Positions 1-64,000 of a stretch of 64,000 nt of DNA are shown here, piece after piece. Numbering within the stretch: the first letter of the stretch is position 1; every line of letters starts with the position of its first letter. A model generated the notes under the pieces. It saw nothing but the letters and a program-made list of their open reading frames with translations, searched no databases and was not told the origin of the DNA. The stretch is from positions 6,264,001-6,328,000 of the forward strand of contig JASTWF010000033.1 of the NCBI GenBank assembly GCA_030390025.1. Reading direction: 5' to 3'. The translations under genes were made by a program, and so were the position numbers. The stretch comes from Squalus acanthias. Its lineage: Eukaryota.

Positions 1-563
1 GACCCTTGGGGATAGAATGGGAGAACAACTCAATCGGAAGTCCATGGGGAAACCATGTTGTGTTGGCCACGGTGGGGGCGGGAGCCTGAGGGTATATATG
101 GATGTGTAAACCCTCGACCAGGCCTACTGAAGAATTAGGTCAATCTTGGGTCCGAATTCCCGGTTTGCAGCCTTTCTCCTGCGTTTGTGTCCGGTGCAGA
201 AAATGCCCCCCCCCTTATCAATGGATGCTGGGTGAAAAGGAGGGAGGGCTGGGCCATGAAATGTGTGTTACTGATCATGTATCGGAATGTGAAAACCGAA
301 CCATAGATACCAGAGAATTCAAATTGAAAGTCCGTTCTAAATTCCACCCACCCCCCGCAAATAAAACACAATCGCGGGAAGAACAAGAAGAAACCCGGGT
401 TGTCTCCCAAACACACTCCGGGGCAGACAAATGGGTTAGTGGTAGTCCCAACTCGGGTATTATACCATGATGTGCCTCACAAGTTGGTGCCTGTGATATT
501 AAATCTGACCGAGGTGGGAATACCGGACTGGTGCAACCCAGAAACAGCGCGATTATATGGGAG

Positions 564-2179
564 TCATAGAGTCATAGAGTTATAAAGCACAGAAAGAGGT
601 CCTTCGGCCCATCGTATCTGCGCCGGCCATCAAGCCCTATCTATTCTAATCCCATTTTCCTGCACTTGGTCCGTAGCCTTGTATGCTATGGCGTTTCAAG
701 TGTTCATCTAAATGCTTCTTGAATGTTGTGAGGGTTCCTGCCTCTACCACCCTTTCAGGCAGTGAGTTCCAGATTCCAACCAAACTCTGGGTGAAAAAGT
801 TTTTCCTCAAATCCCCTCTAAACCTGCTGCCCCTTACCTTGAAACTATGCCCCCTGGTTATTGAGCCCTCTACTAAGGGGAACAGTTCCTTTCTATCTAC
901 CCTATCTATGCCCCTCATAATTTTGTACACCTCAATCAGGTCCCCCCCTCAGCCTTCTCTGCTCGAAGGAAACCAACCCCAGCCTGTCCAGTCTATCTTC
1001 ATAGCTGAAACGCTCCAGCCCAGGTAACACCCTGGTGAATCTCCTCTGCACCCTCTCTAATGTAATCACATCCTTCCTATAGTGTGGCGACCAGAACTGC
1101 ACACAATATTCCAGTTGTGGCCTAACTAGCGTTTTGCACAGCTCCATCATAACCTCCCTGCTCTTATATTCTATGCCTCGGCTAATGAAGGCAAGTATCC
1201 CATATGCCTTCTTAACTAACTTATCTACCTGTCTTGCTGCCTTCAGGGATCTATATACATGCACACCAAAGTCCCTCTGATCCTCTGTCCTTCCTAGGGT
1301 CCTACCATTCATTGTTTATTCCCTTGCCTTGATAGTCCTCCCAAAATGCATCACCTCACACTTTTCAGGGTTAAATTCCATTTGCCACTGTTGTGCCCAT
1401 CTGACCAACCCGTCTATATGGTCCTGTAGCCTAAGGCTTCCCTCCTCGCTATTTACCACTCCACCAATTTTCGTGTCCTCTGCGAACTTTCTGATCATAC
1501 CTCCTACATTCATATCTAAATCATTAATGCACACTACAAACAGCAAGGGACCCAGCACCGATCCCTGCGGTACACCACTGGACACATGCTTCCAGTCACA
1601 AAAACAACCTTCGACCATCACCCTCTGCCTCCTGCTACTAACCCAATTTTGGATCCAATGTGCCAAATTGGCCTGGATCACATAGGCTCTTACCTTCTTG
1701 ACAAGTCTCCCATACCGGACATTGTCAAAAGCCTTACAGAAGTCCATGTAGACCACATCAACTGTACTACCCTCATCCACACACCTAGTCACCTCCTCGA
1801 AAAATTCAATCAAATTGGTTAGACATGATCTCCCCCTGGCAAAGCCATGATGACTATCATTGATTAATCCTTGCCTCTCCAAGTGGAGAGTAATTCTGTC
1901 CCTCAGAATGTTTTCCAATAATTTCCCTACCACTGATGTTAGGCTCACTGGCCTGTAATTCCCTGCTTTATCCCGACTACCCTTCTTGAATAATGGTACT
2001 ATGTTAGCTGTCCTCCAGTCCTCTGTCATCTCCCCTGTGGCCAGAGACGTTCTGAAAATTTGTGTCAGAGCTCCTGCAATCTCCTCCCTTGACTCCCACA
2101 ACAGCCTGGGATACATCTCGTCTGGGCGTGGGGATTTATCCACTTTTAAGCCAGCTAAAACCGATAATACATCCTCTCT
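564..2179 (-). mobile_element. 5'-truncated CR1 (HER1-like) LINE inserted in env 1
   Basis: RT motifs [30 protein letters not shown] and FNPEKC; (CTCTATGA)n tail; env reading resumes on both sides with a GAG overlap. Confidence 0.93.
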
Positions 2180-3531
2180 GAGAATGGTGCGGGAATTAAT
2201 AAAAGTATTTTTGGAAAGAGCCAGCACAACTTTGGTGGAATTGGATTTGGAGCCATTATAACGCAAGGGTTCAGCAGATGGTATTGGATTTAACAATAAT
2301 TTGGGGGAAAATACTGAGATGACTGAAGGAAGCAACGTCGGTTACAGTGTTAAAGGGGAACATATCAGAACGCGACCGGGTCAGATAAATGATGCAGCCA
2401 CTGTTTTTAATACCGGAGCCTCCCTTGTTAATAGTATTGATTTGACTGATTTAGATCAATCCGTAAAGGCAGTTAGAAAACGTGTAAAGTAAATTCTGAA
2501 TAAAATGAATGGTCTGGAACAAGAGGAATTGAAGGTGGACCAAATTATGATACATTCATCTGCAGGACGTGGTTAACTATTTAGAATCTCATGCTAAAAA
2601 GATTAACCAAATTTTAAAGGAGAATCTGAATGCCTCTAGTGAGGCCGCGTGGAATGATGTTTGTGTAATGTATGGATCCTGGTTAGTGGAACAAGCCCCT
2701 GATAACCTGCAGAGCATTGCTGAGGGGAGCTCCTCTTGTGGGTGAATCATCGACCCCTGAGGGCAATGTCCACTTATCAATGTACAATGAATATGTGTAA
2801 AGTCAGGGGGTTGGTACAGGTGAACCCGGTGAAACATGAATGCCATTTGCAGGAACAGAACGACATCACCTTATTAGGGATGGTATTGTATTATCCCATC
2901 CTGCACGTAAAGGCGACCCCGAATCCTCTATTCCGTGTGGAGAATATAGCAGTACGCCAGGGAGACCACTTAGTAAGGTATGACGAACCCCGCAGTATGT
3001 GACCCGGGTGGATGGGACCACATGGGTGGCCCCAGATCTTACCGGGTGCGCTCAAGCTCGGGATACATTCTTCTGCCCTTATGACGTTGTAGTACACGCA
3101 GACCCTGTGTGCGAATTCGATTGGGATGGGATAGAATGGAACTTCACCATGAAAGTAGTTGCAGGAAAGCTTTTCCCCGTACAATCTGCGTACCGAGGGA
3201 AAGGTGAGTATTGTGTCACCACCATACACCGGGAATACTAGTATGGTAAAAGTCTGACTTGTCCCATTGCGTTGGGAACGTTTTGCTTTACCCCAGTTCA
3301 ACCTGTAAGACTTGGGGCGCGGGGTTTATTAAGCATTTATGCACATAGGCAAGTAGATATCGCTGTAGAAGGTCAATTAAAAGAGCAATTACACAAGTAC
3401 GTGACTCGATTCGGCTATGACATTCCACCTCCACCAGAACACCTGGTAGAGTTATTGCAACGAGTTAGTCAGTCTCAAAAGTACTTTTATACCCTGGCCC
3501 AGAAAAAACGGAACGTACGCGAATAAATATT

Positions 3532-4042
3532 GGGCCAGAAATTCGGCTCATTTTGGGTGAGTACGCGCTGTGTACTCACCCGTAAGGCCACCTGAAGTGC
3601 CGGTTTCACGCATGCACTGCGCATGCGCTGGAAACCGGAACTTCCGTTCCCCTGAAGGGAGGGGTTCATAAGTCGAATGCGTGCGCGGTAGAGGCATCGT
3701 GCACGCAGCGAACTTCGTTTTTTTTTTCAGGTTTCTCCGGGAGGGTAAGTATGGAAAAGCTGCACTTTTAAAAAGGAGGCGCAAGGACTGTTTTTAACAA
3801 GGTAAGTGGTTAATTAATTACAAAGAAAGGTAAGTTTATTTTTAGCACCGTTAAAAAGCATAATTAATTTTTTCAAAAATTAAAATTTTTGTTTAAAGTT
3901 GTTAATTTATGTAACTTATATTTATTTTAAAAATGTGATTTAAAAAAAAAATTCTTTGAAGTTTAAGTGTAGTTTTGGGGGCAGATCTCTATTCATAGAT
4001 TTGACAGGTCTTCCAGGAAGCTGGAAAGCCGAATTTCCATCC
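3532..4042. mobile_element. Non-autonomous DNA transposon (MITE, Harbinger-like ends) inserted in env 1
   Basis: Imperfect terminal inverted repeats GGGCCAGAAATTCGGCT ... AGCCGAATTTCCATCC; env homology stops and resumes at these ends. Confidence 0.65.
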
Positions 4043-4291
4043 AATTAGATTGGGGATGTTTCGTCCTGGTGGGATATCGGTATTAGTATTGAGGATTATC
4101 CCTGGATAAGAATTATCTCCCACGTTTTGGTCACTGTTCAGTTGATGATTGTGTTATATTTACTAACGATAACTTGTCAAGTCAACAGACGCCGCAAGCA
4201 TTGGTCAAGCTGTTACAGAAGAGCCCGAAGGAAGAATACAGCCCCTACAAGTTGTAAATGCCTGTGACCCTTGACTTGGGTGCACAGCCAC

Positions 4292-4440
4292 TTCAGGGTG
4301 GACACTGTAGAACACACTATTTGAGGGTGGACACTGTACAACACACTATTTGAGGGTGGACACTGTAGAACACACTATTTGAGGGTGGACACTGTACAAC
4401 TCACTTTTTGAGGGTGGACACTGTAGAACACAGTATTTGC
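4292..4440 (+). repeat. 29-bp tandem repeat, about 5 copies, downstream of env 1
   Basis: Unit TTGAGGGTGGACACTGTA(G/C)AACACACTAT. Confidence 0.9.
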
Positions 4441-4703
4441 TGTAACAGTTGATCAAATTTTACCATCATGCTTCGCGAGGACAATGACAGCTTGCTGTGA
4501 GAACTTTACAAAATAAACTGTTTACCTTGTAAACTGCAAAAGCTGGCAATTGCCTTTCAACAGATATGGAAAACAAGCTTATTGAGGTTCTGTGGGAACA
4601 CGCTATTGACTGTGAAATCAGTGCAATAATGAAACATCTTCAGATTATGGAATGTACCGAACCTTGAGGACCAAAGTTGCTTAACGAACTAGTGATAGGA
4701 GGG

Positions 4704-5119
4704 TGTGAGAAACACTTAATGAGCATTATGCCATATAGTTAGAAAGATGAAGACTATGGGCGAGTTGGCAAGTTTTGGGGTATAAGTTTTGTTGGACACT
4801 GATATTCGGGGCTATAGTCGAAGTTACCTGGTCAGGATCCAGTTACAGTTAGTCATACATCTCGTCATCGTTGAATTGACCTCTCATCTGGTGAATAGTA
4901 TGTATGTGCATTTGTTACAATCACCTGAGCTTAATGTCAATGATTTTAGATGTTGCTTGTGATAAGTGCATGACTTCAGTACAGTTTGTATTCTGGGAAT
5001 TACTGGTAACCTCTTGTTGATTTTTAAGTAAAAGAAGTTTCACAGGTTCATTGGGTTTGGTGTTGTCTGTTCCCCCAGTCGGAACTCTATAAACTCTCAG
5101 ACAATCAGAACGTCTTACA
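4704..5119 (+). repeat. Putative 3' LTR of ERV 1
   Basis: Purine tract AGTGATAGGAGGG is immediately followed by TGTGAG..., and the segment ends ...CTTACA (imperfect inverted ends) just before the satellite. The partner LTR is outside the window, so this is unverified. Confidence 0.5.
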
Positions 5120-7341
5120 GGATTGACTGAGTCCTCCTCCAGAGGGGACTGACCGAGACCTCCTCCAGAGGAGACTGACCGGGACCTCATCCAGAGGGGA
5201 CTGACCGAGACCTCCTCCAGAGGGGACTGACCGAGACCTCCTCCAGAGGAGACTGACCGGGACCTCATCCAGAGGAGACGGTCCAAGACCTTGTCCAGAG
5301 GGGACTGACCGAGACCTCCTCCAGAGGGGACTGACCGAGACCTCCTCCAGAGGAGACTGACCGGGACCTCATCCAGAGGAGACGGTCCAAGACCTTGTCC
5401 AGAGGGGACTGACCGAGACCTCCTCCAGAGGGGACTGACTGAGACCTCCTCCAGATAGACCGAGACCTCCTCCAGAGACTGACCGAGACCTCCTCCAGAG
5501 GGGACTGACTGAGACCTCCTCCAGAGACTGACTGAGACCTCCTCCAGAGGAGACTGACCGGGACCTTCTCCAGAGGAGACTGACTGAGACCATTTCCAGA
5601 GGAGACTGACCGGGACCTTCTCCAGAGGAGACTGACCGAGACCTTCTCCAGAGGAGACTGACCTGGACCTTCTCCTGTGGAGACTGACCGAGACCTCCTC
5701 CAGAGGAGACTGACCGGGACCTTCTCCAGAGGAGACTGACTGAGACCATTTCCAGAGGAGACTGACCGGGACCTTCTCCAGAGGAGACTGACCGAGACCT
5801 TCTCCAGAGGAGACTGACCTGGACCTTCTCCTGTGGAGACTGACCGAGACCTCCTCCAGAGGAGACTGACCGAGACCTCCTCCAGATGGGACTGACCGAG
5901 ACCTCCTCCAGAGGACACTGACCGTGACCTTCTCCTGTGGAGACTGACCGAGACCTCCTCCAGAGAGACTGACCGAGACCTCCTCCAGATGAGACTGACC
6001 GGGACCTTCTCCAGAGGACACTGACCGTGACCTTCTCCTGTGGAGACTGACCGAGACCTCCTCCAGAGGAGACTGACCGAGACCTCCTCCAGATGAGACT
6101 GACCGGGACCTTCTCCAGAGGAGACTGACCGAGACCTCCTCCAGAAGGGACTACCGAGACCTCCTCCTGAGGACACTGACCGTGACCTCCTCCAGAAGGG
6201 ACTGACCGAGACCTCCTCCAGAGGACACTGACCGTGACCTCCTCCAGAGGACACTGACCGTGACCTCCTCCAGATGGGACCGACCGAGACCTCCTCCAGA
6301 GACTGACCGAGACCTCCTCCAGAAGGGACTGACCGAGGCCTCCTCCAGAGGGGACTGACCGAGACCCTCTCCAGAGACTGACCGAGACCTTCTCCAGAAG
6401 GGACTGACCGAGGCCTCCTCCAGAGGAGACTGACCGAGACACTCTCCAGAGACTGACCGAGACCTCCTCCAGAAGGGACTGACCGAGACCTCCTCCAGAG
6501 GAGACTTACCGAGACCTCCCCCAGAAGGGACTGACCGAGACCTTCGCCAGAGGAGACTACCGAAGCCCCCTTGTGAGCGGACTGACCGAGGCCTCCTCCA
6601 GATGAGACTGAGCGAGATCTCTTCCAGATGAGACTGACTGAGACCTGCTCCATATGAGACTGACCGAGGCCTCCTCCAGATGAGACTGAGCGAGATCTCT
6701 TCCAGAGGAGACTGACTGAGACCTGCTCCATATGAGACTGACCGAGGCCTCCTCCAGATGAGACTGAGCGAGATCTCTTCCAGAAGAGACTGACCGTGGC
6801 CTCCTCCAATGAGACGAGCTCCTCCAGAGGGGACTGACCGAGACCTCCTCCAGAGGGGACTGACCGAGACCTCCTCCAGAGGGGACTGACCGAGACCTCC
6901 TCCAGAGGGGACTGACCGAGACCTCCTCCAGAGGGGACTGACCGAGACCTCCCCCAGAGGGGACTGGCCGAGACCTCCTCCAGAGGGGACTGACCGAGAC
7001 CTCCTCCAGAGGGACTGACCGAGCCCTCCCCAGAGGGGACTGACCGAGGTCTCCTCGAGAGGGGACTGACCGAGACCTCTCCAGAGGGGACTGACCGAGA
7101 CCTCCTCGAGAGGGGACTGACCGAGACCTCCTCCAGCGGGGACTGACCGAGACCTCCCCAGAGGGGACTGACCGAGACCTCCTCCAGAGGGGACTGACCG
7201 AGCCCTCCTCCAGAGGGGACTGACCGAGCCCTCCTCCAGAGGGGACTGACCGAGCCCTCCTCGAGAGGGGACTGACCGAGACCTCCTCGAGAGGGGACTG
7301 ACCGAGACCTCCTCGAGAGGGGACTGACCGAGGCCTCCTCC
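5120..7341. repeat. 26-bp minisatellite array (~2.2 kb)
   Basis: Unit GAGGGGACTGACCGAGACCTCCTCCA with variant blocks. Confidence 0.97.
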
Positions 7342-7654
7342 ACAGGTTGTAGTATATGGGGCCCACCTGAGTTCTGCTTGTTTATTACCTGGCGTTTAAT
7401 TTCCTCTCTGGGCCCTGGTTTTGTTACCTCGGGTTAACAAGTCCCTGTTCGATTGTGGCCCTTGTGTTTTAAAGAGGTTAAAGCCTGGGGTTAAAGTAGC
7501 CCGGCCTGCAATGTGAAAAACATGTTAACTCAGTGTGTGATGAATAGGGGCAGAGAGGAAATTAAAGTTGGAAACGTGATCCGGTGGATGGACATTTCAA
7601 AATAATGCTTGTGTTTCGGAGCGATGCGACAACTTTGATGGAACATTGAGGCCA

Positions 7655-7955
7655 TTTGACGGGTTCTGATGGAGTAAATAGGGAGAAACTATTTCCGGGG
7701 CAGGAGGCTGGGTTACCAAAAGACACAGGTTTTAAATAATTAGCAAAAGAAACAGAGCAGAGATCAGGAGGATGTTTTCTGCAGCGAGTTGTTCTGATCT
7801 GGAATGCACTTCCTGAAAGGGTGGTGGAGGCAGATTGTACTTGTATACTTGTTGAGACAAAGTTTGCAGGGCTACGAGGAGAGAGACTAATTGGATCGCT
7901 CTTTCAAAGAGCCGGCACAGGCAGGATGGGCCGAATGAGCTGTATGATTCTATGA
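7655..7955 (+). mobile_element. Old CR1 LINE 3' fragment
   Basis: CAGCGAGTTG..ATCTGGAATGCACTTCCTGAAAGGGTGGTGGAGGCAGATT and the GGGCCGAATG..GATTCTATGA tail are typical of CR1 3' ends. Confidence 0.75.
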
Positions 7956-8317
7956 TGTGTTGCAGATTGATGGGGGCCATTTTGCTGCAGGGTGATGTTG
8001 ACCATTTTGCGACAGGTTCATGGCGGCCATTTTCCGTTGCCTGTGGGACGCCATTTTTAGAGTCCCAGCTGCTCTCTTTTGCTGACACTCAGTCTCACCA
8101 TCTTATGTAAATTGTATATCCAGCCTCCCGAGTAAGACCACCCGCTTCAATAGACCGACAGGTCGAGTCTACAGTGTCGTTTGGAGAAGGTGGGATGTAC
8201 TTTTGAGGAACCTTTATTTAATGTATTCAAAGAATGAAGCCAGTTTTTTATGAAAATTAGGAGGAGACCAGGCGCGAGCTGAAGTAAGCGGTGGAGTTTT
8301 ATTAACAAAACACAGGG

Positions 8318-8585
8318 ACAACAACAATAACTTGCATTTATATAGCGGCTTTAATGTAATGAAACGTCACGAGGAAATTATCAGACAAAATTCGACACTG
8401 AGCCACTGGTAGGTTTTAAGAAGCGTTTAAAGGAGGAGGAGGAAGAGGTAGAGCTGCGAAAAGGTTTGGGGGGGAATTCCAGAGTTTAGGGCCTTGGCAG
8501 ATGAAGTCATGGCGCCAATGTGGAACGATGAAAATCGAGGATATGCAACAGGTCAGAGGAGTGGAGAGGTCTCGGAGGGTTGTAC
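8318..8585 (-). mobile_element. L2-type LINE 3' fragment
   Basis: AACAACAA..CTTGCATTTATATAGCG..TTTAA terminus and a KLWNSxP motif; the same terminus occurs at 18368 and 48346. Confidence 0.7.
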
Positions 8586-8905
8586 GGACACTTGTTACAG
8601 AGTCTGACACCTCACTGGGAGAGACACACATTGTACACACGGACACTTGTTAGAGAGTCTGACTCCTCACTGGGAGAGACACACACTGTACACAGGGACA
8701 CTTGTTACAGAGTCTGACTCCTCACTGGGAGAGACACACACTGTACACAGGGACACTTGTTGCAGAATCTGACTCCTCACTGGGAGAGACACACACTGTT
8801 TACAGTGAAACGTGTTACAGAGTCCGACTCCTCATTGGGAGAGACCCACTCTGTACACAGGGACACTTGTTACAAAGTCCGAGTCCTCACTGGGAGAGAC
8901 ACCCT
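8586..8905. repeat. 55-bp tandem repeat (~6 copies) downstream of the NLR stop codon
   Basis: Unit GGACACTTGTTACAGAGTCTGACTCCTCACTGGGAGAGACACACACTGTACACAG. Confidence 0.92.
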
Positions 8906-9373
8906 GGAATACTGAGTGCAATTATCAGTGTCCCACTGCAGCCCAGACTGAGCCCCACTCTGGGCCCTTCCTGTCTGTGCATTTCCCCAGTGTCCCATTG
9001 GGGAACATTCAGCACCGGATATCCTGCAGAAACAGCGCTGTGGGGCCGCGCGGCTGTGTCTCAGGTCCCTGTGGCTGGGCCTCTGACCTCACAATCGGAG
9101 ATGACGCACGCTCTCACACTATCACTCTCAGTCCGGGTCTTGTTCCCTGCAGAGACTTCAGCTGTTTCTGTCCATTTGATCTGAAGTGATTCCCCACCAG
9201 CCTGAAACAGATTAAAGTTTAAACAGGAAATAAACAGATTGAACAACAGTGTAAATAAAAGGGAGACTGGGGTTAATATTTCAATAATTATTACAGACAA
9301 ATATTACAAATAACAGTGGCTGAATCCCATTTATATTATATTTATTACATTAAACATTTACACAAACACTCAC

Positions 9374-10709
9374 TCGATCAGCTCCAGACTCCTGCAGGTC
9401 AGTATGAGGCGGCGGATAGCGGGAACAGATCGGTCTGTGAAGAGGTTTGATTTCAGGTTCAGCTCCGTCAGTGACTGGTTAGTACTGAGAGCGGAGGCGA
9501 GATCCTCGGCACAAGAATCTGTGAGACCGTTACCCCACAGCCTGGGGATCAGAGAGAGAGAGTTATAACAGGTATTCAGAGTAAATCTCCAGTGTTTATT
9601 AATAACACTATTACTGATACTAATAATAATGTACAGTGTCAGATATCCAGTTATTATAAACACAATCTCACACAGTCTGGTACTTACTGCAGTTTCTGTA
9701 TTTTACAGTCCGGGTTCCTCAGAGCCGCAGACAGTAGTTTAACTCCTGAATCTCCCAGTTTATTATTACTCAGGTTCAGAACCGACAGTGACTGGTTTGT
9801 ACTGAGAGTGGAGACGAGATCCTCGGCACAAGAATCTGTGAGACTGTTACCCCACAGCCTAGGGATCAGAGAGATAAATAACAGGAATCAGGATAAATCC
9901 ACAGTGTTTATTAATAACACTATTAATGATAATAATAATAATGTACAGTGTCAGATATCCAGTTATTATAAACACAATCTCACACAGTCTGGTACTTACT
10001 GCAGTTTCTGTATTTTATTGTCCGGGTTCCTCAGAGCCGCAGACAGGAGTTTTACTCCTGAATCTCCCAATTTATTATTGTTCAGGTTCAGCTCCGTCAG
10101 TGACCGTTTTGTAATGAGAGTGGAGGCGAGATCCTCAGCACAAGAATCTGTGAGACCGACACCATCCAACCTGGGGACCAGAGAGAAAAATAAGAGGAAT
10201 CAGAGACAATTCGCACTGTTTATTAATAACACTATTACTTATTTTATTAATAATTTGCAGCGTCAGACATCCAGTTATTATAAACACAATCTCACACAGT
10301 CTGGTACTTACCACAGTTCCTGTATTTTACAGTCCGGGTTCCTCAGAGCCGCAGACAATAGTTTCACTCCTGAATCTCCCAGTTTATTATCACTCAGGTT
10401 CAGATCCGTCAGTGACTGGTTTGTACTGAGAGCGGAGGCGAGATCCTCGGCACAAGAATCTGTGAGACCGACTTCAGCCAACCTGGGATCAAAGAGAGAA
10501 ATAACAGGAATCAGGGTAAATCTCCAGGGTTTATTAATAACACTATCATTGGCACTAATAATAATGTAAAGTGTCAGACATCCAGTTATTAGAAACACAC
10601 TCACTCATAATTTGGTACTCACCTCAGTTTTTGTATTTTACAGTCCGGGTTCCTCAGAGCCGCAGACAGTAGTTTGACGCCAGAATCTCCCAGTTTATTG
10701 TCACTCAGT
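9374..10709 (-). repeat. Tandemly duplicated LRR exon+intron modules (~312-bp period)
   Basis: Three 171-bp exons and one 168-bp exon encode GLTDSCAEDLASALSTNQSLT.L.L..N.LGDSGVKLLSAALRNPDCKIQ.L, with near-identical GT-AG introns. Confidence 0.9.
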
Positions 10710-10849
10710 CGAAACACAAACAGAGAGAGAGAAACAAACTGAGTCAAACACCGGATCTGATATATTTTTCTCTCTCGGATATTACAACAATCACTGAAAG
10801 TGCTTCAGGAAATTAATAACCCGGTTTTCCCCCGCGATTTCCCTACCTG

Positions 10850-11532
10850 GGTGGATCGGGTGCGGCCGGGTACGGATCCGGGTCGGGTGCGGCCGGTGGC
10901 GGGTCAGGAGCGGCCGGGGTCGGGGGCGGGTCGGTGGCGGCCGGGGTCGGTGGCGGGTCGGGTGCGGTCGGGCTCGGTGGCGGTTCGGGTGCGGCCGGGG
11001 TCGGTGGCGGGTCGAGTGCGGTCGGGTGCAGCAAGGGTCGGGGCCGGATCGGGTGTGGCCGGGGTCGGTGGCGGGTCGGGTGCGGCCGGGGTCGGTGGCG
11101 GGTCGAGTGCGGTCGGGTGCAGCAAGGGTCGGGGCCGGATCGGGTGTGGCCGGGGTCGGTGGCGGGTCGGGTGCGGCCGGGGTCGGTGGCGGGTCGGGTG
11201 CGGCCGGTTCGGTGGCGGATTGGGTGCGGCCGGGGTCGGTGGCGGGTCGGGTGCGGCCGGGGTCGGTGGCGGGTCGAGTGCGGTCGGGTGCAGCAAGGGT
11301 CGGGGCCGGATCGGGTGTGGCCGGAGTCGGTGGCGGGTCGAGTGCAGTCGGGTGCAGCCCGGGTCGGGGGCGGATCGGGTGCGGCCGGGGTCGGTGGCGG
11401 GTCGGGTGCTGCCGGCGTCGGGTCGGGTGCGGCCGGGGTCGGTGGCGGGTCGGGTGCAGCCGGTTCGGTGGCGGGTTGGGTGCGGCCGGGGTCGGTGGCG
11501 GGTCGGGTGCGGCCGGGGTCGGGGGCGGGTCG
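10850..11532. repeat. 27-bp CpG-rich minisatellite in the NLR intron
   Basis: Unit GGTCGGGTGCGGCCGGGGTCGGTGGCG with interspersed variant units. Confidence 0.95.
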
Positions 11533-13142
11533 CGGCCTCGCTCTGGAGAATTGGAGGAAGCGGCTTTGATGACGTAATTTGATGACTCGCACATTGAGTT
11601 TACCCATTGTGATGTCAGTGTTCTACAGTATTGAGGTTCTGCAAACACTGACAACATCTGCACAGAGGAGCTCGGCTGCACCCAGGCTCTCCCATAACTC
11701 CCTCTATATGCTTATCGAGGGAGCCACAGCACGCAGGGAGGTTCTCTTCACTTCCAATGTGCGGAAGAGACCAACACAGCCTGGTTGCACATTGCACAGT
11801 GAGGCTCAAGCAGGAATGTCGTCAGGAGGATCAGCCTGCAGTGGTGCAAACCTTTCAATGGTCTCAGTAGATTACAAAACGTTACTGTAAAGCCACACTT
11901 AAACTCATCCTTCTGTGCCACTCATCACATCCCCTTCACTCTGCCTTCCCTACCCTACTCCTGTACATTCTTACTCATACCAACTTACCTTGCACCTCCA
12001 CCCATCCCTCTCTATCTATATTATCACATCCCCATCTCACTAGCCACCCCTCACGCTCACTCTAATCCTAGTCCAAACATATCAACTAACAACACACAAG
12101 GGTAGGCCATTGTGTGTTTTATCCAATGTTCATGAGAAGTTTCTGTTAATGTGATGTCAAACATTGAAATCTTTATTTTCAACACTTTTCATTCTTCGAC
12201 AGATTTGTGTGAACCTTTGGATGTGGCTTAGTGAGTTGCAGTGAATGGTGAGACATAACGGTACCCCCCGCAATGCTGATGAGTGTGACAGTAATGGTTT
12301 GGTCTTTGTAGGGATGATTTATGTTGTTGGTGTCGGCTGATGGCAACCTGGAGCAGCATGTGGCATCCAGGGCGTGCAGCGTCAAGTGACGTAATTCTGG
12401 CCATGGCGAGTCCATCTCTCGTGTCCCGGTCAGCAATGTGGTCGGGTGTTGATGCCCTCTGTGCTGTGCAGCATCATGAGTTGCGGAACAGGTTGGTGTT
12501 GTTGTTGGTGCTGCTGGTGTGCCTGGTACTGCTGGTGTTGGGGCTGATCGTGGTGGGACTCTGAGGCTCAAGTTGAGACAGTATAATCCATACCCATGCT
12601 GATGTAATAGATGGCAGGTGAACTTGAGATGACAGAAGCAATCTGTCAATGGTGAGAGAGGTTGTTGCAGTGAGGTGACACTGGATAGAGAGTTTGCTCC
12701 AAACACTTGCAACCTGCAATCTGTCTTCAAAATGCAGGAAGCAACAGCTTCTGAGCTGGGAAAGTGAACAGCTGTGAGTATGGGAGCTTTTATAACACAT
12801 TCCAGCTGTCAAGTAATGAGATGATTCCATGGCCATTCAACTCCCGCACTGCTTACCTGACGTGATCCCCGAGCAGCGTGGACCATCTGTGCGACCTGGT
12901 AAGCTCTGAAGGTGAGCTAAAATAGTTGTTAATCCTTTGTTAACAATGTCATAATGATCTGAATTGCCTCCCCCGTCGCTGCGTCGGATCTGCCAAGCAC
13001 TAACAGACCCGACATTTGGGAAAGGCGCATGGCGGGGGGTTGACAGCGGGGTCCCGAGCCGCTGGGGAAAAATCTAGTTTCCCACCCGAGCCGCCAATGT
13101 TCGTGCCCGCTGACCCCTGCGAAATTCCCCCATATTCCTGCC
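11533..13142. mobile_element. Harbinger/PIF-like DNA transposon remnant in the NLR intron
   Basis: The + strand APRLSHNSLYMLIEGATARREVLF resembles the Myb/SANT-like protein of Harbingers; the right end GAAATTCCCCCATATTCCTGCC resembles the TIR at 15022. Confidence 0.5.
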
Positions 13143-13539
13143 ACTGGGAATGAATCTCACTCTGTCCAACTTCCCATATATTCAGGGACTGTCAGTAAAT
13201 GTATTTGTTAAATAAAATGCTATCTTTGTGACGCCTTTAAATGTCCCTCATTCCGGTCTCATTCCCTGATGATCAGAATTACCCCCCTGGAGCTCAGTGA
13301 CCGCTTCGTCATGGTTGGTGACACATGTCTCGTTTTGCTGCTCCTTAAATCCCGTATTTTATGGGAATGGGGTGATTTTCCCTAGAAGTAAATGATAAAG
13401 CGGTGATTCCCCTTACTTTATACTCTGTGCATTATATTAATCAGAATAATATCTTGGGGTGAGTTATATTGTGAAACTCTAACTGCTGCTGTAAAATCCG
13501 TCCCCCAGGATTTTATATAACAAGGAGGATTTATGCTGA

Positions 13540-14835
13540 AATACAAACAGAAAATGCTGGAAATACCCAGCAGGCCAGACAGCATCTATAGAGAGAGATA
13601 CAGAGTTAATGTTTCAGGTCGAGGACCCTTCTTCAGAACTGGGAAAAGTTACAGATGTAACAGAGTTTTAGGGGCAGGGAAAGGTGTGCGGGGGGGAGCG
13701 GAGGAAAGAACACAAGGGAAGGTCTCTGATAGGGTGCAAGACAGTAGAGATTAAAAGACTGGAGGGTTGATGGTGCAAGCAACAAGAAATGGTAATGGGA
13801 CAAGTTAAGAAACAAAAGATGAATTGAGGTGCGAATGGCAATGGAAGAATCATCAACAGCTGTCATGCGAGAAAAAAAAGGGAAAAGGACAAACAACAAC
13901 GAAAAAAAATGAAATAGGGGCCGAGTTTATAGTCTGAACTTGTTTAACTCAATGTCGAGTCCAGAAAGCTGAAAAGTGCCTAATTTAAAGATGAGGTGCT
14001 GTTTCTCGATCGTATATTGTACTTTGTTGGAAGAGTGTTAGAGGCCGAGAACGGAGAGATCAGAGTGGGGGTGGAGCAGAGAATTAAAGCGATAGGCGAC
14101 CAGAAGCTCGGGGTCACAATTATGGACTGAGTGGAGGTGTTCTGCAAAACCGTCACCCAATCTGCGTTTAGTCTCGCCAATGTAGAGGAGACCGCATCGA
14201 GAGCAGCGAATACTGTATACTAAATTGCACGAAGTACAAGTAAATCACTGTTTTACCTGGAAGGAGTGTTTGGGGCCCTGGACAGTGGGAAGGGAAGAGG
14301 TAAAAGAGCAGGTGTTGTATCTCCTGTGCTTGCATGGGAAGTTGCCGTGGGAAGGGGAAGGGGTGTTGGGGGTGGTAGAGGAATGGACCAGGGTGTCGTG
14401 GAGCGAGCGGTTCCATCAGAATGCTGAAAGGGGAGGTGAGGGGAAGATTTGTTTGGTGGTGGGATCACGTTGGACGTGGCGGAATTGGCGGAGGATGATC
14501 CGTTGAATGCGGAGGCTGATGGGGTGATAGGTGAGGACAAGGGGAACCCTATCGTGGTTCCGGGAGTGAGCGGAAGGGGTGAGAGCAGAAGTGCGAGAAA
14601 TGGAAAGGACATAGTCAGGAGCTGTGTCAACCACGGTAGAGGGGAATCCTCGGTTGAGGAATAAGGAAGACATGTCGGAAGCACTAGTATGGAAGGTGGC
14701 ATCGTCAGAGCAGATGCGGCAGAGATGGAAAAACTGGAAGAATGGACCAGCGTCCTTACAGAAAGCGAGGTGGGAGGAAGTGTATTCCAGGTAGCTGTGG
14801 GAGTCAGAGGGCTTATAGTGAATGTTTGTTAATAG
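13540..14835 (-). mobile_element. Penelope-like retroelement, 3' part (RT thumb + GIY-YIG endonuclease + pLTR)
   Basis: YKPSDSHSYLEYTSSH...CRICSD...LNRGFP...VPLVLTYHP and CSRCGLLYIGETKRRLGDGFAEH; frameshifted. Confidence 0.9.
13603..13643 (-). ncRNA. Minimal hammerhead ribozyme motif in the Penelope pLTR
   Basis: The minus strand reads CCCAGTT-CTGAAGA-AGGGTC-CTC-GACCT-GAAAC-ATTA-ACTCT: CUGANGA and GAAA cores flanking stem II, with AGTT/AACT as stem I. Confidence 0.7.
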
Positions 14836-15020
14836 CAGCAACAGTTTATTCTGTCCCGTTACAAGTTTTAAATGTCCCTGTGCTCCTATTTTATAGGGGA
14901 GTGGAGTCTCTCACTTTATTCCCCATTAAGCTGGCACTACATTTATTTCAGTTGTAACTGTCCCGACAGTTTCTGGGGAATTTTCGGAAGTTCTCTCCCC
15001 GAGCGGGGCCTCACACTCAG

Positions 15021-15270
15021 GGGGCAGAATATGGGGAATTCCCGGGTTCACTGCCCCCGGTTTACCCAGGAGCCGCCCGCTGTGTGCGAGGCCCCACCGC
15101 TGGGCGGTGCGTGTCTGTACTCCGGGCTAATACCCCACAACACTTTAGATTGGAACCTTTTTACCGGCCGATTTAAGATCCTGAATATCAATCTTTACTC
15201 AATGTTCAGGTCTGTAAATAATTGTAATCATTTACAGCTAAAAGAATTCCCGATTCCCCAATATTCCCAA
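15021..15270. mobile_element. Possible short Harbinger-like MITE
   Basis: Degenerate inverted ends GAATATGGGGAAT ... ATTCCCCAATATTC. Confidence 0.35.
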
Positions 15271-17885
15271 AGCAGGAAGCTTCCCCCTCGACAAGACACA
15301 CCCTGCAAGGTATTGGAGTAAATATCGAACTGTTAGTGATTTAAACTCACGTTTCTCTCCTGTTTCCAGTTGAAATGGTGGATGTGGAAAAAATTTTAAA
15401 TTAATTTTATCTTTACTGCTGGATTATATTTTATGTTTACATTCCACTGCCCAGCCATATTAAATATGATTTATTGTAATTAAATTATCGGACTCAGTGA
15501 CCTGTATTTGGTGAGCTGATAAAGACTGTAAAATCCCTACATGTTAACAAGGATTCGTTCTAGATTCTCCACTCCTTAGGGAATTACTGATCAAATCTCT
15601 TATTATTGGCCATATTTGTGTTGAATCTGCTTCTCTCTGGTTTAACTGAACTTTTTCTTTCCCTTCATTACGGAGCAACAACACAATCCGTGACTTTTCT
15701 ACAATTCAACCAACAGTTAGAGACAAATAAACAGTTACCTCAACACCCGGCATTTGTGCAGTTCGGGTCCCAGCCGCTGGAGTGCTTCACACTGAATGTA
15801 GCAGTCCTCGAGATCGAGGTATTTTATTACATCACAGAGTCCAATGACATGAGACAGGACCGCACAGTCAATCGGGGTCAATGTTAATTCACTAAATGTA
15901 AGTGTTTCCACAGATCCCACTGTGGCCCGAGCCAGTGCTTTATTCTGAGACTCAAACAGGTAGTAGAATGTGTTCAGGAGGTTCCTTTGACCAGTTTCAC
16001 TCTCTGTGTTCCCAATCTGTCCTTCAACCATCTTCTTCACCCAGTCAATCACTTGGCAGGTGGTTTGATGAAGCAATGGACCTAGAAACTCCTCCAGGGG
16101 CCGAGCTGCCTGTGGGGAGGAGAGACCAGCAACAAAACGGAGAAATATCTCAAAACGCCCATCTTCCTCGCTGTGGGCTTCTCTGAGGAATTTCAGGATG
16201 TCCCCGGGATCTGGAGTCAGGAATTGTGCGAGTGCGGCTACAAACTCTTGGATGGTAAGGTGCGGGAATGTATACACCACGCTCTGGACAGAAACATCTC
16301 TCTCCAACAGTTCCATCATGAACCCAGACAGAACTGGGAAGGTTGCAGATTGTACTTGATCAAATCTCCATTTCTAAACACAATCTTCTTCTCGGAGACT
16401 CCTGTGATGGCCATCTTACCAATCTTCAGTAACACATCACGGGGGCTTTCAATCTCTCGGCCATGGTTTTACAGTATGTTGTAAATATAATAGGAATATA
16501 GTTGGGTGATGGTCTTGGGAACTCGCTGCTGATTCCTGTCTCTTTGTGTAAAGAAGGGACCCAGTGACAGACCGAGGATCCAGCAGTAGGAAGGATTGTA
16601 GCACATGGTGTACAGAATCTCGTTCTCTTCCACGTGTTTGAAAACAGCTGCTGCCACCGCCTGATCTTCAAAAAACTTGGTAAAATATTCCTTCCACTCT
16701 TCTCCAACAAATCCCAGGATTTAAGCCCAGACACTGATCTCAGCCTTTTCCAATAAAAGTAATGCGGTGGGGCGGCTGGTCACTAGCACTGAACATCCTG
16801 GGAGCAGCTTGTGCTGTATTAAACTGTACACAATTTCACATACTTTACATCGGCATTCGGGATCAGTGCACATGTACTGAGGTTCTGTATTTCTCCGATC
16901 GTCAGAAAAATCGATATTGCCCTGAAATTCATCCAAACCATCGAATATAAACAGCAATCCCTGTGGGTTCTTCCAGAGCTCTCCCAGAATATTCCTTAAG
17001 TAAGGATAGAAAATTTGTAACAGATTCCACAGGTTTATTTTACAGTTAATAGCGTTCAAATCCCGGAATTTAAAACTGAAAACAAATTGAAAGTGTGGGT
17101 ATATTTTCCCAGTGGCCCAGTCATGAACAATCTTTTGTACAATTGTTGTTTTTCCAATCCCCGGGACTCCGCTCACTGCTGCTGAACTCCCAGATTGGGA
17201 ATTTCTCCGGGAAAAACTGCTCTGGAACAATTGATCAGTTCGGATTCTTTCCAGTTTTCTCCGGAGATGTTTCTCTCTCCACTCTTCATGGTGTCGGCCT
17301 CTTGCCAGCAGTTCATGTTCTACAAGTGTCCGATCTCGAACAGTAGAAATGACCGTTAGCTCGGCGTATCGATCAACCAGCTGGAAAACCTTAACCTTCT
17401 CCTTTATTAGGATAGTGTTCACTCTCAGTGTCTCAGTTTGTACCCGGAGTGTTTCCTTGTGTTTCTGTTGAACATCTTCAATTGGAACAGACAGAAAGTC
17501 GTTTCAATGTTAGTTATATTGTAAAAGAAAGCTCCGATATACTGCTCTGCTTTTCATTAAAATGTAAGAGGACCTACTTCGATATTTTAAACGAGGACAG
17601 TTAGAAAACCAAAACCAACATTTCATGAGAACCGTGGTTGACAGAGGACATTTCTGAGAGATGTTTGAAATCTACATGAGTTGCTAATATTTAGTTAACA
17701 TTGCGAGCTGGGTGAAGGTGAAATGTTCCCTCTGATGGTGAATACTATCTGTCACACAATGTACTGCAGGCATCTCATTACAAATCCACAGGTGATTCTG
17801 GTTATATGGCTGCAGAAGTTATAATGGATACATGATTGAACCCCACCCAGCAGAGCTGAGCTTTTGTACAAATAGCAAATCGGGA

Positions 17886-18256
17886 ATTGGGCAGCACTGA
17901 GAGAGGGACATTGTCACAATGTACTGATTGGGCAGCACTGAGAGAGGGACAGGCTCACAATGTACTGATTGGACAGCACTGAGAGAGGGACAGGCTCACA
18001 ATGTACTGATTGGACAGCAGTGAGAGAGGGGCAGGCTCATAATGTTCTGATTGGTCAGCACTGAGAGGGGGACAGGCTCACAATGTATTGATTGGGCAGC
18101 ACTGAGAGAGGAACAGGCTCACAATGTACTGATTGGGCAGCACTGAGAGAGGAACAGGCTCACAATGTACTGATTGGGCAGCACTGAGAGAGGCACAGGC
18201 TCACAATGTACTGATTGGGCAGCATTGAGAGAGGGACAGGCTCACAATGTACTGAT
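17886..18256. repeat. 41-bp tandem repeat (~9 copies)
   Basis: Unit GATTGGGCAGCACTGAGAGAGGGACAGGCTCACAATGTACT. Confidence 0.95.
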
Positions 18257-18367
18257 GTTCCCCAAATATTTGATCAGGGCTTGGGTGAGTTCTTGGGAAA
18301 TTCTATACATTTCCAGTTAACATGTCACAGGGAAATTTAATGTTATTGTGAAGGTAAAAAGGGGATT

Positions 18368-19440
18368 AACAATAACCACTTGAATTGATATATCGTAGTA
18401 ATAAAGTCCCAAGACGCTTAATTGCAGTGTAATCAGACAAATTGAAACACCAAGCCAAATAAAGAGATATTAGAACAGGTTACCAAATGCTAGTCGAAGA
18501 GATATAATTTTAAGAGTGAAAAGGCGATAAGTAGAGGCGGTTAGGGTTGGAGAGGGAATTCCAGATTTCAGGGTCGAGGCTGCTGTGAACACAGCCACCA
18601 TTAGTGGAGAGGTGAAAATTAGGGATACGCAAAAGCCAAAATTGAGGAGTGCAGAGATCTCGGAGGGTTGTAGGCCTGGAGGTGATTGCAGAGATAGGGA
18701 TGGGTGAGGTAATGGAGGGATTGAAAACAAGGTTGATAATTTAAAAATCAAGGCTTTGCCAGACAGGGAGCCTGTGTAGGTCAGTGAGCCCATGGGTGAT
18801 GGGTGAACGGGACTCGGTGCGAGTTCCGATAGGCACAGCAGAGTTTTGGATAAGCTCAAATTTTCAGAGTATGGAACGTTGGTGGTTGGCAAGCCTTAGC
18901 GTGTTGGAATAATTGAGACTGGAGATAACAAAGGCACAGATGAGGATTTCAGCATTAGATGGGCTGAGGCAGGGGAGCAGATAGCGAATGTTACGGAGGT
19001 GGAAGTAGATGGTGTTGTTGATGGAGAGGGTATGGGAGCGAAAGGTCAGCTCAGGATCTAATAGGATGCATTGGTTGCAAACAGCATCACACAGTTGCCA
19101 GGGAGAGGAATGTAATCCGTGGCTAAGGAATGGAGTTTGTGGCCGCGACCAAAGATAATGGCTTTGGTTTTCCCAATATTTAATAGGAGGAAGTGTTTGC
19201 TCAGCTAATACATGATGTCGGACAAGCTGCGTGACGCATCAGAGACAGTGGAGGATGTGAGAGAGATGGTGGTGAGGTAGAGCTGGTCTCGTCAGTGGAT
19301 ATGACACTGTGTTTTCGGATGATGTCGCCAAGGTGCAGCATGTACATGAAAAATAAGAGGGGACAAGGATAGATCCTTAGGGGTTACCAGAGGTAGCAGA
19401 GCGGGAGCGGGTAGAGAAGCAAGCGCAGGAGATTCAATTC
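18368..19440 (-). mobile_element. L2-type LINE 3' portion, degraded
   Basis: L2 3' terminus plus degenerate RT C-terminal motifs; homologous to 48346-49150. Confidence 0.75.
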
Positions 19441-20129
19441 TCTTGCTAAGATTGGATGAATAGGAATGGAATGGAATTAAGAAAGATGATGAAGGGCATC
19501 GGGAAATTAAGGTCAGGAAAGGTCAAGGAAATTTGATTCGTTTCCTTTATTGAAGAGACTTCAGATTCCAATATTTAATGGAATTAACAACACCGCTGCA
19601 GGAACCAGGATCACTCAGAAGGGAATCAGGTACTGACAGAAAATTCCAATTAGGAGGTAAGGATTCAGATGGAATTGAGGTTCAATTATTTCACCCAAAG
19701 TGTAATAGAATAAGGGATTAAGTTACTAGGGAAGGACATTTGGGGCAGTGTAAATGGGACCGGGAGACAAGTCGATAAGTTTCTGTGGAGACACTGAACA
19801 GATCGATAGGTGAGATATTCACTGTTACAGAGACAGACCTGTTTGGGTCAAGTGGATTTATTCTGGTTCTCAGAATTTTCCTGCTGTAATTTTGTTTCAG
19901 AAAATACCAACAGTCTTTAACGTTGTTGCACATACAGACCGCATGGCCTAGAATTTGATCGGGCCTGAAAACGGGCGCGCAGTGAACGTAGCGTCAACTG
20001 CACATGCCTCTTAGTGATGACGAAGGCAGCAGGTAATATTTGTGCTGATTGTAATGAGCCAGTGGTGCAGTTAGCGCTACCCGTGTTATTCACTGGCTAT
20101 GCGCCTGTGTTTTCCTTTGGACGGGGGTG

Positions 20130-23085
20130 GGTGCTAGAACGGAGAGAAACAAAGCTGGAAGTGCAAGTTAGAAAAGTAGTCAGCAAAACAAGTACGGAGC
20201 AGGAACAAAGGCCAACAGTAAAGTGGGACAAAGTGCCGAAAAATATTAAACAGACAAAGTTGCCGGCACTTTATCTAAATGCACGTAGCATTCGCAACAA
20301 GGTGGATGAATTAATTGCACTAATAGAAGTAAATAGGTGTGATGTAATTGCCATTACAGAGACATGGTTGCAGCGTATCCAAAGCTGGGAACTGAATGTT
20401 CCAGGGTACTTAGGAAGGACAGACTAAAAGGAAAAGGAGGTGGTGTAGCGCTGTTAATAAGGGATGAGATCGGTACGGTAGAGATAAAAGATCTTGGCTT
20501 GGCAGATCATGATTTTGAACTGGAATCAGTTTGGGTGGAGCTAAGAAACAGCAAAGGGCGGAAAACATTGGTGGGGGTTTGTGTATAGGCCACCAAACAG
20601 TAATAGTAATGTAGGGCACAGTATCAATCAAGAGATTAAAAGTGCATGTAACAAGCGCAATACGGTAATCATGGGGGACTTTAATCTACATATTGACTGG
20701 GCAAATCAAATTACCACTAATGGTGCGGAGGACGAATTCTTGGAATGCATGCAGATGGTTTCCTGGATCAACCAACCAGGGAACAGGCTATTCTGGATCT
20801 GGTTCTGTGTATTGAGAAAGGGCTAATCAATAATCTCGTGGAAAAGGGGCCTTTAGGGACAAGTGATCATAATATGATTGAATTTGAAATCAAGTTTGAG
20901 AGTGATGTAGTCCAATATGAAATTAAGGTCTTCAATCTAAACAGAGGAAACTACAAGGGTATGAGGGACAAGTTGGCCATGGTAGATTGGGAGACTACAC
21001 TAAAAGGTATGAAGGTGGACATACAATGGTTAACATTCAAGGAAATAATGCATAATTTGCAACAAACATATATTCCTCTAGGGAATAAAAATCCAAAAAG
21101 GAAAAGTGATCCAACCATGGCTATTAAAAGAAAATAAAGCTAGTATTAAGTCAAAGGAGGAAGCTTATGAAGTTGCCAGAAAAAGCGGTCAGCCTGAGGA
21201 TTGGGATCTTTTTAGAAATCAGTAAAGGGGGAATAAGAAATTGATAAAGAAAGGAAACATGGAATATGAGCACAAACTAGCGAAAAATATAAAAACGGTT
21301 TATAAAAGCTTCTATAGGTATGTGAAAAGGAAAATACTGGCGAAGGTAAATGTAGATCCTTTACAGTCAGAGACGGGAGAATTTATAATGGGGAATGAGG
21401 AAATGGCGGCCAAATTAAATAAATACTTTGTTTCTGTCTTCACGGAGCAAGACACAAAAAAACTCCCAGAAATACGAGAAAACCAAGGGTGTGACGAGAA
21501 TGAGGAACTTAACGAAATTATTATTAGTAAGAAAACAGTACTAACAAAATTGATGGGACTAAAAGTCGATAAATCCCAAGGATCGGATGACCTACATCGT
21601 AGGGTTTTGAAAGAGGTGGCCATTGGAATAGTGGACGCATTGGTTGTCATCTTCCAAAATTCTACAGAATCTGGAACGGTTCCTGCAGATTAGAGGATAG
21701 CAAATGTAACCCCGCTATTTAAGAAAGGAGGGAGAGAGAAAACAGGGAACTACAGACCTGTTAACCTCAAATCAGTAGTTGGGAAAATGCTGGAATCTAT
21801 TATAAAGGAGGCAATAACTGAGCACTTAGAAACTAATAGTAAGATTGGGCAGAGTCAACATGGATCTATGAAAGGGAAATCCTGTTTGACAAACCTATTG
21901 GAGTTCTTTGAGGATGTAACTAGTGGAGTAGACAAAGTGGAAACATTGGAAGTGGTGTATCAGGATTTTCAGGAGGCCTTCGATAACGTCCCACACAAAA
22001 GGTTGGTGAACAAAATTAGGTCACATTGAAATGGGGGTAATATACTAGCATGGATTGAGAATTGGTTAACAGATAGAAAACAAAGAGTAGGGATAAACAG
22101 GTCTTTTTCAGTTTGGCAGGCTGTGACTAATGTGGTACTGCAGAGATTGGTGCTTGGGCCCCAGCTATTCACAATCTATATCAATGATTTGGATGAGGGG
22201 ACTAAATGTAACATTTCCAAATTTGCTGATGATACAAAGCTAGGTGGCAGTGTCAGTTGCGAAGAGGATGTGAAGAGGCTTCAAGGGAGCTCGACAGGCT
22301 CAGTGAGTGGGCGAGAACATGGCAGATGGAATATAATGTGGATAAATGTGAAGTTATCCACTTTGGTAGAAAAAACAGAAAGGCAGAGTATTTCCAAAAT
22401 GGTGAAAGATTGGGGAATGCAGATGCCCAAAGGGACCTGGGTTTCCTTGTACATGAGTCACTGAAAGTGAATGTGCAGGTACAGCAAGCCATTAGGAAGG
22501 CAAATGTTATGCTGGTCTTCATTACAAGATAATTTGAGTACAGGAGTAAAGAAGTCTTACTCCAATTATATAGGGCCTTGGTAAGACCACACCTGGAGAA
22601 CTGTGTACAATTTTGGTCTCCTTACCTAAGGAAGGATATACTTGCCACAGAGGGAGTGCAACGAAGGTTCACGAGATTGATTCCTGGGATTGCGGGACTG
22701 TCGTATGAGAAGAGATTGAGTAATCTAGGACTGTATTCTCTTGAATACAGAAGAATTAGAAGGGATCTCATTGAAGCATACAAAATTATTACAGCGCTTG
22801 ATAGGATGGATGCTGGGAGAATGTTTCCCTTGGCTGGGGAATCTAAAACCAGTGGCCACAGCCTCAAGATAAAGGGTAGGCCATTCAGAACTGAGAAGAG
22901 AAGAAATTTCTTCACACAGAGGGTGGTGAATCTTTGGAATTCTCTACCCCAGAGGGCTGTGGAGGCTCAGTCATTGGGTATATTCAAAACAGAAGTCGAT
23001 CGATTTCTGACTAGTAAGGGCATCAAGGGATATGGCGATAGGGCCGGTGAATGGAATGAGGCAGAAGATCAGACATGACCTCATT
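20130..23085 (+). mobile_element. CR1 LINE with a near-complete but broken ORF2 (APE endonuclease + RT)
   Basis: LYLNARSIRNK..IAITETW, YRPP, IMGDFN, SDHN, KFADDTK and NLWNSLP; several stops and frameshifts. Confidence 0.95.
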
Positions 23086-23562
23086 AGATTGTATGATCAC
23101 TGTTCCCTAAATGTTCACCTACAGATATTGCTCCACTTGACCCACCTCATCCCCCAGAAGCAGATTTAGCAATCTCCCATTCCTCGTTGGGCCGGAAACA
23201 TACTAATCAAGAAAGTTCTCCTGAACACACTTCAGAAATTGGTTCCCCTCTCTGCCCTTTACACGATTTCTATCCCAGTATATATTAGGATATTTGAAGA
23301 CCTCTATTTCTGTCCTCCATTTCTAATTAAAAAGTTACCGTGTATTTCTTTCTTCCCCTATTCTCTGTTTCCAAATAAACAGTCAATGTGTTCCGCTAAA
23401 TTTCCAAGTCTTCTATTTCTATTTAAACAGTTGTTGTGTTCCCCATAATGGTCCTGTCCGATCTATCTAACTAAATACTTACCCTGTCTTCCTTACTCCC
23501 CCTGTTCTCTGTTTCTAATTAAACAGTTACTGTGTTCCCCTTACTTCCCCTGCTCTCAGTTT

Positions 23563-26500
23563 CATAGAAACATAGAAGATAGGAGCAGGAGTAGGCCATT
23601 CGGCCCCTCGAGCCTGCTCCGCCATTCAATGCGATCATGGCTGATCATCCAAATTCAGTACCCTGTCCCTGCCTTCTCCCCATATCCCTTGATTCCTTTA
23701 GCATTAAGAAATATATCTAGCTCCTTCTTGAATATATTTAATGAATTGACTTCTACTACCTTCTGTGGTAGAGAATTCCACAGGTTCACCACTCTCTGGA
23801 GGAAGAAATTCCTCCTCATCTCAGTCCTCATCCTCATCCCTTATCCTTAGTCTGTGACCGCTGGTTCTGGACTCCCCCGCCATCGGGAACATCCTTCCTG
23901 CATCTGGTCTGTCTAGTCCTGTTAGAATTTTATAAGTTTCAATGAGATCCCCTCTCATTCTCTAAACTCTAGCGAATATAAGCCTAATCGATCCAATCTC
24001 ACCTCAGATGTAATTCCTGCCATCCCAGGTATCAGTCTGGTAAATCTTCGCTGCACTCTCTCCATGGCAAGAACATCCTTCCTCAGATAAAGCGACAAAA
24101 ACTGCACACAATACTCAAGGTGTGGTCTCACCAAGGCCCTGTACAACTGCAGCAAGACATCCTTGTTCCTGTACTCAGCCCAATTAAATGCATATTTTGG
24201 TTCTGTCTTCACAAAGGAGGACACAAATAACCTCCCAGAGATGTTGGAGAACATACGGTCTGATGACAGGGAGGAACTGAAAGAAATCAGTATTTGCAGG
24301 GAAATGGTGTTGGGGAAATTGACGGTATTGAAGGCCGATAAATCCCCATGGCCTGATAATCTACATCCTAGGGTATTTAAAGAAGTGGCCCTAGAAATAG
24401 TAGATGCATTGCTGATCATCTTCCAACATTCGATGGAATCTGGAACTGTACCCATGGATTGGAGGGTAGCTAATGTTACCCCACTATTCAAAAAGGGTGG
24501 TAGAGAGAAGGCGGGGAATTACAGACCGGTAAGCCTGACATCGGTAGTGGGGAAAATGCTAGAGTCCATTATAAAGGATGTAATAGCTGAGCATTTGAAA
24601 AACAGTGACAGGATCGGACAAAGTCAACATGGATTTACAAAAGGTAAATCGTGCTTGACTAATCTACTGGAATTTTTTGAGGATGTAACTGGGAAAATAG
24701 ATAAGGGAGAACCAGTAGATGTGGTGTATTTGGACTTTCAAAAGGCTTTCGATAAGGTCCCGCATAAGAGATTAGCGGGTAAATTTAAGGCACATGGGAT
24801 TGGGGGCAAGGTATAGACTTGGATAGAGAACTGGTTGGCGGACAGAAAGCAGAGAGTGGGAATTAATGGGTCTTTTTCCGAGTGGCAAGCAGTGACTAGT
24901 GGGGTACCGCAGGGATCGGTCCTTGGACCCCAGCTATTCACAATATACATTAATGATCTAGATAAGGGAATTAAATGTAATATCTCCAAGTTTGCAGATG
25001 ACACAAAGCTGGGTGGGAGTGTGTGCAGCGAGGAGGATAGCGAGAAACTCCAGGATGATCTGGACAGGTTGGGTGAGTGGGCAGAAGCGTGGCAGATGCA
25101 ATATAACGTGGATAAGTGCGAGGTTATCCGCTTTGGTGTCAAAAACAGAAAGGCAGACTATTATCTGAATGGCAAAAGATTGGGAGAAGGGGAAGTGCAA
25201 CGAGACCTGGGTGTCCTTGTGCACCAGTCGCTGAAAGTAAGCATGCAGGTGCAGCAGGCGGTGAAGAAGGCAAATGGTATGTTGGTCTTCATAGCGAAAG
25301 GGTTTGAGTATAGGAACAGGGATGTCCTGCTGCAGTTGTACAGGGCCTTGGTGAGACCACACCTTGAGTCCTGTGTGCAGTTTTGGTCGCCTTATCTGAG
25401 GAAGGATGTTCTTGCCATGGAAGGAGTTCAGCGAAGATTCACAAGGCTGATACCTGGGATGGCAGGAATGACATATGAGGAGAGATTGGGTCGATTGGGC
25501 TTATACTCGCTGGAGTATAGAAGATTGAGAGGGGATCTCATCGAAACATATAACATTCTGACAGGTCTGGACAAACTAGATGCAGGAAGAATGTTCCCGA
25601 TGATCAGAGAGTCCAGAACCAGGGGTCATAATCTACGGATAATGGGTAAACCATTTAGGACAGAAATGAAGAAGAATTTCTTCACCCAGAGAGTGGTGAA
25701 CCTGTGGAATTCTCTACCACAGAAGATAGTTGAGGCGAGGTCATTAAATATATTCAAGGATGAGTTAGATATATTTCTTAAAGCTAAAGGTATCAAGGGA
25801 TATGGGGAGAAGGCAGGTACAGGGTACTGAGTTTAGATGATCAGCCATGATCTCATCGAATGGCGGAGCAGGCTCGAGGGGCCGAATGGCCTACTCCTGC
25901 TCCTATCTTCTATGTTTGTATGTACTGGAATCGTCTCGCTATGAAGGCCATCATACCATTTGCCTTCTTAACCGCCTGCTGCACCTGCATGCTTACCTTC
26001 AGCGACTGGTGCACAAGGACTCCCACGTCTCGTTGCACTTCCCCTTTTCCCAATCTATTGCCGTTCAGATAATAATCTGCCTTCCTGTTTTTGCAACTGA
26101 AGTGGATAACCTCGCATTTATCCACATTATACTGCATTTGCCATGCATCTGCCCAATCACCTAACCAGTCCAAATCATTTTGGACTTTCTCTGCATCCTC
26201 CTCATAGCACACACACCCACCCAGCTTTATGTCGTCTACAAACTTGGAGATATTACAACTAGTTACCTCGTCTAGATCATTTATATATATTGTGAATAGC
26301 TGGGGTCCTAGCACCGATCCCTGCGGTACCCCACTAGTCACTGCCTGCCACTCGGAAAAAGACCCGTTTATTCCAACTCTTTGCTTCCTGTCTGCCAACT
26401 AGTTTTCTATCCAAGGCAGTACCTTACCCCCAATCCCATGTGCTTTAAATTTGCTTGCTAATCTCTTATGCAGGACCTTATCGAAAGCCTTCTGAAACTC

Positions 26501-26936
26501 AAAATACACCACATCCACTGGCTCTCCCTTATCTATTCTACCAGTTACATCCTCAACAAATTTCAGTAGATTCGTCAAGCATGATTTACCTTTTGTAAAT
26601 CCATGTTGAATTTGTCCGATCCTGTCACTGTTTTCCAAGTGCTCTGCTATTACATCTTTTATAATGGACTCTAGCATTTTTTTCACTACCGATGTCAGAC
26701 TTACCGGTCTATAATTCTCTGTTTTCTCTCGACCACCTTTTTTAAATAGTGGGGTTACATTAGCTATCCTCCAATTCATGGGAACTGTTCCAGAGTCGAT
26801 AGAATTTTGGAAGATGACCAGCAATGCATCTACTATTTCTTGGGTGACTTCCTTACATACCCTATGATGTAGATTATCAGGCCCTGGGGATTTATCGGCC
26901 TTCAATCCCATCAATTTCCCTAATACCATTTCCCTA
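23563..26936 (-). mobile_element. CR1 LINE split by a younger opposite-strand CR1
   Basis: The 3' part (23563-24177) and 5' part (25921-26936) join in register (..AFIARRF|EYRNKDVLLQLY..). Confidence 0.88.
24178..25920 (+). mobile_element. Young 5'-truncated CR1 LINE nested in a CR1
   Basis: Long RT ORFs at 24163-25830, a CTATGTTT tail and an apparent TGTACT target duplication. Confidence 0.92.
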
Positions 26937-27970
26937 TGTAAGTGGTTTTTGATCCTAGCCCAATTGCTAGATGGACGGTTCGAATCGCCCCCGCCTTACG
27001 AAAGTTCTACACCCGGGAATTATTATTCAGAGTGTAAATGAAGTAATTCACGGACATGAATGTTTCAGTGAAAAATCAAACTTATATTTATTTGGTCTAA
27101 CATACACTGGCTAAAACATGCACTACTAAACGAAATTACTGATTCTGTGGAGAATAAAATCCAGGTTACAAACAACATACATACAGTACAAAACTGAGGA
27201 CTATGACAAGCAGCAATTCCCTTGTTGCTATGGTGGACTCTCATTCCACCCCTACCAACGAATTACTCAGTCGCATAAGGCCCTTTCGCCTGGCTGAAAC
27301 AAAGTAAGCTCTGACCCTCACAATAGCCCAAAAGCCTCACTTTTGAGAAAAACTCTGAGCCCTCTGGTTACCGGCTTGGGACACTCGAGATCATGTTTAC
27401 CCCCACACACATTCCGTCTCGATTGCTCCGCTTAGCTGCTTCTTCCTCTGGTACTTCTTGTTAGGTCGATCTTGTTGGGGCGAGAGAGAGAGAGAGAGAG
27501 ATAAGGTGGGAAAGGATCTATCTTTATAGGAGTCTTGCTACCCATATCTTTCCCGCCAATCTTTAAAATCCTTTTGTTTCTAAGCACTCCAGTGCTTAAT
27601 CAGTGATGGAGTCATCCTCAGACCCATGTGTACTCCGTGTTTGTACTAATGGCCCTAAGTCTGGGACAGAATTCGGTCTTTGTGTTGGGAAAAATTGGCT
27701 CCTCTCCAGCTGGCAAGTCCAGTGGGTTCATTGTTCTGCTTCTCTTCTGAGATGGAGGTGAGTAGTGCTTTTGCATAATCTGGATGCCTGACAGTTCTTC
27801 CGTCACAGCCAACTGCCATGCGTTCTCTGGAGTTTTAACAAACCACTTTTTCACATATCTGCCCAGGGTGAGCCCATCACAGGGAACATATCCTCAGAAA
27901 AATCCCATAATATAAACAAAATATTCTCGACTGAGTCCATTCTTCAAACAGAGACTTTGCGATCTCTGCA
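26937..27970 (-). repeat. 3' LTR of ERV 2
   Basis: Minus strand TGCAGAG...ACTTACA; direct repeat of 38399-39424; TATAAA at 27523-27528 and AATAAA at 27087-27092; preceded by the purine tract AAACGGGGGAC. Confidence 0.93.
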
Positions 27971-28243
27971 GTCCCCCGTTTAAAGCTTGTCTTTCCACAA
28001 AGCATCACTCGGTGAGACAGCAAAGGCCAAAGTCTCCCACAAGTGAAGCTGTTTCCCTCATTTTACATTTTAACCCCAGAGCTGTAACCCTTACTGCGTG
28101 TCATAGTTCCCTTCTCCCGAGTCAAATCATCAGCGAAACGGCTTCTGAACACATTCAAATGGCTGGGTTGCAATTCCCATTGACAAACTTCAAGTCAAAA
28201 TACAGAACATTAATAAGATCCACAGAAGGTTACCAAAAAGTCA

Positions 28244-28600
28244 CCGCGCACATCACACAGTACAGCATTGACAGGTGGTAACACATTACAATAACTCAAC
28301 AGCGCACATCACACAGTACAGCATTGACAGGTGGTAACACATTACAAAAATACAACAGCGCATATCACACAGTACAGCATTGACAGGTGGTAACACATTA
28401 CAATAACACAACAGCGCACATCACACAGTACAGCATTGACAGGTGGTAAGACATTACAATAATACAACAGCGCACATCACACAGTACAGCATTTACAGGT
28501 GGTAACACATTACAAAAATACAGCAGCGCACATCACACAGTACAGCATTGACAGGTGGTAACACATTACAAAAATACAACAGCACACATCACATAGTACA
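28244..28600. repeat. 56-bp tandem repeat (~6.5 copies) between env and the 3' LTR
   Basis: Unit CGCACATCACACAGTACAGCATTGACAGGTGGTAACACATTACAATAATACAACAG. Confidence 0.95.
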
Positions 28601-28757
28601 GATTGTAAAGCTATAACCAGAATACTATACACTCGCTTACACAACCTTGGTACATTACAAGTTTTTGCAGGGAGAAACCATCATCAACATAAATCAATTA
28701 CACCTTACCGGATCAATCTAACACCCTTTGCTACCGCGCTCGGAGCATCTGGCTCCA

Positions 28758-30006
28758 TCACTTGCAGCTGGTGTAGAACAAGTAGCTTACAAGCAACAAT
28801 TGTATGATAACTAATGCATGGGAACAGATGCGGATCCAGGGAGGAATCTCTATACTCAGACCGATGTCCCACCATGGTGGCGAGACAATCCCCTTCATCT
28901 CCTCCCCCACTTCTACTGTCTTTTGCTCCCTCCAAAGTGTAAAAATGTTTCTGGGAGAGTTCAACGGTCTTTATTAACTCAGTGAGATGTTCCGGCAGAA
29001 AAGGAATCATCCAGGTCCCTCTTCTCTGCCTCCCGGACCCCACACTATCCCCAACATTCAGATTATAAAGCTTTTCTTTCTCTACATTTCCATAGTCCAG
29101 TTCATAAAATTCCTGAAACGTCGCTTTTAACAGAGCTTCATAAAGCTTCTCCGTCTTCCTTGGACACCACACAGGCAGATGGACTTCAGTCAGGTTCAGG
29201 GTCACGGATGCCACGGCGTAGAGCACGTTCTGAAACAACACTTTGTCAGTCGGGATTAACACCAACCCATTCCCTGGACCCCTGGTGGTGGTGGGACACC
29301 CATCTACAGTCATCTGTACTGTCGGGGCTCTGGACGCGGGCTTCCTGGTGTATGAGATGAGCTCTGTGGCGTTGATGGTATTCGGGGGTTTTAGGATCAC
29401 ACAGGAGTCCACACTCCGATCCCAACCGATCCCACCCCTGGCGTCCTGCCATCGCCTGCTAAACGCGATCAACACACCTGCTGGGCAGATCTTTTCCGAG
29501 CCCCACATACACACATAAATCCCTTTCTCGGATTCCCACCACTTATCCCAACACACATTCACTCCTCCCTGAGAACCCGTGATCGTCCGGTACGTGTCAT
29601 GACTTAGTCTTTCCCAGTCAGCTGTCTGGTCCCCTGTATCCGCGCTCAGTTTCCTGAGCCACCACCACCTTCCCAGTGGAATATGTCCCCTGCAGCTAAG
29701 GCACACCCGTTTACCCTCTGTTACCCTAACCCGGGAGGTGATAACCCCTATTCTCGGGCATGGGATGGATGCTTCACCATAGGTGAACTTGTCATGACTG
29801 GAATAGCGGGTGGAATTCGACCCCAGCCATCCAGGCCAGCTTCCCTCGTGGAGATAGACGCTCGCCCCATCCTTCGAGCCACCTCCAGTGGTCATGGTCG
29901 GTCCGTCTCCGCCGGTGCAGCCGAAGATAACCGATTCCTCGGTGTCGCCCCTGTGACTCTCGCTGGCTTCAATCATGACGCTCAGGACTACCATGGCTGA
30001 CTTCAT
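28758..30006 (-). pseudogene. env: env of ERV 2: signal peptide, Ig-like domain, F2-like segment, furin site, internally deleted F1, TM anchor
   Basis: ATG at 30006 follows a pyrimidine-tract/CAG acceptor (30025-30026). Motifs: MKSAMVVLSVMI, RQRR at 29020-29031, a frameshift near 28930, then WWDIGLSIEIPPWIRICSHALVIIQLLLVSYLF. Confidence 0.87.
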
Positions 30007-30206
30007 CTTGTTCTTAGGCGTTCCCTGAAAAGACACAGAATGCAACGTTGTCCTTGGGTGATGCCTCACCTTTCCAGACGCAGCTACACACGATTACATT
30101 TGGTATCCACAGCATACATGTCAATCCAAACTATACAGACAAGCTAAGGCAACAGACAGGAGAGAAATAAGTTATGTACAGCGTCACCCGTCTCCGGGTG
30201 GCCACA

Positions 30207-31534
30207 CTAGGTCTCCTCGACCCTGGGCCTCTTACGACTCCGGCTTCCTTCGTTCAACGGTGTGTAAGGAGGCGTCCACGGCACCCTCGGCTGTGGGATC
30301 CTGACACTCCTTCTCACTCCTGCCCCTACAGGCGGAACGACTGGTCCCTCTGTGGGCTCCTCACTGTCCCAGATTATGGGCTGGAGACCCACAACTGTAG
30401 CGCAGCTCACCACTCCCTGCTGTTTCCTCCTCTTATCAGCTCTTTCCCCAGGGTTGAAAAGCTTCACTGATTGATATGGAACCACTTAGTGCGTCGAGGC
30501 ATTTTGACCACATATACCATTGGACTAGCCCTATCCACGATACTGTACGGTCCCATGTATAGCGGTTGAAAAGTCCCTACCCTGGCGAAGTTTCTAACCA
30601 TTACTTGCTCTCCGACCTTTCACTCGTGTTGCCTCTGAGGCTCAAGCAATAAACGATTTCTACGATGTTGCTTCCCCATGTTACTGGCAGCCTGCCAATG
30701 GGTCTGTCTGAGATGCTCAAACAAATTCTTAACAATCCTGTCCCGGTTCACCTCTCTCAACTGACCTTCTGTGAGAACCGGGGCCAGTACATGGCTGGGC
30801 GTTCTCATGACCCTGCCAGTCACGAGCTCATGTGGGGAATACCCTGTGCTTCTAGACGGGCTGGCTCGGACCCCCATCAGAACTAACGGCAAGACCTCCG
30901 CCCATTTTCTAGGCGAGTCTCCCGTCTCCTTCCGTAACCTTTCCTTGATGGTCCTATTCATCCGCTCCACGATCCCCGATGACTGCGTGTTGTGTGCGAC
31001 ATGCCATTTACCCTCTACACCTAGCATCTTCAGAGTCGCCTGCATGACTGCCGCTGTGAAGTGACTCCCCTGATCGGACTCCACATACCGTGGTAGCCGA
31101 GAGAACACTTCTCTCACTAGAATCCTTGCAGTCCACAAAGCTGTGGCTGTTCGGCATGGGAAGGCTTCTACCCATTTAGAGAACACATCCACCAGGACCA
31201 GGCAGTATGTGTAACCCACCTGCGCGGTGGGCAGCGGTCCGATATAATCGACCTGTATGGACTGCCATGGACCCTCCACTCTCCCAGTGTGTCCCATGGA
31301 AACGTTCCTTTTTGGAGGGTCAAGGTTGTTTGCACCACACACCAAGCAATAGCGCAGAAGTTGCGGAAGTCCTCCCTCAGTTGCGGCCAACACCCTGCCT
31401 GTTCCACCCGTTGCCAATGGTCTCCGGCCCGGGCTGCCCCGCTCCTGGACCCTCGTGGGACAACTGAAGGAATTATCTCCGGTGCTGCTGCAGAACTACC
31501 CACTGTTTCCCTCTAAAAACCATCTCTTCCTTTA
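30207..31534 (-). pseudogene. pol: Integrase region of ERV 2 pol
   Basis: CLVC, PWQSIQVDYIGPLP, VDVFSKWVEAFP, SDQGSHF, SSGIVERMNRTIK and a C-terminal YMGPY motif. Confidence 0.93.
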
Positions 31535-32958
31535 GAGTCATAGAGTCATAGAGTTATACAGCACAGAAAGAGGCCCTTCGGCCCCTCGTGTCCGCGCCGG
31601 CATTCAAGCCCTGTCTATTCTAATCCCATGTTCCAGCACTTGGTCCGTAGCCTTGTGTGCTATGGCGTGTCAAGTGCTCATCTAAATGATTCTTGAATAT
31701 TGTGAGGGTTCCTGCCTCTACCATCCTTTCAGGCAGTGATTTCCAGATTCCAACCACACTCTGGGTGAAAAAGTTTTTCCTCCAATCCCCTCTAAACCTC
31801 CTGCCCCTTCCCTTGAAACTATGCCCCCTGGTTATTGACCCCTCTACTAAGGGAAAACGTTCCTTTCTATCTACCCTATCTATGCCACTCATAATTGTGT
31901 ACACCTCAATCAGGTCCCCGCTCAGCCTTCTCTGCTCTAAGGAAAACAAGCCCAGCCTGTCCAGTCTCTCTTCATAGCTGAAGCGCTCCAGCCCAGGTAA
32001 CATCCTGGTGAATCTCCTCTGCACCCTCTCCAATGAACTCACATCCTTCCTATAGTGTGGCGACCAGAACTGCACACAGTATTCCAGCTGTGGCCGAACT
32101 ACCGTTTTGTACAGCTCCATCATAACCTCCCTGCTCTTATATTCTATGCCTCGGCTAATGAAGGCATGTTTCCCATATGCCTTTTTAACCACCTTATCAA
32201 CCTGTCCTGCTGCCTTCCGGGATCTATGTGCATGCTCACCAAGGTCCCTCTGATCCTCTGTCCTTCTTCGGGTCCTACCATTCATTGTGTATTCCGTTGT
32301 CTTGTTAGTCCTCCCAAAATGATTCACCTCACACTTTTCAGGGTTAAATTCCATTTGCCACTGTTCTGCCCATCTAACCAACCCGTCTATATAGTCCTGA
32401 AGCCGGAGGCTTCCCTCCTCACTATTTACCACGCCACCAATTTTCGTGTCATTTGCGAACTTACTGATCATACCTCCTACAGTCATATCTAAATCATTAA
32501 TGTACACTACAAACAGCAAAGGACCCAGCATTGGACACAGGCTTCCAGTCACAAAAACAACCTTCGACCATCACACTCTGCCTCCTGCCACTAAGCCAAT
32601 TTTGGATCAAAAGTGCCAAGTTGCACTGGATCCCATGGGCTTTTACCTTCTTGACCAGTCTCCCATGCGGGACTTTGTCAAAAGACTTACCGAAGTCCAT
32701 GTAGACTACATCAACTGCACTACCCTCATCCATACACCTAGTCACCCCCTCTAAAAATTCAATCAAATTGGTCAGACATGATCTCCCCCTGACAAAGTCA
32801 TGATGATTATCCTTGATTAATCCTTGCCTCTCCAAGTGGAGACTATTTCTGTCCCTCAGAATTTTTTCCAATAATTTCCCTACCACTGATGTTAGGCTCA
32901 CTGGCCTGTAATTCCCTGGTTTATCCCTACTACCCTTCTTGAATAATGGTACTACGTA
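31535..32958 (-). mobile_element. CR1 LINE inserted in pol (same subfamily as 564-2179)
   Basis: RT motifs and the same (CTCTATGA)n tail; TTTA duplication; pol reads ISV|KEEMVFRGKQWVV across the insertion. Confidence 0.92.
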
Positions 32959-35900
32959 TTTACCGAGATACCTGCCATTCCGTATGGACGCTCTACCTTA
33001 TCTCCCTTAGCCAGCGTCTCCAGAACAGTCTTTAGGACGGGATCCCGTGCCTGGACAATCTTTAGGTCCGGGGCCAATGTTTCCCCTGCACTCCCTTGGG
33101 CCCCAGCTTTGTCTCTGATCGCTGCTACCTGACTCGACCCATATGGATCCCAAAACGTGCCAGTTCGAGCACCCTCTTCGGTCATCACGTTGGCCTGCTG
33201 ATTGCCCTCCGCACGGGGTTCCCCCTTTGAATGGGCCTTAACTTTGTGGATATAGAAATCCCCCAGGGTTCCTATCCTTGTTATGATCTGTTGCAACAAT
33301 GGCTTTGTTGCTAGGGGTTTGCCGTCTGCAGATGTGAACCCGCGACGAGACCAAATGGCTAAATATTCTGTACACGAATTGCAAGTGAACATGCTGTCCC
33401 AGAAAATAGTGTAGGGCGTAGGGTATTATAGGGGAGGAGCTAAATACGATTAAAATCACTAAGGAATTGGTACTCAGTAAAATAATGGGACTCAAGGCGG
33501 ATAAATCCCCTGGACCTGATGGCTTTCATCCTAGGGTCTTGAGGGAAGTGGCAGTAGGGATTGTGGATGCTTTGGTAATAATTTTCCAAAATTCCCTGTA
33601 CTCAGCAAAGGTCCCGGCAGATTGGAAAACTGCTAATGTAACACCCTTATTTAAAAAGGTTATAGGCAGAAGGCTGGAAATTATAGACCAGTTAGCCTAA
33701 CATCTGTGGTGGGTAAAATTTTGGAGTCTATTATTAAGGAGACAGTAACGGAACATTTAGATAAACATAATTTAATAGGACAAAGTCAGCATGGCTTTAT
33801 GAAGGGGAAGTCATGTCTGACAAATTTGCTTGAGTTCTTTGAGGACATAACGTACAGGGTGGATAAAGGGGAACCAGTGGACGTAGTGTATTTAGACTTC
33901 TAGAAGGCATTCGACAAGGTGCCACATGAAAGATTAATGCTCAAGATAAAAAATCACTGGATTGGGGGTAATATTCTGGCATGGGTGGAGGATTGGTTAT
34001 CTAACAGGAAGCAGAGAGTTGGGATAAATGGTTCATTCTCGGACTGGCAACCAGTAGCCAGTGGTGTTCCGCAGGGGTCGTGCTGGGTCCCCAACTCTAT
34101 ATAATCTATATTAACGATTTGGAGGAGGGGACCGAGTGTAACATATCAAAGTTTGCAGATGATACAAGGATGGGAGGGAAAGTAGAAAGTGAGGAGGACA
34201 TTAAAAACGTACAAGGGGATATAGACAGGCTGGGTGAGTGGGCGGAGATTTGGCAGATGCAATACAATATTGGAAAATGTGAGGTTATGCACTTTGGCAG
34301 GAAAAATCAGAGAGCAAGTTATTATCTTAATGGCGAGAAACTGGAAAGTACTGCAGTACAAAGGGATCGGGGGGTCCAAGTGCAAGAAAATCAAAAAGTT
34401 ACTATGCAGGTGCAGCAGGTGATCAAGAAGGCCAACGGAATGTTGGCTTTTATTGCTAGGGGGATAGATTATAAAAACAGGGAGGTATTGCTGCAGTTAT
34501 ATAAGGTATTGGTAAGACCGCACCTGGAATATTGCGTACAGTTTTGGTGTCCATACTAAAGAAAAGACATACTTGCTCTCGAGGCAGTACAAAGAAGGTT
34601 CACTCGGTTAATTCCGGGGATGAGGGGGTGGACATATAAGGAGAGGTTGAGTAGATTGGGACTCTACTCATTGGAGTTCAGAAGAATGAGAGACGATCTT
34701 ATTGAAACATATAAGATTGTGAAGGGGCTTGATCGGGTGGATGCGGTAAGGATGTTCCCAAGGATGGTTGAAACTAGAACTAGGGGGCATAAACTTAGAA
34801 TAGGGGGCTGCTCTTTCAAAACCGAGATGAGGAGAAACTTCTTCACTCAGAGGGTAGTAGGTCTGTGGAATTTGCTGCCCCAGGAAGCTGTGGAAGCTAC
34901 ATCATTAAATAAATTTAAAACAGAAATAGATAGTTCCCTAGAAGTAAAGGGAATTACGGGTTACGGTGAGCGGGCAGGAAATTGGACATGAGGCTGAGTT
35001 CGGATCGGTCAGGGCCCTGTGGGTGGCAGAGCGGGCCCAGGGGCTGAGTGGCCGGGTCCTGCTCCTACTTCTTGTGTTCTTTAGATTTGAGGTTAGGATC
35101 AGATCAGCCATGATCTTATTGAATGGCGGAGCAGGCTCGCGGGGACGATTGGCCTACTCCTGCTACTATTTCTTATGTTCTTATGTTCTTATGGTACACT
35201 TAGGGGTGAGTAACCACATACACCACCGCCGACAGTTCAGCGTGCTGGGCGCTCATGCTGCTCGGGAGTTTAATGGCCTTGGCAATGCCTGCCTTTGGGT
35301 CAAAATTCCCGCATCCAGTGTGTTGCTCCCCTGCCACCACTGTACTGGGCCCGTCTACATGGATCCCAGCCCGAAACCCTATGTCTACGTCCCATACCCC
35401 TTCAACAGAACATTTGTGGGCCACCCCTGGGTAGATCAAATTTGCGGCGAGCTTGGGCTCACAGAGGCCTTTCACACTCAAATTTGTCTGAGAGAGCAAT
35501 AAAGTCCAGCGAGCAATGCGTGCACTGCTCACCGTGCCGTCCTTTATCCTCCCATCCAGAAGCATCTGAGTGGGCTAATGATGGGTTAAGAGAGTTAACG
35601 GGGATGCCCCCGTGAAGATTTGTGATCTCCTCACGGCCCAATGTGTGGCAAGCAGGTGCCTCTCACAATTGGAGTACCCCCTCTCTACATCTGTGAGGAT
35701 TCTTGATGAGTATACCACAGGCCTCAGCTTGCCATGCCGCTCCTGGAGCAGCACTGCGCTCAAACTCTCCCCTGTGGCAGCTACCTCCAAAAATAACTCC
35801 TTTCCCCCATCAACGCTCCTAAAGCAGGTGCGGTCTGCAGATCACTCTTCAGATGACTAAAAGCTGCCATGCAATCCTCATCCCACTCCCAGACCACTCC

Positions 35901-37287
35901 CTTTTGAAGCAGCCGGAGTAGACTAGCTGCCGTAGCGGCATAGTCCTCTATGAAATCCCTGCAATACCCTGTGAGACCCAGGAAGGATCTTACCCCCGTT
36001 ATCGTGGTCGGGGCAGGTAGCTCCTGTACCGCCTTCCTTTTCACCTTATCGATCGCCCTCTCGCCAGCACGTATGGTCAGCCTGAGGAATTTTACGTCCT
36101 GCTGGCCGATCTGTGCTTTCTTGGGATTAACCTTGAACCCAGCTTCCTTTTACAGACTCAGCAGCTCAGCCAGCAGGGGGCCATGCTCCTACCCCTCGTT
36201 GGAGAACAAAAGCAGATCGTCCACGTACTGTACAAGCCGCTGCGGTCTGCTGAACCCTTTTAAACAGTTGGCCATGTATTGGTGGAAAATAGAAGGGCTG
36301 TTATGAAACCCTTGGGGAAGGCAGGTCCATGTGTACTGCTGACCCTTGAAAGTGAACGTGAATTTAGAGGGATTTTGATAGGGATAGACCAGAATCTGTT
36401 TGAAATGTCCAGCACCGTGAATGTTTTCGCGGATGCCGGGATACTCCCGATCAGGTCAGCTACGGCTGCGACGGTAGGGGCACAGGCTGGGATGTTCTTG
36501 TTAAGAACTCGATAGTCCACAGTGGCTCTCCACAAATTGCCCGGTTTCCTAACCTGCCAAATCCGAGAGTTCACATGGGTCACTATGGGTCTCAACACAC
36601 CCTGCTCAACCAATGATCCCAATGCCGCCTCTAAATCCGCCTCTGCCTCTCTAGGGAAGTTGTACTGTTTCTGTGGTCGAGACATGGGGTCTCCTTCTAT
36701 TCTGACCTCCACCCCTATTACCCTCCCACAGTCGTGCTTGTGTGTAGCGAATGCCGCGAGGTTGGCTCGCACATCCGCTATGTACTCCGCCGGGGTAGAA
36801 GTGACCAAACGTTCAAGGTCATAACTATCCTTGGGCTTCATCGTACACACGGTTCCCTTGCCTTGCTTCCCTGGTATAACTACCACCTCCTTCTCCTTTC
36901 CCGTGCATACTGCCCCCGAAAGACAGTGATTCCGGAAATCCACCAATATCTTGTGGGCCAGTATGAAGACTGCCCCCAAAATGCCTATTCCTCCCGCTCC
37001 CACCGCATCAGGACACAATTCCACTCCGTATGGAGTGTACCCAGATCGATGGCTAGCGGGATGGAGAAAGACCCAGCCTGTCCGTTCCCGGTGGACCCTA
37101 CTAAGTTATATGGGACCCCGCTCGATAGAGATGATGTGGTCCGGTTATCCGCATAGACAATGATGCATGAAGCTCCAGTGTCCAGCAGATCGGTCCCTTG
37201 CACCTTCTCCACCACCATCTTCACGCACGGTCTCTTCCAAGCATCATATCTTAGTGGGCACAGGTAAACGGGCTGAGAAGCCCCTAG
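32959..37287 (-). pseudogene. pol: Protease-RT-tether-RNase H region of ERV 2 pol (interrupted by a CR1)
   Basis: Protease LLDTGAS; RT WRATVDYRVLN, VLDISNRFWSI, QYTWTCLPQGFHNSP and QYVDDLLL (YVDD 36216-36227); tether RPVVYSSRIL..CERHLLA; RNase H VDG..SAQHAEL|DS..WSRRGFTSADGKP..KVKAH..GNQQA. Confidence 0.92.
33426..35192 (+). mobile_element. CR1 LINE inserted in the RNase H of pol
   Basis: RT motifs, a (CTTATGTT)n tail and a GGTA duplication at the junctions. Confidence 0.92.
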
Positions 37288-38348
37288 TCATGGGTCGGGA
37301 TTGTTTGGGGCGGATGGGAGTACGCTGCCCGCTGCTGCATCCACCCTACCCTGCCCTGCCGTAAAGACTGCGCGGAGAGCAGCCACTAATACCGCGAACG
37401 GATCAGTGCTGCTTCCTGCCAAAGCTGCGGCTTTCTGCACTGGCGCTGGAGGATCCCCTTTCCCGCTCCTTTTGTCAGAGACTGGGCAGTCTTTCCTCCA
37501 GTGCCCTTTACTCCCACACCCATAACAACCCTGCTTCTTCTCTGAGATACCCCCTTCCTGGCGCCACTCTCTTCAAACGTTGCCTCCACTAGGCTTTAAC
37601 TCGTGTACTCTGCCCTTTGGTTTGTCATCCTCACCCCTACCATTCTTAAAAGAGCGAGTTAACTGCCGGATCACACTCTATTCTGTGGTCTGGGGATCCC
37701 TGGAATCGAACCACCCCTCTGCTTTGGCCTTGATCCTGGCAGGCTGTTCGCCACCAGGGTCCTCAGCCAATGAGCTCTAGGCTCCCCCTGCAGCTGCGCC
37801 CGGTCAGGCACCCCCGCACAGGCACTCCGGTAGACGGGCCAAAGCCTGGCGCCTATGTATGCCACCTGAATATCCTTCAACTGCTCTCCCAGCACCTTTA
37901 CCTCACTCGACAAGCGAGCGTTCTCCTCCCTAACCATCCTCTCGTTCCCCTTTGCCTCAGTTACCTGGCATTCCAGGAACTCCTTATGGTTACGGAAGGT
38001 TCCCTCCTGGCTTATTTTTCCCTGCTTCTCATTCTTTACCTCCGTGCATAACCTGCTCCCTACTACAGCCCTTGCATCTGACTGTGCCTCGGACTCCCTG
38101 ATCTCTGCCTCTAACTTAGCAACCTGCTTATCTAGCAGTTGGACGTGTCTTCGTAGACAGATGAGCCATATCGCCTTTTCAATGCTGCTCCTATGGTCCT
38201 TGCCCTCCGTCCATTCTGCCGCTGCGTCCACCGGACGCTCAGACCGCAACAAGCCTAGCACCCACTTCTTAGTGACGTTAACCTTCTTAAACTCATATGA
38301 AGAAATCATTTCCTCCATTTGGGATCTTTCACCAGAAGCCCTGTCCAT
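37288..38348 (-). pseudogene. gag: gag of ERV 2 (coiled-coil N-terminus, partial capsid, one CCHC knuckle)
   Basis: ATG lies 50 nt from the 5' LTR; heptad-rich N-terminus; CYGCGSKGHWRKDC at about 37486-37527; ends in TGA at 37288-37290; frameshifted and short. Confidence 0.85.
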
Positions 38349-38374
38349 GACTGATTTACACTCCTGTAACTCAG

Positions 38375-38393
38375 GTCCTGCCCGCAGTCGCCA
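38375..38393 (-). promoter_or_regulatory. Primer binding site (tRNA-Ser-like)
   Basis: TGGCGACTGCGGGCAGGA begins 5 nt after the LTR end and resembles the complement of tRNA-Ser 3' ends (TGGCG...GCAGGA); the match is imperfect. Confidence 0.6.
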
Positions 38394-38398
38394 AGAGA

Positions 38399-39424
38399 TG
38401 TAAGTGTTTTTTTGATCCTAGCTCAATTGCTAGACGGACGGTTCAAATCGCCCCCGCCTTACGAAAATTGTACACCCGGGAATTATTATTCAGAGTGTAA
38501 ATGAAATAAGTCGCGGACAGGAATGCTTCGGTGAGAAATCAATCTTATATTTATTTGGTCTAACATACACTGGCTAAAACATTCACTACTAAACTAAATC
38601 ACTGTCTCTGTGGAGAATAAAATCCAGGTTACAAATAACATACATACAGTACAAAACTTAGGACTATGAATAAGGTAATTCCCTTGTTGCTATGGTGGAC
38701 TCTAATTCCACCCCTACCAACGAATTACCCAGTCGCATAAGCCGTTTCGCCTGGCTGAAACAAACAAAGCTCCCACCCCGGAATAGCCCAAAAACTTCAC
38801 TTCTGAGAAAAACTCTGAGCCCTCTGGTTACCGGCTTGGGACATTCGAGATCATGCTTAACCCCACACACAGTCCGTCTCGATCGCTCCACTTAGCTGCT
38901 TCTTCCTCTGGTACATCTTGTTAGGTCGAGCTTGTTGGGGCGAGAGAGAGACAGAGATAGAGAGAAAGGTGGGAAAGGGTTTATCTTTTTGGAGTCTCGC
39001 TACCCCTATGTATCCCGCCAATTTTTAAAATCATTTTATTTCTAAGCACTACGGTGCTTAATCAGTGATGGGGTCATCCATGAGTATTCCATGATTGGAC
39101 TAATGGCCCTAAGTCTGGGATATATTTCGGTCTTTGTGTTGGGCAAAACTGGCTCCTCTCCAGCTGGCTAGGCCACTGGGTTCATTGTTCTGCTTCTCTT
39201 CTCAGATGGAGGTGAGAAGAGCTTTTCCATATTCTGGATGACTGACAGTTGTTTTTTCACAGCCAACTGTCATGCGTTTTCTGGAGTTTTAACAAACCAG
39301 TTATTCACATATTTACACAGGGTGATCCCATCACAGGGAAAATAACCTCAGAAAATTTCCATAAAGTCCACAAAATATTCTCGACTGAGTCCATTCTTCA
39401 AACAGAGACTTTGCGATCTCTTCA
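38399..39424 (-). repeat. 5' LTR of ERV 2
   Basis: Direct repeat of 26937-27970; its TATA position is mutated (CAAAAA on the minus strand). Confidence 0.93.
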
Positions 39425-42400
39425 GATATTAGGTGGATTTGGGAGCAGCTGCCGATATTAGATGTGGTTATGAAGAGCTGCGGATATTAGGTGGTGTGGG
39501 GAGGCCCTGAGGATATTAGGTGGGATGGTGAGGAGCTCAGGATATTAGGTGGGGTGGGGAGGAGCTGAGGATATCAGGTGGGGTGGGGAGGAGCTGAGGA
39601 TATTAGATGGGGTGGGGAGGAGCTCAGGATATTAGGTGGGGTGGGGAGGAGCTGAGGATATTAGGTGGGGTGGGGAGGAGCTGAGGACAAAAGGTGGGGT
39701 GGGGAGGAGCTGAGGATATTAGGTGGGGCGGGGAGGAGCTGAGGATATTAGGTGGGGTGGGGGGAGCTGAGGATATTAGGTGGGGTGGGGAGGAGCTGAG
39801 GATATTAGGTGGGGTGGGGAGGAGCTGAGGATATTAGGTGGGGTGGGGAGGAGCTGAGGATATTAGGTGGGGTGGGGAGGAGCTGAGGATATTAGGTGGG
39901 CTGGGGAGGAGCTGAGGAAATTAGGTGTGGTGGGGAGGAGCTGAGGATATTAGGTGGGATGGGGAGAAGCTGAGGATATTAGGTGGGGTGGGGAGGTGCT
40001 AAGGATATTCGTTGGGGTGGGGAGGAGCTGAGGATATTAGGTGGGGTGGGGAGGAGCTGAGGATATTAGATGGTGTGGGGAGGAGCTGAAGATATTAGGT
40101 GGGGTGGGGAGGAGCTGAGGATATTAGTTGGGTTCAGGATGAGCTGTGGATATTAGGTGGGGTCGGGAGGAGCTGAGGATATTAGGTGGGGTGGAGAGAA
40201 GCTGAGGATATTAGGTGGGGAGGAGCTGAGGATATTAGGTGGGGTGGGGAGGAGCTGAGGATATTAGGTGGGGTGGGGAGGAGCTGAGGATATTAGGTGG
40301 GGTGGGTAGGAGCTGAAGATATTAGTTGGGGTGGGGAGGAGCCGAGGATATTAGGTGGGGTGGGGTGGAGCTGACGATATTAGGTGGGGTGGGGGGGAGC
40401 TGAGGATATTAGGTGAATTGGGGAGGAGATGAGGATATTAGGTGGGCTGGGGAGGTGCTGATGATATTAGGTGTGTTCACGAGGAGCGGAGGATATTATG
40501 TTGGGTGAGGAGGAGCTGAGGATATTATCTGGGGTGGGGGGAGCTGAGGATATTAGGTGGAGTAGGGAGGTGCTGAGGATATTAGGTGGGGTGTGGAAGA
40601 GCTGAGGATATTAGGTGGGTTCAGGAGGAGCTGAGGATATTAGGTGGGGTGGGGAGGAGCTGAGGATATTAGAGGGTTGGGATGAGCTGAGGATATTAAG
40701 TGGGCTGGGGAGGAGCTGCGGATATCAGATGGGGTAGGGAGGAGCTGAGGATATTAGGTGGGGTGGCGAGGAGCTGCGGATATCAGATGGGGAAGGGAGG
40801 AGCTGAGGATATTAGGTGGGGTGGGGAGGAGCTGAGGATATTAGGTGGGGTGGGGAGGAGCTGAGGAAATTAGTTGGGGTTTGGGAGGAACTGAGGATAT
40901 TAGTTGGGTTCAGGATGAGCTGTGGATATTAGGTAGGGTGGGGAGGAGCTGAGGATATTAGGTGGGGTGGAGAGAAGCTGAGGATATTAGGTGGGGAGGA
41001 GCTGATGATATTAGGTGGGGTGGGGTTGAGCTGAGGATATTAGGTGGGGTGGGTAGGAGCTGAAGATATTAGGTGGGGTGGAGAGGAGCTGAGGATATTA
41101 GTTGGGGTGTGGAGGAGCTGAGGATATTAGGTGAGGTGGGGAGGAGCTGAGGATATTAGGTGGGGTGGGGAGGTGCTGAGGATATTAGGTGGGTTCACGA
41201 GGAGCGGAGGATATTAGGTGGGGTGAGGAGGAGCTGAGGACATTATCTGGGGTGGGAGGAGCTGAGGATATTAGGTGGGGTGGGGAGGTGCTGAGGATAT
41301 TAAGTGGGGTGGGAAGGAGCTGAGTATATCAGATGGGGTGGGGAGGAGCTGAGGATATTACTTGGGGTCGGAGGAGCTGAGGATATTAGTTGGGGTGGGG
41401 AGTTGCTGAGGATATTCGTTGGGGTGGGGAGGAGCTGAGGATATTAGTTTGGGTGGGGAGGTGCTGAGGATATTAAGTGGGGTGGGGAGGAGCTGAGGAT
41501 ATTAGATGGGGTGGGAGGTGCTGAGGATATTAGGTGGGGTGTGGAGGAGCTGAAGATATTAGGTGGGTTCAGGAGAAGCTGAGGATATTAGGTGGGTTCA
41601 GGAGGAGCTGAGGATATTAGGTGGGGTGGGGAGGAGCTGAGGATATTAGAGGGTTGGGATGAGCTGAGGATATTAGGTGGGGTGGGTAGGAGCTGAGTAT
41701 ATCAGATGGGGTGGGGAGGAGCTGAGGATATTAGATGGGTTGGGGAGGAGCTGAGGATATTACTTGCGGTCGGAGGAGCTGAGGATATTAGTTGGGGTGG
41801 GGAGTTGCTGAGGATATTCGTTGGGGTGGCGAGGAGCTGAGGATATTAGTTTGGGTGGGGAGGTGCTGAGGATATTAAGTGGGGTGAGGAGGAGCTGAGG
41901 ATATTAGATGGTGTGGGAGGTGCTGAGGTTATTAGGTGGGGTGAGGAGGAGCTGAGGATATTAGATGAGGTGGGAGGTGCTGAAGATATTAGGTGGGTTC
42001 AGGAGAAGCTGAGGATATTAGGTGTGGTGGGGAGTAGCTGAGGTTATTAGGTGGGGTGGGGAGGAGCTGAGGATATTAGGTGGGGTTTGGGAGGAACTGA
42101 GGATATTAGTTGTGGTGGGGAGGAGCTGAGGATATTAGTTGGGGTGGGGAGGTGCTGAGGATATTAGGTGGGTTCACAAGGAGCGGAGGATATTAGGTGG
42201 GGTGCGGAGGAGCTGAGGATATTATCTGGGGTGGGGGGAGCTGAGGATATTAGGTGGAGTAGGGAGGTGCTGAGGATATTAGGTGGGGTGTGGAAGAGCT
42301 GAGGATATTAGGTGGGTTCAGGAGGAGCTGAGGATATTAGGTGGGGTGGGGAGGAGCTGAGGATATTAGAGGGTTGGGATGAGCTGAGGATATTAAGTGG

Positions 42401-45112
42401 GCTGGGGAGGAGCTGCGGATATCAGATGGGGTAGGGAGGAGCTGAGGATATTAGGTGGGGTGGGGAGGAGCTGCGGATATCAGATGGGGAAGGGAGGAGC
42501 TGAGGATATTAGGTGGGGTGGGGAGGAGCTGAGGATATTAGGTGGGGTGGAGAGAAGCTGAGGATATTAGGTGGGGAGGAGCTGATGATATTAGGTGGGG
42601 TGGGGAGGAGCTGAGGATATTAGGTGGGGTGGGGAGGAGCTGAGGATATTAGGTGGGGTGGGTAGGAGCTGAAGATATTAGGTGGGGTGGAGAGGAGCTG
42701 AGGATATTAGTTGGGGTGTGGAGGAGCTGAGGATATTAGGTGAGGTGGGGAGGAGCTGAGGATATTAGTTAGGGTGGGGAGGTGCTGAGGATATTAGGTG
42801 GGTTCACGAGGAGCGGAGGATATTAGGTGGGGTGAGGAGGAGCTGAGGATATTATCTGGGGTGGGAGGAGCTGAGGATATTAGGTGGGGTGGGGAGGTGC
42901 TGAGGATATTAAGTGGGGTGGGAAGGAGCTGAGTATATCAGATGGGGTGGGGAGGAGCTGAGGATATTTCTTGGGGTCGGAGGAGCTGAGGATATTAGTT
43001 GGGGTGGGGAGTTGCTGAGGATATTCGTTGGGGTGGGGAGGAGCTGAGGATATTAGTTTGGGTGGGGAGGTGCTGAGGATATTAAGTGGGGTGGGGAGGA
43101 GCTGAGGATATTAGATGGGGTGGGAGGTGCTGAGGATATTAGGTGGGGTGTGGAGGAGCTGAAGATATTAGGTGGGTTCAGGAGAAGCTGAGGATATTAG
43201 GTGGGTTCAGGAGGAGCTGAGGATATTAGGTGGGGTGGGGAGGAGCTGAGGATATTAGAGGGTTGGGATGAGCTGTGGATATTAGGTGGGGTGGGTAGGA
43301 GCTGAGTATATCAGATGGGGTGGGGAGGAGTTGAGGATATTAGATGGGTTGGGGAGGAGCTGAGGATATTACTTGCGGTCGGAGGAGCTGAGGATATTAG
43401 TTGGGGTGGGGAGTTGCTGAGGATATTCGTTGGGGTGGCGAGGAGCTGAGGATATTAGTTTGGGTGGGGAGGTGCTGAGGATATTAAGTGGGGTGAGGAG
43501 GAGCTGAGGATATTAGATGGGGTGGGAGGTGCTGAGGATATTAGGTGGGGTGAGGAGGAGCTGAGGATATTAGATGAGGTGGGAGGTGCTGAAGATATTA
43601 GGTGGGTTCAGGAGAAGCTGAGGATATTAGGTGGGTTCAGGAGGAGCTGAGTATATTAGGTGTGGTGGGGAGTAGCTGAGGTTATTAGGTGGGGTGGGGA
43701 GGAGCTGAGGATATTAGGTGGGGTTTGGGAGGAACTGAGGATATTAGTTGTGGTGGGGAGGAGCTGAGGATATTAGTTGGGGTGGGGAGGTGCTGAGGAT
43801 ATTAGGTGGGTTCACAAGGAGCGGAGGATATTAGGTGGGGTGAGGAGGAGCTGAGGATATTATCTGGGGTGGGAGGAGCTGAGGATATTAGGTGGGGTGG
43901 GGAGGTGCTGAGGATATTAGGTGGGGTGTGGAGGAGCTGAGGATATTAGGTGGGTCCAGGAGGAGCTGAGGATATTAGGTGGGGTGGGGAGGAGCTGAGG
44001 ATATTAGTTGGGTTCAGGATGAGCTGTGGATATTAGGTGGGGTGGGGAGGAGCTGAGGATATTAGGTGGGGTGGAGAGAAGCTGAGGATATTAGGTGGGG
44101 AGGAGCTGATGATATTAGGTGGGCTGGGGAGGAGCTGAGGATATTAGGTGGGGTGGGGAGGAGCTGAGGATATTAGGTGGGGTGGGTAGGAGCTTAAGAT
44201 ATTAGGTGGGGTGGAGAGGAGCTGAGGATATTAGTTGGGGTGTGGAGGAGCTGAGGATATTAGGTGAGGTGGGGAGGAGCTGAGGATATTAGGTGGGGTG
44301 GGGAGGTGCTGAGGATATTAGGTGGGTTCACGAGGAGCGGAGGATATTAGGTGGGGCGAGGAGGAGCTGAGGATATTATCTGGGGTGGGAGGAGCTGAGG
44401 ATATTAGGTGGGGTGGGGAGGTGCTGAGGATATTAGGTGGGGTGTGGAGGAGCTGAGGATATTAGGTGGGTTCAGGAGGAGCTGAGGATATTAGGTGGGG
44501 TGGGGAGGAGCTGAGGATATTAGCTGGGGTGGGATGAGCTGAGGATATTAAGTGGGGTGGGAAGGAGCTGAGTATATCAAATGGGGTGGGGAGGAGCTGA
44601 GGATATTAGATGGGGTGGGGAGGAGCTGAGGATATTACTTGGGGTCGGAGGAGCTGAGGATATTAGTTGGGGTGGGGAGTTGCTGAGGATATTCGTTGGG
44701 GTGGGGAGGAGCTGAGGATATTAGTTTGGGTGGGGAGGTGCTGAGGATATTAAGTGGGGTGGGGAGGAGCTGAGGATATTAGATGGGGTGGGAGGTGCTG
44801 AGGATATTAGGTGGGGTGTGGAGGAGCTGAAGATATTAGGTGGGTTCAGGAGAAGCTGAGGATATTAGGTGGGTTCATGAGGAGCTGAGGATATTAGGTG
44901 GGGTGGGGAGGAGCTGAGGATATTAGGTGGGTTCAGGATGAGCTGTGGATATTAGGTGGGGTGGGGAGGAGCTGAGGATATTAGGTGGGGTGGAGAGAAG
45001 CTGAGGATATTAGTTGGGGAGGAGCTGAGGATATTAGGTGGGGTGGGGAGGAGCTGAGGATATTAGGTGGGGTGGAGAGGAGCTGAGGATATTAGATGGG
45101 ATGGGGAGGAGT
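39425..45112. repeat. 29-bp G-rich minisatellite (~5.7 kb)
   Basis: Unit GAGCTGAGGATATTAGGTGGGGTGGGGAG with higher-order duplication. Confidence 0.98.
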
Positions 45113-45439
45113 TTACGATGTTCGATGCATATATCGTAATTCACAAAGGGAGCCTGAAGCAAACAGGAGAGCAGTTCTGTTATTTGAAATAAATAATATC
45201 TTCACCAACTTCTTCGAAAAGCAGTGGTGCAATGTGAGAAGCCAAGAGTTTACTTTGCAATAAATCCTCAGATTTTCTGATAAAATTCCAAAACCACACA
45301 CCGTTTTAGATGGCTGCCTTTATTAATTATTATTGTTTTTTATTCAATACACTGATGCTTTGCTTCCAAAATTGAAAAGACATTTCTCTACATGACATCT
45401 CACAACACACATAAGAAAACATACAGACTGCGCAGTTAA

Positions 45440-48345
45440 GTGACAAGTGACCATTAACAGAGATGAACGCGAGGTGATGCACTTTGGTAGGAAAATATAA
45501 CATCATGAGGGTAGTGCGGTTGATGTTGTGTATATGGACTTTCAAAAGGCGTTTGACAAAGTACCACATGACATAACTGTTCATAAAATTGTAGTCCATG
45601 CGATTAATAGGACAGGGCAGCATGGATACCAAATTGGCTAAGGGTCAGAAAGCAGAGAGTCGTGGTGGCCGGTTGTTTTTCAGTCTGGAGGGAATTATAC
45701 AGAGGTGTTCCCCAGGGGTCGCTATTAGGACCAGTGCTCTCTTTGATATATTTTAATGACCTAGAGTTGGGTATAGAGGGCATCAAAACTCTGAAATGTA
45801 GCACACAATGAGGAGGATAGTAACAGACTTCAGGAGGACGTAGACTGACTGGTCAACAAGAGAACATAAGCAATAGGAGCAGGAGTTGGCCATTCGGCCC
45901 TTCAAGCCTACTCCACCATTCAATACGCTCCTGGCTGACCTTCGGTTTCAAAGTCATTCATGCAACACCTTCTAACTGACCCTCATTCCTGCATATAAAC
46001 GTATCTCCTTACTCAGTTTACAGGCATATTTTCCATTAGCAGAATAAAATATAATTGGAGCCGAAATCAAGACACTAAATGCCAAGAACATTTGGCTGGG
46101 TCTTTACCCTTATAAACTGTTCCTCAGGCTGGAGGGATTGAGAGCTTCAGAGACGTCCCTGACATGATCCTACACTTCTCTGTGGCGTTTCTTTCGGAAT
46201 CCAATCCCTTTGCTTACAGCATAACCCAAACTCTGATTCAATTAGGCAGACACTGGGCAGATTCTATTGAACACAGAGAATTGTGAAGTGAAAAATGAGA
46301 AGAGGCAATGTGATCTCAATGGTGTAACTGTAAAGGGAGTGCAGGAACAGAGGGAGCTAGGCATGTATGTACACTAATCTTTGAATGCGGCCCGACAATT
46401 TGAGAAGTATGTTAATAAAGCATACGGGATCCTTCGCTTTATTAATAAGCAGTAGAGTACAAAAGCAATGAAGTTATGCGAAAACATTATAAAGCACTGA
46501 TTAGGCTTCAGCTGGAGCATTGTGTCTAATTCTGGACACCACACTTTAGGAAAATGTCAAGGCCTTGGAGCGTGTGCAGAATAGATTTACTGGAATGGTA
46601 CCAGGGACAAGGGACTTCAGTTATGTGGAGAGACTGGAGAAGCTGGGGTTGTTCTGATTAGAGCAGAGAAGGTTAAGAGGAGATTTGATAGAGGTGTTCT
46701 AAAGACTACATAGATTTAATAGAGTAATTAAGGAGCAACTGTTTCCAGTGGCAGTGGGGTCGGTAACCAGATGACACAGATTTATTGTGATTGGCAAAAG
46801 AACCCGAGACAACATGAGGAAGCTTTTGTTTTACACAGCGAGTTGTTGTGATCTGGAATGCGCTGCCTGAAAGGGCGGTGGAAGCAGATTCAATAGTAAC
46901 TTTCAAGGGGGATTTGGAAAAAATACTTGAGATAAAATAAAATACTGTGGAAAGAGCAGAGGAGTGGAATTAATTGGACAGCTCTACCAAAGAGCCGGCA
47001 CAGGTCCGGTGGGCCGAATGGCCTCCATCTGCGCTGTATCATTCCATGATTCTATAATCACCGAGACCTTAGAAAATAAGAAACTGAAAGTGGCAGAAGA
47101 GAAAAGGGCTATCGGGATAATGGTGAACAAATAATTAAAAGCAGTATCACTGGACAGCAAAGCAATTAAAATGTTAACAATGAATTGGGTTTATTTTTAA
47201 GGCAATAGAATTCAAAAGAAGTGAAGTTGACCAGTGGTGGGAAGTGGTGTTTCACAAGGATCGGTGCTGGCAACACTTTTGTTCACCATTTACTTCAACA
47301 ATTAGGACTCAGGAATCGGAAGTGCAATTTCAAACATTGTGGATGCCACCCAAATGGGGGTTTATACTTAATATAGAGGAGGACTGCGACAAAATACAGG
47401 AGGACGTTAATAAACTTGCAGAATGGGTGTGTAACTGGCAAATTAACCTCAATATAGAGAAATGCGAGGTAGTGCATTTTAATAGGAAGAATACGGAGGT
47501 CACAGACTCCTTGGAGAATAAGTTCTAAACGGGGTTGAGGGACAGAGCGATGTGAGGATACAGTTACATAAATCACTAAAAGTTGCAATGCAGGTTGATA
47601 AGGCCATAAAAACAAAGAAAGCACTGGGGTTCATTTCTAGAGGGATAGAATTGTAAAGAATAGAAGTTATGTTAAACTTGTATGGAACCTTGGTTAGACC
47701 ACACTTGGTGTACTGTGAACATGGTCTCCATCTTATAAAAAGGACATAGAGGGACTGGCGAAAGTACAAACAGTATTTACTAGAATGATACCAGAACTGA
47801 GAGGTTACACCTGTCAGGAAAGACTGAACAGGCTGGGGCTCTTTCCTTTAGGAAAGTGAAGACCGAGGGATGATCAGATAGAGTTCTTTGAGATTAATGA
47901 AAGGGTTTCATAGGGTAGATTAGAGAAGGTGTTTCCACTTTCAGGAGAGACTAGAACTCGGGCCATAGATTTAAGATAGTCATTAATAAATCTAATAGGG
48001 AATTCAGGAGAAACCTTTTTACCAAATGAGTGGTCAGAATGTGGAACTCGCTACCACAAGGAGCAGTTGATGCGAATAGCACAGACACATTTAAAGGGGG
48101 AAAGGAATAGAATGATATTTTTACTGGGTTAGATGAAGGAGGGTGGGTGGAGGGTCGTGTGGAGCATGGACACCAACATGGACATTTTGAGTCGAATGGC
48201 CTGTCTCTGTCCTGTAAATACTTTGTAAATTGTATTAAACATGTATAGGACCCGGGTCACGTCACACTTAGAGAACTGTGCAGAGTTATGGTCTCCATAA
48301 TATAAAAAGGACATAAAAGAACTGGAGAAAGTGCAAAAAATAATT
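45440..48345 (+). mobile_element. Cluster of old, degraded CR1 fragments
   Basis: Repeated degenerate RT segments (VPQGSLLGP, EKCEVVHF, RxxNS/AL) and CR1 tails at about 47050 and 48220. Confidence 0.75.
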
Positions 48346-49150
48346 AATACAACAACCACAACTTGTATTTATATAGTGCCTTTAACATAGTAAAATGACC
48401 CAAGCGATTCACGGGAGCGATATTGAACAACACCTGACCCTGAGCCACATAAGGAGATATCTGGAAAGATGACCAAAAGCTTAGTCAAAGAGGTAAGTTT
48501 TAAGCAGCATCTTAAAGGAGGAGGGAGATTTAGAGAAGCAGAGGTTCAGGGAGGGGATTCCTGAGCTTCGAGCCCAGGCAGCTGAAAGCACAGCTGCCAA
48601 TGGTGGAGCGGTTACAATCGGGGATGTGAAAGAGACCAGAATTAGAGGAACACAGAGATCTCGGGAGTGTTGTGGAGCTGGTGGAGCTTGCAGAGGTAGG
48701 GAGGGCGAGGTCATGGAAGGATTTGAAAGCAAGGAGGATCATTTTAAAATGGAGGCATTGCCGGAACGGGAGTCACTTTAGGTCAGCGCGCACAGGGGTG
48801 GTGGTTTACCGGGATTTGGTGTGGGTTAGGTTACGGGCAGCACAGCTTTGGATGAGCTCAAGTTATGGAGGGTGGGTGTTGGTAAGCCAGCCAGGAGAGA
48901 GTTGGTGTTATCAAGTCTAGAGCTACCAAAGGCATGGATGATGGTTTGAGCAGCAGATGAGCTGAGGCAGGGGCGAATTTCGGCGATGTTACCGAGTTGG
49001 AAGTAAGCCGTCCTGGTGATGGAGTGAATATGTTATCAGAAGATCACACCGTGGTCAAATACGACACCAAGGTTGCAAACAGCATTTTTTGGTGCTAAGG
49101 AGAGGGATGGAGTCGGTGTTTAGGCAACGGAGTTTGTGAAGTGGGCCAGA
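48346..49150 (-). mobile_element. L2-type LINE 3' portion
   Basis: L2 terminus plus ILLAFKSFHDLA..RSL.SS..AFS.LG.KL.N.LP and FKMLLKTYLF. Confidence 0.8.
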
Positions 49151-49448
49151 AGCTTCGTGCTTACAAATAATTAGGTGGATGGAACCAGAACTGAAAGATT
49201 ACAGCTATCGGGAAAGATTGAACAGGTTGGGACTTTCTGCTATTAAAGAGAGAGGACTTTGCTGAGGCCTGATAGAGATCTTGAAAATTATGAATGGGTT
49301 GGACAGGGTAGATGTGGTGAGAATGTTTACACTTGTGGGAGAATGCAACACTTGGGGTCATAAATACAAGATATTTAATAATAAATTCAATTGGGAAATA
49401 AGGAGCAATTTCTGTACTCAGAGTGGCTAGAATGTGGACCTCACTACA

Positions 49449-50935
49449 TTCGATGGAATCTGGAACGGTACCCATGGATTGGAGGGTAGCTAATGTTACC
49501 CCACTATTCAGAAAGGGTGGTAGAGAGAAAGCGGGGAATTACAGACCGGTAAGCCTGACATCGGTATTAGGGAAAATGCTAGAGTCCATTATAAAGGATG
49601 TAATAGCTGAGCACTTGAAAAACAGTGACAGGATCGGACAAAGTCAACATGGAGTTACAAAAGGTAAATCGTGCTTGACTAATCTACTGGATTTTTTTGA
49701 GGATGTAACTGGGAAAATAGATAGGGGAGAACCAGTAGAGGTGGTGTATTTGGATTTCAAAAGGCTTTCGATAAGGTCCCGCATAAGAGATTAGCGTGTA
49801 AAGTTAAGGCACATGGGATTGGGGGCAAGGTATTGACTTGGATAGAGAACTGGTTGGCGGACAGAAAGCAGAGAGTAGGAATTAATGGGTCTTTTTCCGA
49901 GTGGCAAGCAGTGACTAGTGGGGTACCGCAGGGATCGGTCCTTGGACCGCAGCTATTCATAATATACATTAATGATCTAGATAAGGGAACTAAATGAAAT
50001 GTGTCGAAGTTTGCAGATGACACAAAGCTGGGCGGGGGTGTGTGCTGCGAGGAGGATACCGAGAAACTCCAGGATGATCTGGACAGGTTGGGTGAGTGGG
50101 CAGAAGCGTGGCAGATGCAATATAACGTGGATAAGTGCGAGGTTATCCACTTTGGTGTCAAAAACAGAAAGGCAGACTATTATCTGAATGGCAATAGATT
50201 GGGAGACGGGGACGTGCAACGAGACTTGGGTGTCCTTGTGCACCAGTCGCTGAAAGTAAGCATGCAGGTGCAGCAGGCGGTGAAGAAGGCAAATGGTATG
50301 TTGGCCTTCATAGCGAAAGGGTTTGAGTACAGGAACAGGGATGTCCTGCTGCAGTTGTAACGGGCCTTCGTGAGACCACACCTTGATTACTGTGTGCAGT
50401 TTTGGTCGCCTTATCTGAGGAAGGATGTTCTTGCCACGGAAGGAGTTCAGCGAAGATTCACAAGGCTGATACCTGGGATGGCAGGACTGACATATGAGGA
50501 GAGATTGGGTCGATTGGGCTTATACTCGCTGGCGTATAGAAGAATGAGAGGGGATCTCATCGAAACATATAAAATTCTGACAGGTCTGGACAAACTAGAT
50601 GCAGGAAGAATGTTCCCGATGGTCGGAGAGTCCAGAACCAGGGGTCATAATCTAAGGATAACGGGTAAGCCATTTAGGACAGAAATGAGGACGAATTTAT
50701 TCACCCAGAGAGTGGTGAACCTGTGGAATTCTCTACCACAGAAGGTAGTTGAGGCCAAGTCATTAAATATATTAAAGAATGAGTTAGATATATTTCTTAA
50801 AGCCAAAGGTATCAAGGGATATGGGGAGAAGGCAGGTACAGGGTACTGAGTTTGGATGATCAGCCATGATCTCATCGAATGGCGGAGCAGGCTCGAGAGG
50901 CCGAATGGCCTACTCCAGCTCCTATCTTCTATGTT
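49449..50935 (+). mobile_element. Young CR1 nested in an older CR1 (49175-51130)
   Basis: Closely similar to 24178-25920; ACTAC duplication at the junctions; the host LINE resumes at 50936. Confidence 0.9.
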
Positions 50936-51483
50936 ACTACCACAGGAGGTGCTTGAGTTAAATAGTTTAGATTATTTCAGAATGAAACTAAACCAGTAAA
51001 TGCAAGAAAGGTGAATAGAAATATATTCTGAGAGACTGAGATGAGGTAGATGCAATGAGAGGAGACTGATATGGAGGATAAACACCAGCAAAGACTGATT
51101 GGGCCGAATGGCCTGTTTGTGTGCTGTATAGTCCAGGTAATATAATCCTCTGAACTACAGCTCAGCTCCACTCTGTCTGCCTACATATTGACCAGGCTCT
51201 TACTCTGGAAGCAGCGAATGAATTGCTGTCCTCAATCGCTGAAGGGACACTTTACAGAAGAGCTCAGAGTGAAAACAGCAAACTAGAGGTCCTGTCCCGA
51301 AAGACAATGTGGGATATGTCAGTCAGAAACAGCGCCGAGTCCTAAACACAGTGCTCGCCCCGCCCCTGGCTGTATCTTCAGATCTCCAGCGATTGCTGGT
51401 GAAAGTCAGTGGATGGCAGTCTGGGGCTGAATATTACATTCCTGGGCTGGAAACACTGGGAGCCGCCTCTGGGCTGCGCTCAG

Positions 51484-52391
51484 TTATTTCTGATTATTAA
51501 TGAATTGAATAATTGAGGTAAGCGGATATTTCACCGCCCTCTTCACCTGCTCTCTGAACTTGGACTGGGTCACCCCATAAATAAATGTGTTTGTGCAGCA
51601 ACTTAAATTCCGCAGCATAACTCCGACTTGTTGAAAGATATATAAAGAATCAGTGTAATCATTGGGATTTGTTCCTGTAATGTTATAATATAAGAATTCT
51701 ATAACATTCACCAGCCACAGCAGTAAGAAGCTGGCGGATAAGGTGAAGAGTAAAATCATAGACTTCCTTCTGCTCTCCATCTCTGGGTCACTGCCATTCT
51801 CTCCCTTGCTCTCACCCCTCAGTCCCTTACGGACCCGACTGGCCACTAAAATATGTTTGACTGTCAGAGCGTTGAGCAACAGGATTAAAGCAAATGGGAG
51901 CAATGGGGTTAAAACCGTGTTAAACCAGTCAAATCCCACCCACCCGGGCTCAGTATAATAGCTCGGGATTGCGAGACAGAGCCACGGCACATTGTCGATT
52001 ATCACCCAGGGTTGATATACAAAGTAGAAGGGAACGTCTTTTAAACAGTGCAGAATGCCGGTTGTTGCCAGAACCACAGCCGCAGTTTTCCCGGTGCAAT
52101 ATTTAGTTTTCAGCTTCTGGCAACAAATGGCCACAAATCGATCAAAGGTGAAAGTGACGGTGAACCAGACAGAACAGTCTGTGGCTGCACGGGTCAGGAC
52201 AAAGATAACACTACACACCGGGGTGATGGACAGGAAAGACACTGGAAAATAATGATAATTGATCAGCCTCAGTATGACCTCAGTGACAATGGTCAGGAGA
52301 TCCGCCGCTGCCATGGCCACCAGGTAGCGGGTAGTGCAGGTGGAGAGCCCGCACTTTCCCCGGGACAGGATCACAATCGCCACTAAATTCA
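51484..52391 (-). CDS. GPR139/GPR142-like class A GPCR, main coding exon (exon 1 not found in the window)
   Basis: Acceptor TTTTACAG at 52392; uninterrupted 302-codon frame with NLVAIVIL, YLVAMAAADLL, CSVWFTVTFTFDRFVAICC, PF.LILLLN and SCCTNTFIY. Confidence 0.88.
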
Positions 52392-52463
52392 CTGTAAAAC
52401 ACAGAAGGGAAAAGAGACTGGAAATTACTATCACACATTCTCCGTGTCTGAGCCCAGACAGTA

Positions 52464-52800
52464 AGGGCTGGATTTTAACACCCCAAAAACCGGCGGATTG
52501 GGGTCGGGTCTGAGGTGAAAATTGAACAATATCCTCCCGACCCCAACCCGCCTCCAACCCGCCCGCTTCCGAGTTTAAAGGAGACGGGACAGGGGGGGGG
52601 GGGGGGCGGGCGGGCAGCGAACCGCTCCCAGGAGGCGGGTTGGCAAGTTAAATATTTTAATGAGGCGGGCAGCCTCTGATTTAACTTGTTTTACAGGTTT
52701 AACTACGGCTGGCCGGGATTCCTGGGCCTAGGGAATGATTTCGCCCCTCACCCCCCAAACTCTACCCATCGCCCGAAACCCCCCATGGATAGAAACCTGG
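52464..52800. mobile_element. Harbinger-like element end within the GPCR intron
   Basis: Begins GGGCTGGATTTTAAC, followed by GC-rich ACCCGCC subterminal motifs. Confidence 0.4.
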
Positions 52801-52804
52801 GGAC

Positions 52805-54015
52805 AAGTGGATGTGGTGTATTTGGAATTTCAAAAGGCTTTCGATAAGGTCCCGCATAAGAGATTAGCAGGTAAATTTAAGGCACATGGGATTGGGGGCA
52901 AGGTATTGACTTGGAGAGAACTGGTTGGCGGATAAAAAGCAGAGAGTAGGAATTAATGAGTTTTTCTCCAAGTGGCAGGCAGTGACTAGTGGGGTGCCGC
53001 AGGGATCGGTCCTTGGACCCCAGCAATTCACAATATACATTAATGATCTGGATAAATGAACTAAATGTAATATCTCCAAGTTTGCAGATGACACAAAGCT
53101 GGATGGGCGTGTGTGCTCCGAGGAGGATACTGAGAAACTCCAGGATGATTTGGACAGGTTGGGTGAGTGGGCAGAAGCGTGGCAGATGCAATATAACGTG
53201 GATAAGTGCGAGGTTATCCACTTTGGTGTCAAAAACAGAAAGGCAAACTATTATCTGAATGGCAATAGATTGGGAGAAAGGGGAAGTGCAACGAGGCCTG
53301 GGTGTCCTTGTGCACCAGTCGCTGAAAGTAAGCATGCAGTTGCAGCAGGCGGTGAAGAAGGCAGATGGTATGTTGGCCTTCATAGCGAAAGGGTTTGAGT
53401 ATAGGAACAGGGATGTCCTGCTGCAGTTGTACAGGGCCTTGGTGAGACAACACCTTGAGTACTGTGTGCAGTTTTGGTCGCCTTATCTGAGGAAGGATGT
53501 TCTTGCCATGGAAGGAGTTCAGCGAAGATTCACAAGGCTGATACCTGGGATGGCAGGAATGACATATGAGGAGAGATTGGGTCGATTGGGCTTATACTCG
53601 CTGGAGTATAGAAGAATGAGAGGGGAACTCATCGAAAAATTTAAATTCTGACAGGTCTGGTCAAACTAGATGCAGGAAGAATGTTCCCGGTGGTCGGAGA
53701 GTCCAGAACCAGGGGTCATAATCTAAGGATAAGGGGTAAGCCATTTAGGACAGAAATGAGGAAGAATTTCTTCACCCAGAGAGGGGTGAACCTGTGGAAT
53801 TCTTTACCACAGAAGGTAGTTGAGGCCAAGTCATTAAATATGTTCAAGAATGAGTTAGATATATTTCTTAAAGCTAATGGTATCAAGGGATATGGGGAGA
53901 AGCCAGGTACAGGGTACTGAGTTTGGATTATCAGCCATGATCTCATCGAATGGAGGAGCAGGCTCGAGGGGCCGAATGGCCTACTCCTGCTCCTATCTTC
54001 TATGTTTCTATGTTC
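52805..54015 (+). mobile_element. Young 5'-truncated CR1 LINE
   Basis: Same subfamily as 24178-25920; CTATGTTT tail. Confidence 0.92.
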
Positions 54016-54056
54016 CTGTGTCCGGATCGGACATCTCCAAGACTGGGTATTGGACA

Positions 54057-64000
<9,944 letters not shown>

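Follow-up and report, generated by a model that had tools for sequence, protein, structure and literature searches.

Endogenous retroviruses (ERVs) clustering with snakehead retrovirus (SnRV) were described from the elephant shark in 2015 as CmiERV lineage I (Han 2015, PMC4422223), and PMC6001957 reports an SnRV-related clade in every major vertebrate lineage. PMC4977317 places the clade in coelacanth and amphibians; other names for it are 'Huo' (Xu et al. 2018) and SnRV-like clade (Hayward et al. 2015, cited in PMC4977317).

Lokiretroviruses lie outside Retroviridae in the published trees, and their Env is reported to match the Pfam family Fusion_gly with an E-value of 2.2e-7 (Wang & Han 2020, PMC7947760). 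In the relevant parts of the supplement to that paper the loki consensus Pols read PFGY-x-NSPAEF, and LPQG first appears in the reference alignment. Foamy Env (gp130; PDB 8ozh, 8rm0/8rm1) is presented as a retroviral Env with F-like structure and fusion machinery in the sections of Fernandez et al. (2024, PMC11468914) that concern it.

Here we present the features of a provirus in a 64,000-nt stretch of the Squalus acanthias genome (the window), together with those of its family in the same genome. We put the chances at roughly three in four that the family belongs to or beside the SnRV-like lineage of Retroviridae and not to the lokiretroviruses, and that the locus is a long-dead, segmentally copied one. 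A new host range, as considered in the sequence-only reading of the window, is countered by the elephant shark lineage of 2015 and by the clade known from all major vertebrate lineages; the occurrence of SnRV-like ERVs in cartilaginous fishes is already known, and the shark family would be another member.

Proviral anatomy and damage

The provirus occupies positions 26937-39424 on the minus strand of the window and is real, every named part having been located there (Table 1). Motifs, Pfam matches and the LTR repeat confirmed the order LTR-PBS-gag-pro-RT-tether-second RNase H-IN-env-PPT-LTR that had been read from the sequence alone. Features of Retroviridae at the locus are the paired LTRs, the PBS-like site, the gag-pro-pol-env order and the PPT-like tract; a target-site duplication was looked for around the provirus and none was found.

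Table 1. Features located in the window
Feature	Position	Strand	Remarks
Satellite array of 29-nt units next to the 5' LTR	39425..45111	.	co-amplified with the provirus
5' LTR, TG...CA	38399..39424	-	direct repeat with 26937-27970
PBS-like 18-mer, starts TGG, 5 nt past the 5' LTR	38376..38393	-	read directly
gag remnant	37288..38348	-	ATG at 38348; N-terminal part coiled-coil
Protease	36985..37287	-	DTGAS 37168-37182; same frame as gag, after the gag stop codon
Reverse transcriptase, frameshifted	36189..37105	-	Pfam RVT_1; LPQGFHNSP 36294-36320, YVDD 36216-36227
Connection and tether (degenerate first RNase H)	35575..36149	-	Pfam RT_RNaseH_2, E 5e-14
Second RNase H, N-terminal part, truncated by CR1 insertion 1	35200..35574	-	
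CR1-type LINE insertion 1, within the RNase H domain	33422..35195	+	missing from three uninterrupted family copies
Second RNase H, C-terminal part	32952..33425	-	Pfam RNase_H, E 1.1e-7
CR1-type LINE insertion 2	31543..32958	-	12 bp of proviral sequence duplicated on either side
Integrase, frameshifted close to its end	30210..31541	-	Pfam rve core; GPY 30545-30553
env remnant	28705..30093	-	signal peptide, ~300-aa head, F2-like strands and helix, RQRR furin site 29020-29031
56-nt tandem repeats, env to 3' LTR	28174..28677	-	~47-nt period in other copies
PPT-like purine-rich tract adjoining the 3' LTR	27971..27981	-	read directly
3' LTR, TG...CA	26937..27970	-	direct repeat with the 5' LTR
'env 1'	43..4180	+	env of this family, diverged; pieces with 38-60% aa identity; retains parts of the fusion subunit

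The gag remnant holds a CCHC knuckle at 37486-37527 (Pfam zf-CCHC) and terminates at a TGA in frame with pol. The tether region is also matched by Pfam RT_RNaseH, and in open Pol frames of the family, as in the window, Pfam finds a tether and then a second RNase H, both lying between RT and IN. Motifs of the env remnant are NGLVLIP at 29251-29271 and CPRKTEKLYEALLKATF at 29116-29166.

The provirus is dead, as judged from the divergence of its LTRs (K2P 0.107 over 1024 aligned sites; 88.8% identity over 1041 columns by BLAST), the internal loss of 588 nt from gag near 37847, two CR1 elements in pol and the loss of 1009 nt from env. Comparison with uninterrupted copies bore out the CR1 insertions suspected in pol: insertion 1 resembles other CR1 copies within the window, and insertion 2 is 91% identical to the CR1 at 561-2004, which interrupts 'env 1'. 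The provirus of 'env 1' extends beyond the window. The deletion of the fusion subunit noted earlier for the provirus's own env ('env 2') was likewise found, at 29010/29008; it has taken away the fusion peptide, the first heptad repeat and the globular core, and is followed downstream by a heptad-repeat-B stub, a frameshift and the membrane anchor out of frame.

Reverse transcriptase placement and affinity to SnRV

The RT tree (55 rows, 433 columns, maximum likelihood with careful search), compiled without lokiretrovirus, Odin, ERV-L, alpha-, beta- and deltaretrovirus sequences, sets a 41-row clade of Retroviridae, including the shark lineage, apart from Gypsy at 100/97. The shark RT falls among the retroviruses and is separated from both Ty3/Gypsy and Caulimoviridae. 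A Ty3/Gypsy (Metaviridae) element of errantivirus kind with a baculovirus-F-type env is contradicted by this separation from all 11 Gypsy rows, by a second RNase H of retroviral kind and by LPQG in place of PFG, and the portion of the F-type errantivirus survey cited here reports no vertebrate elements homologous to invertebrate ones (10.1101/2023.10.26.564294). We regard such an element as extremely improbable, although the nearest ESM-Atlas clusters hold Gypsy and Baculo_F families (a lead only), one shark homologue matches Baculo_F weakly (E 0.0011) and Ty3 is the top PDB score for Pol, where, over the whole Pol, the RTs of Ty3, MLV and foamy virus score alike (222, 220 and 215 bits).

A clade of shark, frog and coelacanth sequences (99/97) is nested in a larger group (96/80) to which SnRV and the foamy and gamma/epsilon viruses also belong. 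BIV falls outside this group, in a tree that has no loki or Odin rows. Since both SnRV (branch length 1.39) and BIV (3.85) stand on long branches, BIV may owe its basal position to an artefact. In the best tree SnRV is the sister of the shark/frog/coelacanth clade, weakly at 62/76; at the 80% level SnRV, the foamy viruses, the gamma/epsilon viruses and the shark clade form a polytomy.

SnRV, a virus with an extra 3' ORF, was represented by a sequence that agrees letter for letter, over its RT stretch, with the SnRV row in the alignment of Wang & Han; it gave the best RT score of any virus compared (257.8 bits by phmmer, against at most 198.5 for gammaretroviruses and at most 187 for foamy viruses). 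The RT motifs LPQGFHNSP and QYVDDLLL match those of SnRV and of canonical retroviruses. In both viruses gag and pol share one frame with a single stop between them, TGA in the window and in an uninterrupted copy and TAG in SnRV, and both Gag proteins carry a CCHC knuckle. Intact members encode such a Gag, and Pol (PR-RT-tether-RNase H-IN) would be read through the one in-frame stop, to judge from the frame arrangement. The Env profile also matches SnRV Env: hhalign gives a probability of 94.9% and an E-value of 4.6e-8 over 361 columns, which run from the F2-like CP..GP..G segment, span the furin site and reach into the core. Like the SnRV-like clade, the family has relatives in coelacanth, frogs and cartilaginous fish.

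The shark family differs from SnRV in a Pol that is only about 33% identical, in a very high copy number and in a tandem-repeat array between env and the 3' LTR. In the integrase core SnRV is no closer (39% identity) than the gammaretroviruses (43-47%).

A lokiretrovirus, or a sister lineage carrying that group into cartilaginous fishes, would account for the LTR-gag-pol-env layout, the tether with a second RNase H, the furin-cleaved F-like Env and the aquatic and amphibian hosts, all of which lokiretroviruses share (PMC7947760). The closest relatives of its Pol are found in frogs and coelacanth, which belong to host groups of lokiretroviruses as well, and an initial quick tree that included no class II virus put the lineage below foamy, gamma and epsilon viruses in a loki-like position. 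Once BIV was added, however, the lineage nested inside Retroviridae (96/80, no loki rows), unlike lokiretroviruses in the published trees. The window RT reads LPQGFHNSP and QYVDDLLL, whereas the consensus Pol passages of lokiretroviruses read [CT]PFGY[AS]NSPAEF and IYVDD[IV]L; the loki RT motif occurs at 0 sites in the 3.7-Gb genome, against 2,903 exact sites of the SnRV-type motif (control 0). The supplement with the loki consensus proteins contains none of six short Env motifs drawn from the homologues in shark and Xenopus, and no smc gene was seen in the shark element. In a set of 6 chondrichthyan genomes that included Chiloscyllium punctatum, Wang & Han detected 0 lokiretroviruses; C. punctatum does bear an env homologue of the shark family. 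With the RT motifs, the RT tree, the SnRV Env match and the lack of a Fusion_gly match (below) all against it, the label 'lokiretrovirus-like' is not supported, and a loki origin is quite unlikely.

Predicted fold of the envelope protein

Other copies in the same genome retain a complete env in open frames. Since all that remains of the window env is the stretch preceding the furin site and a short tail out of frame, the fold was predicted on such intact copies, by an AlphaFold2 model of one natural 581-aa open env frame (pLDDT 70.5). Foldseek against the PDB returned 233 matches at E<=0.001, the best 40 of the 233 all being paramyxo- or pneumovirus F proteins (best E 2.4e-10). VIA-align gave Z>=8 for 225 of 988 chains, again with F proteins of these two families as the top 50 entries; the best match is hPIV3 F (Z 13.1, rmsd 5.0, 318 residues). 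In the structural alignment the segment ahead of the furin site, which the sequence-only reading had compared with measles F2, aligns from model residue 41 onward with the F2 start of solved F proteins. One predicted fold unites the F2 strand and helix, a fusion peptide immediately preceded by the furin site, HRA, domains I-III, HRB and the anchor.

In its predicted fold the shark Env family belongs to the F-type class I fusogens, and the paramyxovirus-F-like env of the sequence-only reading stands at this level, on intact family copies, since the model of a natural open frame matches paramyxo-/pneumovirus F. Likeness to hPIV3 F (1ztm) and RSV F (3rki) extends over model residues 39-448 and includes the F2 strands and helix, the furin site before the fusion peptide, HRA, the beta-rich domains, HRB and the anchor; the shark Env differs in a sequence identity of only 8-16%, in an extra N-terminal head of ~300 aa and in being borne by a retrovirus. 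Pfam Fusion_gly (PF00523) gave no hmmscan match at E<=1, E<=0.1 or E<=0.01 in three env ORFs of one family copy, two further env regions and 20 homologues, so that the modelled likeness is one of fold and not detectable in sequence by this family; among the two groups it is the loki Env alone that Fusion_gly detects. A scan of the genome, run with a strict filter under which the controls too stayed silent, gave no Fusion_gly match. Fold by itself does not discriminate between loki and SnRV-like viruses, as lokiretroviruses are also reported with an F-like fold. The absence of a gamma-type CX6CC, noted earlier, agrees with one full-length family env frame, in which there is no CC pair and hence no CX6CC.

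Intact members encode an Env of ~800 aa with a signal peptide, the ~300-aa head, an F2-like strand-helix segment and the furin site RQRR, followed by fusion peptide, heptad repeat A, cysteine-rich beta core, heptad repeat B and membrane anchor. The head is probably the receptor-binding part, a role that we infer, as the model of this domain failed (pLDDT 29.8). Fusion would be of class I, with priming by furin, insertion of the fusion peptide and collapse of both heptad repeats into a six-helix bundle. The window copy, having lost part of gag, the continuity of pol and the entire env fusion core, is capable of none of these functions.

A foamy-like endogenous virus (Spumaretrovirinae-related, class III), its env a diverged foamy Env of the known F-like kind, was also weighed. 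Foamy Env is the best PDB sequence match of the env profile (8ozh, E 1.3e-3, a weak similarity in the cysteine-rich core), PFV integrase is the sole integrase among the 60 best PDB sequence matches for Pol, and foamy-like ERVs have been published from cartilaginous fish, as cited in PMC11468914. The leader-peptide/SU/TM organisation is, however, not recognisable by Pfam in the shark Env, and hhalign gave only 32% probability over 96 columns against SFV Env, compared with 94.9% for SnRV. Pol and Gag are without spumavirus hallmarks: Spuma_A9PTase and SH3_11, both found in the foamy references, are absent from the family Pol (one uninterrupted copy), and the CCHC-bearing Gag has pol in frame behind its stop. 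Foamy Gag is not known to carry a Cys-His knuckle, nor foamy Pol to be fused to Gag. In the RT tree nine foamy viruses form their own clade (100/100) without the shark lineage, fish and amphibian foamy-like ERVs not being among the rows. A foamy-like origin is unlikely, and we retain the placement in or beside the SnRV-like lineage.

BFVD matches to the env model include mononegavirus F-like glycoproteins, baculovirus F and paramyxovirus F0, as well as walleye retrovirus Env and feline foamy Env. The fold-level matches to walleye retrovirus Env suggest that F-type Env may extend to epsilonretroviruses. It is conceivable, at somewhat below even odds, that the entire SnRV-like lineage has the F-type fusogen as its envelope, which would then not be peculiar to lokiretroviruses and foamy viruses. 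If so, an F-like Env would be the ancestral or an early-acquired vertebrate retrovirus envelope and gamma-type Env a later replacement, and no natural archive of the F-type envelope would be richer than this shark genome, which holds copies by the thousand and numerous open env frames.

Copying of the locus

The family is very abundant in this cartilaginous-fish genome, as the count of SnRV-type RT motifs given above illustrates. The locus itself, including both flanks, is present in at least 40 copies. After the gag loss, the CR1 insertions and the env loss it would have multiplied at least 40-fold together with its flanks, by segmental duplication at the DNA level and not through reinfection or retrotransposition. 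Each of three junctions, that of the CR1 and those of the two flanks, is found end to end in 39-40 scored loci, with identities of 88-100%.

Structure and decay of the provirus

The provirus proposed from the sequence alone is real and its coordinates were accurate; it is oriented on the minus strand, and all the motifs quoted for it are present and could be assigned positions. The two LTRs share 88.8% identity over 1041 columns, with a K2P distance of 0.107 over 1024 aligned sites, corresponding to an age of 24-243 My depending on the substitution rate tried. A PBS-like, TGG-initiated 18-mer lies 5 nt past the 5' LTR, and a purine run directly adjoins the 3' LTR. The internal Pfam domains follow, on the minus strand, the order CCHC knuckle, RVT_1, Gypsy-type RNase H-like tether, second RNase H and integrase core. 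A target-site duplication was sought around the provirus and none was found. A tandem repeat array with a 56-nt unit separates env from the 3' LTR; in other copies this interval holds long arrays whose period is about 47 nt.

The damage to the window copy, included in the table, emerged from separate comparisons with three copies elsewhere in the genome that are less damaged. The env deletion sets in three residues past the furin site RQRR; neither the fusion peptide nor the first heptad repeat nor any of the globular core is left. Further downstream a frameshift moves the membrane anchor into another frame, and frameshifts are present in RT and IN as well. The provirus is inert, passive duplication being its sole later history, and as an individual locus it is an ordinary dead ERV copy.

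Table. Features of the provirus and its surroundings, in window positions.
Feature	Position	Strand	Remarks
3' LTR	26937-27970	-	about 1.03 kb direct repeat, TG...CA
5' LTR	38399-39424	-	about 1.03 kb direct repeat, TG...CA
Tandem repeat array	28174-28677	-	56-nt unit
gag deletion	near 37847	-	588 nt missing
CR1 insertion	33422-35195		within second RNase H
Second CR1 insertion	31543-32958		bordered by 12-bp duplication
env deletion	junction 29010/29008	-	1009 nt missing
Co-copied unit	23084-45111		
Second env	43-4180	+	
CR1 in second env	561-2004		
G+C-rich region	54000-64000		10 kb, 65% G+C

Placement of the lineage by pol

The natural 1,302-aa open Pol of another genome copy, L035, scored about equally against the reverse transcriptases of Ty3 (222 bits), MLV (220 bits) and foamy virus (215 bits) in the PDB; the PFV integrase was the lone integrase among the best 60 PDB matches. 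Its nearest named relatives, 42-46% identical and with the same domain set, are frog and coelacanth proteins annotated as "NYNRIN-like". No lokiretrovirus sequences were returned by the search for Pol relatives, and a search restricted to the region around NSPIWPV yielded two proteins among 76 candidates, both from the shark lineage. Reference viruses were taken from IMG/VR and comprised gammaretroviruses, foamy viruses (Spuma_A9PTase), a lentivirus (BIV_Env), caulimoviruses and the 10,688-nt genome L036, whose RT stretch is identical to the row of snakehead retrovirus (SnRV) in the supplementary alignment of Wang and Han. Among the fetched viruses SnRV gave the best RT score (257.8 bits); gammaretroviruses reached at most 198.5 and foamy viruses at most 187 bits.

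A first quick tree of 88 rows, which contained no class II virus, gave a lokiretrovirus-like basal position that was not retained; nine partial rows (L059, L074, L083, L085, P0087, P0104, P0101, P0112 and P0070) had been removed before it was built. The careful maximum likelihood tree comprised 55 rows and 433 columns, with 52 rows from the quick tree and three new ones; it was built without lokiretrovirus, Odin, ERV-L and alpha-, beta- or deltaretrovirus sequences, and SnRV and BIV form long branches in it. Retroviridae stand apart from Gypsy in this tree (100/97), and the shark, frog and coelacanth sequences form a clade (99/97). This clade falls inside a group (96/80) that also holds SnRV, foamy and gamma/epsilon viruses and excludes BIV. 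In the best tree the sister of the clade is SnRV, a weakly supported pairing (62/76).

The shark lineage carries the RT motifs LPQGFHNSPSIFHQ and QYVDDLLL, matching SnRV. In the passages of the supplement to PMC7947760 that were covered, all lokiretrovirus consensus Pols read [CT]PFGY[AS]NSPAEF and IYVDD[IV]L, and LPQG appears solely in the reference-virus alignment. The lokiretrovirus RT motif pattern had no match in the whole genome. Gag and pol share a frame across a single stop codon, TGA in the provirus and TAG in SnRV, and the spumavirus protease and SH3_11 domains are absent from Pol. The description of the element as lokiretrovirus-like is thus not upheld: its RT motifs are of SnRV type, the lokiretrovirus motif is missing from the genome, and the lineage lies inside Retroviridae in a tree without lokiretrovirus sequences. 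Assigning the shark elements to lokiretroviruses would be a tempting misfiling. The provirus probably belongs to the known SnRV-like lineage or stands next to it, and the modestly new point is its envelope.

The new host range suggested from the sequence alone is likewise not supported: lineage I of the elephant-shark ERVs was shown by Han (2015, PMC4422223) to cluster with SnRV. According to the sections of Naville and Volff (2016, PMC4977317) consulted, SnRV-like ERVs are the major class in coelacanth and occur in amphibians too, and parts of Xu et al. (2018, PMC6001957) describe an SnRV-related clade in all major vertebrate lineages.

Envelope homologues and predicted fold

Copy L014 has a natural open env frame of 581 aa, extending from the F2-like segment through the cytoplasmic tail. 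An exhaustive phmmer search of 1.84 billion representatives delivered 41 env homologues at E<=1e-3, ten of which were looked up (eight named, two unnamed). Five of the eight named ones belong to chondrichthyans, namely the sharks Mustelus, Chiloscyllium punctatum and Heterodontus, the sawshark Pristiophorus and the skate Rhinoraja, and three to frogs (Pelodytes, Mantella and Xenopus tropicalis); no teleost is represented. The closest named matches, at about 70% identity, are from Pristiophorus japonicus. These relatives favour a cartilaginous fish as host. A profile of the env alignment run against a 5.8-billion-protein set added solely shark and ray fragments. Three annotated shark genes, P0005, P0034 and P0006, contain env pieces and are named as a cadherin-related protein, an fbxo15 isoform and a Niban-like protein; these gene models have probably swallowed ERV fragments.

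Pfam searches of the window env, of intact env pieces and of the homologues gave nothing except one weak Baculo_F match, apart from a weak Ig_3 match (E 0.17) in the env head, a domain whose model was of very low confidence (pLDDT 29.8). Scanning the genome with PF00523 gave no match and was uninformative, as the controls were equally silent. At the profile level, env matched SnRV Env with 94.9% probability (E 4.6e-8, 361 columns) and simian foamy Env with 32% probability (96 columns); the best PDB sequence match of the profile was foamy Env (E 1.3e-3).

An AlphaFold2 monomer model from a 32-sequence alignment reached a pLDDT of 70.5, with a beta-rich core above 80. Foldseek found 233 PDB matches at E<=0.001, of which the best 40 are all paramyxo- or pneumovirus F, headed by hPIV3 F (E 2.4e-10). 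With VIA-align, 225 of 988 chains scored Z>=8, and F accounts for each of the best 50 entries; the top alignment (Z 13.1, rmsd 5.0 over 318 residues) covers model residues 39-448. The proposal of an F-like env is accordingly borne out at the level of the predicted monomer fold, and the segment that had been lined up by eye with F2 is the part of the model structurally aligned to the start of F2. Among predicted viral structures, the model best matched F-like glycoproteins from arli-, lispi- and chu-like viruses and baculovirus F, along with Env of walleye retrovirus, paramyxovirus F0 and Env of feline foamy virus. In BFVD the Env polyproteins of walleye epidermal hyperplasia virus 1 and walleye dermal sarcoma virus matched at E 9.8e-10 and E 1.9e-6, respectively, so judged from models epsilonretroviral Env may share the F-like fold.

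Foamy Env is described as structurally F-like in the sections of Fernandez et al. (2024, PMC11468914) consulted. In the literature as covered, supplements aside, SnRV-type Env was not found to be called F-like, and links to F were found solely for foamy viruses (2024) and lokiretroviruses (2020). By profile and by predicted fold, SnRV-type Env takes its place among the F-like fusogens. More retroviral lineages than before thus have an envelope of this kind, a point relevant to the origin of retroviral env genes. Alongside the observed domain order, furin motif and gag/pol frame arrangement and the predicted F fold, intact family members would produce Gag-Pol by stop-codon read-through, and their Env, presumably primed by furin, would bind a receptor through its N-terminal head and drive class I fusion by six-helix-bundle formation.

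Copies of the family and of the locus

The 3.7-Gb assembly (3,882 contigs) was searched for relatives. The env remnant gave 1,419 first-look candidates, of which 40 places were scored; 22 of these, counting the window's own, show the deleted form over its full length, and in 11 the match ends at or close to base 1084, the starting point of the deletion. Searching with the fusion-subunit protein from an intact copy produced 10,918 first-look candidates; each of the 105 that were scored reached E<=2.3e-193, one group with 91-95% identity and others with 71-76%, in open frames of up to 870 aa. RT yielded 8,882 candidates, with open Pol frames reaching 1,420 aa. Many of these open env and pol frames sit in groups 67-78% identical to the window copy, which suggests that its sister groups were active much more recently. 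The exact degenerate pattern for the 11-aa RT motif PQGFHNSPSIF occurs at 2,903 genome sites versus none for the reversed control; the family is thus far commoner here than the 100-700 ERV insertions quoted for elephant shark in the consulted part of PMC4977317.

Three probes of 201-241 nt were designed across the RNase H/CR1 junction, the 3' LTR with its CR1-side flank, and the 5' LTR with its 29-nt-satellite flank. Each is complete in 39-40 scored loci with 88-100% identity, many of them on the window's own contig, and in two other copies the neighbouring sequence is colinear with the window across the 5.7-kb satellite and about 3.8 kb past the 3' LTR. Because junctions and flanks are common to the copies, a single old integration, damaged beforehand, must have been amplified along with its flanks by copying of DNA, and the at least 40 copies of the locus are not separate infections. 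The co-copied unit comprises the dead provirus, the 5.7-kb satellite of 29-nt units and the CR1-rich flank of about 3.8 kb, and is present at no fewer than 40 further loci, on contigs such as C2561, C3212, C29 and C251. It forms a large repeat, segmental or higher-order, whose copies cluster on a few contigs.

The second env of the window, also noticed in the sequence-only reading, belongs, in diverged form, to the F-like family of the provirus env (aa identity of 38-60% in pieces). Parts of the fusion subunit are retained in it, and its provirus extends past the window edge. This env is interrupted by a CR1 element 91% identical to the CR1 in the provirus pol. The G+C-rich region at the other end of the window is strongly AT-skewed, has long open frames whichever of the six frames is read, and is probably a low-complexity or satellite region.

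Follow-up and report, generated by a model that had tools for sequence, protein, structure and literature searches.

A probable immunoglobulin V/I-type domain at the N-terminus of an endogenous retroviral envelope protein of Squalus acanthias

What is the segment that precedes the F2-like part of an endogenous retroviral envelope (env) gene in Squalus acanthias, and what might it do? The segment is encoded on the minus strand at positions 29500-29735 of the window (the whole stretch of 64,000 nucleotides that was analysed). An initial annotation had read it as an immunoglobulin (Ig) domain in front of a viral fusion protein. We propose that it is the core of an Ig-superfamily (IgSF) V/I-type domain, that this domain makes up the head, at the N-terminus, of a class I fusion glycoprotein of a retrovirus, and that this head most likely binds a receptor. 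We give this reading a probability of roughly 0.6.

The env gene and its provirus

The segment corresponds to residues 91-169 of the env reading frame (Table 1) and contains VRVTEGKRVCLSC-RGHIPLGR-WWW...VNVCW...ESEKGIYVC, which are the Ig motifs as first quoted. Before the cleavage site, there are cysteines at residues 30, 83, 102, 105, 152, 166, 174, 202, 237, and 281. About 219 residues (18-236; about 240 had been estimated) separate the signal peptide from the F2-like motif, and the F2-like segment and the furin site do follow this extension. The CPxTTxGPxNGLVL...NLT...LP.WC block of the F2-like segment is kept in all lineages in the alignment.

The copy in the window is internally deleted and is dead: the whole fusion core is missing and there is a frameshift before the anchor. 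The heptad-repeat remnant joins directly to the cleavage site, with the deletion junction at about 29010, and the contigs of other env copies part from the window copy at 29010. The frame changes because of a 4-nt difference at 28926. Three sequencing runs that we guessed to be RNA contain env contigs at 90-99% likeness, which has no firm bearing on expression; among the runs listed as carrying env, none is recorded as RNA.

Table 1. Features of the provirus, its env gene, and a second env fragment (positions within the window; residues are those of the env reading frame)
Feature	Positions	Strand	Basis or comment
5' LTR, approximate limits	38409..39377	-	Direct-repeat match to 26946-27923
gag segment with CCHC zinc knuckle CYGCGSKGHWRKDC	37288..37572	-	Stop-to-stop ORF; motif found by eye
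Protease/reverse transcriptase start	36260..37105	-	ORFs; broken frames run on to ~35575
RNase H	32952..33425	-	Pfam PF00075, E = 1.1e-7
LINE-type reverse-transcriptase insertion breaking pol	31620..32997	-	Pfam RVT_1 on two ORFs
Integrase	30620..31495	-	Pfam rve, E = 4.6e-11
env ORF	28705..30006	-	433 aa; full-length relatives of 782-814 aa elsewhere in the genome
Probable signal peptide, residues 1-17	29956..30006	-	Hydrophobic N-terminus, judged by eye
N-terminal beta-rich module, residues 18-220	29347..29955	-	All-beta in AlphaFold2 model
Probable Ig V/I-type core, residues 88-172	29491..29745	-	PDB profile, structure searches, conservation, dN/dS
Cys-flanked, lineage-variable insert after F strand, residues 173-209	29380..29490	-	Model strands at 180-188 and 193-203
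Pro/Thr-rich linker, residues 221-236	29299..29346	-	pLDDT <50; highest dN of the measured regions
F2-like segment, residues 237-329	29020..29298	-	Conserved block; ends in furin site
Furin site RQRR	29020-29031	-	Terminates the F2-like segment
Membrane-proximal heptad-repeat remnant	28927..29010	-	Comparison with full-length copies L024 and L031
56-nt tandem repeat, 6.4 copies	28246..28605	.	Between env and 3' LTR
3' LTR, approximate limits	26946..27923	-	Direct repeats
env fragment of a second, divergent lineage (ERV 1)	1..570	+	Shares the CW..W...EGIYxC motif

The two LTRs are paired by three direct-repeat blocks with a spacing of 11454-11463 nt and 87-93% identity. The LINE insertion (31620..32997) stands outside the provirus proper, and the text of its ORFs resembles that of other LINE copies in the window. 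Among solved chains, which are the only ones that we compared, pol is nearest to that of foamy viruses: residues 52-159 of the piece at 36260-36850 match a foamy-virus PR-RT (E = 3.2e-15) and MLV RT (E = 4e-10), and for an intact homologue of the integrase, from locus L024, the nearest solved chain is PFV integrase (E = 3.8e-29). In contrast, gag of the shark provirus carries a CCHC knuckle, which is not known as a foamy-virus trait. Foamy-virus Env has a leader peptide and we saw none in the shark env. Pfam's foamy Env model matched neither the window ORF nor the family members, and the full-length shark model, which is poor, gave a weak match to the Env of FFV in BFVD (E = 6.4e-3).

The fragment from ERV 1 is interrupted by stops and is cut by a LINE at about 575. 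It encodes MLCWPRWGREPEGIYGC at nt 55-105 (plus strand, frame 1), just where the same Ig motif had been noted. The upstream half (...VQEGRGICIKC...VWFIQ..., locus L039) falls just outside the window.

Fold of the N-terminal module

We built a profile from an alignment of 16 natural sequences (A1) and ran it against 177,635 PDB sequences. It gave 31 matches with E ≤ 10, and every one of them is to an Ig-superfamily chain (CD8alpha, CRTAM, basigin, antibody light chains, scFv, or a nanobody). The top match, to CD8alpha (8hxs_A; E = 3.5e-4, 23.1 bits), spans 87 positions of the profile and 91 of the chain's 100 residues; the remaining 30 have E values of 0.038 to 0.57. The alignment to CD8alpha superposes the B-strand Cys, the C-strand Trp, and the D-x-G-x-Y-x-C motif. 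C105 and C166 are 61 residues apart and align with the Cys pair of CD8alpha and CRTAM, W115 aligns to the Trp in the hWF/qWL of these proteins, and the F-strand motif (D/E)-x-G-x-Y-x-C reads E-K-G-I-Y-V-C (residues 160-166). There is also an extra pair, C102/C152; both pairs had been anticipated from the sequence. The disulfides themselves are inferred.

The AlphaFold2 model of residues 18-245 is all-beta (pLDDT 71.7, pTM 0.71), and rests on an alignment of 16 rows only, from one host group. From its DSSP string, we assigned the strands of the Ig core as A' (VRVTEG), B (VCLSC), C (WWWLRK), D (RTITGS), E (VNVCW), and F (GIYVCMWGS). The insert at residues 173-209 probably forms a long FG hairpin. 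An independent full-length model of a lineage that is 63% identical (L031) repeats the strand order of the module; its blocks have pLDDT of mostly 65-83 in the Ig module only, and 45-57 at residues 41-80.

Two structure searches agree with the V/I-set sandwich that the initial annotation expected. Foldseek against PDB gave 99 matches with E ≤ 1e-3 (best 1.6e-4), and the entry titles of the top ones listed name variable domains of antibodies, nanobodies, or shark VNARs; the rmsd of these matches is large (6-13 Å) and the TM-score is 0.41-0.62 on target length. VIA-align was run against 48,161 chains, and its top match is CD79b (rmsd 2.5, 92 of 95 residues), with a Z-score of 9.3, which only slightly exceeds the range of 7-8 that, according to the tool, models without a true match commonly reach. 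The other top matches listed are CD8, BTLA, T-cell-receptor and antibody V domains, titin, obscurin, and NCAM (Z 8.1-9.3 and 84-101 residues aligned across the top matches listed). In the ESM-Atlas, the N-terminal part has Ig clusters as its named neighbours (0.90-0.91), with feature counts of 152-163 out of 256, which is under the 170 given as typical of true family members.

Pfam and single-sequence searches gave less. Below threshold, the Pfam family that turns up most often is Ig_3 (6 of 18 members; lowest E value 0.013), and no Pfam Ig family passed its cut-off in any of the 18 (Ig_3 reached 13.1-13.9 bits versus 30; V-set had E = 0.33). Pfam found nothing at E ≤ 1 in the window env ORF, and phmmer with full-length env against PDB returned chance rows only.

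These Pfam matches, all below threshold, together with middling VIA Z-scores and a shallow alignment, are what we might see if an unrelated viral fold happened to combine a generic beta-sandwich with chance motifs. We consider this very improbable, because every one of the profile matches in PDB is to the Ig superfamily, because the pin residues (the B-strand Cys, the C-strand Trp, and the Y-x-C of strand F) align and are conserved at 20-24% identity, and because the highest-ranked matches from two different aligners are almost all Ig V/I-set domains. Going by the models, the outer tip of this Env very probably has the fold of an antibody variable domain.

Compared to IgSF V/I domains (CD8alpha, CRTAM, CD79b, BTLA, antibody VL, and shark VNAR), the module shares the V-x-V-x-EG...C pattern with a Trp 9-11 residues further on, the E-x-G-x-Y-x-C F strand, the 61-residue spacing of the Cys pair, and the predicted two-sheet sandwich, but the identity is only 9-20%. 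The module also differs in having the conserved C102/C152, in the abundance of Trp in the C and E-F regions, and in its additions, namely a Cys-flanked insert of about 35 residues or longer after strand F and an N-terminal extension of about 70 residues. And it is encoded by a proviral env, not by a host gene.

Spread and selection

Is the module peculiar to this copy? The alignment of 16 sequences includes lineages that share just 20-24% identity with the window copy, and still C83, C102, C105, W115, C152, W153, W157, Y164, and C166 are each kept in 90% or more of its rows (the env residue number is the alignment position plus 17). In the divergent env lineages, the F-strand motif takes the form EGIYGC. 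We also searched the genome with residues 88-220 (tblastn). The module is present in all 42 of the matched loci that we fetched; 26 of them retain all eight scored hallmark residues, and in the remaining 16, which are decayed, one or two of these residues have changed. At least four of this genome's env lineages carry the module, as do proteins from three other cartilaginous-fish species. An insertion or a transduced host exon peculiar to the window copy would put the module in this one place, and is ruled out by its presence in the 42 loci, the four or more env lineages, and the three other species. As had been claimed, the module is a conserved viral feature.

Searches of protein databases found 7, 3, 14 (word-indexed), and 13 (exhaustive, 1.84 billion representatives) relatives, and every named one is from a cartilaginous fish (Pristiophorus, Rhinoraja, or Scyliorhinus). 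Neither the word-indexed nor the exhaustive search found a teleost, amphibian, or viral relative. Nor did the same protein searches find a host IgSF gene that might be the donor, and the identity to any solved Ig domain is at most 20%. We opened eight divergent loci and found no host gene among them: each is an env gene that either continues into an F-like part or has an integrase upstream. Some weak matches to ORFs of 110 residues had been candidates for host genes; the two that we opened are both frameshifted env copies.

The Ig core is under purifying selection and its hallmarks are conserved across divergent env lineages. Between lineages, the core has dN of 0.13-0.20 and omega of about 0.07-0.10, and the Cys, Trp, and Tyr hallmarks are kept, in line with the conservation that the initial annotation proposed to look for. 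The insert at 173-209 varies in both length and sequence among lineages, with dN of 0.24-0.39 versus 0.13-0.20 in the core. The F2-like part (dN 0.20-0.29) and the flanks also lie above the core, which is the slowest-evolving part upstream of the cleavage site.

The fusion part and the possible role of the head

In full-length copies, an F2-like segment of about 95 residues precedes the furin site RQRR, which is followed by a fusion peptide, a long heptad repeat, a beta-rich core, a second heptad repeat, a membrane anchor, and a short tail. The low-confidence model of L031 is helical at 352-444, forms strands at 478-645, and is helical again at 680-710 and 729-754. This is the order of an F-type protein: signal peptide, F2, polybasic site, fusion peptide, HRA, beta domains of about 200 residues, HRB, and anchor. 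The full-length model has a pLDDT of 44, so the head cannot be placed on a trimer from it, and the F fold is unproven. Its matches in BFVD include the F0 of Sunshine Coast virus (E = 9.2e-4) and the F protein of baculovirus Ld130 (E = 1.5e-3), with TM-scores of at most 0.15. The ESM-Atlas neighbours of the part after the linker are a Baculo_F cluster (0.92) and a Fusion_gly cluster (0.91). Pfam's PF00523 (paramyxovirus/pneumovirus F) and PF12259 (baculovirus/errantivirus F) match none of the 18 members at E ≤ 10, and the A2 profile found no F chain in PDB. PF00523 also had no match in the whole genome under a stricter filter, which is no evidence of absence. Of the earlier claim of an F-type fusogen, what holds up is that the domain order, the language-model neighbours, and the weak Foldseek rows weakly suggest one; PF00523 (0 of 18) and the poor model do not add to this.

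The Envs of lokiretroviruses, and the F proteins of paramyxoviruses and pneumoviruses, have the same order of signal peptide, short F2, R-x-K/R-R, fusion peptide, coiled coil, beta region, second repeat, and anchor. By eye, F2 opens with GP-x-x-G-(I/L)-V-L, about 90 residues ahead of the cleavage site, both in the shark family and in four published consensus Envs of lokiretroviruses, and the EPGPxxGIVL...RxKR part of the latter appears colinear with the F2-like segment of the shark protein. In these lokiretrovirus Envs, F2 directly follows the signal peptide, while in the shark Env about 220 residues including the Ig domain lie between them (again by eye). Therefore, the Ig module appears to be an N-terminal addition. 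The Env of Loki-Str is reported to match PF00523 with E = 2.2e-7 (PMC7947760), versus none of the 18 shark members. In the supplementary data of that survey, a row for Chondrichthyes comprises three genomes of Orectolobiformes, none of them with lokiretroviruses (PMC7947760).

The best BFVD matches for the full-length model are the Envs of epsilonretroviruses (walleye dermal sarcoma and epidermal hyperplasia viruses), with E = 4.5e-7 and 4.6e-6 over about 770 columns. This is a lead only, because the query has a pLDDT of 44 and the TM-scores are at most 0.12. These Envs are much longer (1159-1317 residues), and they are absent from the best 50 BFVD rows for the model of the Ig module. One account treats them as distinct, non-gamma-type Envs of fish retroviruses (PMC9967133).

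What would the module be for? No other candidate attachment domain lies before the cleavage site, and a retrovirus with a single env needs to attach by some means. We favour a receptor-binding head, in which the conserved Ig sandwich would act as a scaffold, the variable insert and the N-terminal extension would carry the specificity, and binding of the receptor would release the F-like machine. The insert and the extension do resemble specificity loops, although the conservation of the Ig core would be unusual for a receptor-binding head. That conservation would fit better if the Ig module served instead as a mimic, that is, an immune-modulating or decoy ligand that copies an IgSF molecule of lymphocytes, or as a shield over the fusion core. 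The nearest analogues by sequence or structure are lymphocyte surface V domains (CD8alpha, CRTAM, CD79b, and BTLA), and large DNA viruses use captured Ig domains in this way. Indeed, most of the named BFVD rows listed for the Ig module are Ig glycoproteins of poxviruses, herpesviruses, and adenoviruses, which like the shark Env are membrane proteins of viruses and carry Ig V domains that resemble those of hosts. But those are separate accessory proteins, whereas the shark module sits within a retroviral fusion protein. Given the need for attachment and the loop-like variable regions, we view a mimic or shield as unlikely.

Nor do we expect that the module is a structural cap, with no ligand of its own, that maintains the prefusion state or aids folding, while attachment is unspecific or occurs through the F-like body, as in pneumovirus F. 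The strong purifying selection on the core would suit a cap. Also, the published lokiretrovirus Envs, in which the signal peptide (by eye) leads straight into the F2-like motif, lack the module, so that an F-like Env can apparently dispense with it. However, the Pro/Thr linker is flexible, with low confidence and high dN, which suggests a tethered head rather than a packed cap, and Cys-rich inserts that are specific to lineages are hard to square with a pure scaffold. We consider the cap quite unlikely.

The receptor-binding reading has its own difficulty. The N-terminus of F-type proteins begins near the membrane-proximal domain II (PMC11468914), so a head at the N-terminus would hang at the side or base of the trimer unless the linker reaches up. 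Such a position would be odd for a receptor binder and would count against this reading. The Env of foamy viruses combines an F-like core with a receptor-binding domain (RBD) of its own, which is not reported in that source to be an Ig domain (PMC11468914). In foamy-virus gp130, that domain is inserted after the HRC helix and just before the furin site, while the extra domain of the shark Env is N-terminal to F2.

The initial annotation knew of no description of this architecture. This does not hold for a built-in RBD on an F-like Env, which is known from foamy viruses (PMC11468914). As for an Env of this kind that carries an IgSF V-like module N-terminally, we found no description of one in the literature on env genes of cartilaginous-fish ERVs or on IgSF or V-set domains in retroviral envelopes, preprint supplements and work on foamy ERVs of cartilaginous fish aside. 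The word "immunoglobulin" is absent from the lokiretrovirus papers, the Odin paper, a preprint on anamniote Envs, a 2026 review of ERV structures, and a preprint on errantiviruses.

As to origin, homology of the module to host domains would reflect an ancient capture from a host IgSF gene. A bolder possibility, which we offer tentatively, is that a retrovirus lineage of cartilaginous fish in the distant past took a V domain of the lymphocyte-surface type from its host and fused it to the N-terminus of an F-type fusogen as an antibody-like receptor head, with the long and quickly changing insert, braced by cysteines, in the role of CDR3 and the sandwich as framework. Coronavirus spikes are similar in principle, as a fusogen with a built-in receptor-binding domain. 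If our tentative scenario is true, it would be a third independent way to give an F-like machine its own attachment domain, after the inserted RBD of foamy viruses and the S1 of coronaviruses.

Fish ERV surveys left such env genes without detectable domains (PMC10699275), and the env genes of shark and ray ERVs now gain assignments of folds and domains. Through the F-like Envs of lokiretroviruses and foamy viruses, retroviruses have recently been linked to negative-strand RNA viruses. To this, the shark family adds a modular step, with an Ig-type head ahead of the F that is left bare in the published lokiretrovirus Envs. If the head binds a receptor, then it would show how a virus with a single gene for this purpose can make an F-type fusogen self-sufficient, and it would also be one of few Ig V domains of host type to sit within the Env of a retrovirus.

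An immunoglobulin-like module at the N-terminus of Env

The window contains a provirus in minus orientation, and its env gene is a 433-residue ORF. The initial annotation described an Ig-like domain in it, at window positions 29500-29735 (residues 91-169, minus strand), and the motifs it quoted are exact: VRVTEGKRVCLSC, 8 residues and then WWW, and later VNVCW and ESEKGIYVC. The cysteine spacing is also as described, with C105 and C166 61 residues apart and C102/C152 as the extra pair. The second motif, MLCWPRWGREPEGIYGC, is indeed at nt 55-105 (plus strand) in ERV 1, which is a divergent lineage. The upstream half of this motif lies just beyond the window edge and reads ...VQEGRGICIKC...VWFIQ... 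(locus L039), so ERV 1 has the B-strand and C-strand pattern too.

The only Pfam match of the window Env by itself is to Ig_3 (E = 0.14; 13 bits versus a cut-off of 30), which is also the commonest sub-threshold family across the env family (6 of 18 members; best E = 0.013). We searched all PDB sequences with a profile of the module (alignment A1, 16 natural sequences from no fewer than four env lineages). All 31 matches at E ≤ 10 were Ig-superfamily chains, judging by their names. The best match was the V domain of CD8alpha (E = 3.5e-4; 91 of 100 chain residues covered), with the B Cys, the C Trp, and the F-strand D-x-G-x-Y-x-C all in register. The named language-model neighbours of the module are Ig clusters (0.90-0.91), with feature counts under the tool's comfort line.

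The AlphaFold2 model of residues 18-245, made with A1, is all-beta (pLDDT 71.7, pTM 0.71), in agreement with the proposed beta-sandwich. Foldseek found 99 PDB matches to this model at E ≤ 1e-3, and the best of those listed were variable domains of antibodies, nanobodies, and shark VNARs (best E = 1.6e-4; target-normalised TM 0.41-0.62; rmsd 6-13 Å). When we compared the model to 48,161 representative chains with VIA-align, nearly all of the best 50 were Ig V/I-set domains, among them CD79b (Z 9.3, rmsd 2.5, 92 of 95 residues), CD8, BTLA, V domains of T cell receptors and antibodies, titin, obscurin, and NCAM2. Z scores of 7-8 are common background for VIA-align, so this result is supportive, not decisive. 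An independent model of a full-length Env (63% identical) reproduced the strand order of the module, with block pLDDT mostly 65-83 in the module (45-57 at its residues 41-80) and below 50 in the rest of the model.

The VIA-align ranges stop at model residue ~202-204; residues 173-209 form two extra strands in the model and are wholly different among lineages; and the top Foldseek matches include antibodies with very long CDR-H3 hairpins. From these features, we infer that TINATELIS (210-218) is probably the G strand and that residues 173-209 may be a long, Cys-braced FG hairpin.

The view that the module is a conserved viral feature was borne out. C83, C102, C105, W115, C152, W153, W157, Y164, and C166 are each present in at least 90% of the rows of A1, and these nine hallmark residues persist down to 20-24% identity. 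Eight scored hallmark residues are all intact at 26 of 42 loci, while one or two of them are altered at the other 16, in line with the decay of these copies. Between three env lineages, the Ig core has an omega of ~0.07-0.10 by the Nei-Gojobori method (dN 0.13-0.20), which is rough because dS is saturated (1.7-2.2). Outside the core, dN was 0.20-0.29 for the F2-like segment, 0.24-0.39 for the insert after strand F, 0.25-0.36 for the N-terminal extension, and as high as 0.9 for the linker. That the Ig likeness is a chance resemblance seems very improbable to us, even with Pfam scores below the cut-off.

There is also an RGD tripeptide at the predicted mature N-terminus (residues 19-21; 29944-29952, minus strand). 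Of the 8 lineage-A rows of A1, 6 have this tripeptide (the window, L024, L031, L035, L038, and P0001), and RGR replaces it in P0009 and in the ray protein P0002. By its sequence, it is a possible candidate for an integrin-binding motif.

The provirus and its relatives

Features of the provirus and of nearby elements
Feature	Window position	Strand	Remark
LTRs	~26946-27923 and ~38409-39377	-	87-93% identical to each other
env ORF, 433 aa	28705-30006	-	ORF translation
Integrase	30620-31495	-	provirus pol
RNase H	32952-33425	-	provirus pol
Broken RT/PR frames	~35575-37287	-	stop-to-stop ORFs
gag with CCHC zinc knuckle	37288-37572	-	ORF translation
LINE-type reverse-transcriptase copies	31620-32997 (-), 33422-34991 (+), 24091-25830 (+), 575-2340		common tail ...RLGLYSLE(F/Y)RR...

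Two of the LINE-type copies interrupt the provirus pol, and a third cuts the env of ERV 1. Tandem copies of a 56-nt unit (28246-28605; 6.4 copies, 94% matches) are found in the interval from the env stop to the 3' LTR. A strongly G-skewed satellite array (29-nt unit, ~198 copies; 39425-45111) begins right outside the 5' LTR, and another (18-nt unit, at least 550 copies, 65% GC; 54059-64000) reaches the window end and accounts for the many overlapping "ORFs" there.

The host genome (3.7 Gb) contains at least 103 matches to the window env, and the nearest protein matches are from sawshark, skate, and catshark, which marks the host as a cartilaginous fish. Full-length ORFs elsewhere in the genome (782-814 aa) encode a signal peptide, the N-terminal module, a linker, a conserved block (CPxTTxGPxNGLVL...NLT...LP.WC), GRQRR, a fusion peptide (G(A/T)WND..TA(F/Y)STG...), a long helical repeat, ~200 aa with abundant Cys and strands, a second repeat (...FGY.IP.LPE.L...ELSQKHFYTLEQ...), and a hydrophobic anchor with a short tail. 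The window env has lost the fusion core, as RQRRGTW is fused straight to IPFLPEHL, and a frameshift follows HFYTLE. The contigs from other copies part from the window env at 29010 and show a 4-nt difference at 28926. At least three other loci (L007, L011, and L015; 92-99% identity) have the same deletion, so this subfamily has spread. Their open frames (407-414 aa) still run from the signal peptide through the Ig head and F2 to the cleavage site, and then on to the last heptad repeat and the membrane anchor.

Two sawshark gene models (P0004, "zinc finger protein ZFP2-like", and P0006, "Niban 1-like") join env pieces to host sequence, which may reflect exonised ERV fragments or else artefacts of gene modelling. 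31-mers of the env stretch were found in sequencing runs from eight other organisms (X6-X15, organisms B-I; shares of 0.29-0.38), so near-identical copies seem to exist in more than one species, which is only a lead.

Affinities of the element and its Env

Among solved chains, the provirus PR-RT (36260-36850, minus strand) is closest to foamy-virus PR-RT (3.2e-15), followed by MLV RT, and the intact homologue of its integrase at L024:2700-3998 is closest to PFV integrase (3.8e-29), followed by Ty3 integrase. The element fits poorly as a classical foamy virus, since it has a CCHC knuckle in gag and no leader peptide. In the four lokiretrovirus consensus Envs in the supplement of PMC7947760, EPGPxxGIVL directly follows the signal peptide and R-x-K/R-R is ~90 residues on. 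In the window Env, GPGNGLVL lies near residue 245, and RQRR occupies 326-329. By eye, the F2-like parts are colinear with those four Envs, but the window Env has an extra ~220-residue head before this part. The Orectolobiformes (Chondrichthyes) row of that supplement's survey has three genomes, none with lokiretroviruses.

The initial annotation's view of the Env as an F-type fusogen was weakly supported. Domain order favours it, as does a language-model comparison in which residues 240-720 have Baculo_F (0.92) and Fusion_gly (0.91) clusters as neighbours. On the other hand, PF00523 and PF12259 matched none of the 18 env family members tested, PF00523 had no match in the whole genome with a stricter filter, the env family profile matched no F chain in PDB, and the full-length Env model is poor (pLDDT 44). 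Searching BFVD with that model, with TM ≤ 0.17 for all matches noted, gave the Envs of Walleye dermal sarcoma virus (4.5e-7) and Walleye epidermal hyperplasia virus (4.6e-6), nidovirus spikes, paramyxovirus F0 (9.2e-4), baculovirus F (1.5e-3), and feline foamy virus Env (6.4e-3). As a lead only, these matches suggest a class I, F/spike-like Env, nearest perhaps to that of epsilonretroviruses.

A putative receptor-binding head

A retrovirus has one env gene, and the Ig head is the only sizeable domain ahead of the cleavage site. Because of this, and because a conserved sandwich with variable loops sits on a flexible linker, we propose that it is a built-in receptor-binding head (probability roughly 0.6). 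Large DNA viruses carry captured Ig domains, and most of the named BFVD matches of the module model are proteins of this type. That the head is instead a host mimic or decoy seems unlikely. In F-type proteins, as described in PMC11468914, the N-terminus is close to the membrane-proximal domain II, which counts against a receptor-binding head. A purely structural cap is slightly less likely than a mimic.

F-like retroviral Envs (PMC7947760; PMC11468914) and, in foamy virus, a built-in RBD on an F-like core (PMC11468914) are already described in these papers, so the claim of an undescribed architecture has to be narrowed. Our literature searches turned up no account of an F-like retroviral Env with an N-terminal IgSF V-like head, and none of this env family from cartilaginous fishes. 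F-like Envs, built-in RBDs, and captured viral Ig domains being known, the part that seems new is the IgSF V-like head on an F-like Env. We speculate that the product of the deleted env copies, a membrane-anchored head without fusion machinery, could act as a receptor block.

Follow-up and report, generated by a model that had tools for sequence, protein, structure and literature searches.

Suppression of an in-frame stop codon is accepted for snakehead retrovirus (SnRV) and for gamma- and epsilonretroviruses, and Ovex1 is presumed to use it as well (PMC1224870, PMC2717909). UGA occurs at several retroviral gag-pol junctions: section 4.1.2 of PMC13517186 gives UGAAGA for SSSV, UGACGA for ZFERV and UGAAGU for a frog ERV, and the gag-pol stop of XtERV-S is TGA (PMC8278194). 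Readthrough at UGA-CUA is described for alphaviruses, PSIV and cellular genes (PMC13517186, PMC4132726). In AQP4, OPRL1, OPRK1 and MAPK10 it is driven by UGA-CUAG, for which 12 downstream nucleotides suffice; conservation of the AQP4 extension goes as deep as cartilaginous fishes (PMC4132726). The original prediction for the locus studied here took UGA-CUAG as known from alphaviruses, AQP4 and OPRL1, and MLV as using UAG with a pseudoknot; the passages of PMC4132726 and PMC13517186 on these systems agree. The 2026 review PMC13517186 treats the cis-signals of epsilonretrovirus readthrough as unclear, and the part of it covered here lists no retroviral UGA-CUA junction. For comparison we used locus L033, whose pattern is that of snakehead retrovirus on the basis of a 99% match to P0010 and of the UAGGGC junction given in PMC13517186. 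It carries one zinc knuckle and an in-frame TAG-GGC, and its protease Asp is the 32nd codon after the stop.

The window, by which we mean the whole 64,000-nucleotide stretch of Squalus acanthias DNA that was analysed, holds a decayed LTR provirus on the minus strand (39425-26936). Its parts follow the order LTR-gag-PR-RT-tether-RNase H-IN-env-LTR, with env recognised by position, Cys content and an RQRR motif only. The 5' LTR (38398..39425, minus strand), whose uncertain outer edge adjoins a satellite, is 88.8% identical to the 3' LTR (26936..27971, minus strand; K2P 0.10). A candidate primer-binding site that begins with TGG lies a few bases past the 5' LTR end (~38393-38376, minus strand). 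The gag measures 1058 nt from the first ATG to the TGA (37291-38348, minus strand), that is ~353 codons compared with a 625-codon ORF in L033. Its N-terminal part (37671..38348, minus strand) is frameshifted, matches no Pfam family and is identified as Gag by position only, and three further stops (37779, 37680 and 37575) interrupt this side of the gene. No capsid-like match was found for the gag of this copy, and an internal deletion is possible. The C-terminal piece (37291..37572, minus strand) has one CCHC knuckle at ~37527-37486, in the same frame as the TGA and upstream of it (Pfam zf-CCHC, E 1.4e-5, above the cut-off), and a spacer that ends in NNPDP.

Past the stop, an in-frame continuation (36985..37287, minus strand) contains the protease N-terminal motif L..D.W.RP.V, which precedes the first ATG, and then DTGAS (translation and tblastn); farther downstream the protease of this copy is frameshifted. 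The remaining protease, the RT (with YVDD) and the tether lie in a broken pol (35212..36967, minus strand) that tblastn with the frog Pol P0002 matched at 37-49% identity. The Pfam RVT_1 match of the RT piece is weak, and its best PDB matches are foamy virus Pol. An RNase H piece (33012..33410, minus strand; Pfam RNase_H, E 1.1e-7) and an integrase piece (30467..31363, minus strand; Pfam rve, E 4.6e-11) follow. At the env position stands a Cys-rich ORF of 462 codons with an RQRR motif (28705..30093, minus strand), 56% identical over 153 aa to the whale-shark protein P0044. This ORF is still open despite the wrecked pol and has 14 Cys and three N-glycosylation sequons; it shows no transmembrane stretch and no Pfam family, and an Atlas search with it gave only leads below 0.9, a weak Ig-fold. 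Two LINE insertions split pol: one at 33449..35189, which matches other copies in the window, has an RT-type translation and does not belong to the provirus, and a second at 31535..32957 (90.9% identity to window positions 561-2004). The former is presumably CR1-like. With these insertions, several frameshifts and seven other in-frame stops in the pieces of gag and pol that were examined, the copy is dead and produces no Pol. The surroundings are repeat-rich with many LINE copies, and include a tandem array between env and the 3' LTR (28234-28605) and large 29-, 18- and 26-bp satellites (39350-45100, 54000-64000 and 5017-6280). A search of Rfam over 36900-39500 gave a single, chance-level match.

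Where gag meets pro, the minus strand reads AAC AAT CCC GAC CCA TGA CTA GGG GCT, with the TGA at 37290-37288 (on the plus strand, 37288-37290 is tca and 37284-37287 is ctag). The original description, in which the zinc-knuckle frame runs through NNPDP TGA CTA G and on in the same frame to LLDTGAS, proved exact in both sequence and translation. The frame past the TGA is open for 100 codons (37287-36988), through LGASQPVYLCPLRYDAWKRPCVKM...LLDTGAS, and the catalytic Asp of the protease is the 36th codon downstream of the stop. The gag stop and the tetranucleotide after it, TGA-CTAG (37284..37290, minus strand), have the type II arrangement of UGA followed by CUA(G) and form a putative type II readthrough site. 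Over both strands of the window, CTAG follows 8 of 2526 TGA triplets (~0.3%, this junction counted); none of the seven further in-frame stops noted in this copy's pieces of gag and pol has CTAG after it. We consider the feature real and, judging from sequence, estimate a probability of about 0.85 that it serves Gag-Pol synthesis as a type II readthrough site.

The arrangement of the protease calls for translation across the stop. The first in-frame AUG lies only 12 codons ahead of the catalytic Asp, and tblastn of the N-termini of relatives' proteases (P0022, P0170, P0211) showed that likeness to them starts upstream of this AUG. Because protease likeness begins before the first AUG, the stretch after the stop must be translated; a restart there would shorten the protease. 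In the mechanism that we propose, the virus from which this ERV family descends would end Gag at the UGA, and a minority of ribosomes would decode the UGA with a near-cognate tRNA and go on to make Gag-Pro-Pol. The CUAG immediately following the stop (the Beier-Grimm type II context) would promote the leak, probably with no need for an MLV-type pseudoknot. From the sequence we infer this readthrough, how efficient it is and that it does not depend on RNA structure.

As the copy is otherwise dead, the window by itself could not tell a signal from decay, and other copies were compared. Part of the region was present in 20 of the 24 sequencing runs listed (eight studies), and the contigs of four runs were compared over 37140-37500 at 80% likeness, with 71, 357, 237 and 10 contigs aligned for organisms A, B, F and C. 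A variant row in this comparison needs at least 4% of the depth, which hides rarer variants; contigs also drop rare variants, and depth is not copy number. Over 37140-37500 there were 39 variant rows (four runs, four organisms), none of them within 37270-37296, and no common indel was listed in the four runs. Transition rows stood at 15 of the 17 CpGs of this region, and other copies had CpG at 3 of its 49 CA/TG dinucleotides, the TGA stop not being one of these. A sense codon such as CGA or TGG in other copies had been named beforehand as the result that would refute the idea, and none of the four runs had a variant row at the stop. Decay from CGA to TGA is rejected, since CpG changes are visible elsewhere and the stop shows none; a frameshift at the junction is likewise rejected, because gag and pol share one frame and there is no common indel. 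The TGA, as judged from these sequences, is the family state and not decay of this copy.

In a diverged subfamily the TGA is in register with the protease. Of 677 pieces, 32 were inspected, and three of these, all X6, bridge an intact site with at least 31 letters on each side; their consensus (three contigs) reads TGA-CTG-G. One X1 contig has TGA-CTA-G, with 7/7 bases of the heptamer and 6/17 of the flank matching by eye, but X1 spans the stop incompletely (depth 0 at 37297); in one X13 contig the junction site is deleted. Invariance of TGACTAG across copies, which the original prediction had proposed to examine, thus held to the extent that no variant reached 4% of depth in the four runs, but it failed in X6, which reads CTG, and in the X13 contig with its deletion. 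Since most non-CpG positions are equally without variant rows, the invariance speaks for the family state and not for special selection on CTAG; for CTAG as such, the sequences no more than hint at selection. The claim that this lineage makes Pol by UGA-CUAG readthrough gains support from the family state of the stop, and readthrough itself would follow from the sequence context.

Stop and context are conserved in relatives, in the four runs (with CTG in one subfamily) and in lokiretroviruses, which have the same hexamer as the window. A metagenome scan gave 31 loci, of which only L001, L002, L004 and L024 have an interpretable retroviral gag-pol junction; the junction count leaves aside L003 (loki-like, decayed), L026-L028 (short fragments) and the remainder, which are Gypsy-like in look. 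In L004 (~1801) and L024 (2420) the junction is an in-frame TAG-AGG-GGC, 37 codons ahead of the protease Asp. We take these two, which group with or resemble ERV-L, to be ERV-L-like. Both loki contigs with a junction (2/2) carry TGA-CTA with gag and pol in frame, as TGA CTA AGT in L001 (2264-2272) and TGA CTA GGC in L002 (2177-2185). Close behind the L001 junction stands a strong hairpin (z -3.0 over 70 nt). The env ORFs of L001 and L002 match PF00523 with E 1.2e-5 and 0.0022, below the curated cut-off; a PF00523-like env is a hallmark of lokiretroviruses (PMC7947760).

Published lokiretrovirus consensus sequences gave a similar picture. Among the matches listed for the supplement of PMC7947760, 17 TGACTAG occurrences include four at a gag-pol junction (TGA CTA GG in Ofa, Cne, Pyo and Sau), and Dcl, Lro and Bsp proved on targeted look-up to have TGA CTA AGC. 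TGA-CTA is present in 7/7 stop-bearing consensus junctions seen in this supplement, all in frame with pol by eye. The supplement has at least 14 'pol gene' entries, and the junction was seen in these seven and not in Aro, Lch, Bpe, Lca, Ape, Tfu or Rca; because some look-ups searched for the TGA-CTA motif itself, other contexts in the supplement could have been missed. Two further entries, Pma and Pfl, carry a fused gag-pol annotation. The authors of PMC7947760 begin pol at a later codon, and the Tfu protein has X then L-S at the matching place. As these lokiretroviruses are akin to one another, they represent one lineage and not nine events. The terms readthrough, stop codon and suppression had no match in the main text of PMC7947760 or in PMC9040795.

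The position of the element was assessed in a careful RT tree of 38 selected rows, in which the window RT was read with X at its breaks. The window RT grouped with the retroviruses against the Ty3/Gypsy outgroup (100/99). Lokiretroviruses formed a 100/100 clade without the window, and all other retroviruses, the window included, grouped at 97/88; an AU test did not reject a clade of the window plus lokiretroviruses (p = 0.07). Within the larger group the window had no firm place among basal frog and coelacanth lineages in the careful tree, and quick trees grouped it with these lineages at SH-aLRT 95 and 85. It grouped with SnRV in one quick tree only (SH-aLRT 93); in a second quick tree (97) and in the careful tree (93/95) SnRV joined class I, apart from the window. 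Among named protein matches a whale-shark protein had the highest identity, which points to a cartilaginous fish as the probable host; the other best protein relatives were frog Pol (P0002, P0004) and proteins of turtle and coelacanth. Word-based protein searches in which the junction was read through as X gave no match at near or longer lengths, which is weak evidence, and viral contigs held no match to either the window RT or P0002 when scanned. The env-position ORF has no Pfam match to the Mononegavirales fusion protein (PF00523) of lokiretroviruses and no BLAST similarity to the env of L002, but the ORF may be truncated. Filing the element as a lokiretrovirus was rejected; by bootstrap its RT falls outside the loki clade, and no PF00523-like env was seen. 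We treat it as a basal, unclassified retrovirus whose layout resembles that of SnRV.

Three other explanations of the junction were weighed. Pol might be made in the foamy fashion from a spliced mRNA, as spumaviruses do from a separate spliced transcript (PMC1224870, PMC8278194), the conserved TAG-G then being a splice acceptor and not a readthrough context. The foamy Pol matches of the RT among solved structures fit this idea, as do an AG at 37284, preceded by a stretch with pyrimidines at 9 of 14 positions, and the in-frame ATG that follows (-3 A, +4 G). However, an ATG that stands 12 codons ahead of the Asp would lose the conserved protease N-terminus, the X6 subfamily has no AG at that place, and in lokiretroviruses TGA-CTA is constant but the AG stands one base farther on in some (CTAAG) than in others (CTAG). 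Foamy viruses also differ from the element in two respects: spumavirus Gag has no Cys-His box (PMC5210030), whereas zf-CCHC is present in the window, and spumavirus pol has its own start in a separate frame (PMC8278194), whereas the window uses the gag frame. On these two grounds foamy membership was rejected, and splicing as the source of Pol appears highly improbable. We give even less credence to the idea that the virus had a fused gag-pol and that the TGA arose as an early nonsense mutation in a non-autonomous lineage, from which it was copied to all members. The heavy decay and short gag of this copy would suit such a history, and so would the lokiretrovirus consensus entries in PMC7947760 that are annotated as fused gag-pol, but the stop is common to four organisms and a diverged subfamily, it takes the position of L033's own in-frame stop, and its context is found after only ~0.3% of TGAs.

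The third explanation accepts readthrough but attributes it mainly to downstream RNA structure or to simple leakiness of UGA-C, with the full CUAG incidental. The CTG variant in X6 agrees with this, as does the z score of L001 at 70 nt. The original prediction had also proposed to fold the ~150 nt downstream of the stop; with a fold model that excludes pseudoknots, applied to the sequence of a decayed copy, this gave z -1.24 over 161 nt and no convincing structure. Over six lengths z ran from +0.5 to -2.1 in the same model, and the value that favours structure (-2.1, for 200 nt downstream) stands against +0.5 to -1.6 at the other five. Moreover, CTA, one of six Leu codons, is used in 9/9 lokiretrovirus junctions seen with a stop, which argues against an incidental context. 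We regard this third explanation as unlikely, and we keep to readthrough promoted by the type II context as the preferred reading.

UGA at a retroviral gag-pol junction is already known; it is the CUA(G) context that looks unreported. No report of a retroviral UGA-CUA(G) gag-pol junction was found in open-access full text. The alphavirus and cellular type II signal would stand at the gag-pol junction of two deep retroviral lineages. One could imagine that UGA-CUA readthrough was the ancestral retroviral route to Pol, kept in lokiretroviruses (in this reading the sister to all other retroviruses; compare the 97/88 of the careful RT tree) and in the present basal lineage, and that UAG plus structure, frameshifting or splicing later replaced it. 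We find this history, taken as a whole, doubtful. The simpler reading is convergence on a short motif at which vertebrate ribosomes already leak. The finding suggests a route of lokiretrovirus Pol expression, a point absent from the main text of the discovery paper (PMC7947760), and bears on the ancestral strategy of Pol expression, a character used in retrovirus classification (PMC1224870). For ERV dating and the ranking of ERVs by intactness, such stops should not count as inactivating mutations. In addition, the junctions are short, testable readthrough candidates.

Among known systems, the window resembles SnRV, as represented by L033, in having a single CCHC knuckle (one Cys-His box), gag-pro-pol in one frame with an in-frame stop, and the protease Asp 32-36 codons downstream. 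Their RT pieces are 38-39% identical; however, the gag stop of L033 is the amber UAG, in a type III-like UAG-GGC, whereas the window has UGA-CUAG, and the careful tree keeps the two apart. MoMLV likewise has gag-pro-pol in frame but uses UAG and an H-type pseudoknot, whereas the window has another stop and context, without the UAG-G of gammaretroviral type III sites and without strong local structure in the pseudoknot-free model. SSSV, ZFERV, RMEV and XtERV-S share with the window an in-frame UGA between gag and pol, aquatic hosts and presumed readthrough, yet none of the UGA contexts reported for them (UGAAGA, UGACGA and UGAAGU, XtERV-S not included) equals the UGA-CUA of the window. Lokiretroviruses (L001, L002 and the seven published consensus junctions) have TGA-CTA at the gag stop with pol in frame, as in the window, which differs from them in its zinc knuckle, in its distance from stop to Asp (36 versus 73 codons) and in having no Fusion_gly-like env. 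The type II sites of alphaviruses, PSIV, AQP4, OPRL1, OPRK1 and MAPK10 have a heptamer identical to that of the window. In alphaviruses such a site gates polymerase synthesis, as it putatively does here; that of the window is a retroviral gag-pro junction known from sequence alone. The site in the window would thus most likely work in the manner of alphavirus and AQP4-type readthrough, in the role that termination suppression has in SnRV and MLV.
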